Part shown: one piece after another, positions 1-43,930 of the stretch
Numbering within the stretch: the first letter of the stretch is position 1
Layout of the letters: the number at the start of each line of letters is the position of its first letter
The notes under the pieces: model-generated
What the model was told of the DNA's origin: nothing
What the model saw: only the letters and a program-made list of their open reading frames with translations
The model's database searches: none
NCBI GenBank assembly: GCA_031552355.1
Contig: JAVBMO010000069.1
Coordinates: 1-43,930, forward strand
Source: Bacteroidales bacterium
GTDB taxonomy: Bacteria > Bacteroidota > Bacteroidia > Bacteroidales > P3
Length of the DNA stretch: 43,930 nt
Direction of reading: 5' to 3'
Position numbers and translations under genes: made by a program

Positions 1-231
1 TTGATTGTGAATACCACGCCTTTGGGGATGTTTCCTAAAACGGAAGAATGCCCGCCAATTCCTTATCAATATTTAACTTCAACACATCTTTGCTACGACC
101 TTGTTTACAACCCTTTGGAAACGCTTTTCCTGAAAAAAGCCAAACAACAAGGCGCAGATATTAAAAACGGGTTGGAAATGCTGCACCTGCAAGCCGACGC
201 TGCTTGGGAAATTTATTTAATTGAAAATTGA
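1..231 (+). CDS. aroE: Shikimate 5-dehydrogenase, C-terminal fragment (5' end outside window)
   Basis: Frame is open from nt 1. The translation ..VNTTPLGMFP..LCYDLVYNPLETLFLKKAKQQGADIKNGLEMLHLQADAAWEIY matches the conserved AroE C-terminal pattern (NTTPxGM, DLxYNPxxTxFL, GxxMLxxQA). Stop TGA at 229-231. Confidence 0.8.
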   Translation: MIVNTTPLGMFPKTEECPPIPYQYLTSTHLCYDLVYNPLETLFLKKAKQQGADIKNGLEMLHLQADAAWEIYLIEN

Positions 232-232
232 G

Positions 233-257
233 AATTGAAAGTGGAGAATTAAACAGC
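233..257. repeat. Copy of the 20-nt motif AATTGAAAGTGGAGAATTAA, also present inside the CTD-coding part of giant gene 2
   Basis: Exact 20-nt match between 233-252 and 15039-15058, followed by (A)CAGC in both. A shorter copy, AATTGAAAGTGGAAA, lies at 346-360. Confidence 0.8.
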
Positions 258-362
258 CTTTCAATTTGAAAATAAGAAAATAAAAGGCATAAAACCTTTG
301 TGTTCTTTGTGAAATCCCTTTGATCTCTTTGCGGTTTCTCTGTGTAATTGAAAGTGGAAATG

Positions 363-427
363 TTTGGCTAAAGCCGTTTAGTTCGGTTTATATTTTAGCC
401 CGTTGCTTAAAAGCAACGGCAATGAAT
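363..427. repeat. 65-nt hairpin-module repeat, copy A (second copy at 2884-2948)
   Basis: TTTGGCTAAAGCCG ... CCGTTGCTTAAAAGCAA(C/G)GGCAATGA. Both ends are identical or near-identical to 2884-2948 and the middle is variable. It contains the small hairpins GGCTAAAGCC and CCGTTGCTTAAAAGCAACGG. Confidence 0.7.
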
Positions 428-575
428 GATGTTGTTTCTAAATTTAAAACAGTTACTAAGATTATTTGATAGTACGGGTTGGAAGTTTGATAATACGGTA
501 AGAGACTGTATGAAAATTATTGCCATCTGCTTTAACTGACGGATTTTTTGAGTTATGAACAACATTTTTGGGGCT

Positions 576-808
576 TTAGAGGTTGTCTAAATTTTCCTGA
601 AATAAACACAAATGAAAAAGATGCCGCAACTACGTTGCTTTTAAATCAATACATTCATATTCTACAAAGATGTCGCCACGCTGTGGCTTAAAAGCGGCAG
701 AGCCGCGTAATCTTTGTAGCAAATCATAAAATCTACATTTATCAAAGCCACATAGCGGCGATATCTTGAAATATATAAATTGCATAACGAAATTTAAACA
801 ACCTCTAA
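576..808. repeat. 233-bp segment bounded by 19-nt inverted repeats (MITE-like or a long-stem structured element) with nested palindromes
   Basis: TTAGAGGTTGTCTAAATTT (576-594) pairs with AAATTTAAACAACCTCTAA (790-808) at 18/19 positions. Nested inside are CTACAAAGAT (662-671) / ATCTTTGTAG (710-719), and inverted copies of a CAAAGATGTCGCC..GCT.GTGGCT motif at 665-688 and 746-768. Confidence 0.55.
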
Positions 809-847
809 GCGAAGTGCAACTTGTGGGTTAGCCACCAACGCGGGGTT

Positions 848-897
848 ATTGCCTGAAAGGCAAGACTGACAAGAATACGTCTTGCCTTACAGGCAAC
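848..897. repeat. Near-perfect 19-nt inverted repeat with a 12-nt loop
   Basis: ATTGCCTGAAAGGCAAGAC (848-866) versus GTCTTGCCTTACAGGCAAC (879-897), 17/19 complementary. Each arm is itself a small palindrome (TTGCCTnnnAGGCAA). Confidence 0.7.
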
Positions 898-1194
898 AAT
901 TAATTCTATTTTAGCGACCTACGGTTGAAAATTAGGCTTTTCAAGCCTTTGAAAATATTTTTGTTATGTACTAATTCCAAATTTAGTAAATGTGTTCTTT
1001 CGTAAGTCTCCTTTGATGGCCTTTGTAATAAAACTTTTGATTTTTTGAATAGCCGTATTCTAAAATCATATACATATATATGTATAGTGAAATAACAGTA
1101 GAATGCAACAAAATGATAGAACAGTGCCAAATCCCTTTATTAACATTGGCTTAAAGAATTTGTAGTACAAAAAATTTCTTCACATTGCCCACTG

Positions 1195-1272
1195 TAAATT
1201 TTAACATTTGTTTTTTTAGGAAAAATATTATAATTTTGTGCCATGTTAGAAATCCAAACCAAACATAATTTT
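1195..1272 (+). promoter_or_regulatory. Bacteroidetes-type promoter (-33 TTTG, -7 TAnnTTTG) plus conserved ~35-nt leader, copy 1
   Basis: TTTG at 1207-1210, a 20-nt spacer, then TAATTTTG at 1231-1238, then GCCATGTTAGAAATCCAAACCAAACATAATTTT. The whole ~78-nt block is homologous to 15366-15446. Confidence 0.55.
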
Positions 1273-1364
1273 CTATCCTTGGCTTTCAATTTTTCTATGT
1301 TGAAAAATATTGCTGATTTTAGCATTTTTTCACTAAAGAAATTTGGCGGTTTGGAATATTTTAC

Positions 1365-1399
<35 letters not shown>

Positions 1400-1544
1400 G
1401 CGACCGGTGCTCGCGCGCGTCAAGTTAGCCTTTTTCAGGCAATTAAAAAAACTTCCTCTACTTTTTTTGCATTATTTTCGTTCTGCCTCAGGATGCAAAA
1501 TACTGCTGACTTTTCTATTTATTCAGCATTTGTTTTCCTTAACA

Positions 1545-1576
1545 AAAGGCACGGTCAAAGGCACGGTCAAAGGCAT
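1545..1576. repeat. 12-nt tandem repeat AAAGGCACGGTC x2 plus a partial third unit
   Basis: AAAGGCACGGTC at 1545-1556 and 1557-1568, then AAAGGCAT at 1569-1576. Confidence 0.8.
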
Positions 1577-1690
1577 AAGGGTTAAAGGCTTTGGCAGCGA
1601 AGCCTTTTCCTTGGCCGTGTTTTTTGCCTTGTATTCATCAACAAATAATCGAAATCTAATAACCAGTTCAACACTTAAACATTAAACATC

Positions 1691-2398
1691 ATGTTAGATT
1701 ACACTTTAGTAGAAAATCTACTGACCCCGGCACCGGACGACTACATGGCTCAGCCTGTGAATGTGCGTTCTTATACCAACGAAGAAATTGCCGAGCGCAT
1801 TTTGAAGCTTGGCGCAGGTTTAACCAAATCCGATGTTTTGTCGGTGCTCGAAGCCTATGGCGAAGTAATTGCCAATATAGTGGCCGATGGTGGCGCAATA
1901 AACACCACGCTTTTTAATGCACACCCAAGTGTAGCAGGTGTTTTTGAAGGTGCAATGGATAATTTCGATTCTAAACGCCACCGTGTGAAACTGAACCTTT
2001 CGCAAGGTGTTTTGCTGCGCGATGCTTTGGCAAAAGTAAAAACCCAAAAGGTGCAGGTAGCCGAACCTCTGCCTTGCATTTTGGAAGTAAAAGACATTGT
2101 GAGCGGCGTGGTAAATGAAATGCTGACTCCCGGCGGAGTAATACAGATTACAGGCAGCCGCCTGAAGTTTTTACCCGAACAAGCCGATAACGGCATTTTC
2201 CTGATTCACCAAGATAGTAATACTCATTTCCAAGTCTCTGTAATTGCGGACAACAAACCCGCACGCTTGATTGCCATGCTCCCAATAGGCCTTGCGGCAG
2301 GAAGTTATACTTTGGAAGTTCGTACAAGCTATTCTACGGCAGGAAAACCTGCAAAAACTCTGAAAACAGGACAGTTTCACAAGCCTTTGACTGTATAG
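1691..2398 (+). CDS. HU-family-like DNA-binding domain protein with C-terminal DUF4469 (Ig-like fold) domain
   Basis: 235-aa ORF. The N-terminus MLDYTLVENLLTPAPDDYMAQ.. and the ..VFEGAMDNFDSKRHRVKLNL.., ..VKDIVSGVVNE.LTPGGV.. and ..NKPARLIAMLP..LAAGSYTLEV.. blocks match, from memory, the Bacteroidales HU-like/DUF4469 protein family. Confidence 0.8.
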   Translation: MLDYTLVENLLTPAPDDYMAQPVNVRSYTNEEIAERILKLGAGLTKSDVLSVLEAYGEVIANIVADGGAINTTLFNAHPSVAGVFEGAMDNFDSKRHRVKLNLSQGVLLRDALAKVKTQKVQVAEPLPCILEVKDIVSGVVNEMLTPGGVIQITGSRLKFLPEQADNGIFLIHQDSNTHFQVSVIADNKPARLIAMLPIGLAAGSYTLEVRTSYSTAGKPAKTLKTGQFHKPLTV

Positions 2399-2532
2399 CA
2401 TTCCTATAACGAGGCTTAGAGACTCCTTCTAACTACCGTTAGATGTTCTTTCTAACGATGCTTAGAGGGAGTTTCTACAATAAGAGGCGATAAAACGTCT
2501 CCGTTGAACTTGCTAAGTTTAATTTATCAAAC

Positions 2533-2629
2533 ATAGGCTTTGCCTGTAAAACGCTGACTAGTTCTAAAGGAAAACAGCCATTTACAAGGGCTAAAATGTA
2601 AAAGGCTATTCCCAAATCAGGAATTTGGG
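2533..2629 (+). repeat. ~100-nt conserved intergenic element, copy A (copy B at 8893-9005)
   Basis: ATAGGCTTTGCCTGTAAAACGCTGA..GTTCTAAAGGAAAACAGCCATTTACAAGGGCTAAAATGTAAAAGGCTATT..AGGAATTTGGG aligns with 8893-9005 at roughly 85% plus one indel. The 3' part can fold as CCCAAAT-CAGGA-ATTTGGG. Confidence 0.75.
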
Positions 2630-2883
2630 TATGTTTAAAACGGAAATACATTTCTGCTTAACAGAGGTAAAAGTGGCTATTATTGAAGAGAGTTAAGAAC
2701 TGAAGGATTGAGGGACTGAAGGATTGAAAAGACGAAAGCATCGCACAGCACGGTAAACTAACTGTCTCGGGCAGAGTTTTAAGTTGTTTTGAATAATGAG
2801 TGATTTCATTGCCGTCGTGCTTTAGCCGACGGTATCAAAAGATGAAATTCTATTTTCGGCTTTAGCCTAAATTGTAAAACAGA

Positions 2884-2948
2884 TTTGGCTAAAGCCGGAT
2901 AGTCTCTAGCTCATTTGAATCCGTTGCTTAAAAGCAAGGGCAATGAGG
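2884..2948. repeat. 65-nt hairpin-module repeat, copy B (copy A at 363-427)
   Basis: TTTGGCTAAAGCCG..CCGTTGCTTAAAAGCAAGGGCAATGA. Neighbouring small hairpins: CCGTCGTGCTTTAGCCGACGG (2811-2831) and GGCTTTAGCC (2858-2867). Confidence 0.7.
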
Positions 2949-3334
2949 GAACCCTGTTCTTCAGGGGGCTTTAAAAGTTTTGAAAACAGGTGGGGAAGTA
3001 GAAAACTAATGAAGAATGAATAATGGGCAAGCGGATTAATTTGAAAGGGAAATGCTTTACACCTTACAAATCTTTTATCCAAATAATAAATATAAAAAAT
3101 AAAGCAGGCAAACAATGTAAACAAAAAATCTAAAGAAGAAAACCTGAGCGTGAAACAGATTTTAAAGAAGTTCAATGGATTAAGACATTTTTTTGTACCG
3201 GCATTAGATGTAGTTACATGGTGCATGGCAAAACTATTGAAATTTCTTTTTAAGCTGTTAAGCCCTGTGGGCTCACAAATGTCTTCTTTAGTAAGGAAAA
3301 TAGAAAAACCAAATAACCCCAAAAACAAAAAACA

Positions 3335-6300
3335 ATGAAACAGAAAAATTACAAATTGCGAAGCAGGAATATCCTGAAAAGCTTAGCGCTTTTTTGCCTT
3401 TGCTTCTTTTTTGCCTTTACGGCAAAATCTCAAACCGATTGTTATTCGGCCATAAGCCTTTCGGGGGCTACGCCGGACATTACAGCAAACCATTCCGGTT
3501 TATCGAGCGTTTATGTCTGGTATACGTTTACTCCGGCAAGCGGGCAAAGCGGTGTTTATACAGCAAGCACCTGTGGAAAAACAACCTACGACACAGAAAT
3601 AATCATCTATGAAGGGACTTCTTGTGGTGATTTCGTAGAAAGAGCCTATTCCGCCGATGCCGGTTGTAACGATGGAAGTCATCAAAGTAAAGCTTCTTTT
3701 TTTGCTGAAGAAGGCAAAACCTATTATTTTAAATGGTGGAACCGTTCAGGGCAGTATAACTATGAATGGGATTTAACAGTCACAGGTGTATCTATAGGTG
3801 GCGATTCCTGTTCAAGAGCCTTGCCATTGGCCGGCCCTTCCGAAGATCTTTGCGCTTATTTTTCAGGAGATGGTCAAACCCAGCAATGGTATAGCTTCAC
3901 CCCCACAGAAAAAGGTCTCTATAAAGTAAGCAATTGTGGAAATAGTATCAGTCCCCCTTTTCTTTTAACTCTGGTTATCTCTGAAGGAACATGCGATTCG
4001 AAAACAATAATTAAAGAAGGAACAACATGTAGTAATGGAAATACAGCTATATTTACAGCCGAAGCAGGTACAACCTATCTTATTGCCTGGTGGGGGTATA
4101 CTGAATTCTTTTATTGGAGTTTAAGCGAAGTGAACTCTACCGGATTGTTTTGCGAAAAAGCGATAGTAATTACAGAGCCTTCTGATAATATTTTCGCCAA
4201 TTGTACACCATCCAATTCTGAACAATGGTATAGTTTTACCCCTTCGGAAAGCGGAACCTACAGGGCCAGTAATTGCGCAAGCAGCAGTAATTCTTCTTCT
4301 TATTTATATATTAATGCCGGAACATGCGATGCACAAACACAAATTGCAGAAGGGCAGAGATGTGACTATTCTTCTGATAAAAAAACAGCTACCTTTGCGG
4401 CCCAGGCAGGAACCACATACTATATTCTTTGGAATTCGAACGATCCTTTTAACTGGAGTTTAAGTAAAGTGGATTCCACAGGATTGTCTTGCCAAAAATC
4501 GATAGTAATTACAGAGCCTTCTGATAATATTACCGCTAATTGTACGTCATTCGGCTCCAGTCAATGGTATAGTTTTACCCCTTCGGAAAGCGGAACCTAC
4601 AGGGCAAGCAATTGCGCAAGCAGCAGTAATTCTTCTTCTTATTTATATATTAATGCCGGAACATGTGGGGCACAAACACAAATTGCAGAAGGGCAGAGCT
4701 GTGACTATTCTTATAATACAGAAACAGCTACCTTTACAGCCCAGGCAGGAACCACATACTATATTCACTGGAATTCGTACAATCCTTTTAACTGGAGTTT
4801 AAGTAAAGTGGATCCCACAGGATTGTATTGCGAAACTCCTATAGAGATTACAGAACTTTCTGACAGTATTCCAGCACCTCACTCCACCAAAGAAACTAAC
4901 TATATTTGGTACCATTATACACCCACAAGCGCGGGATATTATACCATTGTTAATAATACTGACAACTCTTCACTCTATTTCTATACAGGAAATTGTGATC
5001 ATTTATCTGATTTGGGTTCAATTTCGTACTATTCTTCTGATCGTAAATCCACCTTTTACCTTGCGGCGAATCAATCTTTTTATGTGAAAAGCGAAAACTA
5101 CAACTATTATTCAAGAACGGATTCCCAATGGGAATTCCGCAGGGAGAATGATCCTGTCGGCCTGCTTTGCGAAATAGCGATTGATTGTGGTGTGGCTAAT
5201 AATATTGCTGCCAATTTTGCTACTAAAAAAACACAATCGCTTTGGTATAAATTCGCTCCCACCGAAACCGGAGTTTATACCCTAAATGCTAACAGACAAA
5301 ACTATTTTTATGTTTCCGAAGGCAGTTGTACAGATAAGAGGTTTGTTACCAATGGAGATTCATTGGTTTCTTTTACCGGAGAAAGCGGAAAAACTTATTA
5401 TATAGAGTTTTTCCAAGCTAAGCCCCAAGCTCAAAATATTCAATGGAATCTGCAAAAAGAAACAACATCGCAACAGGGATGGGTATGCGAAAACCCTATA
5501 GTGCTTACCAATACCTCGGAAGACGTTTTGGCCAACCATGCAGGATTAAAGCGGACGGCTATCTGGTATAGCTTTACACCTACAGCCACACAAACAGGGA
5601 TCTATAAATTCACTACCTGCGGAAAAACAACAGAAAGCGTTTATTTTGAAGTATATGATGGCAATTGCGCCAGCAAAAACGGTATAGATTATTTTGACTC
5701 GTACCAATGTTCAAGTTCCTCCCGGAAATTTGGAAGTTTTAGGGCAGAAGCCGGAAAAACCTATTATTTCTTAGCCTTTACATACGGAAACATGAACAAC
5801 TACAATTGGTCTTTTACCCAAATGGATACCACCGGCCGCGACTGCGCAGCGCCGATTGTGCTGACAGATGTTCAAAACGATATAGCAGTGCCACATGCCG
5901 AAAAGGAAAGCGCGAATCTTTGGTACGCTTTTACTCCTAAAAGCAGTGGGTATTACCAGGCAAGCAATATTGGAAAAGTTTCGGGCAACTATTATTCTGC
6001 ACGCTCCCTGAATATTTATGCCGGTTCCTGCAATAATAGGATTTCCATAGGAGAATTAAAGCAGTCTTATTCAAACGGCCAATCCGATTTCTTTTATGCC
6101 GAAGCCGGAAAAACCTATTATATTAACTGGTATTTGGATCTTACTTATTATGATTATAATTATACTTATACATGGGATTTGAAAGCTGTTAATCCGGAAG
6201 GTTTAAGCTGCAAAAACCCTATAGTGTTAAGCGGAGTGTCCGAAAATATCCTTGCCGACCATTCAGGCAAGAATACAGAAACCTTATATTACAGCTTTAC

Positions 6301-8665
6301 CCCCACGGAATCGGGAGTTTATACAGCAAGTTCCTGCGGAAAAACAACAGAGGATACTTATCTGGAAATTTCTAAAGGGAGCTGCGGAAATGATATTATT
6401 GGTTCTTCTGATTATAATTGTAACCAACAAAGCCTATATAGCTTTTATGCAGAGGCAGGCACAACCTACCAATTAATCTGGGCGAATCATCGTAATTTAA
6501 ACAGCTACAGTTGGGACTTGTCAAAAGAAGCCAATACTGCAGGGCTCTATTGCCAAAATGCTATCCCATTGTCTGATACGTCAAGCAATATAATGGTAGA
6601 GAAGTCAACTATACGCGATTCATATTGCTGGTATGCTTTTACTCCTAAAAAATCAGCATATTATGGCACTAATATGCCGTATGCATTGATTTATAAAAAT
6701 TGCGGTGATTTGAATCCAATGCCATCTCCCAATGCTTTTTATGGCGAAGCAGGCACCATTTATTATATTCGTTTAAACGCTTCTACCTTCTATACTTATA
6801 CATGGCAACTTTATGAGGCAAGCAAGCCCTCTTCGTTCATAGCTTTCCGTATAGTGGATTATTATGGGTATGATTATTCTTCTTTTGATTTTGATTCATG
6901 GGATCTGATTCATAATTACTCAGCATCCTTATATATTGAATCCACTCCCTCCGGAAGTTCTTATAAAAGCCTGTCGTGGGAGAGTTTAAACCCTGCTGTT
7001 GCCACTGTAAACAATGGCGTGGTTAGCCCTGTTTCAGCCGGATCCACCTATGTAGTGGCGACTATGGTTACCGAGAATGCGGTATTAAAAGATTCCTGCC
7101 TGATATCGGTTTCTTCCGAAAACCTGACAAGCCTCAGCATTTCCAACAAAACGCTTGCCTTAACAGAAGGAAAAACCTCATTGCTTACAGCCACTATTTT
7201 ACCAACAAATGTAGGTGATGATTCCAAAACTGTAACATGGCAAAGTACAAATAACGCTATAGCCACCATAACCAATGGCGTGGTAGTAGCGCTAAAAGAA
7301 GGAACCGCGAAAATAATGGTTACGGCTAATAGTAATAAGAATTTGAAAGACAGTTGTGTGGTAACCGTAACCAAAAGCAGTGTTAATATCCCGGTAACAG
7401 GTGTTGGCGTATCGCCCAAAACCATGTCGATGAACGTAAATGCTGAATATACAATTACCGCGGCAGTGATGCCTTTTAATGCCAGCAACAAAACGGTTAC
7501 ATGGGCAAGCGATAACCAGTCTGTAGCCACTGTGGATGCGGCAGGAAAAGTAAGTGCGAAAAGCAAAGGAACAGCCCGTATTATTGCCACCACACAAGAG
7601 GGGAATTTCAAAGACACTTGCATGCTTACAGTTGGCCAGCCTGCCACAGGCATCAGCTTGAAAAAAGCGACGACTATTCTTATAGGAAATCAGGAACAAT
7701 TGGTAGCTAATCTGTTACCTACCAATGCAGACAATACTTATGTGTATTGGTATTCTAATAATTCTACTGTAGCGGATGTTAATTCTACCGGTTTGATTAC
7801 AGCTACGGGCATAGGGACAGCCCTTATTTATGCAGAAATTAGTGTAAATGGCTCATGGGTTTATGATACCTGCAAAGTAACGGTTGCCAATACAGCCGTT
7901 GCGGTAAGCGGAGTAAGTCTGAATAAAACAAACCTTTCTTTAAAAGCTACCCAGGAAGAACAGCTTACGGCAAGCATTACACCGGAGACTGCCACGAACC
8001 AAAATATAAGGTGGAGCAGCAGCGATACCAATATTGTAAGGGTTAGAAATGGACATTTATATGCAAAAGTCAAAGGAATAGTCACCATTACAGTCACCAC
8101 AGAGGATGGTAACAAAACAGCCTCTTGTGTGGTAACGGTAATACAGCCAGTAACAAATGTTACTTTATCACCTCAAACGCTTAGCTTAGCCGAAGGTGAA
8201 ACAGGATCACTTGTTGCTAATGTCCTTCCTGCCAATGCGGACAATAAAAATATAAGCTGGAGTAGCAGCGATACCAATATTGCAAAAGTAAATTCATCAG
8301 GGAATATAACAGCTATCAAAGAAGGAACGGCAACCATAACCGTAACTACAGCAGATGGTGGCTACACGGCAACATGTGTTGTTACTGTAAGCCCAACCAC
8401 CGGTATAGAAGAAGCGGAGGCTGAAGAAGCCACTTTTGTAGTGTATCCGAACCCGGTTATTAATGGACAATTGACAATTGAAACAGGCCCCCAAACCCCC
8501 AAAGGGGGCATTAAAGACGGCATCCAACTTTTTGACCTTGTGGGTAAATTGGTAGGCTCTTTTGCCATTACCGGCGAAAAAACCGAAATCAACATCGGCC
8601 ATTTGCCGAGTGGAACGTATGTGGTGAAAGTGGGAACAGAAACCGTAAAAGTCATCAAACGATGA
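3335..8665 (+). CDS. Giant secreted/surface repeat protein (1776 aa): signal peptide + 10 Cys-patterned PPC-like modules + ~6 Big_2 Ig-like domains + T9SS type-A C-terminal sorting domain
   Basis: Uninterrupted 5.3-kb ORF with an N-terminal signal (..LALFCLCFFFAFTAKSQ). Ten 97-122-aa modules at nt 3434-6829 share GLxC..PI.L....NI.A.H......WY.FTP..SG.Y..S.CGK....L.IY.G.C....FYAEAGKTYYI.W....Y.W.L. Big_2-like repeats at ~6920-8395 (..V.W.S.N..IATV..G.V.A...GTA.I.VT....KD.C.VTV). The C-terminal ..FVVYPNPV..LTIE....LFDLVGKLV....INIGHLPSGTYVVKVGTETVKVIKR (8396-8662) fits the T9SS CTD pattern. Confidence 0.9.
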   Translation: MKQKNYKLRSRNILKSLALFCLCFFFAFTAKSQTDCYSAISLSGATPDITANHSGLSSVYVWYTFTPASGQSGVYTASTCGKTTYDTEIIIYEGTSCGDFVERAYSADAGCNDGSHQSKASFFAEEGKTYYFKWWNRSGQYNYEWDLTVTGVSIGGDSCSRALPLAGPSEDLCAYFSGDGQTQQWYSFTPTEKGLYKVSNCGNSISPPFLLTLVISEGTCDSKTIIKEGTTCSNGNTAIFTAEAGTTYLIAWWGYTEFFYWSLSEVNSTGLFCEKAIVITEPSDNIFANCTPSNSEQWYSFTPSESGTYRASNCASSSNSSSYLYINAGTCDAQTQIAEGQRCDYSSDKKTATFAAQAGTTYYILWNSNDPFNWSLSKVDSTGLSCQKSIVITEPSDNITANCTSFGSSQWYSFTPSESGTYRASNCASSSNSSSYLYINAGTCGAQTQIAEGQSCDYSYNTETATFTAQAGTTYYIHWNSYNPFNWSLSKVDPTGLYCETPIEITELSDSIPAPHSTKETNYIWYHYTPTSAGYYTIVNNTDNSSLYFYTGNCDHLSDLGSISYYSSDRKSTFYLAANQSFYVKSENYNYYSRTDSQWEFRRENDPVGLLCEIAIDCGVANNIAANFATKKTQSLWYKFAPTETGVYTLNANRQNYFYVSEGSCTDKRFVTNGDSLVSFTGESGKTYYIEFFQAKPQAQNIQWNLQKETTSQQGWVCENPIVLTNTSEDVLANHAGLKRTAIWYSFTPTATQTGIYKFTTCGKTTESVYFEVYDGNCASKNGIDYFDSYQCSSSSRKFGSFRAEAGKTYYFLAFTYGNMNNYNWSFTQMDTTGRDCAAPIVLTDVQNDIAVPHAEKESANLWYAFTPKSSGYYQASNIGKVSGNYYSARSLNIYAGSCNNRISIGELKQSYSNGQSDFFYAEAGKTYYINWYLDLTYYDYNYTYTWDLKAVNPEGLSCKNPIVLSGVSENILADHSGKNTETLYYSFTPTESGVYTASSCGKTTEDTYLEISKGSCGNDIIGSSDYNCNQQSLYSFYAEAGTTYQLIWANHRNLNSYSWDLSKEANTAGLYCQNAIPLSDTSSNIMVEKSTIRDSYCWYAFTPKKSAYYGTNMPYALIYKNCGDLNPMPSPNAFYGEAGTIYYIRLNASTFYTYTWQLYEASKPSSFIAFRIVDYYGYDYSSFDFDSWDLIHNYSASLYIESTPSGSSYKSLSWESLNPAVATVNNGVVSPVSAGSTYVVATMVTENAVLKDSCLISVSSENLTSLSISNKTLALTEGKTSLLTATILPTNVGDDSKTVTWQSTNNAIATITNGVVVALKEGTAKIMVTANSNKNLKDSCVVTVTKSSVNIPVTGVGVSPKTMSMNVNAEYTITAAVMPFNASNKTVTWASDNQSVATVDAAGKVSAKSKGTARIIATTQEGNFKDTCMLTVGQPATGISLKKATTILIGNQEQLVANLLPTNADNTYVYWYSNNSTVADVNSTGLITATGIGTALIYAEISVNGSWVYDTCKVTVANTAVAVSGVSLNKTNLSLKATQEEQLTASITPETATNQNIRWSSSDTNIVRVRNGHLYAKVKGIVTITVTTEDGNKTASCVVTVIQPVTNVTLSPQTLSLAEGETGSLVANVLPANADNKNISWSSSDTNIAKVNSSGNITAIKEGTATITVTTADGGYTATCVVTVSPTTGIEEAEAEEATFVVYPNPVINGQLTIETGPQTPKGGIKDGIQLFDLVGKLVGSFAITGEKTEINIGHLPSGTYVVKVGTETVKVIKR
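4139..4816 (+). repeat. In-frame tandem duplication, 2 x 339 bp (modules 3 and 4 of giant gene 1)
   Basis: 4139-4477 versus 4478-4816. My hand alignment gives ~34 mismatches in 339 nt (~90% identity), far more similar than any other module pair. Confidence 0.9.
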
Positions 8666-8840
8666 AAAATGAAATAATACCTGCCTTTCAAGCCCCCTTT
8701 GGGGGTTGGGGGGCTTGTTTGCCGAGTGGAACGTATGTAGTGAAGGTAGGAACAGAAACTGCCAAAGTTACTAAACGATGAAAAATGAAGTGACAAACCA
8801 ATCCTGCCTTTCAAGCCCCTTTGGGGGTTGGGGAGCTGGT
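8602..8840 (+). repeat. Tandem duplication (~116 + ~123 nt) of the gene-1 3' end plus its G/C hairpin, leaving a pseudo-CTD remnant
   Basis: Unit 1 (8602-8717) runs TTTGCCGAGTGGAACGTATGTGGTGAAAGTGGGAACAGAAACCGTAAAAGTCATCAAACGATGAAAAATGAA..CCTGCCTTTCAAGCCCCCTTTGGGGGTTGGGGGGCT. Unit 2 (8718-~8840) repeats it with substitutions. It would encode LPSGTYVVKVGTETAKVTKR-stop but has no upstream ORF. Confidence 0.85.
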
Positions 8841-8852
8841 TTTGGACCCTCT

Positions 8853-8890
8853 ATTGAGCTTAGGTTGCCTACCTAAGCTCAATTTATTGT
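8853..8890 (+). terminator. Rho-independent-type terminator downstream of giant gene 1
   Basis: Perfect 13-bp stem ATTGAGCTTAGGT (8853-8865) / ACCTAAGCTCAAT (8871-8883), loop TGCCT, followed by TTATTG. Confidence 0.6.
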
Positions 8891-8892
8891 AA

Positions 8893-9005
8893 ATAGGCTT
8901 TGCCTAAAAAACCGCTGAACAGAATCTGCAAATTTGGTTCTAAAGAAAAGCAGCCATTTACAAGGGCCAAAATGTAAAGGGCTATTTTAAAAATAGGAAT
9001 TTGGG
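8893..9005 (+). repeat. ~100-nt conserved intergenic element, copy B (copy A at 2533-2629)
   Basis: ATAGGCTTTGCCTAAAAAACCGCTGA..GGTTCTAAAGAAAAGCAGCCATTTACAAGGGCCAAAATGTAAAGGGCTATT..AGGAATTTGGG. Same orientation as copy A. It lies between the terminator at 8853 and the lipoprotein gene at 9085. Confidence 0.75.
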
Positions 9006-9084
9006 AATTGGCGAGAGCTTTACTTGGTGTGAAACCCGCATTATCCAAGATAATTAATATAAAACTCAAACAAATAAAAGACAA

Positions 9085-9945
9085 ATGAACACAAAACAAT
9101 TTTTTAAGAATGCAGCTTTGCTGCTTATGATGGCAACGCCTGTATTATTCACAGCTTGCAGCAAAGACAACGAAAACAACGGTGACAATGGCAACCCAAA
9201 CACCGAAATACCGGGCGGGAAACGGGTAGCCAAAATAATATTCGACAATAGGGAATGGATTTTCGATTACGACAAGCAAGGCAGAATAGTAAGCTGGAAA
9301 ATTGATTACTTAGAAGAAGAAAATGATAAATACGATGAGTTTATAAAAATAGAATATCAGGCAGATGGCTCTATAAAATATTCGGAAGGCGACTACAGTA
9401 TTATAGAAAAATTGAATGCAGCAGGCTATGTAGAATCCTCTACAATGATATCTGAAAGTGGACAGGAATGCAAATGGATCTATTTCTACAATGAGGATAA
9501 CACTCTTAAACAAGCAAAGGGCAAACAGGATATGGTATTTGTGGATGAAGAAGAGAATTTCTCCGATGTGGAACTTGAATTCACCTACAACTATTCTTGG
9601 ACAGATGGAAATATTACCGCTTTAAATTCCCAAACGGTATGGACGACTGGTATTAGAGGTTACAATGATATGGAAATGGCGGCCATAAGCTATTCCGATA
9701 AACTTAATAACAGCAATCTTGATTTGAGCTTATTTCTGAATCCGGAATTACTACGTAACTACGGCTATGGCTCTATCTTCGGCTTTACTGGAAAGAAATG
9801 CAAAAATCTGCCAAGCAAAACCGTGAGAACTTACAATGGAAATGAATTCATTTATGAATTTTCCTACCTTTTCGATAGCGATGGCTATTTAATCCAAGCG
9901 GTTACGTCAAGAGGCTATACCTATACCGTAGAGTACGTAAAATAA
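9085..9945 (+). CDS. Lipoprotein with YD-repeat-like motifs (DUF4595-like)
   Basis: Signal plus lipobox MNTKQFFKNAALLLMMATPVLFTAC. Contains YD/RHS-like short repeats (..FDYDKQGRIVSWKIDY.., ..YLFDSDGYLIQAV..). Only 27 nt upstream of giant gene 2. Confidence 0.7.
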   Translation: MNTKQFFKNAALLLMMATPVLFTACSKDNENNGDNGNPNTEIPGGKRVAKIIFDNREWIFDYDKQGRIVSWKIDYLEEENDKYDEFIKIEYQADGSIKYSEGDYSIIEKLNAAGYVESSTMISESGQECKWIYFYNEDNTLKQAKGKQDMVFVDEEENFSDVELEFTYNYSWTDGNITALNSQTVWTTGIRGYNDMEMAAISYSDKLNNSNLDLSLFLNPELLRNYGYGSIFGFTGKKCKNLPSKTVRTYNGNEFIYEFSYLFDSDGYLIQAVTSRGYTYTVEYVK

Positions 9946-9972
9946 TGAATAGAAATCTAAAATAAAAGACAA

Positions 9973-12900
9973 ATGAACACAAAACAATTTTTTAAGAATA
10001 CAGCTTTGCTGCTACTGCTGGCCATACCTTTGCTATGGCAAAAAGAAGTAAAAGCACAAGGAGCAAGCTGCGAAACTGCAAGAATATTAATGGATACATC
10101 CAGTAATATTGCAGCTAAGAATGGTGATAACTGGTATGTTTTCACCCCCACACAGGCACAAAAAGGAACTTATAGGGTTCAAACAAATGATAATATGCCT
10201 ATTTATGTATGTAACACATGCAATGAAGAGTCTTTTACCTATCTGAATTCCGGTTCTTTGTTTTATGCCGAAGCGGAAAAAACTTATTATTTTCGGTACT
10301 ATAATATTTCCGGAACAAACCAAATATGGCAATTGAGCAGAGTGCCTAATGTTGAAGGCTTACTTTGCCAAACACCCATAGAAATCCCGGCATTATCCAA
10401 TGCTATTGCTGCCAATTTTGCCACAAAACAAACCTCAAGGTTTTGGTATCGTTTTACTCCTTCTACTGCAGGCTATTACCGCGCAAGCAATTGTGGGAAA
10501 ACAGGGACTCGTTCTTCAATTGACATACAAAGTGGAAATTGCGACAGTTTGGTTTATGTAGGTACCGGTAATATGTGTGAGTATCATTGGAAAAGCGATG
10601 TTTTATTTTATGGAGAAGCAGGCAAACCGTATTTGATTTATATAAACCAGACTCAGAACCCTTATGAGTACCCTGCCGACTACACTTGGGAACTGCGCAA
10701 GGAAGATAGCCCTGAAGGTTTATCTTGCCAAACTCCTATTGAAATCGCCTCTACATCGAATAACATTCCTGCTAACCATGCGACCAAACAAGTGAAAGAA
10801 TTATGGTACAAATTTACGCCAACCCAATCAGGGGTTTACACAGCAAGCAGCTGCGGAAAATCCGACTATACTTCTATGAGTGTGTATGACTCTTGCGGAC
10901 AATACACGACAGAAGAGGCTATTTGTGCTACCTCATTCAATGCCCAGGCAGGTAAAACATACTACATCGTCAATAGGGGGAGTGGGGATTATACATGGAG
11001 CTTGCACTTGGGAAACAATCCCGAAGGCTTGATTTGCCAAAGCGCTATTGTCCTTACCGATACCTCAAACAATATTTTGGCAAATCATACTGATAAACAA
11101 AGCCCCGTACTATGGTATCGTTTTGCACCTACAGCTGCCCAAGAGGGTGAATACAGCCTCACCAATTGTGGAAAAACCTCAGATACGACCCAGGTCTTTA
11201 TATATGAAGGAATTTCGTGTGATGATAAAACGTCTAAAGGTTCCTATACCAATACTTACTGTGATATTGAGTATTACACAGAAACTTCTTTTTATGCAGA
11301 ACCCGGAAAAACCTATTATATCCAATGGCTTAACCAAAATGGGGTGAACAATTACCATTGGTCTTTTACCAAAAAAGATACCCGTGGAAAATACTGCATC
11401 ACTCCCGTTGAACTAAAAGATACCATGAGTAATATTCCTATTAACCGTTGGTACACCTTTAGTCCAAAACAAAGTGGCTATTATGTGGCAAGTGATTATG
11501 GAAAAAACGCATATAATACACATCTTACGAATGTCCATATTTCCACAGGCACTTGTAATGAACTTGTTTCTGTAGGGAATATTATGCATAAAGATGAGCT
11601 TGGCATTGCATCTGTATTTTATGCAGAAGTCGGAAAAACCTATACAATTAACTGGATAAGCTATTTTATAGATTCGCATTGGGATTTGTATCAGATAAGT
11701 AATACCGAAGGTTTAACATGCAACAGCTCTATTGCAATTAGTGGCGTATCGGACAATATTGCAGCTGATCATGCGGGAAAACAAAGTCCTATCTTATGGT
11801 ATCGTTTCACACCCACAGAATCGGGAGAATATATTGTCAGTTCATGCAACAAAACCACACATAAAACCTATTTGACTGTATTTAGCGGTACATGTACAGA
11901 TCTGTCTGAAATAAGCTCGTCTTCTAATTATTGCGAAAACCAAAGCCGTATTGCATTCACTGCTCAAGCCAATCAAACGTATTACTTTAGATGGATAAAC
12001 GATGACGGATCTTATAGCTACAATTGGTCATTGTCCAAAAACAATGATACGGAAGGTAGGTTATGCGAAACACCTATTGTATTGACCGATACTTCAAGCA
12101 ATATAAAATATCTTAGTAATAATCCTACTTTATGGTACTCATTTACACCTACTGCCACGCAGGAAGGAGTTTATAAAATTTTAGAATCCGGAGGAGTTTA
12201 TGTAGAACTATACACAGGCTCTTGTGGAAATTTGAATAATGTATTCAACAATAAAGAACTTGTGTCGCTGGGAACAAATATTTTTTATGCAGAAGCCGGA
12301 AAAACATATTATTTCAATTGCGAAAAACAAATGGAAGGAGGATTATGGGGCCTGAGTAAGGTGGATAATCCAGAAGCTTTAACTTGTCAAACAGCCAAAG
12401 AAGTTACAAACGTAACAGATGACATTAGCCTTATTAACGTAGGATATAATTGGTTCGTTTTTACCCCAAATACCAATCAAGAAGGTATTTATAAAATAAA
12501 ATGGAGTAGACGAGAACTTGATTATAGAGTTTACACAGGCTCTTGCAATAATTTAGAGAAAATTATAGATCGTACAGAAGAACCCTTTTATGTTGAAGCA
12601 GGAAAAACGTATTATGTAAAAGGCTTTGGTGGAAAAATGGACACATGGAGTTTAGTAAAAGAAACCCAAACTTTAGAGGGTAAAGTTTGCCAAACAGCAA
12701 TAACTATCACCTATTTTGGTGAATCCTATATTATAAGTTCCTATTCAAAAGAGGAATCCTGGTATAGCTTTACACCCACTAAAACAGCTTATTACACTGT
12801 TGCATCACCCTGTGGTAGTGGTGTTTATGATGGCGAATGCAGCACTTTGAATGAAATAGTAAATATCTCACGGGAACCTTTCAATTCTATATCAGACATA

Positions 12901-15228
12901 GCGTCGAAATCAACCTTCTATGGGCTAAGTGGAAAAACTTATTACATTCATCTTAATAATCTCTCTGAAGGTTTTGATGCTATAAGCGGAATTTTTGGTA
13001 GCTATCCATGGCTACTTTTAGAAGAAAGCAATCCCGAATTTGCTACTACGCTTTCTTTGGAAAAGCATAACCTCAGCTTGACTTTGAATGAAGAACAGAC
13101 TTTGTGGTACTCCGCAAACGGATTGTATGCAAATCCTACATGGGTAAGTCGCAATACAGCCATTGCCACCGTTTCGGAAGGGAAAGTAATTGCTAAAGCA
13201 TCAGGACAAACCTATATTGTATTCAGTGTAAACGCAGGTGGAACCATTTTAAAAGATAGCTGCCTGGTAACGGTAACAGCAATAAATGTAAATACCAATT
13301 GCCAAGCTGCCATTACTATTACCGATACGTTAAATTGTGCGGTTTCTCAAACAGAACAGGAAGTGTGGTATAAGTTTACGCCTACAGCAGAACAGGAAGG
13401 GGTTTACTCAATAGGGGGGGATATACTAAGTATGACCGGTCCTTGTGCATTGGTATTTGAAGTGTTCAGCGGAAATTGCACAAAAATGAGTCAAATTACA
13501 AGTACTATATGTCTGTATGAGCCTGGAGACCTAGGCCAAGCTCCTTTTTATGCGGAATCAGGAAAAACGTATTATTTAAAATGCGAACAAGCAGGGATTG
13601 TTAGTGAGGCTAATAAAATAAATTATACATGGCAACTCGCCAAGGTAAATAATCCCCAATTTGCTACGGCTATAACTATGGAAGATAGCCGTAGTTTAAA
13701 TGTGAATGGCGAATGTATTGTGAGCTGTTCTGTCAGTGACGGCGTTTATTATAATCCTGTCTGGCTAAGCCGCAATCCTGACATTGCCACCGTTTCCGAA
13801 ACAGGAAAAGTAACTGCCAAAGCGCCGGGACAAACTTATATTGTATTCAGTGTAAACGCAGGGGAAACTATCTTAAAGGATAGCTGCTTGGTAACGGTAA
13901 CCGAAGCTTTTGTCAAAGTTTCTGGCATTACTTTATCTGCAAAAAGCTTGGCCATGAAGGTGGATAGCGTAAGCATGCTTACCGCTACGGTTTTACCTGC
14001 CAATGCCACCAATAAAAATATAAGTTGGGCGAGTACCAACACCGGTATTGCTACGGTAAACAATGGTGTGGTAACGGCAAAAGCTATTGGAACGGTCTAT
14101 GTTATCGCCACCACCCAAGACGGAAACTTTAAAGACACTTGTGCGCTAACGGTAACATCCAATGCTATTGCTGTTTCCGGTATTACGTTATCTGCAAAAA
14201 ACTTAGCCCTAAAGGTGGATAGCGTAAGCACCCTTACTGCTACAATTACACCAAGTAATGCCACCAATAAAAATATAAGTTGGGCGAGTACCAACACCGG
14301 TATCGCTACGGTAAACAATGGTGTGGTAACGGCAAAAGCTATTGGAACGGTCTATGTTATCGCCACCACCCAAGACGGAAACTTTAAAGACACTTGTGCG
14401 TTAACGGTAACATCCAATACTATTGCTGTTTCCAGCATTACTTTATCTGCACAAAGTTTGGCGTTGAAGGTGGATAGCGTAAGCACCCTTACCGCTACGG
14501 TTTTACCCGCCAATGCCACCAATAAAAATATAAGTTGGGCGAGTGCCAACACCGGCATTGCTACGGTAAACAATGGTGCTGTAAAAGCTAAAGCAACAGG
14601 TACTGCTTATATCATTGCCACTGCAGAAGATGGTGGGTATAAAGATACTTGTGTGGTAACAGTTACAGAATCACAAAAAGAAATTGTTATTATTCCTGAA
14701 GTAACTTCTATTGTTATCAGTTGGGAAAAAGAACAGGGAGCACAAAACTATGTGCTTATTGTTTATAGCGACTTGGCAAGAACCCAGGAAGTAGCCCGCT
14801 TCGAGTTCGATGCTTCTGGCAATTTGCTTACCAAAGCACCGTTTACCCATACCGTAACCGGACTTACTTCTGAAACACAGTACTATTATTCGCTTACTGC
14901 CTACAATGCAGAAGAGGAAGAAATCAGAACGTTTGAGGGCGGTTTTACCACCCTTAAAACCACAGGCATAGAAGAAGCAGATGCAGAGGAAGCAACTTTT
15001 GTGGTGTATCCGAACCCTACCTACAGTGGAAAGTTGACAATTGAAAGTGGAGAATTAACAGCTCAACAACTCAACAATTCAACAATTCAACTTTTTGACC
15101 TTGTGGGTAAATTGGTAGGCACCTTTGCCATTACTGGCGAAAAAACTGAAATCAACATCGGCCATTTGCCAAGTGGAACGTATGTGGTGAAAGTGGGAAC
15201 AGAAACCGTAAAAGTCATCAAGAAATAA
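9973..15228 (+). CDS. Giant secreted/surface repeat protein (1751 aa): signal peptide + 10 Cys-patterned PPC-like modules (the last interleaved with Big_2) + 5 Big_2 + Fn3-like domain + T9SS CTD
   Basis: Uninterrupted 5.3-kb ORF with signal MNTKQFFKNTALLLLLAIPLLWQKEVKAQ. Modules span nt ~10060-13035 and 13297-13656, with the same consensus as gene 1. Big_2 units at ~13036-13296 and 13657-14682. Fn3-like ..VISWEKEQGAQNYVLIVY..TVTGLTSETQYYYSLTAYN.. at 14683-14958. The CTD at 14959-15225 is nearly identical to the gene-1 CTD. Confidence 0.9.
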   Translation: MNTKQFFKNTALLLLLAIPLLWQKEVKAQGASCETARILMDTSSNIAAKNGDNWYVFTPTQAQKGTYRVQTNDNMPIYVCNTCNEESFTYLNSGSLFYAEAEKTYYFRYYNISGTNQIWQLSRVPNVEGLLCQTPIEIPALSNAIAANFATKQTSRFWYRFTPSTAGYYRASNCGKTGTRSSIDIQSGNCDSLVYVGTGNMCEYHWKSDVLFYGEAGKPYLIYINQTQNPYEYPADYTWELRKEDSPEGLSCQTPIEIASTSNNIPANHATKQVKELWYKFTPTQSGVYTASSCGKSDYTSMSVYDSCGQYTTEEAICATSFNAQAGKTYYIVNRGSGDYTWSLHLGNNPEGLICQSAIVLTDTSNNILANHTDKQSPVLWYRFAPTAAQEGEYSLTNCGKTSDTTQVFIYEGISCDDKTSKGSYTNTYCDIEYYTETSFYAEPGKTYYIQWLNQNGVNNYHWSFTKKDTRGKYCITPVELKDTMSNIPINRWYTFSPKQSGYYVASDYGKNAYNTHLTNVHISTGTCNELVSVGNIMHKDELGIASVFYAEVGKTYTINWISYFIDSHWDLYQISNTEGLTCNSSIAISGVSDNIAADHAGKQSPILWYRFTPTESGEYIVSSCNKTTHKTYLTVFSGTCTDLSEISSSSNYCENQSRIAFTAQANQTYYFRWINDDGSYSYNWSLSKNNDTEGRLCETPIVLTDTSSNIKYLSNNPTLWYSFTPTATQEGVYKILESGGVYVELYTGSCGNLNNVFNNKELVSLGTNIFYAEAGKTYYFNCEKQMEGGLWGLSKVDNPEALTCQTAKEVTNVTDDISLINVGYNWFVFTPNTNQEGIYKIKWSRRELDYRVYTGSCNNLEKIIDRTEEPFYVEAGKTYYVKGFGGKMDTWSLVKETQTLEGKVCQTAITITYFGESYIISSYSKEESWYSFTPTKTAYYTVASPCGSGVYDGECSTLNEIVNISREPFNSISDIASKSTFYGLSGKTYYIHLNNLSEGFDAISGIFGSYPWLLLEESNPEFATTLSLEKHNLSLTLNEEQTLWYSANGLYANPTWVSRNTAIATVSEGKVIAKASGQTYIVFSVNAGGTILKDSCLVTVTAINVNTNCQAAITITDTLNCAVSQTEQEVWYKFTPTAEQEGVYSIGGDILSMTGPCALVFEVFSGNCTKMSQITSTICLYEPGDLGQAPFYAESGKTYYLKCEQAGIVSEANKINYTWQLAKVNNPQFATAITMEDSRSLNVNGECIVSCSVSDGVYYNPVWLSRNPDIATVSETGKVTAKAPGQTYIVFSVNAGETILKDSCLVTVTEAFVKVSGITLSAKSLAMKVDSVSMLTATVLPANATNKNISWASTNTGIATVNNGVVTAKAIGTVYVIATTQDGNFKDTCALTVTSNAIAVSGITLSAKNLALKVDSVSTLTATITPSNATNKNISWASTNTGIATVNNGVVTAKAIGTVYVIATTQDGNFKDTCALTVTSNTIAVSSITLSAQSLALKVDSVSTLTATVLPANATNKNISWASANTGIATVNNGAVKAKATGTAYIIATAEDGGYKDTCVVTVTESQKEIVIIPEVTSIVISWEKEQGAQNYVLIVYSDLARTQEVARFEFDASGNLLTKAPFTHTVTGLTSETQYYYSLTAYNAEEEEIRTFEGGFTTLKTTGIEEADAEEATFVVYPNPTYSGKLTIESGELTAQQLNNSTIQLFDLVGKLVGTFAITGEKTEINIGHLPSGTYVVKVGTETVKVIKK
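13918..14682 (+). repeat. In-frame tandem repeat, 3 x 255 bp (three Big_2 domains; the first two nearly identical)
   Basis: Units at 13918-14172, 14173-14427 and 14428-14682 encode VSGITLSAK.LA.KVDSVS.LTAT..P.NATNKNISWASTNTGIATVNNGVVTAKAIGTVYVIATTQDGNFKDTCALTVTSN.IA. The 255-nt spacing of the antisense shadow ORFs at 14097..14318 and 14352..14573 reflects the same period. Confidence 0.9.
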
Positions 15229-15240
15229 ATTAGGCGAAAA

Positions 15241-15286
15241 GTACAGGGAGTTAGGCTAAGATTCTGCCTTTCTCCCTGTATTTTAT
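15241..15286 (+). terminator. Rho-independent-type terminator downstream of giant gene 2
   Basis: Stem TACAGGGAG (15242-15250) / CTCCCTGTA (15272-15280) with an inner AGGC/GCCT pairing, followed by TTTTAT. Confidence 0.6.
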
Positions 15287-15365
15287 AAAACCTATCCGAC
15301 TTCAAAAATCATATAAAAACCCTCTCTTGTTATAAAGTAAGTGTGTTTTTTGTAACTTATTCATA

Positions 15366-15446
15366 TAAATTTTAACAATTTGTATTTTATATTGAAAAAA
15401 ACTCTAAATTTGCCACATGTTAGTATCCCAAACCAAACATAATTTT
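15366..15446 (+). promoter_or_regulatory. Bacteroidetes-type promoter (-33 TTTG, -7 TAnnTTTG) plus conserved leader, copy 2
   Basis: TTTG at 15379-15382, a 22-nt spacer, then TAAATTTG at 15405-15412, then GCCACATGTTAGTATCCCAAACCAAACATAATTTT. Homologous to 1195-1272. Confidence 0.55.
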
Positions 15447-16154
15447 ATATCTATTATTTCCTGTGTCCCATGGTTTAAAAAGAAGTCTTATTCTCATAAC
15501 TTTTTTTTATCTGCAAAAACCGATGGCGTAACACAACATTTGCATTGGTTTCTTTCTAAAACCAATATACTTATAGTCCTTACTTTCTTGGCAGGATGTG
15601 GCAACGCTGAAAAACAAATCAATATTTCCACAAAAGATATAGCCGAAGGCGATTTGGTTTTCAGAAAAGGGAATGGAACAAAGTCGCGAGTGGTTTTAGG
15701 CACAGACCCCAACGGAATGTATAGTCATGTTGGCATTGTGGTTAAAGTAGATTCCTCTTTAAAAATAATACACATTACGCCCGACGAACGGGAAAATGGA
15801 GAGACCGAGGATAGGATAAAAATAGAAACATTCGAACAATTTTTCGCTCCCGATAAATCTGAAAAAGGGATTGTTTTGCACTGGACAGATTCATTAACTA
15901 CTGCTCATAATGCTGCCACTCAGGCCATTGAATATTACAACAAACAGGTGCTGTTCGACCATGATTATAATTTGCAAGATTCCACACAAATGTATTGTAC
16001 CGAATTGGTTTGGCGATGTTATCAAAAAGCAGGAAAAGATATAAGCGAGGGGAGGCGCAGCGAAGTAAAAAAGTTCCCTATGTTCTCCGGAACCTATATT
16101 TTCCCCTCAGATATATATGTAAACAAAAATTTTAAACCACGCTTAGAGCTTTAA
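15417..16154 (+). CDS. YiiX/YaeF-like permuted NlpC/P60 (peptidase C92 / DUF830-type) hydrolase, probable lipoprotein
   Basis: Shows ..GDLVFRKGNG...YSHVGIVV... then ...YCTELVWRCYQKAG..., i.e. His before Cys as in permuted papain-like YiiX enzymes. The ATG at 15417 is the longest start. The in-frame TTG at 15540 would give a canonical lipoprotein signal (M)HWFLSKTNILIVLTFLAGC, so the true start may be 15540. Confidence 0.65.
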   Translation: MLVSQTKHNFISIISCVPWFKKKSYSHNFFLSAKTDGVTQHLHWFLSKTNILIVLTFLAGCGNAEKQINISTKDIAEGDLVFRKGNGTKSRVVLGTDPNGMYSHVGIVVKVDSSLKIIHITPDERENGETEDRIKIETFEQFFAPDKSEKGIVLHWTDSLTTAHNAATQAIEYYNKQVLFDHDYNLQDSTQMYCTELVWRCYQKAGKDISEGRRSEVKKFPMFSGTYIFPSDIYVNKNFKPRLEL

Positions 16155-16187
16155 ATACATTTATTAACAACCAAAAAAAGAAAGAAC

Positions 16188-16601
16188 ATGAAAAGAAAAA
16201 ACACAACCTTAGTAGTATTAGTAAGCATGATATTAACTTTTATGTTTGTAGCTTGCAGTGGCAAAAGTCCTGCCGATATTGAAATGTCTATGTGGAAACA
16301 AGTACAAAAAGGCAATTATGAAGATGCCATGGAAATTTTAGTAAAAAATTCCATGCGTTCAGAAGACGATACCCCTGAAAAGCAGAGAGAGGTCGTTACA
16401 ATGTTTGCCGAAAAAGTAAAAGCCTCGTGTGAAGAAAAGGGGGGGATAAAAGATATTAAGCTGCTCGAGGAGTCTATTAGCGAAGATGGGAATACAGCTC
16501 TTGTAACCCTTGAAATTACCTACAAAAATGGAAGCACCAAAGAGGAGCGTAGTAAATACAAAAAAGTTGATGGAGATTGGAAAATAGATATGTCGAAATA
16601 A
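16188..16601 (+). CDS. Small lipoprotein, DUF4878-like (NTF2-like fold family)
   Basis: Lipobox ..MILTFMFVAC. Also ..MWKQVQKGNYEDAMEIL.. and a C-terminal ..YKKVDGDWKIDMSK, typical of DUF4878 lipoproteins (recognised by eye). Confidence 0.6.
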   Translation: MKRKNTTLVVLVSMILTFMFVACSGKSPADIEMSMWKQVQKGNYEDAMEILVKNSMRSEDDTPEKQREVVTMFAEKVKASCEEKGGIKDIKLLEESISEDGNTALVTLEITYKNGSTKEERSKYKKVDGDWKIDMSK

Positions 16602-16668
16602 ATAGTCGGTTTGCCAAGGTTTCCGATGTTAAAATTCAAATTATTATCACAATTATAATTAAATAGAG

Positions 16669-17520
16669 ATGAACCATAAAATAAAACAGACATTATTACT
16701 GATTTTTTGTTTGTTCTTTTTGTTTTCGTGCAAGAATAACCAAAATACACAAATAAATGATGCCTATCTGGATGAAATAGATTTCTTTAAGATTGAGGGC
16801 GAAATGATTTATTACCCTTTCGTCGCTTTGCAAAATGTGAAAACCGATTGGGGAAAGTTAGGTTTGAGGGGAAAAGTGAAAAGCATGAAAGTAAATGAGA
16901 GTACATATTATTTTCATGAAAATGGAACCATTGACAGGATAGAATTTCACAATCAAGACTACTCTTCGGTAGACTATTTTATTTACAATAAAAAAGGACA
17001 ATTAAGCCTTGTTAAAAGCAGTAGATTGGTCTCAATAAACGGTAAAAAAGAAAACCATATAGATAGTACCGTTTATAAATACAAAGAGGATGGTATGTTA
17101 GAAAATGCTGTTTATTCAAAAAATGGAATCATTCATTCAATAAACTCTTCGGAATTGTCAATAGCCTCATCAAAATATGATGCAACAGGACAATTAATTT
17201 TATTTGATACAACAGGTGCTAACTATCACTATAAATATAGTGAACAGGGCAGGTGTATTGAGAAAAAATACGACAGTCCCGGAATGGATGGTGTTGAGCA
17301 TATTACATGCAGCTACATGTATAACGAAAATCGAGATATTATAAAAGAAGTGAGGCATACGATATATGAATTGGATTCATATATCAACGAACCTGATGAA
17401 ACCTATTCCAAAGAAAGCACCTACTCTTATATTTATGATGAACACAAAAACTGGGTAGAACGCACTGAATCCGGAAATAAAATAAGTACAAAAAGAACTT
17501 TTGAATATTATCCAAATTAA
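16669..17520 (+). CDS. Lipoprotein with YD-repeat-like motifs
   Basis: Lipobox ..LFFLFSC. Repeated Y-x-Y/YD-like beta-hairpin motifs (..YKYKEDGMLENAVYSKNG.., ..KYDATGQLILFD.., ..YKYSEQGRCIEKKYD..). Confidence 0.6.
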   Translation: MNHKIKQTLLLIFCLFFLFSCKNNQNTQINDAYLDEIDFFKIEGEMIYYPFVALQNVKTDWGKLGLRGKVKSMKVNESTYYFHENGTIDRIEFHNQDYSSVDYFIYNKKGQLSLVKSSRLVSINGKKENHIDSTVYKYKEDGMLENAVYSKNGIIHSINSSELSIASSKYDATGQLILFDTTGANYHYKYSEQGRCIEKKYDSPGMDGVEHITCSYMYNENRDIIKEVRHTIYELDSYINEPDETYSKESTYSYIYDEHKNWVERTESGNKISTKRTFEYYPN

Positions 17521-17529
17521 AAACAAAAT

Positions 17530-19008
17530 ATGATGAAAATCAAGAATATTTTTAAAATATCTACCTTAGCTTTAATAGTTGTATTTAGCACAAGCGTATC
17601 AGCACAAAGCTTTTTTGATAAAATGAACAAAGCTTTGGATAATGCAAATAAATCCATTGATAAAGCCCTTGATGCAACAGACAAAGCTTTAGGTACGGAC
17701 AAAAAGTCGCAAGAGCCAAGCAAAACCCCAAAAACCGACTCTAAACCGGCTAATACTCCGTCAACAAATCAATCTCAATCACCAAATACACAAAGTAATA
17801 CCAATAAAACGACTCCTGCTACTTCACAAACACCTCAAGTCATTTCACCTCACATAACTTCCAAAACAAAAATCATTGAGGTGTATAATGCAAAAGATGT
17901 AGTAGTTACAGACTTTTCGAACAATGTATGTTTTGTTCGTGATAATAAAACGAAGAATTGGGCAATAGTTGATACATTGGGTAATTTTATAACGGATTAT
18001 AAATTCAATTTTTCCATTTATGAAGATGTTCCCTATTTTAGCAACAATGTATGTGTGATTTCCGGCAGCTTAAACGGATATAAAAACGGAGTAGTATTGA
18101 TAAATACAAAAGGTGAAGTAATAAAACATTTGCCCGATATCAGTAAACTTTCCAACTTTACAGATGGTGTCGCCACTGGTTTTTTGAGTGTGCTTGATAA
18201 AAAGAATTCTACAACCTATAAAAATGTTTACATAACAAAGATTGTTTATCTCAATACGAAGGGAGAAACTATCTTTCCTGATTTATCGGTAGTAGTGCCG
18301 GATAGAAGTACCCTTAAACCTTCTCTTTCGTACAGAAACGGCTTGGCTATTTATTATGATTATCAAAAAAACAAATGGGGCTACATTAATAACAGTGGAA
18401 AAATTATAATTCCTGCAATCTACAATGATGTGCATAGCTTTAGTGAGGGGCTTGCAGCTGTACAAAACAATGAAGGGTTATGGGGGTATATTGACGTTAC
18501 AGGAAAGACCAAAATTAATTTCAGTTATTCAAATGAGCCTACCAATTTCTCAGAAGGTATTGCACTTATAAAGAAGCGGTCAGAAGACCATGCACCTTAT
18601 TGTATGATTGATACAACAGGAAAAATAATACTTCAAAACATTGATAACGCAACACCATTCCTCAATGGGAAAGCCTATATAGATTTGATATTGCCAAATG
18701 AACAATATATAGCTCATGTATTAGTAGATAGGAACTTTAAAATAATAAAAAGACTTGATGATAAATTTAATAAAAAGTTTGGTGCTTACGGGCTTGCCTT
18801 TTCTAATGAATTTATATATTTTAATCCCTATTATGGAATTCATGTAATTACAGAATTTGGAGATATTCTTATGGATGGGCTTGATTCCTATTTTTATTGT
18901 GGTAGAGCTCGGTGTAGATATACTGAAGATCGATCTAAAAAGCGCACTTATGGTTTTATCAACACAAAAGGAGAGTTGGTATTTTACTTTAAAGAACCTG
19001 AATTTTAA
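17530..19008 (+). CDS. Secreted WG-repeat (KWG-type) protein with an N-terminal S/T/P/Q/N-rich linker
   Basis: Signal ..LALIVVFSTSVSAQ. Low-complexity linker ..PKTDSKPANTPSTNQSQSPNTQSNTNKTTPATSQTPQ... Repeated ..NKWGYINNSGKIIIPAIYNDV.SFSEGLA.V....LWGYIDVTGK.. motifs, characteristic of WG-containing repeats. Confidence 0.7.
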   Translation: MMKIKNIFKISTLALIVVFSTSVSAQSFFDKMNKALDNANKSIDKALDATDKALGTDKKSQEPSKTPKTDSKPANTPSTNQSQSPNTQSNTNKTTPATSQTPQVISPHITSKTKIIEVYNAKDVVVTDFSNNVCFVRDNKTKNWAIVDTLGNFITDYKFNFSIYEDVPYFSNNVCVISGSLNGYKNGVVLINTKGEVIKHLPDISKLSNFTDGVATGFLSVLDKKNSTTYKNVYITKIVYLNTKGETIFPDLSVVVPDRSTLKPSLSYRNGLAIYYDYQKNKWGYINNSGKIIIPAIYNDVHSFSEGLAAVQNNEGLWGYIDVTGKTKINFSYSNEPTNFSEGIALIKKRSEDHAPYCMIDTTGKIILQNIDNATPFLNGKAYIDLILPNEQYIAHVLVDRNFKIIKRLDDKFNKKFGAYGLAFSNEFIYFNPYYGIHVITEFGDILMDGLDSYFYCGRARCRYTEDRSKKRTYGFINTKGELVFYFKEPEF

Positions 19009-19068
19009 TCGTATTTAAGATAAAAATCAATCAATTTAATAATTAACAAACAAAAAAATCAAATTACA

Positions 19069-20016
19069 ATGAAAAAGACAATTTTAACAATTGCAATTGC
19101 TGCTTTGTGCAGCTTTTCGGCTTCGGCCAAAATTTGGAGAGTAAACAACGCCGGCATACCTGCCGATTACACTTCGCTTCAAGATGCCCTAACCGCCATT
19201 CCGGCAGGTGACACCATTTATTTGGAAGGCTCGCCTAATACCTATGCACTGCCTACTTCAATAACCAAAAAGGTAACGATTGTAGGTCCAGGATATTTTC
19301 TTGATGAAAACCCTAATACTTTGGAAAATAAATCAACAGCTACAGTAAAAGGTAATGTAACTCTTTTAGCAGCCGGTATTACCTGGGAAGGTCTCGTGCA
19401 TGATGGGTCTTTATATATAGGCGCTGATAATATTATGGTTCGTAAATGTTACTTGGAAGATATTTATGCAAATGATAATAATTCTAGTGTAACAAAACAA
19501 ATTAACAATACCATTGTAACACAATGCTACATAGCAGACGCTTTAGGTTCTGGTTATAATGATGCATTTTATAATGCTGTTATTACAAATAATATCTTTC
19601 CAAGTTATGGTATCAGATATTTTTATAATTCTTTGATAGAAAATAATACATTGACTACAACATATTCTATTTATGGCATACTTAATTGTAGTGGTAGTAC
19701 TATCAAGAATAATATAGTCGGAACGATTTCAAACAACACAAGTTGTAATATATCCAATAATTTTACTACTGCCGGAACCGCCGATTATATCACCGGTAGC
19801 AATCTTTCTACCGATGGTAAATATCAATTAGCAACTACTTCCGGCGCCCGTACTGCCGGAACCAATGGCTCGGAATGCGGCGCTTTTGGCGGCGCTTCGC
19901 CTTATGTGTTGTCGGGTTTGCCTTCTACCCCTCATATTTACGAAATAGATGCTCCCAATGCAGCTTCTGCAGCAAGCGGACTAAAAGTAACTTTGAAAAT
20001 TGGAACAGAGAAGTAA
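19069..20016 (+). CDS. Secreted protein, probable right-handed parallel beta-helix fold
   Basis: Signal ..AIAALCSFSASA. N-terminal ..IWRVNN...YTSLQDALTAIPAGDTIYLEG.., as in pectin-lyase-fold proteins, followed by Asn/Ile/Thr-rich ~22-aa periodic segments. The fold assignment is inferred only. Confidence 0.4.
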   Translation: MKKTILTIAIAALCSFSASAKIWRVNNAGIPADYTSLQDALTAIPAGDTIYLEGSPNTYALPTSITKKVTIVGPGYFLDENPNTLENKSTATVKGNVTLLAAGITWEGLVHDGSLYIGADNIMVRKCYLEDIYANDNNSSVTKQINNTIVTQCYIADALGSGYNDAFYNAVITNNIFPSYGIRYFYNSLIENNTLTTTYSIYGILNCSGSTIKNNIVGTISNNTSCNISNNFTTAGTADYITGSNLSTDGKYQLATTSGARTAGTNGSECGAFGGASPYVLSGLPSTPHIYEIDAPNAASAASGLKVTLKIGTEK

Positions 20017-20265
20017 CAATGAATGATGAACGCAAAACGATGAACATTTCTAATTGAAAATTTATAATAAACCTTATTCAATTATTCATTCGTTCAAACT
20101 TCATTCGTTTTAAAATATTAGCAATAAATAATCATAAGCCTTTTGTACACCTAAATAGTAGGGTGATATTGAAAAAGTCCCGGTAAAATAAAAAATCCGA
20201 TTTCTTTCCCTTTCGGGAAAAATGAAAAAGGAGCTGGGATTTAGGGGGCTTTTAAAATTTTAATT

Positions 20266-21492
20266 ATGAAGAAAATATTAATATTGTTCTGCTTGCTGTG
20301 TACAGTGTCATTTGTTCATGCACAAGTGCAGCGGGTGGAATATTTTTTCGATACCGACCCTGGCTATGGCAATGGAATAGATGCAGGTACGGCAACCGCA
20401 CTGCCAAGTAGCCTGGACAGATTCTATGAAACCGTAACATTCAATGCCTCGTTGGAAACTCTTTCCGATGGGTTTCATACCTTGTTTGTTAGGGCAGAAA
20501 ATTCAAAAGGCTGGTCGCAAACACAATTCCGTCCGTTTGTAAAAACCACTTTGCCCAAAGAATTAAGTAATGAAGTAGCTTATATAGAGTATTTCATTGA
20601 TGCCGACCCTGGTTACCACAATGCAAAACCAATAGATTTGGCGGCAAATACAGGTACTTACACAATCAATGCACCTTTAGATTTGTTATCCGACGGATTT
20701 CATACCTTTTGTGTGCGGGCGCAAAATAAATACGGAAAATGGTCGCAGGTAATGTACCGTTCATTTGTAAAGGCAACTTTACCCAAAGAAATTAGCCACG
20801 AAATTGCTTATGTGGAATACTTTTTTGACACTGACCCTGGCTATGGTAAAGGTGTAGTCGCCGATTCGGTTATAAATACCGGCATGTACTATATGGATGC
20901 TCCTGTTGAAACACTAATGGAGGGTTTTCATACTTTGTATGTACGGGCGCAAAATAAATACGGGAAATGGTCGCAAGTGATGCACCGTTCGTTTGTAAAA
21001 ACAGAGTTAGCGCCCAGTGAGTATGTGTATATAGAATATTTTATTGACACAGATCCGGGCAGAGCAAAGGGTGCATCGGTTCCTTTTACCAAAGGTTCTA
21101 TGGAAATTGATTTTACAGCCGTACTCACAGGCATTGAGGCCGGCAACCATTTGCTAAGCATACGGGGGGAAAACAAAAACCATGAATGGATGGATATGGG
21201 AACACATGCTTTTACCGTGTTGAATGACACCACAGGAATAGACCAAATCGAAGATTTATCAGTGCTTGTGGTTTATCCGAATCCTGTAAGTGATTTGCTT
21301 TTTATCAAAAATGAATCTTTACGAATAGATTATGTGGAACTGATAGATATAAACGGTAATCTATTAAAAACTGTCATGGGTAAAAATAATTCCATTTTAC
21401 AATTATCTCTTGCCGATAAACCAACAGGTGTTTATTTAGTCAGAATTTACACAAACAAGCAAACAAAAACAGTAAAGGTTATTAAACAGTAA
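20266..21492 (+). CDS. T9SS cargo protein with four tandem ~73-83-aa YF(F/I)D(T/A)DPG repeats
   Basis: Signal ..LLCTVSFVHAQ. Four repeats (nt ~20326-21225) share (V/I)EYF.D.DPG......................L..GFHT..VRA.N..G.WSQ...R.FVK. The C-terminal ..VVYPNPVSDLLFI......VELIDINGNLL........L.L...P.GVYLVRIYT..QTKTVKVIKQ is a T9SS CTD pattern. Confidence 0.8.
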   Translation: MKKILILFCLLCTVSFVHAQVQRVEYFFDTDPGYGNGIDAGTATALPSSLDRFYETVTFNASLETLSDGFHTLFVRAENSKGWSQTQFRPFVKTTLPKELSNEVAYIEYFIDADPGYHNAKPIDLAANTGTYTINAPLDLLSDGFHTFCVRAQNKYGKWSQVMYRSFVKATLPKEISHEIAYVEYFFDTDPGYGKGVVADSVINTGMYYMDAPVETLMEGFHTLYVRAQNKYGKWSQVMHRSFVKTELAPSEYVYIEYFIDTDPGRAKGASVPFTKGSMEIDFTAVLTGIEAGNHLLSIRGENKNHEWMDMGTHAFTVLNDTTGIDQIEDLSVLVVYPNPVSDLLFIKNESLRIDYVELIDINGNLLKTVMGKNNSILQLSLADKPTGVYLVRIYTNKQTKTVKVIKQ

Positions 21493-21512
21493 TCTCTTTA
21501 TTTTTGTACAGG

Positions 21513-21552
21513 AAGGTCTCTCAGATTCAAGTATTCTGAGAGGCCTTTTTAT
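21513..21552 (+). terminator. Rho-independent terminator ending the plus-strand accessory gene block
   Basis: Stem GGTCTCTCAGA (21515-21525) / TCTGAGAGGCC (21535-21545), 11 bp with one G-U pair, 9-nt loop, then TTTTT at 21546-21550. Confidence 0.75.
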
Positions 21553-21617
21553 TAAATTTTCTCCCGACTAAAGTTCAAAAGCGAAAAGAATTTCCATGTA
21601 TTTCCTTACAAAAATGC

Positions 21618-22856
21618 TCACACAATTTTCTCTTTCACGTCCAAAGCTTCGCGCAAGCCATTTCCAACAAGCATAAATGCCAATACCAAAAGCATGATGG
21701 CCAATCCGGGAAGGATGGCAAGATAGGCCGAATCCAAAATAATATAGGCATAATTTTCTTTTAGCATGGCGCCCCAGGAAACCATGGGAGGTTGAACACC
21801 AATTCCCAAGAAACTCAATCCGGCTTCCAGCAAAATGGCCGAAGCAAAATTCGAAGCAGTAATCACAATTATCGGCCCCATGATATTGGGCAAAATATGG
21901 CGAAAAATAATTCTTTGTGTTTTGTATCCCAAAGCCTTTGCCGACTCCACAAATTCTTTTTCCTTGATACTCAAAACCTGTCCGCGTACCACACGGGCAA
22001 TATCAACCCACATGGTTAGCCCCACAGCGATAAAAACCTGCCAAAAGCCTTTGCCCAAGGCAAAGGTAATGGCAATTACCAACAAAATGGTAGGAATAGA
22101 CCACACCACATTGATAAACCACATAATGACGGCATCGACCCATTTGCTATAGTACGCAGCCAAAGCCCCTAAAGAAATGCCTATCAACAAAGCAATGACA
22201 ATGGCAATAAACCCTACCGACAAGCTTACCCGTGTGCCTATCAACAACTGGCTCAAAACATCGCGTCCATACTTGTCGCTGCCTAACCAAAATCGTTTTT
22301 CTTTCAAATGTTTTTTCTGAACAATGGTTTTTAGTTCTGTTATAGTTTTCTGCTGTTTTACGCCAGAAACATCCACAAAGGAAATATTATCCCCTGACCT
22401 TTGGATGGTTTTTGTACTTTGTAAAGGAAAGGCAATTTCCGCCAAATGAAACCGTTTCCATTCGCCATTGTTGGGAACATCGCCCGTATAAGTTTCCACA
22501 AAGAGGGAGTCGCCATGAAATTCGTACTTATAAATCGGATACACATCATCTTTCAAAGGCTTTCCATACAACATCTTGACAAAAAAAGATGTCTTTGCAG
22601 GAACTTCATTTTTGCTGACATACAAAAACAAATTTTTTGTCAAAGGTTTTTGGGTGGTCAATTCAAGGTACTGCTGATTGCAATAGGGCGTAGAATCAGG
22701 CGTAATCAAGTATCCGAGTATAGCCACCAAGGTAAAAAGGGCTATCATCAACAACCCAAGCATGGCCATTTTGTTTTTCCTGAATTTTTTCCAAACAACA
22801 GAATTCAACGAAATGCTTTCTGTTGTGTAATATTCTTTTCGACGAAAAAACTTCAT
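21618..22856 (-). CDS. ABC transporter permease, OppC/DppC family (binding-protein-dependent transport inner-membrane component), with a large loop after TM1
   Basis: 412 aa. TM1 is ..MAMLGLLMIALFTLVAILGYLI... A ~150-aa hydrophilic segment follows, then ..GSDKYGRDVLSQLLIGTRVSL.. and the EAA-type loop ..ESAKALGYKTQRIIFRHILPNIMGPIIV.., typical of OppC-like permeases. Confidence 0.85.
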   Translation of the reverse strand: MKFFRRKEYYTTESISLNSVVWKKFRKNKMAMLGLLMIALFTLVAILGYLITPDSTPYCNQQYLELTTQKPLTKNLFLYVSKNEVPAKTSFFVKMLYGKPLKDDVYPIYKYEFHGDSLFVETYTGDVPNNGEWKRFHLAEIAFPLQSTKTIQRSGDNISFVDVSGVKQQKTITELKTIVQKKHLKEKRFWLGSDKYGRDVLSQLLIGTRVSLSVGFIAIVIALLIGISLGALAAYYSKWVDAVIMWFINVVWSIPTILLVIAITFALGKGFWQVFIAVGLTMWVDIARVVRGQVLSIKEKEFVESAKALGYKTQRIIFRHILPNIMGPIIVITASNFASAILLEAGLSFLGIGVQPPMVSWGAMLKENYAYIILDSAYLAILPGLAIMLLVLAFMLVGNGLREALDVKEKIV

Positions 22857-22890
22857 AACTTGGCTTTCTCTATTAAACTGGTTCTTTCTG

Positions 22891-22922
22891 CAAAGTTAAG
22901 ATTTTATTCAGAAATCAACAAA
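22891..22922 (-). promoter_or_regulatory. Putative promoter of the permease gene (-7 TAACTTTG, -33 TTTG)
   Basis: On the minus strand, TAACTTTG is the complement of 22891-22898 and TTTG the complement of 22919-22922. The spacer is 20 nt, and the -7 box lies 35 nt upstream of the ATG at 22856. Confidence 0.5.
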
Positions 22923-22968
22923 AGAGGCAAAAGGCGCAGAACTAAAGACCAAAGGGAACTGCCTCACA

Positions 22969-23012
22969 ATAAAAAAAACCGCTTGTGTAAATATAACGTA
23001 CAAGCGGTTTTT
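22969..23012 (-). terminator. Rho-independent terminator downstream of the DEAD-box helicase gene
   Basis: Stem AACCGCTTGT (22977-22986) / ACAAGCGGTT (23000-23009). On the minus strand it is followed by an 8-nt T run (complement of 22971-22978). An extra small hairpin TGTCGCGTAGCGACA lies at 23015-23029. Confidence 0.75.
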
Positions 23013-23044
23013 ATGTCGCGTAGCGACAGCATTCTCAATTGAAA

Positions 23045-24841
23045 TTAGAACCGTCTTTTCGGCTTTCCTTTATCTTTGTCTCTTGGTTTTTCTTTACGAC
23101 GATCTCTGTCATCCCCTGCCCTGCTTCCACGATTTCTATCGCTGCTACCAGAACTGCTTCCCGAACGCCTGTTTTTATTAGCTACTTCCACACCAAAACG
23201 TTTTCCACGGTAATTGGCTTTTTGGAAAGCATCCAATACATCTTTCACATGCTGGTCAGAAATTTCGATATAAGAAATCTCATCCTGAATATCAATTTTG
23301 CCAATGGCAATATCACGGTTTCTTGTAAAATCGTTTATCATTCCTATTAACCGCTGAGGAACAATTTTATCCTTGTAACCCAATCCGAATGCTATGCGGG
23401 TAAATTTCCCACCACTTCTTCTTGGTGAACGTTCCCTATCGCCACGCTCTCCCCTATCCCGTCTTTCGCCTCTGTCTCCCCTATCTCTTTTATCCGAATG
23501 CCCTTCTGCTTTTTCGTCCACATTCAAATCCTTAGCATCACGGTAATAATCCAAAAAGCGGTTAAACTCAACAGAAACCACTCTTTTTATCAATTCGTCT
23601 TTGCTCATAAATTCCAATCTCTTGGAAATTACAGGAAAATATTCTTGGATTTCCGTTTCATTCAAATCCACATTTTCTATATTCTCTATTACCTTGAAAA
23701 GTTGTTTCTTACAAACTTCTTCTCCCGTAGGAATATGCATTTGAGTAAACTTTGTATTGATTTTCTTTTCTATCTGAAAGATTTTATGCTTGTCGCGAGC
23801 GCCCAAAATAGCTATCGAAATCCCCTGCTTATCGGCACGGCCGGTTCTTCCGCTTCGGTGGGTATATTGTTCCACATCATCAGGAAGATTATAATTAATA
23901 ACATGGGTCAAGTTATTCACGTCCAAACCCCTTGCAGCCACATCGGTAGCCACCAAAATTTGAATATTTCTCAAACGGAAACGGCTCATCACATAGTCGC
24001 GTTGCGCCTGTGACAAATCACCATGCAAAGCGTCGGCATTGTAACCATCGCGCATCAATTCTGCTGCTACTTCCTGCGTATCCATTTTTGTACGGCAGAA
24101 AATAATGGAATAAATATCGGGATAAAAATCCACAATCCTTTTTAACGCTAAATAACGTGAACGGGGTTGTGTCAAACAATAGAAATGACGAATATTCTGT
24201 GAACTTGAATTCTTCTCGCCTATGGTAATTTCCACAGGGTCGTTCATATAGTTTTTGGCAATTGCAGCAATCTCTTTCGACATGGTTGCCGAAAACAACA
24301 AGGTTTGTCTGTCGGAAGACGCTCTTTCCAAAATAGCATCCAAATCGTCTTTGAATCCCATATTTAACATTTCGTCCGCTTCGTCCAAAACCAAACGTTG
24401 CAAATTACTTAAATTAATATTGCCGCGTTTCAACAAATCCAACATACGGCCGGGTGTGGCTACAATAATTTTAGCGCCTTTCAGCAATGCTTTTTGCTGC
24501 ATTTCGATACTTGCACCGCCATAAACCGGAACAACGGTAACTTGCGGAATATATTTAGAATAAACCGACAAATCGTTTGCAATCTGGATACACAATTCGC
24601 GTGTCGGCGACAAAACCAATGCTTCGGTGTCTTTGTTCGTCAAATCCAATTTTTGGATAATGGGAATACCAAATGCGGCCGTTTTTCCGGTTCCGGTTTG
24701 CGCCAAGGCAACCATATCGGTCTCTGATGAAAAAAGTATGGGCAATACTTCTGCCTGTACAGGCATTGGACGTTCAAATCCAAGTTCGGTAATAGCCTGC
24801 AAAATGCGGCTATCAACCTCTAAATCTTTAAATGTTATCAT
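23045..24841 (-). CDS. deaD: DEAD-box ATP-dependent RNA helicase, DeaD/CsdA-like, with a DbpA-type C-terminal RNA-binding domain and Arg/Gly/Asp-rich segments
   Basis: Q-motif, AQTGTGKT, PTRELC, VLDEADEMLNMGF, SAT and HRSGRTGRA motifs. The C-terminal ..RIAFGLGYKDKIVPQRLIGMIN....IGKIDIQDEISYIEI.. is DbpA-like. RG/RD-rich stretches lie at ~23420-23500 and in the 3' tail. Confidence 0.9.
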   Translation of the reverse strand: MITFKDLEVDSRILQAITELGFERPMPVQAEVLPILFSSETDMVALAQTGTGKTAAFGIPIIQKLDLTNKDTEALVLSPTRELCIQIANDLSVYSKYIPQVTVVPVYGGASIEMQQKALLKGAKIIVATPGRMLDLLKRGNINLSNLQRLVLDEADEMLNMGFKDDLDAILERASSDRQTLLFSATMSKEIAAIAKNYMNDPVEITIGEKNSSSQNIRHFYCLTQPRSRYLALKRIVDFYPDIYSIIFCRTKMDTQEVAAELMRDGYNADALHGDLSQAQRDYVMSRFRLRNIQILVATDVAARGLDVNNLTHVINYNLPDDVEQYTHRSGRTGRADKQGISIAILGARDKHKIFQIEKKINTKFTQMHIPTGEEVCKKQLFKVIENIENVDLNETEIQEYFPVISKRLEFMSKDELIKRVVSVEFNRFLDYYRDAKDLNVDEKAEGHSDKRDRGDRGERRDRGERGDRERSPRRSGGKFTRIAFGLGYKDKIVPQRLIGMINDFTRNRDIAIGKIDIQDEISYIEISDQHVKDVLDAFQKANYRGKRFGVEVANKNRRSGSSSGSSDRNRGSRAGDDRDRRKEKPRDKDKGKPKRRF

Positions 24842-25027
24842 GAAAAACTTTTTTGCCCTGACAAAGGGCGTAAAACAATTATTTAATTCTCTTTAAATTG
24901 AAGGGTGTAAAACACACTGTCTTCTTTTCTATCCCACCTTTCCTTCAAACTCAAAGTTCTTTCTTCAAGAACTTCCCCACAAAAGACAATGCTTTTTAAA
25001 GAGAATTTAGAAAAGGGTATAAATAGA

Positions 25028-25063
25028 ACAAAACACTATCAAGTATTTTTGATAGTGTTTTGC
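25028..25063 (-). terminator. Hairpin downstream of rplQ, a probable terminator of the ribosomal supercluster
   Basis: Perfect 13-bp stem AAAACACTATCAA (25030-25042) / TTGATAGTGTTTT (25049-25061), 60 nt past the rplQ stop. The U-tract is partly inside the stem, so strength and orientation are uncertain. Confidence 0.5.
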
Positions 25064-25122
25064 AAAATATGACTTAATTTTGACAATCTACAGTATTCAA
25101 AAAACGAACTGTCAAAATCAAA

Positions 25123-25668
25123 CTATTCTTCTTTTGCTGTTTCTTCAGCTTGTACTTCTACTGCAGGTTCTACAACTTCAGGAGCTTTTGTCTCTTCTGC
25201 AACTACTTCAGTAGCTTTCGAAGCAACAACTTCTTCAGTTTTTTTAGCGCCTGAACGACCCCTACGAGTAGTTTTAGCTTTCTTAGCTGAAAAATCTTTC
25301 AACATATTTTCGTTGTAGTCCACCAACTCCATCATACACATTTCTGCATTGTCGCCTTTACGGAAACCTGTTTTCAAGATGCGAGTATAACCACCTGGAC
25401 GATTTGCTACTTTCTGAGAAACTTCTCTGAACAATTCAGTAACAGCCTCTTTGTTTTGCAAATAGCTGAAAACAATACGTCTTGAGTGAGTAGAATCTAC
25501 TTTAGAGCGGTTAATCAATGGCTCTACATAAATTTTCAATGCTTTTGCCTTGGCAAGAGTGGTTTCTATGCGTTTGTGCAATATCAAGGAGCTGGCCATA
25601 TTTGACAACATGGCAATCCTGTGAGCATGAGTTCTTGATAATTTATTTACTTTACAACCGTGTCTCAT
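25123..25668 (-). CDS. rplQ: 50S ribosomal protein L17
   Basis: [44 protein letters not shown].. is the L17 N-terminus. It follows rpoA. It has a ~55-aa Ala/Glu/Val-rich C-terminal tail. Confidence 0.95.
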
Positions 25669-25673
25669 TTCCT

Positions 25674-26666
25674 TTATTCTTTATCTAATTTATACTTAGC
25701 TACATTCATTCCGAATTCAAGGCTTTTGCTTTTCACCAACTGCTCTAACTCAGTCAATGATTTTTTACCAAAGTTACGGAATTTCAACAAATCGGCCTTA
25801 TTGATAGCAACCAATTCTCCCAAAGTTTCTACTTCAGCCGCTTTCAAGCAGTTCAATGCACGTACCGACAAATCCATATCTACCAATTTTGTTTTCAACA
25901 ATTGGCGAATTTGCAATGTATTTTCATCAAATTCTTCAACCACTTGTTTTGCTTCTGCTTCCACAGCAATTTTTTCATCGGAAAACAATGCAAAGTGGTG
26001 AATCAAAATTTTAGCAGCTTCTTTCAAAGCTTCTTTTGGATGAATAGATCCGTCTGTTTCAATGTTGAAAATTACCTTTTCGTAGTCCGTTTTTTGTTCT
26101 ACACGGAAATTGTCAACAATGTATTGTACATTTTTTATGGGCGTATGAATGGAATCTATCAAAATGGTTCCAATTGGTTCATTGCCTTTTCTATTTTCTT
26201 CGGCAGGAACATAGCCTCTTCCTTTTTCAATGGTCAATTCTATAACCAATTTCACTGAAGATTCCATGTGGCAGAGCTCAAGCTCAGGATTCAATACTTG
26301 GAATCCGTTTAGTTGAGCATTCAAATCTCCTGCTTTAAAAACGTCTTTTGAAGTAACAACGAGTCTTACGCTTTCTCTTTCGCAATCTTCAATTTGACGT
26401 TTAAAACGAACTTGTTTCAAGTTCAAAATAATTTCCGATACATCTTCTACCACACCTTGGATGGAAGAAAATTCTTGCTCAACACCTTCAATATGAAGGG
26501 ACGTGATTGCAAATCCTTCCAAAGAAGATAACAATATGCGACGTAACGAATTACCGATGGTAACACCATAACCGGGCTCTAATGGACGAAATTCGAACGA
26601 TCCGCGAAAATCATCAGCCTCAAGCATGATTACCTTATTGGGTTTTTGAAAAGCTAATATTGCCAT
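25674..26666 (-). CDS. rpoA: DNA-directed RNA polymerase subunit alpha
   Basis: 330 aa. N-terminal assembly domain (..[28 protein letters not shown]..) and alpha-CTD (..[22 protein letters not shown]..). Confidence 0.97.
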
Positions 26667-26731
26667 TTTGGTTTCCTTATATTTTGTTGTTTCTAAATTT
26701 ATTTATTGGGGATAATTGTTTTCAACAATTA

Positions 26732-27337
26732 TTATTTAGAATACAACTCAACGATTAATTGTTCTTTAATATTTTCAGGGATATCTGCTCTTGCAGGGAA
26801 AGATACAAATTTACCTTTCATTTGTGCGCCATCCCATTCCAACCATGAAAATTTGTTTACATGACCAGCAAGTGAGTCCACAATAATTTCCAATGATTTT
26901 GAACGTTCTCTAACAGAGATGATATCGCCTTCTTTCAAAGAATATGAAGGAATATTTACAACTTGTCCGTTTACGGTAATATGTCTGTGAGAAACCAACT
27001 GACGGGCTTGAGAACGAGAACGAGCAATACCTAAACGATATACTACGTTGTCCAAACGAGCTTCGATCAATTGCAACAATACTTCACCGGTTACCCCACC
27101 TTTACGCGAAGCATGGTCGAAAATGTTTCTAAATTGTTTTTCTAAAATACCGTAAGTATATTTTGCTTTTTGTTTTTCTTGAAGCTGCAAGCCATACTCC
27201 GAAGTTTTTGCACGACGTTTGTTAGCTCCGTGCATTCCAGGAGGATAATTCTTCTTTTCCAATGCTTTGTCTGGTCCAAAGATGGGCTCTCTGAATTTTC
27301 TTGCAATCTTACTTTTAGGTCCGGTATATCTGGCCAT
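26732..27337 (-). CDS. rpsD: 30S ribosomal protein S4
   Basis: [15 protein letters not shown].. plus the S4 RNA-binding domain ..[31 protein letters not shown].. Confidence 0.97.
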
Positions 27338-27392
27338 AAACTTAACTCTATTTTATTTTATACAAATTCTTTAATTACAAATTTTGATAGGC

Positions 27393-27782
27393 TTATACAC
27401 GTCTGCGTTTAGGAGGTCTGCAACCGTTGTGTGGTAGTGGTGTAACATCCACAATTTCCATTACTTCAATACCTGAAGTAGCCAATCCTCTAATAGCAGA
27501 TTCACGTCCTGAACCCGGTCCTTTTACAAAAACTTTTACTTTGCGTAATCCTAAGTCACTAGCAACTTTTGCTGCATTCTCAGATGCTACTTGCGCAGCA
27601 TAAGGAGTGTTTTTCTTTGACCCTCTGAATCCCATTTTTCCGGCAGAAGACCAAGAAATTACTTGTCCTGCGGAATTGGTCAAAGATATGATAATGTTAT
27701 TAAATGATGCGGAAATAAAAGCTTTTCCCACAGCATCAATTTTAACAACTCTTTTTTTGGTTGGTTTAGCTGTTTTTGCCAT
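27393..27782 (-). CDS. rpsK: 30S ribosomal protein S11
   Basis: ..[37 protein letters not shown].. is the S11 signature. Confidence 0.97.
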
Positions 27783-27860
27783 AAATCACTTTTTATCTGT
27801 TTTATACGAAAGCCGATTGTTCCAAAGTTGAAAAATATGATCCACAATCGGAAAAATTTA

Positions 27861-28238
27861 TTACTTAGTTGCTTTTTTCTTGTTAGCAACAGTTTTCTTT
27901 TTACCCTTACGAGTTCTTGCATTGTTCTTCGTGCTTTGACCTCTCAAAGGAAGACCGATACGATGACGGATGCCTCTGTAACAACCAATGTCCATCAAAC
28001 GTTTAATGCTCATTTGTACTTCTGAACGCAAAGCACCTTCTACTTTGAATTGGTCGTTAATAATCGTACGGATAGCGTTTTGCTCATCATCCGTCCAGTC
28101 ACCAACTTTTTTGTTTACATCAATACCAGCTTGAGCCAAAATAAGTTGTGCTGATTTCTTTCCAATGCCATAAATATAGGTTAACCCTATTTCTCCTCGT
28201 TTGTTCTTGGGTAAATCAAGACCCGCAATTCTTGCCAT
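27861..28238 (-). CDS. rpsM: 30S ribosomal protein S13
   Basis: [30 protein letters not shown].. is the S13 N-terminus. Confidence 0.97.
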
Positions 28239-28269
28239 ACAGTGATCTATTGTATTTTAAAATTAATTC

Positions 28270-28386
28270 TTAACCTTGTCTTTGTTTATACTTCGGGTTC
28301 TTTTTGTTAATTACATAAACCTTCCCTTTTCTACGAACGATTTTACATTCGGGTGAACGTTTTTTCACAGATGCTCTAACTTTCAT
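28270..28386 (-). CDS. rpmJ: 50S ribosomal protein L36 (not in the supplied ORF track)
   Basis: The reverse-strand translation of 28386..28270 reads [38 protein letters not shown]-stop (38 aa). It sits in the canonical position between infA and rpsM. Confidence 0.92.
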
Positions 28387-28418
28387 GTTACGCTTATTTA
28401 TATATTTTACAAAATTAC

Positions 28419-28637
28419 TTATTTATGTCGATATGTAATGCGGCCTTTTGTTAAATCATAAGGAGACATTTCCACTTGAACTTTATCCCCTGGCAAAATT
28501 TTAATATAGTGCATACGCATTTTACCTGAAATATGAGCTATGATCACGTGTCCATTTGCTAATTCAACACGGAACATTGCATTTCCTAAGGATTCAATGA
28601 CAGTACCATCTAATTGTATCGCCGCTTGTTTTGCCAT
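28419..28637 (-). CDS. infA: Translation initiation factor IF-1
   Basis: [69 protein letters not shown] is the IF-1 S1-like fold sequence. Confidence 0.97.
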
Positions 28638-28663
28638 ATATGTACTTTACTTTTCTTCTTCTT

Positions 28664-29446
28664 TTAAAATCCAAGTGCTTCTATTGGAGCAAAACTTGAC
28701 AAAATATCCGGTTTTTCTTTTCCTATTGCCACATCATGTTCAAAATGTGCCGAAGGTTTTCTATCCAGAGTCCTGATTGTCCATCCGTCTTTTTCAAAAA
28801 CTACATTTCTTGTTCCCAAGTTAATCATTGGTTCAATTGCTAAAACCATTCCCTCTTTCAACAAAGGGCCTGAACCTGGTCTTCCATAATTCGGAACATC
28901 CGGTTTTTCATGCATTTTAGCACCCAAACCATGTCCACATAATTCGCGAACTACAGTATAACCATGAGACTCAACATAGCTTTGAATGGCATAACTAATA
29001 TCCCCTACCCTGTTTCCTTCTACACATTTTTCCAACCCCAAATATAAGGATTTTTTTGTTATGTCCAATAACTTTTTTACTTCCAGTGAAATTTCACCTA
29101 CCCTGAAAGTGTATGCAGAATCGCCTACAAACCCATTCATGTAAGTTCCACAATCTATGGAAACAATATCACCTTCTTTTACAACCTGACTTCCCGGAAT
29201 CCCGTGCACTACAACATCATTGATTGAAATACACAAAGAAGCAGGAAAACCGCCATATCCTTTAAAAGCAGGAACCGCACCATGAGATCTGATAAATTCT
29301 TCTGCAATTTTATCCAAATATGCAGTAGTAACACCAGGCTTCAGATGTTTTCCAACTTCTGCCAAAGTTTCTCCAACAAGCAAAGAACTCTTTCTTAATA
29401 ACTCTATCTCCTCTTTCGTTTTCAGCTTAATCATTTTCTGTTTCAA
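28664..29446 (-). CDS. map: Type I methionine aminopeptidase
   Basis: ..VVHGIPG.., ..GDIVSIDCG.., ..CGHGLGAKMHEKP.., ..LAIEPM.., ..FEHDV.. are MetAP metal-ligand contexts. The gene follows secY. Confidence 0.95.
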   Translation of the reverse strand: MKQKMIKLKTKEEIELLRKSSLLVGETLAEVGKHLKPGVTTAYLDKIAEEFIRSHGAVPAFKGYGGFPASLCISINDVVVHGIPGSQVVKEGDIVSIDCGTYMNGFVGDSAYTFRVGEISLEVKKLLDITKKSLYLGLEKCVEGNRVGDISYAIQSYVESHGYTVVRELCGHGLGAKMHEKPDVPNYGRPGSGPLLKEGMVLAIEPMINLGTRNVVFEKDGWTIRTLDRKPSAHFEHDVAIGKEKPDILSSFAPIEALGF

Positions 29447-29448
29447 GA

Positions 29449-30804
29449 TTATGCTGAAATCGAAGTTCCTCTACCTTTTATACGTCCTGATTTTGTCAAA
29501 CCATCATAGTGACGCATCAATAAGTGGCTTTCAATTTGTTGCAGAGTATCCAAAATAACCCCTACCAAAATCAACAATGAAGTTCCACCATAAAATTGAG
29601 CAAACTGTGAATTAACACCTATCAAGCGAACCAATGCCGGCAAAACAGCTACTAAGGCTAAGAAAATTGACCCCGGCAAGGTTACCTTAGATAAAATTCC
29701 GTCCATATATTCTGCCGTTTTCTTTCCTGGTTTAATACCCGGAATAAAACCACCGTTTTTCTTCATGTCATCAGCCATTTGATTTGGATTAATGGCAATT
29801 GCCGTATAGAAAAATGTGAAGGCTATAATCATAACGGCAAATACAAAGTTGTACCAAAATCCATTAAAGTCTGAGAATACAGATAAGAATCCCGTCATGC
29901 TACTGGTCGATGCAAAGCCTGCTAAAGTTACAGGCACAAACATGATAGCCTGAGCAAAAATAATCGGCATTACTCCGGCTGCATTTACTTTAATTGGAAT
30001 ATACTGACGAACACCGCCATATTGTTTGTTTCCTACAATACGTTTTGCATATTGTACAGGAATTTTACGGGTTCCTTGTACCAACAAAATACAAAGTAAA
30101 ATAACAACCAACAATATTACTATTTCAACCAAGAACATAATCAAACCACCGCCGGCATCTTCCATTCTTGAGGCAAATTCACCAAACAATGCAAAAGGCA
30201 AACGAGCCACAATACCCACCATAATCAACAGTGAAATACCATTACCTAAACCTTTTTCTGTAATACGTTCTCCCAACCACATTACAAATAGAGTTCCTGA
30301 AATCAACACAATCACACTGGAAACCCAAAAATAAACACTCGGTTGCAATCCCGTAAACGGATAAAACGCTGAATAATCACCTACCTGATGAAGCATATTA
30401 GTAATATATGCAGGTGCTTGAAGCGCTGTAATTGCCACGGTCAAAAAACGTGTCATTTGATTCATTTTACGTCTTCCGCTTTCACCTTCACGTTGCATTT
30501 TTTGGAAGTAAGGAACAATCATTACGAACAATTGTACAACGATTGAAGCTGTGATATACGGCATAATACCTAACGCAAATACAGATGCATTTGCAAAGGC
30601 ACCACCGGAAAACATATTCAATAAACCCAACACACCATCAGCAGATTGAGCTTTCAGGTGTGTTAATTTACTTGGATCAACTCCGGGAAGAACAACATAC
30701 GAACCTATACGGTAAACTAAAACTAAAGCTAACGTATAGAGAATCCGTTTGCGCAAATCCTCAATGCTCCAAATATTTTTTATGGTTGTTATAAATCTTT
30801 TCAT
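29449..30804 (-). CDS. secY: Preprotein translocase subunit SecY
   Basis: 451-aa polytopic membrane protein. ..LLNMFSGGAFANASVFALGIMPYITASIVVQL.. is the SecY signature. It lies between rplO and map. Confidence 0.97.
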   Translation of the reverse strand: MKRFITTIKNIWSIEDLRKRILYTLALVLVYRIGSYVVLPGVDPSKLTHLKAQSADGVLGLLNMFSGGAFANASVFALGIMPYITASIVVQLFVMIVPYFQKMQREGESGRRKMNQMTRFLTVAITALQAPAYITNMLHQVGDYSAFYPFTGLQPSVYFWVSSVIVLISGTLFVMWLGERITEKGLGNGISLLIMVGIVARLPFALFGEFASRMEDAGGGLIMFLVEIVILLVVILLCILLVQGTRKIPVQYAKRIVGNKQYGGVRQYIPIKVNAAGVMPIIFAQAIMFVPVTLAGFASTSSMTGFLSVFSDFNGFWYNFVFAVMIIAFTFFYTAIAINPNQMADDMKKNGGFIPGIKPGKKTAEYMDGILSKVTLPGSIFLALVAVLPALVRLIGVNSQFAQFYGGTSLLILVGVILDTLQQIESHLLMRHYDGLTKSGRIKGRGTSISA

Positions 30805-30812
30805 CAGAATAA

Positions 30813-31259
30813 TTAAATTGTTGTTGCACTACCACCATTTTGTTCTATAGCTGCTTTAGCTGTAGCTGTAAATGCGTGGGCTGTAACATTAATTTTTGTG
30901 GTAAGAGCGCCTCTTCCCAAAATTTTCACTCTGTCATTTGCAGAAACTAAACCGTTTTCTTGCAAAATTGCAGGAGTAACTTCAGTCAATTTTTTAGCTT
31001 GAATTAGAGTTTCCAAAGTGTCCAAGTTAATACCGGCATATTCCACTCTGTTACGGTTTTTGAAACCGAATTTAGGAACACGTCTGTACAATGGCATTTG
31101 ACCACCTTCAAACCCCACTTTTTGTGAGTATCCTGAACGTGATTTAGCTCCTTTATGACCTCTTGTAGAAGTACCGCCTTTTCCGGATCCTTGACCACGA
31201 CCAATTCTTTTGCTAGTCTTTACTGAACCTTTGGCTGGTTTAAGACAACTTAAATTCAT
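30813..31259 (-). CDS. rplO: 50S ribosomal protein L15
   Basis: ..[26 protein letters not shown].. is the glycine-rich L15 motif. Confidence 0.96.
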
Positions 31260-31287
31260 AATCTCTTATTTATTTTTCTGTAAATAA

Positions 31288-31467
31288 CTATTTTTCTTCA
31301 ATAACAATCAAGTGTTTTACTTTGTCTATCATTCCCAATACTTGAGGAGTACCTTGCACTTCTTTGCTATGATGAATTCTGCGTAACCCCAATGCAGCCA
31401 AAGTTTGTTTTTGACGTGCAGTTTGACCTATGCTACTTCTTACTTGTGTTATTTTTAATGTCTTCAT
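31288..31467 (-). CDS. rpmD: 50S ribosomal protein L30
   Basis: MKTLKITQVRSSIGQTARQKQTLAALGLRRIHHSKEV... I prefer the ATG at 31465-31467 over the longer ORF start at 31494, which would overlap rpsE. Confidence 0.9.
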   Translation of the reverse strand: MKTLKITQVRSSIGQTARQKQTLAALGLRRIHHSKEVQGTPQVLGMIDKVKHLIVIEEK

Positions 31468-31486
31468 TTTTTTCTCTTTATCAGGA

Positions 31487-32005
31487 TTATCCATTAAATA
31501 CTTTGTCCAAGCTAATACCTCTTAATTGAGCTATTGTAGCAGGATCTTTCATTGCCAACAAGGCATTGATTGTAGCTTTTACCACACTGTGAGGGTTTGA
31601 AGAACCTTTAGACTTAGCTAACACATCGGTAACGCCCACACTTTCCAATACAGCACGCATAGCACCCCCTGCAATTACTCCCGTACCGGGAGCTGCCGGT
31701 TTCAAGAAAACTTGAGCGCCGCTATATCTACCTGTTTGTTCGTGAGGTACTGTTCCTTTCAAAATAGGAATTTTTACCAAATTTTTCTTAGCATCATCGG
31801 CACCTTTAGAAACTGCAGATGCAACCTCTTTGGCTTTTCCCAAACCGTAACCCACTACGCCGTTTTCGTTTCCGATAACAACAATTGCTGAGAAACTGAA
31901 AGTTCTACCCCCTTTGGTAACTTTGGTTACTCTTTGGATGCTTACAAGCCTATCCTTAAATTCAATCTCGCTTGACTTTACTCTTTTTACGTTTACGTCT
32001 GTCAT
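31487..32005 (-). CDS. rpsE: 30S ribosomal protein S5
   Basis: ..[37 protein letters not shown].. is the S5 dsRBD-like domain. Confidence 0.97.
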
Positions 32006-32012
32006 AACTTCA

Positions 32013-32366
32013 TTAGAATTTTAATCCGTTTTCTCTGGCGCTATCTGCCAATGATTTTATTCTGCCGTGATAAAGATACCCGTTTCTATCAAAAACGACT
32101 GTGGCAATGCCATTTTCTCCGGCTCTTTCTGCAATAAGTTTACCTACTTTTGCTGCTATTTCTATTTTGGTTCCTTTGCTTTCAACAGCTTTTTCCAAAG
32201 AAGAGGCAGAAACAAGTGTAACACCTTTCACATCGTCTATCAATTGAGCTGAAATTTCTTTATTGCTGCGGAAAACGCTCAATCTAGGACACTCTGCTGT
32301 CCCACTTATTTTACTCCGGATTCTGAATTTCAATCCGATTCTTCGTATTTCTTTTTTTGTTGCCAT
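32013..32366 (-). CDS. rplR: 50S ribosomal protein L18
   Basis: [45 protein letters not shown]... I chose the internal ATG at 32364-32366; the ORF track starts 4 codons earlier. Confidence 0.93.
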
Positions 32367-32393
32367 TATTATTTGCAATATTATGATTAGCTA

Positions 32394-32957
32394 TTACTTA
32401 GATGATGCAGATTTACCTGCTTTCTTACGTACAACCTCACCCGCAAAACGAATACCTTTTCCTTTGTATGGTTCTGGTTTACGCAAAGAACGGATTTTTG
32501 CCGCAACTTGTCCCAATAATTGCTTATCTATTGATTGCATCACAATTACAGGATTTTTACCTTTTTCGTTGATGGTTTCTACCTTAACTTCTTTAGGCAA
32601 TTCAAAGAAAACGTTGTGTGAAAATCCTAAAGCCAACTCCAACACTTGATCGTTAGCTTGAGCTTTGTAACCAACACCAATTACTTCTTGAGTGGTTTTA
32701 AATCCTTCAGAAACGCCTTTTACCATATTTGCTAACAAGGCACGATATAAACCATGCATTGCTCTGTCATGTTTTTGATCAGTTGCTCTTGTCAATGTCA
32801 AAAGAGCATTTTCTTTATCAAGTTCAAGCTTGATGCAAGGATCTATTGCTTGTTTTAATTCTCCTAAAGCTCCTTTTACAGTCACTACATTGTCTGCAGA
32901 AACAGCAATTTCAACACCTTTAGAAAGTTTTATCGGTAGTTTTCCAATTCTTGACAT
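32394..32957 (-). CDS. rplF: 50S ribosomal protein L6
   Basis: MSRIGKLPIKLSKGVEI.. and ..PEPYKGKGIRFAGE.. are L6 motifs. Confidence 0.97.
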   Translation of the reverse strand: MSRIGKLPIKLSKGVEIAVSADNVVTVKGALGELKQAIDPCIKLELDKENALLTLTRATDQKHDRAMHGLYRALLANMVKGVSEGFKTTQEVIGVGYKAQANDQVLELALGFSHNVFFELPKEVKVETINEKGKNPVIVMQSIDKQLLGQVAAKIRSLRKPEPYKGKGIRFAGEVVRKKAGKSASSK

Positions 32958-32989
32958 TTGTTTATCTCCTTAATTTATTCTCAACTTGC

Positions 32990-33388
32990 TTAGCTAACAT
33001 AACAAACAACTTCACCGCCTACTTTCATAGTTCTCGCTTCTTTATCTGTCATCAAACCTTTTGATGTAGAAACTATTGCGATTCCTAAGCCATTCAAAAC
33101 GCGAGGCAATTTTTCCGATTTCACGTAGCGACGCAAGCCCGGACTACTTATTCTTGTTAAAGTAGTAATTGCAGACATTTTGGTTACCGGATGGTATTTC
33201 AAAGCTATTTTTATGGTTTGTGGAAATGCTTCTTCCTCAAATTTGTAATTCAAAATATACCCTTTTTCAAAAAGAATTTTTGTAATTTCTTTTTTCATTT
33301 TTGAGGCAGGGATTTCAACAACGCGATGTTTGGCCATCACGGCGTTTCTCAAACGAGTCAAATAATCTGCTATTGGGTCTGTTACCAT
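32990..33388 (-). CDS. rpsH: 30S ribosomal protein S8
   Basis: [30 protein letters not shown].. is the S8 N-terminus. Confidence 0.97.
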
Positions 33389-33426
33389 TGTATGAATTTT
33401 TTTAAGTCCCTTATAATCTTAATTTT

Positions 33427-33696
33427 TTACCAGCTGGCTTTCTTTACTCCGGGAATCAAACCGGCCAAAGCCATTTCTCTAAAGTTGATACGAGAAATAC
33501 CAAATTGACGCATATAACCTTTTGGTCTTCCTGTTAATTTACAACGATTGTGCAAACGAACCGGTGAAGCATTTTTAGGTAATTTTTGCAAAGCTTCATA
33601 ATCACCTGCTGTTTTCAGCGCTTCTCTTTTTGCTGCATATTTAGCAACCATTCTTTCTCTCTTGCGTTCTCTCGCTTTGATTGATTCTTTTGCCAT
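33427..33696 (-). CDS. rpsN: 30S ribosomal protein S14 (89 aa, no CxxC zinc motif)
   Basis: [28 protein letters not shown].. and the C-terminal ..[11 protein letters not shown]. Confidence 0.96.
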
Positions 33697-33701
33697 ATCT
33701 C

Positions 33702-34265
33702 TTAGTTGTTATTTTGATTTTTAAAAGGGAAACCAAATTGCTTTAACAATGATAAAGCTTCTTTATCTGTTTTGGCTGTGGTTACAAAGGTAATATCCAT
33801 TCCTTGGATTTTACTGATTTTATCAATATCAATCTCAGGGAAAATGATTTGTTCTGTAATACCGAAAGTATAATTTCCCCTTCCGTCAAAACCTTTGTCA
33901 TTGATACCTCTGAAGTCACGGATACGAGGAATAGATACCGAAATAAGACGGTCTAAGAACTCATACATGTGATCACCTCTCAAGGTAACTCTTGCACCAA
34001 TAGGCATTCCTTTACGAAGTTTGAAGTTAGAAATGTCTTTCTTTGATTTTGTAGGCACTGCTCTTTGGCCTGCAATTAAAGTCATTTCTTCAACACATTG
34101 GTCGATAACTTTTTTATCGGCAACGGCTGATTTACCCAAACCTTGGTTCAACGAAATTTTCACCAATTTAGGTGCTTGCATCACACTTGAATAGTTATAT
34201 TCTTTAACAAGTGCGGGAAGAATTTCTTCCTTATATTTCTTTTTTAATGAGGGTACGTATGTCAG
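33702..34265 (-). CDS. rplE: 50S ribosomal protein L5 (non-canonical start)
   Basis: The ORF track shows only the ATG-initiated part (33702..34184). The frame stays open upstream and encodes [27 protein letters not shown], the conserved L5 N-terminus. Back to the in-frame TAA (34290-34292) there is no ATG, GTG or TTG. Candidate starts are CTG 34263-34265 (overlapping the rplX stop) or ATA 34266-34268, preceded by the SD-like GGGGAGGT. Confidence 0.85.
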
Positions 34266-34582
34266 TATTTTATAACCTCCCCTGATTTTTTAGAATAACG
34301 AACTAATTTTTGTTTCTTTTCATCTATTCTTCTACCTATGCGTGTAGCATTACCACTGCCATCAACCACCATTAGGTTAGAGATATGAATAGGTGCTTCT
34401 TTTTCAACAATACCGCCTTGAGTATTTTTAGCGTTGGGTTTGGTGTGTTTTTTAATTTTGTTCACACCTTCAACAATAGCACGGTTCTTCTCAGGAATAA
34501 CAAAAAGTACCTTTCCTGATTTTCCACGAGAGTTTCCCGCGATAACCTTCACTGTGTCCCCTTTTTTTACGTGTAATTTCAT
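34262..34582 (-). CDS. rplX: 50S ribosomal protein L24
   Basis: [26 protein letters not shown].. is the L24 KOW motif. Confidence 0.97.
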
Positions 34583-34605
34583 ATCTTTTTTTATATTTTC
34601 TTAAA

Positions 34606-34974
34606 TTACAACACTTCAGGTGCTAATGAAACAATTTTCATAAACTGTTTTTCACGCAATTCACGAGCAACAGGTCCAAAAATACGGGTTCCTCTCATTT
34701 CCTCGTTTGCATTCAACAAAACAATAGCATTGTCATCGAAGCGGATGTAAGAACCATCGGCACGGCGAACTTCTTTTTTTGTTCTAACCACCACGGCCTT
34801 TGAAACAGATCCTTTTTTCACGTTTCCTGAAGGTGATGCATCTTTTATGGCAACAACGACTTTATCTCCTAAAGAAGCATATCTTCTTTTCGTTCCACCA
34901 AGCACCCTGATACATAGTGCGCTTTTGGCACCGCTATTATCAGCAACAACTAATCTTGATTCTTGTTGTATCAT
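34606..34974 (-). CDS. rplN: 50S ribosomal protein L14
   Basis: [17 protein letters not shown]....RVLGG.. is the L14 signature. Confidence 0.97.
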
Positions 34975-34976
34975 AA

Positions 34977-35231
34977 TTATTTAGCTCTTTCTATAATTTC
35001 AACTAATCTCCAACATTTATTTTTGCTCAACGGCCTTGTTTCCATAATGCGAACTGTGTCGCCTATGTTACAATCATTTTTTTCGTCGTGAGCCATAAAT
35101 TTTGTACTTTTACGCACAAACTTACCGTACTTTGGATGTTTTACCTTGCGTTCTACACAAATGACAATGGATTTATCCATTTTATTGCTAACAACAAGAC
35201 CTATTCTTTCTTTTCTTAAATTTCTTTCCAT
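34977..35231 (-). CDS. rpsQ: 30S ribosomal protein S17
   Basis: ..[34 protein letters not shown].. is the S17 sequence. Confidence 0.96.
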
Positions 35232-35266
35232 TTCTTTATCTTGGATTAGATTCTATTTTCTTAGGC

Positions 35267-35473
35267 TTACTTTGACAGTTCGGCAAGTTCTCTCTTACGA
35301 ATTTCCGTCATCAAACGTGCAATTGTTTTTCTGCTTTGTGTAATTTTATTCGGATTTTCTATGGGCGAAATAGCGTGATTCAATTTCATTTTTCCCAAAA
35401 GAGCTTTTTCCCCTTCTAATCTTTCATGTAACTCTGCAACAGAAAGCTGGCTTATAACAAATTCTTGTTTCAT
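35267..35473 (-). CDS. rpmC: 50S ribosomal protein L29
   Basis: ..LSVAELHERLEGEKALLGKMKLNHA..; lies between rplP and rpsQ. Confidence 0.92.
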   Translation of the reverse strand: MKQEFVISQLSVAELHERLEGEKALLGKMKLNHAISPIENPNKITQSRKTIARLMTEIRKRELAELSK

Positions 35474-35485
35474 TGCATTTATTTA

Positions 35486-35911
35486 TTAAACTTCTTCAAC
35501 ATAATCATTTCTCACAACAAACTTTGTAAGAACAGGTAATTTTTGAGCTGCTAAACGCAAAGCTTCTTTTGCTATTTCCATTGGAACTCCTTCTGCTTCG
35601 AAAAGTACTGTTCCCGGATAAATACGAGCAACGAAATACTCAGGTGCTCCTTTTCCTTTACCCATACGAACCTCGTTAGGTTTTTTGGTAATTACTTTAT
35701 CAGGAAATACACGAATCCAAATTTGTCCTTCACGTTTCATGTAACGAGTTACCGCTTGACGTGCTGCTTCTATCTGACGACCTGTAAGGAAATTCGCTTC
35801 CAATGATTTTATTCCGAAAGATCCGAAAGCCAATTGATGACCTCTGCTGGCAACGCCTTTGATTCTTCCTTTTTGCTGTTTTCTATATTTTGTCTTTTTC
35901 GGCTGTAACAT
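35486..35911 (-). CDS. rplP: 50S ribosomal protein L16
   Basis: [19 protein letters not shown].. is the L16 N-terminus. Confidence 0.97.
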
Positions 35912-35934
35912 TGTCCGTAGGTATTAAAATATTA

Positions 35935-36675
35935 TTAACCTCTTTTTGTATTCGTTTTGCGTGCTCCATTTGAAGCAGCTGGTCTTCCACCTGTTTGAGG
36001 TGCTCTTGTTTCTTTTACACCACCTACCGAAGAAGGAACAATTTCTCTTTTTCCGTAAACCAAACCTTTGCAAATCCAAACTTTTACTCCAATTCTTCCG
36101 TAAGTTGTGTGCGCTTCTGCTTGAGCATAGTCTATATCTGCACGGAAAGTATGTAATGGGGTACGACCTTCTTTGTAATGTTCTCTACGTGCCATTTCAG
36201 CTCCTCCAATACGTCCTGACACAGAAACTTTAATTCCTTCGGCGCCAACTCTCATACTGGATGCGATAGCAGTTTTGATTGCTCTACGGTATTGAACACG
36301 TCCTTCGATTTGTTTAGCAACTGAAGCAGCTACCAATACAGCATCCAATTCAGGGCGTTTTACTTCAGAAATATTGATTTGAACTTCTTTTGCAGTAAGT
36401 TTTTTCAACTCTTCTTTTAGCTTATCAACCTCTTGACCACCTTTACCAATAATCAAACCTGGTCTAGCAGTGTAAATGGTTACTGTCAAAAGCTTTAAGG
36501 TTCTTTCAATATAAATCTTAGAGATACTAGCTTTGGCTAAACGAGCATTCAGATATTTTCTTATTTTATCATCTTCAACCAATTTGTTGTCAAATCGTCT
36601 GCCGCCATACCAATTGGAATCCCATCCACGAATGATTCCTAATCTATTACCTATTGGGTTCGTCTTTTGTCCCAT
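35935..36675 (-). CDS. rpsC: 30S ribosomal protein S3
   Basis: [23 protein letters not shown].., with KH and S3-C domains. Confidence 0.97.
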
Positions 36676-36699
36676 TCTATAAAATACTTTTAATTGTTT

Positions 36700-37137
36700 T
36701 TATTCTTGTACCTCAGCTGCTGAATCAACAAACGCTTTGTCTTCTACTCTGCTTCCTAAAACAAGGGTGATGTGTGAAGAACGTTTTTTAATTCTGTAAC
36801 CTCTTCCTTGTGGTGCGGTGCGAAGTCTTCTTAACTGACGGCCGCCATCAACCCAAATAGATTTTACATATAGTTCGTTATCTTCGATACGTTTACCTTC
36901 ATTTTTATTTTGCCAGTTAGCAATTGCCGAAAGTAATAATTTACGCATTTTCGGTGCCGATTCTTTTGCACTGTATTGCAAAACAGCCAACGCTTTGTCT
37001 GCATCTAATCCGCGAATAAGATCCGCAATTAAACGAGTTTTTCTCGGAGAAGAAGGATTATTGGCCAATTTAGCCATATAAATTGTCTTCTTAGCTTCTT
37101 TTAGCTCCGTGGCTTTCAGATGTTTTCTTGCTCCCAT
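36700..37137 (-). CDS. rplV: 50S ribosomal protein L22
   Basis: ..PSSPRKTRLIADLIRGLDADKALAVLQYS.. is the L22 sequence. Confidence 0.96.
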   Translation of the reverse strand: MGARKHLKATELKEAKKTIYMAKLANNPSSPRKTRLIADLIRGLDADKALAVLQYSAKESAPKMRKLLLSAIANWQNKNEGKRIEDNELYVKSIWVDGGRQLRRLRTAPQGRGYRIKKRSSHITLVLGSRVEDKAFVDSAAEVQE

Positions 37138-37151
37138 TTCTACAACAATTG

Positions 37152-37430
37152 TTATTTTTTACCTTTATCTTTTTGTCCTGCGTGTCCGCGGAATATGCGC
37201 GTTGGTGCAAACTCACCTAATTTATGTCCAACCATATTTTCTGTTACATAAACCGGAATAAATTTATTTCCGTTGTGAACAGCGATTGTTTGCCCAACAA
37301 AATCAGGGGAAATCATTGATGCCCTTGACCACGTTTTAATGGTGGTTTTTTTGTTTGTTTGCTGAGCTTGCAAAACTTTCTTTTCTAATTTGTAGAATAT
37401 ATATGGACCTTTTTTTAATGAACGGCTCAT
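37152..37430 (-). CDS. rpsS: 30S ribosomal protein S19
   Basis: [19 protein letters not shown].. and ..[16 protein letters not shown].. Confidence 0.97.
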
Positions 37431-37452
37431 CTTTCCTTATATTAAGTAATTA

Positions 37453-38277
<825 letters not shown>

Positions 38278-38280
38278 GTC

Positions 38281-38577
38281 TTAATTAATATTGCTGAAAA
38301 AATCTATTGTTTCACCTTTTGCCAACGTTATCACTGCTTTTTTGAAAGCAGGTGTACGACCTGATATATATCCGGTTTTTGTATAACGAGACTTCGCTTT
38401 TCCTTTGTAGTTCATTGTATTTACGTCATCTACTTTAACGCCATACATATCTTCTACTGCTTGTTTGATTTGAATTTTATTAGCATGCTTTGCTACAACA
38501 AATCCAAACCTGTTGGAAAATTTTTCTGTTGTATGGGTTGCCTTTTCACTAATAATAGGCTTCACTATAATGTTCAT
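38281..38577 (-). CDS. rplW: 50S ribosomal protein L23
   Basis: ..IIVKPIISEKAT.. and position between rplD and rplB. Confidence 0.95.
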   Translation of the reverse strand: MNIIVKPIISEKATHTTEKFSNRFGFVVAKHANKIQIKQAVEDMYGVKVDDVNTMNYKGKAKSRYTKTGYISGRTPAFKKAVITLAKGETIDFFSNIN

Positions 38578-38605
38578 CGCTTTAGTTTTCTATTTGTCCA
38601 ACCTG

Positions 38606-39238
38606 TTATTTTTTTGCAAGCACTGTTGCTAATTCATTCACCGAATCTTCTAATATCACCAAATTTGAGTACTTCAAAATATCATAAGTATTTACATTTG
38701 AAGAAATTACAACTTTGATGTTTTGTATATTTCGGGCTGACAAAGATACAAAATTATTTGGCTTTCCAATAATAAAAAGTGATTTTTTTTCAGAAATTTT
38801 TAAATTATTTAAAATTTCTATCATCGCTTTTGTCTTAGGAGCCTCAAATTCAAAGTTTTCAAGAACAGTTACTGAATTCTCTGATAGTTTGTAGCTGAAA
38901 GCCGATTGACGAGCTAAAACTTTTAGCTTTTTGTTTAATTTGAATCTATAATCTCTAGGTTTAGGACCGAAAGCTCTACCACCACCTACTAAAAGAGGGC
39001 TATTGATATCACCAATACGAGCTCCGCCACCACCTTTTTGACGTCTTAATTTTTTTGTACTTCCGGAAACTTCAGAACGGTCTTTTGATTTGTGAGTTCC
39101 TTGTCTTTGATTTGCTAAATATTGTTTAACATCCAAATAGATAGCGTGATCATTAGGGGTTATTCCGAAAATCGAGTCATCAAGAACTACAGTTCTTCCT
39201 GTCTCACTTCCTTTGATATTATATACTTTTAGCTCCAT
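38606..39238 (-). CDS. rplD: 50S ribosomal protein L4
   Basis: ..[39 protein letters not shown].. is the L4 signature. Confidence 0.97.
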
Positions 39239-39858
39239 CTCTGTAATTTTAAAATTGTTCCTTTAGGTCCTGGTACAGATCCTTTAATCAATATTAAGTT
39301 CTTTTCAGGGAAAATTTTGATTACTTCAAGGTTTTGTACTTTTACTTTCTTTCCACCTGTTCTTCCTGCCATTCTTAAACCTTTAAAAACGCGAGAAGGA
39401 TATGAAGATGCACCTACTGAACCGGGTGCACGCAAACGGTCATGCTGACCGTGGGTTTTATCACCTACCCCACTAAATCCGTGGCGTTTGATTACCCCTT
39501 GAAATCCTTTTCCTTTTGAGACACCCACAACATCCAAAAACTCTCCTTCTTGAAAAACTTCTACAGTAACAACTTCACCAAAGTTTTTTCTACTTCCTTC
39601 TTCAAATCTGCTGAATTCAGCGATGTATCTTTTTGGAGTAGTGTTCGCTTTTGCAAAATGTCCTTGTAGGGCTTTTGTGGTGGCTTTTTCTTTTTTCTCT
39701 TCGAACGACAATTGAATTGCTGAATAGCCATCGTTTTCAATGGTTCGAATCTGCGTTACTACGCATGGACCTGCTTCAACTACAGTACATGGAATTTGTT
39801 TTCCGTCTGCATTGTAAATACTGGTCATCCCGATTTTCTTTCCTAATAATCCTGACAT
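39229..39858 (-). CDS. rplC: 50S ribosomal protein L3
   Basis: [39 protein letters not shown]... It overlaps the rplD start by 10 nt. Confidence 0.97.
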
Positions 39859-39913
39859 CTTTTTTTTAATTTAATCAGCTGTTTATATCTCTATAATCTC
39901 GACTGATGTTTTA

Positions 39914-40219
39914 TCAAACTTTAATTTCGGCTTCAACTCCACTGGGCAATTCCAATTTCATTAAAGCATCAATTGTTTTTGCTGAAGTGCTGTAAATATC
40001 CAACAATCTTTTGTAAGAAGATAACTCGAATTGCTCTCTCGATTTTTTGTTTACGAAAGTAGAACGATTCACTGTAAAAATCTTTTTATTTGTTGGTAAT
40101 GGAATAGGTCCATTCACCACTGCACCTGTAAGCTTTACGGTTTTCACAATTTTCTCAGCTGATTTATCAACCAAATTGTGATCGTAAGATTTTAGCTTAA
40201 TTCTGATTCTTTGACTCAC
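39914..40219 (-). CDS. rpsJ: 30S ribosomal protein S10
   Basis: ..[23 protein letters not shown].. is the S10 sequence. It lies only 17 nt downstream of fusA. Confidence 0.97.
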
Positions 40220-40236
40220 GTTCTTAAGATTTAATA

Positions 40237-42321
40237 TTAATTATTATTCTTCAATACTGTATCAGTTACATCTTTAGGAGCTTCGGCATAGTTTGAAAAC
40301 TCCATACTTGAGCTTGCACGTCCGGATGTAATGGTTCTTAATGAGGTTACATAACCGAACATTTGAGCCAATGGCACTTTTGCTTTTACGGCTTGAGAAC
40401 CTACTTTTGCTGTAACACTTTCCAATAAACCTCTACGTCTGTTCAAGTCGCCGGTAACATCTCCTAAATAAGCATCCGGTGTAACTACTTCAAGGCTCAT
40501 GATCGGTTCTAAAAGAACCGGTTTTGCTTTTCTAGCAGCTTCTTTGAAACCTATTTTTGCACAAAGTTCGAAAGACAATGCATCAGAGTCCACTGCGTGG
40601 AATGATCCGTCAATTATTCTAACTTTGAAGCCTTCCATTGGGAATCCTGCCAAAACACCATTTGACATAGCTTGTTTAAAGCCTTTTTCAATAGCCGGCA
40701 TAAATTCCTTAGGAATATTTCCACCTTTCACTTCATTAACGAATTCAAGGCCTTTTTTGCCTTCTGAGTTTGGTGAAATTTCGAAAATAATATCTGCAAA
40801 TTTACCACGACCACCACTTTGTTTTTTGTAAACTTCACGGTGTTGGAATGAACCTGTGATAGCTTCGCGATAAGCCACTTGTGGGGCGCCTTGATTGCAT
40901 TCAACGTTAAATTCACGTTTCATACGATCTACAAGGATATCCAAGTGCAACTCACCCATACCGCTGATTACGGTTTGGCCTGAAGCTTCATCTACTTTTA
41001 CTTTAAATGTCGGATCTTCTTCCGCTAATTTAAGTAAAGCATTGTTCATTTTATCAATATCACCTTGTGTTAAAGGCTCAATTGCAATAGAAATAACCGG
41101 CTCAGGGAAAGACATTGATTCCAATATAATTGGCTTGCTTTCATCACAAAGCGTATTTCCTGTTTTTATTTCTTTGAAACCAACAGCTGCACCTATATCC
41201 CCTGCTTCGATTCTGTCCATAGGATTTTGCTTGTTGGCATGCATTTGCATGATACGAGAAATACGTTCTTTTTTATCGGTTGATGCATTGTAAACATAAG
41301 AACCGGCTTCCAAAGAACCTGAATAAACACGGAAGAAACAAATACGGCCTACATAAGGGTCTGTTGCAATTTTAAATGCCAAAGCTGAAAATGGCGCTTT
41401 AGGATCTACTGCTCTTATTTCTTCTTCGTCGGTATCAGGATTGATACCTTTTACACCACCACCATCAAGAGGTGAAGGCAAGTATTCCATTACTGCATCT
41501 AACAATGACTGAACACCTTTATTTTTGAATGAGGCTCCGCAAAGAACCGGAGTAATACGCATTTCCAAAGTGGCTTTACGTATTTGTGCCATCATTTCCT
41601 CTTCTGTGATAGAATTGGGATCTTCAAAGAATTTAGCCATCAAAGCATCATCTTCTTCGGCACAACCTTCTACCAATTTTTGACGATATTCTGCTGCAAT
41701 TTCTTTCAAGTCTTCCGGCATTGGAATTTCGTAGAATTCCATTCCATTGGTTTTTTCATCCCAAATCAAAGCTTTGTTGCTTACCAAATCCACCACTCCT
41801 TTGAACATGTCTTCTTGTCCGATAGGAATTTGCAATGGAATAGGATTAGCTCCCAAGCGTTCTTTAATTTGTGCCAAAACATTGAAAAAGTCGGCACCGG
41901 CGCGGTCCATTTTATTTACAAAAGCAATTCTTGGAACGCCGTATTTATCTGCTTGTCTCCAAACAGTTTCTGATTGAGGCTCAACACCACCTACTGCGCA
42001 GAACAATGCCACAGCACCATCCAAAACACGCAAAGAACGTTCTACTTCAACAGTAAAGTCAACGTGTCCCGGAGTGTCAATGATATTAATTTTATATTGG
42101 TTGTTTTTGTAATTCCAAAATACAGTAGTAGCAGCAGAGGTAATAGTGATACCACGTTCTTGCTCTTGAGCCATCCAATCCATGGTGGCACCGCCTTCGT
42201 GTGTTTCACCTATCTTGTGTGTCTTTCCTGTAAAGAATAAGATACGCTCAGTTGTTGTCGTTTTACCGGCATCAATGTGAGCCATAATCCCAATGTTTCT
42301 CGTAAAATCTAATTTTGCCAT
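40237..42321 (-). CDS. fusA: Translation elongation factor G
   Basis: 694 aa. Contains [23 protein letters not shown] and NKMDR GTPase motifs plus EF-G domains III-V. It lies between rpsG and rpsJ. Confidence 0.97.
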
Positions 42322-42341
42322 CGTTGTATTCTAGTTTTCAA

Positions 42342-42809
42342 TTACACTCTGAAATGTGAGAAAGCTTTGTTAGCTTCTGCCATTCTGTGAGTATCTTCTT
42401 TACGTTTAAAAGCAGCACCTTCTTCTTTAAAAGCAGCTACAATTTCGCCGGCCAACTTCATAGCCATTGATTTTTCATTTCTTTTTCTCGCAAATCCTAT
42501 AAGGTTTTTCATACCTATAGACATTTTGCGGTCAGGCCTGATTTGAGTAGGAATTTGGAAGTTTGCACCACCGATTCTTCTACTTCTAACTTCAACAGAA
42601 GGAGTAACGTTTGCCAATGCTTTTTTCCAAACATCCAATCCGTTCTCTTGTGTTTTTTCGCCTACTACCTCAATTGCTGAGTAAAATATTTTGTAGGCTA
42701 AATCTTTTTTACCTTCAAACATCATATTGTTAACAAACTTTGTTACCAATGTATCGTTGAATTTTGGATCTGGTAAAATAATTCTCTTTTTTGGTTTGGC
42801 TTTTCTCAT
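42342..42809 (-). CDS. rpsG: 30S ribosomal protein S7
   Basis: [35 protein letters not shown].. is the S7 N-terminus. Confidence 0.97.
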
Positions 42810-42839
42810 ACTAATTCAAAAGCTTATATTTTCAATAAT

Positions 42840-43220
42840 TTATTTTCCGGCTTTAGGTCTTTTTGCACCATATTTTGAGCGTCTTTGCTTTCTTCCTTCA
42901 ACACCAGAAGTATCCAAAGCACCACGAATAATGTGGTATCTTACACCCGGAAGGTCTTTTACACGGCCTCCTCTGATCATTACCAAAGAGTGCTCTTGCA
43001 AGTTGTGGCCTTCGCCCGGTATGTAAGCATTTACTTCTTTACCATTGGTTAATTTTACCCTTGCAACCTTACGCATTGCTGAGTTTGGTTTCTTAGGCGT
43101 AGTTGTGTACACACGTGAACAAACTCCTCTGCGTTGTGGGCAAGAATCCAAAGCTGGAGACTTACTTTTATACTCCATTTTTTTGCGTCCTTTACGAACT
43201 AACTGTTGAATGGTTGGCAT
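42840..43220 (-). CDS. rpsL: 30S ribosomal protein S12
   Basis: [14 protein letters not shown].. and ..[20 protein letters not shown].. Confidence 0.97.
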
Positions 43221-43270
43221 ATTATCTATTTAATTGTTATATTATGTTCTAAAAAGTCTATTTAGGGGTG

Positions 43271-43300
43271 CAAAGGTACAATTAAATTTTTAATTAACAA
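43271..43300 (-). promoter_or_regulatory. Putative promoter of the rpsL-led ribosomal supercluster (-7 TACCTTTG, weak -33 ATTG)
   Basis: On the minus strand, TACCTTTG is the complement of 43271-43278, 50 nt upstream of the rpsL ATG. It matches TAnnTTTG. After a 19-nt spacer comes ATTG (complement of 43298-43301), a near-match to TTTG. Confidence 0.45.
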
Positions 43301-43467
43301 TACCCTGTGAAAAAAAATATGATTTTATTTTGACTTTCAGCCTCTAAGAGCTTTTACCAAGTTCCCTTAAATCTAATGTCCATATGGTTTCCCTTTTCTC
43401 GAAAAATTTTGTTTTTACTTTTTGAAAAATAAACTTTTATCTTCCGCTTTTTCTAAAAAGTCTTTCT

Positions 43468-43475
43468 TAATTTTG
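43468..43475 (+). promoter_or_regulatory. Putative -7 promoter box (TAATTTTG) for the HAD hydrolase gene
   Basis: TAATTTTG lies 20 nt upstream of the ATG at 43495. I found no clear -33 TTTG. Confidence 0.35.
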
Positions 43476-43494
43476 TGGAAAATTTTTATACGAA

Positions 43495-43930
43495 ATGTAC
43501 TTTACCGATATTTTTTTTGATTTGGACGGAACACTTTGGGATTTTGAACAGAACAATACAGCTGCATTATATGAGCTTTTTGTTTATTTCGAGCTGTCCG
43601 ACAAATGCCGGTGTTCGTGGGAAGACTTTCTGAAAATTTACAAAACCGTTAATCACAGCCTTTGGGACGAATACCGTGCCGGACGCCTGTCGAAAGAGAT
43701 TCTTTTGGCAAAACGGTTTTCGCTTCCGCTTGAATATTTCAATGCAGGTGATTTTGCCTTGTCCAAGCAATTATCCAATTTTCATTTGCAAAACATGCCG
43801 TTGAAAACGACTTTATTGCCTTTTGCCAAAGAATTATTATCCTATTTGAACGAAAAGAACTACCGGCTTCACATCCTGACAAATGGTTTTTGGGAAATCC
43901 AACAAGCGAAATTGGATTCTTGCGGAATTC
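43495..43930 (+). CDS. HAD-superfamily hydrolase (YjjG/noncanonical nucleotidase-like), N-terminal fragment running off the window; not in the supplied ORF track
   Basis: The ATG at 43495 opens a frame with no stop up to nt 43930: MYFTDIFFDLDGTLWDFEQNN...LPFAKELLSYLNEKNYRLHILTNGFWEIQQAKLDSCGI. HAD motif I is DLDGTL, and a motif II-type ILTNG lies downstream. Confidence 0.8.
   Translation, partial: MYFTDIFFDLDGTLWDFEQNNTAALYELFVYFELSDKCRCSWEDFLKIYKTVNHSLWDEYRAGRLSKEILLAKRFSLPLEYFNAGDFALSKQLSNFHLQNMPLKTTLLPFAKELLSYLNEKNYRLHILTNGFWEIQQAKLDSCGI

Follow-up and report, generated by a model that had tools for sequence, protein, structure and literature searches.

The window analysed here, a stretch of 43,930 nucleotides from an uncultured gut-type Bacteroidales bacterium, carries two giant genes (A and B) on the same strand with a single lipoprotein gene in between. 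Both reading frames are uninterrupted and lie exactly where they had been predicted; the lipoprotein gene between them has a lipobox. The features of the locus are as follows:

2513-2632, + strand: non-coding block of about 120 nt, copy 1, upstream of gene A
3335-8665, + strand: gene A (1776 aa), with signal peptide, 10 PPC-like modules, 6 Big_2 and type A T9SS CTD
3335-3430, + strand: signal peptide of A (aa 1-32), predicted SPase I site AKS|Q, Gln at +1
3431-6829, + strand: array A1-A10 (aa 33-1165), modules starting at 3431, 3800, 4142, 4481, 4820, 5159, 5477, 5834, 6200 and 6542
4142-4819, + strand: modules A3/A4, recent duplicate pair
6893-8401, + strand: six Big_2 of A (aa 1187-1689)
8441-8659, + strand: type A T9SS CTD of A (aa 1703-1775)
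8718-8835, + strand: non-coding remnant, a tandem duplication of 8602-8717 (final 72 nt of the CTD-coding stretch with a GC-rich hairpin)
8873-9008, + strand: non-coding block of about 120 nt, copy 2, 80-86 % identical to 2513-2632
9085-9945, + strand: lipoprotein gene between A and B (286 aa, lipobox LFTAC|SKD)
9973-15228, + strand: gene B (1751 aa), with signal peptide, 9 modules, Big_2, module 10, 4 Big_2, Fn3-like domain and type A T9SS CTD
10060-13032, + strand: array B1-B9 (aa 30-1020), modules starting at 10060, 10357, 10717, 11026, 11386, 11710, 12055, 12376 and 12679
13042-13287, + strand: Big_2 #1 of B, between modules 9 and 10
13294-13656, + strand: module B10 (aa 1108-1228), 6 Cys
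13666-14676, + strand: Big_2 #2-#5 of B, the last three being 255-nt tandem repeats (79-92 % identical)
14704-14931, + strand: Fn3-like domain of B (PF00041 on aa 1578-1647, 19.2 bits against a Pfam cut-off of 25)
15004-15225, + strand: type A T9SS CTD of B

The original prediction had given both proteins one plan, namely a signal peptide, ten modules, a Big_2 array and a T9SS CTD, with an additional Fn3-like domain in B. These parts are present in both proteins, but the array of B is not contiguous, and the Fn3-like domain, while located, scores below the Pfam threshold. Big_2 (PF02368) exceeds its gathering threshold in A (251.5 bits, six units) and in B (164.9 bits, five units). The CTD of A is recognised by PF18962 (Por_Secre_tail; 40.5 bits, cut-off 27) and TIGR04183 (37.9 bits, cut-off 23), and that of B by the same two models (49.8 and 39.8 bits, both above cut-off). 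A Pfam scan of A and B found no peptidase domain in either, and the cleaved adhesin (HagA-type) domain PF07675 was absent from the hmmscan of the two proteins at E <= 1. Precomputed Pfam tags on A and B (PF26182 and PF26918) were rejected as identifications of the module, being faint Ig-like matches (Ig_NUP210_5th and Ig_Eae). A word-indexed search returned no homologues of the lipoprotein.

Motif scanning and HMMs place ten modules of 96-123 aa in each protein, in agreement with the 20 copies originally counted. An HMM built only from the modules of A recovers ten out of ten in B, and the reverse search does the same (each i-Evalue <= 1e-8, Z = 1e6). Two Cys, P, Y, F and W are invariant across the 20 copies, and all-copy conservation is limited to core aromatic residues and Cys, with no common surface motif. 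The arrays had been described as old and diverged apart from one recent duplication, and this is borne out by a median pairwise identity of 32 %, to which A3/A4 (83 %) is the sole exception; between the two proteins, the modules do not pair off as collinear orthologues. Between A3 and A4, dN/dS is 0.61 with substitutions grouped in loops, and for the Big_2 repeats it is 0.21-0.27. Only about half of the copies have the A-x-H-x-x-K element that had been singled out, and the window modules carry a partial N-I-x-A-N-H-x-x-K element in the beta2-beta3 region. A second Cys pair (Cys46, Cys75) is missing from about half of the window modules, and the two residues co-occur across 1,291 modules (OR 11.9). 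We infer that a Cys4-Cys63 disulfide staples each module, and that in about half of them another one joins Cys46 to Cys75. There is no enrichment of the Bacteroidetes O-glycosylation motif D[ST][AILVMT].

It had been proposed that neither the Cys pattern nor the tandem arrays could be attributed to a known family, which would make the module a categorically new domain. Two observations agree with this: not one of the 20 copies reaches the cut-off of any Pfam or NCBIfam model, newer precomputed Pfam annotation included, as had been expected, and annotation is likewise lacking for the closest relatives (P0003, P0070 and P0073). For PF23759 (GBD_T9SS_assoc), the gathering threshold of 27 bits is not reached, the whole proteins have no match, and one of 20 single modules matches (E 1.1e-4). 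For PF04151 (PPC), the best score is 15.5 bits, in protein B, below the gathering threshold of 25.9, and four of 20 single modules match (best E 3.8e-4). However, profile-profile comparison shows full-length homology: in hhalign, the 20-copy profile (A1) aligns with the relatives' modules, 13 of 22 of which are PF23759-positive, at 99.7 % and E 2.8e-25, over columns 1-114 against 1-107 and with the four Cys in register. The same profile matches P0072, P0066 and P0004 at E 1e-95 to 1e-127, on segments carrying Pfam hits to PF23759 (E 1e-23 to 7e-36) and PPC (3e-11); in P0072, for example, the A1 HMM covers 440-547 and PF23759 459-536. Within the PF23759/PF04151 superfamily the module forms a divergent subfamily, and the window subfamily has no Pfam call because it sits under the Pfam thresholds. 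Together with the PPC fold described below, this homology refutes a new domain, and we leave that reading only a very slight chance. The original prediction would have been refuted by a confident hit to a characterised family of known function with many similarly organised, annotated homologues; we found a confident link to a curated family and many similarly organised homologues, but the family is without known function and the homologues are generically named, so that the refutation goes only halfway.

An exhaustive HMM search with the 20-copy profile returned 9,589 protein clusters at E <= 1e-3, and 318 at E <= 1e-30. That a word-indexed search using the 20-module alignment as its profile came back empty was thus a sensitivity artefact. 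Many homologues carry tandem arrays of 5-21 copies, such as P0066 (Tenuifilum thalassicum WP_173073327.1; 13 copies, Fn3 and CTD), P0004 (Saccharicrinis aurantiacus; 15 copies and CTD) and P0072 (MDB4334875.1; 8 copies and CTD). The subtype with C4, C63 and W107 goes along with the presence of a T9SS CTD, and distant relatives are joined to peptidases (M4 in P0047, trypsin-like in P0054), the setting in which PPC classically occurs. Genome and metagenome collections yielded no protein closely related to A, and our literature search found nothing on PF23759, or on PPC together with T9SS.

These PF23759 arrays on T9SS cargo (P0066, P0004, P0072) are the closest comparison. They share with the window proteins the module length, a common register (G-x-x-C ... 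W[YF]x[FY]T ... C ... G-x-C ... C ... G-x-TYYI-x-W ... [YF]-x-W-x-L), the same four Cys, a head-to-tail arrangement with very short linkers and the type A CTD. In contrast, the window copies are sub-threshold, the predicted second disulfide is absent from half of them, and in most the acidic 'DT' and 'NDD' motifs kept by PF23759-positive relatives are gone. The window proteins also add the Big_2 stalk and the partial N-I-x-A-N-H-x-x-K element.

As originally suggested from the strand pattern, the predicted structures match best a PPC/collagen-binding-type beta-sandwich. One 4-Cys and one 2-Cys copy were modelled with AlphaFold (AF2; pLDDT 90.7 and 88.7), and both models have as their best Foldseek matches the PPC/collagen-binding domains 5sv5, 1nqj/1nqd and 3jqw (probability 1.00, TM up to 0.76), followed by C-CPE and HA70. 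Identity to solved PPC/CBD structures is 11-18 %; PDB sequence-profile searches with profiles A1 and A2 gave nothing significant, ColG and ColH gave no usable sequence alignment with the modules, and no ligand, binding site or Ca2+ site was identified in the modules. The clostridial collagenase CBDs (ColG s3a/s3b, ColH s3; 1nqd, 5iku, 3jqw, 5sv5) have the same fold and share the WYxF and aGxTYYI strand motifs; those of ColG are also in tandem, and their role is ligand binding (PMC6168687). The window proteins differ from them in having no peptidase, ten copies rather than one to three, and T9SS delivery, and their modules would be disulfide-stapled where the CBD uses a Ca2+-dependent N-terminal linker.

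Several lines of evidence mark A and B as T9SS cargo. In addition to the CTDs, the signal peptides read from the sequence have a hydrophobic h-region and the sites AKS|Q (A) and VKA|Q (B), which are consistent with the Bacteroidetes Q-rule of Gln at +1 after SPase I cleavage (PMC5837995). A third CTD protein in the window (20266-21492) supports a T9SS-bearing organism; T9SS machinery genes (PorK/L/M/N, Sov, PorV/U) do not occur within the 44-kb window. The two proteins are most likely surface-anchored multivalent binding proteins (adhesins), and we regard as reasonably probable the whole model of type A T9SS cargo with the PPC-like array as its distal adhesin or capture part and Big_2 as the stalk. 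The proteins would be exported by Sec and cut by signal peptidase I before Gln, after which the ~110-aa modules would fold in the periplasm as PPC-type beta-sandwiches stapled by disulfides. Following the mechanism described for T9SS cargo with a CTD and A-LPS (PMC10202324, PMC9143113, PMC4804311), the CTD would be recognised and the cargo translocated by the T9SS, and the PorU sortase would then take off the CTD and join the new C-terminus covalently to anionic LPS. The result may be a long filament, in which Big_2 (and the Fn3-like domain) form a cell-proximal stalk and the ten diverged PPC-like modules the distal part, at the tip, where they could bind a polymeric ligand, protein or glycan, multivalently. 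We propose ligand binding by analogy with every characterised member of the fold group (collagenase CBD/PPC, C-CPE, HA70 D3); in Grimontia collagenase, for example, the PPC segment binds collagen (PMC6168687). Surface anchoring, orientation and binding function are thus all parts that we infer.

Similar arrangements are known from other surface proteins. The HagA and gingipain haemagglutinin-adhesins of Porphyromonas gingivalis are type A T9SS cargo consisting mostly of a tandem surface array of beta-sandwich adhesin domains and work alike, but their domains belong to a different family (PF07675), and those of HagA are about 175 aa long and are proteolytically processed. In intimin/invasin and Tannerella BspA, an Ig-like Big_2 stalk separates the anchor from a binding region at the far end. 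The window proteins differ from these Big_2-stalk adhesins in that their distal region is a 10-module PPC-like array and their anchor would be C-terminal, via T9SS and A-LPS.

The same architecture may be read in other ways. If the modules were CBM-like, they could tether plant or host polysaccharide, as in the T9SS-linked polysaccharide utilisation of uncultured rumen and gut Bacteroidales. Pfam describes PF23759 as 'galactose binding domain-like', the matched HA70 D3 is a sialoglycan binder, by EF-G the closest relatives are MAGs from gut and rumen, and CBM35, CBM6, CBM36 and a porphyran CBM are among the Foldseek matches. However, these CBM matches are clearly weaker (TM 0.38-0.47, against 0.65-0.76 for PPC/CBD), no CAZyme domain is found in A, B or the flanking genes, and we consider carbohydrate capture unlikely. 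Somewhat less likely still is a structural role, with the arrays building a protease-resistant, disulfide-stapled fibril or S-layer-like coat with no specific ligand. A coat would suit the conservation of core aromatics and Cys only, the lack of a surface motif common to all copies and the widely varying copy number of the homologues, yet every relative of the fold that has been characterised is a binding module, the Big_2 repeats already provide a stalk, and ten copies kept at ~32 % identity seem more than a spacer needs. Pseudogenes or unexpressed relics are the least credible reading, to which we give practically no weight: no canonical Bacteroidetes promoter motif was found directly upstream, but two uninterrupted 5.3-kb frames in DNA of 40 % GC, core residues kept in 20 out of 20 copies and dN/dS below 1 argue against decay.

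The ends of the genes bear repeats which hint at recombination between the paralogues. Genes A and B share 96 % identity over the final 137 nt of the CTD, although the modules average ~32 % at the amino-acid level, and an extra copy of the CTD 3' end and terminator follows gene A as the remnant at 8718-8835. On the 5' side, the upstream block is duplicated, and the RBS with the first ~20 codons is 87 % identical between the lipoprotein gene (9072-9148) and gene B (9960-10036); within B, Big_2 #1 and #2 are homogenised. These conserved 5' and 3' blocks around hyper-diverse arrays would fit variable surface antigens, whose paralogues swap segments so that the exposed surface varies. We judge this as improbable as the coat, since there are just two genes, neither an invertible promoter nor a recombinase was found nearby, no strain variants were found in genome and metagenome collections, and one old segmental duplication with gene conversion can explain the repeats. 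Inverted repeats of the invertible-promoter type are only short and imperfect; the 940-nt leader and the duplicated block match no Rfam family and have no unusual fold, and the Bacteroidetes -33/-7 promoter motif is not above chance in them. More speculatively, and with little expectation that it will hold, the duplicated 5' blocks (upstream element, RBS and signal peptide) and, at the 3' end, the CTD blocks that are homogenised or left as a remnant might be a substrate for shuffling diverged modules between paralogues and so varying the LPS-anchored filament, which would amount to cassette-type antigenic or ligand-specificity variation of T9SS cargo in gut Bacteroidales.

A and B reveal no new fold, mechanism or system, and the observation is real but largely ordinary, in a family already catalogued and functionally unstudied. 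Its practical value lies in the annotation of a very abundant secreted-protein module. The subfamily of A, B, P0003, P0005, P0006, P0070 and P0073 is missed by current Pfam and NCBIfam, and tying it to PF23759/PPC widens the family and clan. PPC-like tandem arrays on T9SS cargo are widespread, with thousands of clusters and none with an assigned function, and such arrays probably make up a major class of surface adhesins in Bacteroidota. The carriers Tenuifilum and Saccharicrinis are cultured, their array proteins bearing only generic annotation, and these homologues open a route to testing the adhesin role. Genomic context yields no functional clue, as neighbourhoods are not conserved among the homologues: the neighbours of P0003, P0070 and P0073 differ, and the second giant gene in locus L082 is without the module. 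The HU-DNA_bdg/DUF4469 gene upstream also occurs in one other locus, at only 27 % identity.

The original prediction of two giant T9SS cargo ORFs carrying module arrays, here A and B, proved real and correctly described, apart from the domain order in B:

3335-8665, plus strand: gene A, an uninterrupted ORF of 1776 aa
9085-9945, plus strand: lipoprotein gene between A and B, 286 aa, lipoprotein signal …LFTAC/SKDNE
9973-15228, plus strand: gene B, an uninterrupted ORF of 1751 aa

Pfam and NCBIfam place six Big_2 domains and a type A T9SS CTD in the C-terminal third of A, and five Big_2, a sub-threshold Fn3 and a CTD in B; both CTDs exceed the curated cut-offs of PF18962 and TIGR04183. The N-terminal ~1150 aa of either protein gave no above-threshold match in these two collections. 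Motif scanning and HMMs resolved ten modules of 96-123 aa in each protein (A1-A10 and B1-B10), and the module is absent from every other ORF of the window. The repeat goes far beyond chance: an HMM built from the A modules alone recovers 10/10 B modules, and the reverse holds likewise (i-Evalues 1e-8 to 1e-31, Z = 1e6). Six residues never vary across the copies (two Cys, a Pro, a Tyr, a Phe and a Trp). In pairwise comparison the copies share a median of 32 % identity, and A3/A4 are the sole recent duplicates (83 % at the amino acid level). Contrary to what had been proposed, the ten modules of B are not contiguous; the order is nine modules, a Big_2, module 10 and four Big_2. Nor are the A and B modules collinear, best partners being scattered.

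Taken singly, the modules match Pfam weakly: PPC in 4/20 (best E 3.8e-4) and PF23759 (GBD_T9SS_assoc) in 1/20 (1.1e-4). An exhaustive HMM search with the 20-copy profile against 1.84 billion cluster representatives matched 9,589 proteins at E <= 1e-3, 3,052 at <= 1e-10 and 318 at <= 1e-30, with 5-21 matched stretches in most top matches. In three of these homologues, namely P0072 (8 copies; PF23759 7e-36, PPC 3e-11), P0066 from Tenuifilum thalassicum (13 copies; PF23759 4e-33) and P0004 from Saccharicrinis aurantiacus (15 copies; PF23759 1e-23), the segments hit by our profile are those hit by Pfam. The window's modules and the Pfam-positive ones have a common register, G-x-x-C … W[YF]x[FY]T … C … G-x-C … C … G-x-TYYI-x-W … [YF]-x-W-x-L. 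Profile-profile alignment of the 20 copies with 22 related modules (13 PF23759-positive, 5 PPC-positive) gave 99.7 % probability and E 2.8e-25 over the full length, with the four Cys aligned. Distant relatives carry the module C-terminal to M4 peptidases or beside trypsin-like peptidase domains, and a place next to a peptidase is the classical setting of PPC.

The fold agrees. AlphaFold2 models of the four-Cys module A9 (pLDDT 90.7) and the two-Cys module A8 (pLDDT 88.7) are all-beta domains of nine to ten strands, and Foldseek against the PDB placed the PPC domain of Bacillus anthracis collagenase (5sv5) on top for both, along with the ColG and ColH collagen-binding domains (1nqd/1nqj, 3jqw; TM up to 0.76), followed by the claudin-binding C-terminal domain of C. 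perfringens enterotoxin and botulinum HA70 domain 3. Because of these fold matches, the Pfam-positive homologues, the profile-profile alignment and the peptidase-linked relatives, the module belongs to the PPC / PF23759 superfamily as a divergent subfamily; a truly new domain is essentially excluded. "Unassigned", as the module had been called, thus holds insofar as current models miss the window's subfamily (A, B and the homologues P0003, P0005, P0006, P0070 and P0073), but not in view of its full-length homology to PF23759/PPC modules. The precomputed tags of a newer Pfam release likewise miss this subfamily. The PF26182 and PF26918 tags on its proteins are faint Ig-like matches and do not represent the module. 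The superfamily is curated but functionally uncharacterised, and we found no paper dealing with PF23759 or with T9SS cargo that carries PPC arrays. Similar T9SS cargo is numerous, cultured species included. An annotation link is thereby gained for an overlooked subfamily, and the cultured homologues are a place to test what these widespread arrays do.

Cys4 and Cys63 (profile numbering) occur in 20/20 copies, and Cys46 is jointly present with a Cys of the 64-83 loop in ten. Over 1,291 homologous modules, the C46/C75 co-occurrence has an odds ratio of 11.9, which is supportive only, the sequences being related. Modules that combine C4, C63 and the C-terminal Trp are almost confined to proteins ending in a T9SS CTD, whereas relatives without a CTD have C46/C75 but no C63. 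Two disulfides are predicted from this pattern: C4-C63, which would staple the N-terminal strand, and C46-C75.

Both predicted signal peptides are followed by Gln at +1, in keeping with the Q-rule (PMC5837995). From this rule and known T9SS biology (PMC10202324, PMC9143113, PMC4804311), A and B would be exported by Sec via the signal peptide, fold in the periplasm with disulfide formation and be translocated by the T9SS in dependence on the CTD, which PorU would cut, joining the new C-terminus to anionic LPS. The Big_2/Fn3 part would then lie cell-proximal, with the array of ten PPC-like modules on the outside. In secreted proteases, PPC segments bind insoluble substrates (PMC6168687). Since ligand binding is common to all characterised relatives of the fold (the ligands being collagen, claudin and sialoglycan), A and B most likely serve as multivalent adhesins or capture proteins, at what we would put as slightly better than an even chance.

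Other readings bear on the same observations. The arrays may be specific for glycans; a sialoglycan is among those ligands, and CBM6/35/36 entries stand in the Foldseek list at clearly lower TM than the PPC/collagen-binding matches. They may also form a surface coat without a ligand, set against ligand-binding relatives. A recombination-driven variable antigen is a further candidate, compatible with the other readings, and here the repeat scars are worth noting as a hint of recombination between the paralogues. The last 137 nt of the CTD ends of A and B are 96 % identical, whereas the arrays are ~32 % identical at the protein level. At 8602-8835, the last ~72 nt of A's CTD coding sequence (stop included) and the GC-rich hairpin after it are duplicated in tandem, leaving:

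8718-8835: CTD remnant and second hairpin, a non-coding third copy of the last 72 nt with a GC-rich terminator hairpin

The remnant (8718-8789) is 88 % identical to A's CTD end. Between the lipoprotein gene and B, the RBS and the initial ~20 codons (MNTKQFFKN-ALLL) show 87 % identity (9072-9148, 9960-10036); therefore, one of the two genes received its start/signal-peptide region as a copy from the other. A ~120-nt non-coding block occurs twice at 80-86 % identity, once upstream of A (2513-2632) and once upstream of the lipoprotein gene (8873-9008). Neither an Rfam match nor an unusual fold was found in the duplicated blocks, and inverton-type repeats and a Bacteroidetes promoter motif were likewise absent. 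Within B, Big_2 #1 and #2 share 76-87 % nucleotide identity (13118-13277, 13739-13901) and the preceding modules B9 and B10 are only 31 % identical, which points to intragenic gene conversion, or to unit duplication followed by module replacement. dN/dS, from small numbers, is 0.61 for A3/A4, with changes concentrated in predicted loops, and 0.21-0.27 for the Big_2 repeats. A pseudogene reading of A and B is essentially excluded.

The surroundings of the pair comprise:

1691-2398, plus strand: HU-DNA_bdg + DUF4469 gene, directly upstream of A
15417-20016, plus strand: run of small secreted/lipoprotein genes (C92/CHAP-like amidase, DUF4878, RHS-repeat-like lipoprotein, WG_beta_rep protein)
20266-21492, plus strand: third T9SS CTD protein, 408 aa
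~25000-43930, minus strand: ribosomal-protein/EF-G cluster

None of 185,579 species representatives has an EF-G more than 80 % identical to that of the window, and the nearest are uncultured Bacteroidales MAGs (a goat reticulum MAG; Ca. Onthomorpha, chicken gut), which places the source in a Bacteroidales lineage that has been poorly sampled. The genome and JGI metagenome collections yielded no close relative of protein A. Its closest homologue, P0003 from a JGI metagenome (11 modules, 2 Big_2 and a CTD; ~30 % identity), likewise has an HU-DNA_bdg/DUF4469 gene immediately upstream (L001, its locus, 6306-7070; the two HU-type proteins only 27 % identical), which could be a recurrent association or coincidence. 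Synteny with that locus extends to nothing further, and the neighbourhoods of P0070 and P0073 are unrelated. At L082 (MAG GCA_031553535.1), P0073 is followed by a 1634-aa CTD protein (13947-18851) with a faint PPC tag and no match to our module profile.

Homologues of the lipoprotein between A and B were undetected in a word-indexed search of a 5.8-billion-protein set; its precomputed PF15283 tag was not reproduced by a Pfam scan, which gave a weak DUF3836 match only. The run 3' of B also encodes a 315-aa protein without Pfam matches, beta-helix-like by eye. The third CTD protein has four ~70-aa repeats (Y[IV]EYF-D-DPGYG … DGFHT--VRA-N--G-WSQ), with every Pfam family below cut-off. The leader of A is unusually long (~940 nt, 2399-3334) and without a convincing ORF, a 140-aa minus-strand TTG ORF having no Pfam match; it holds a 19-nt near-perfect hairpin at 2857-2897.
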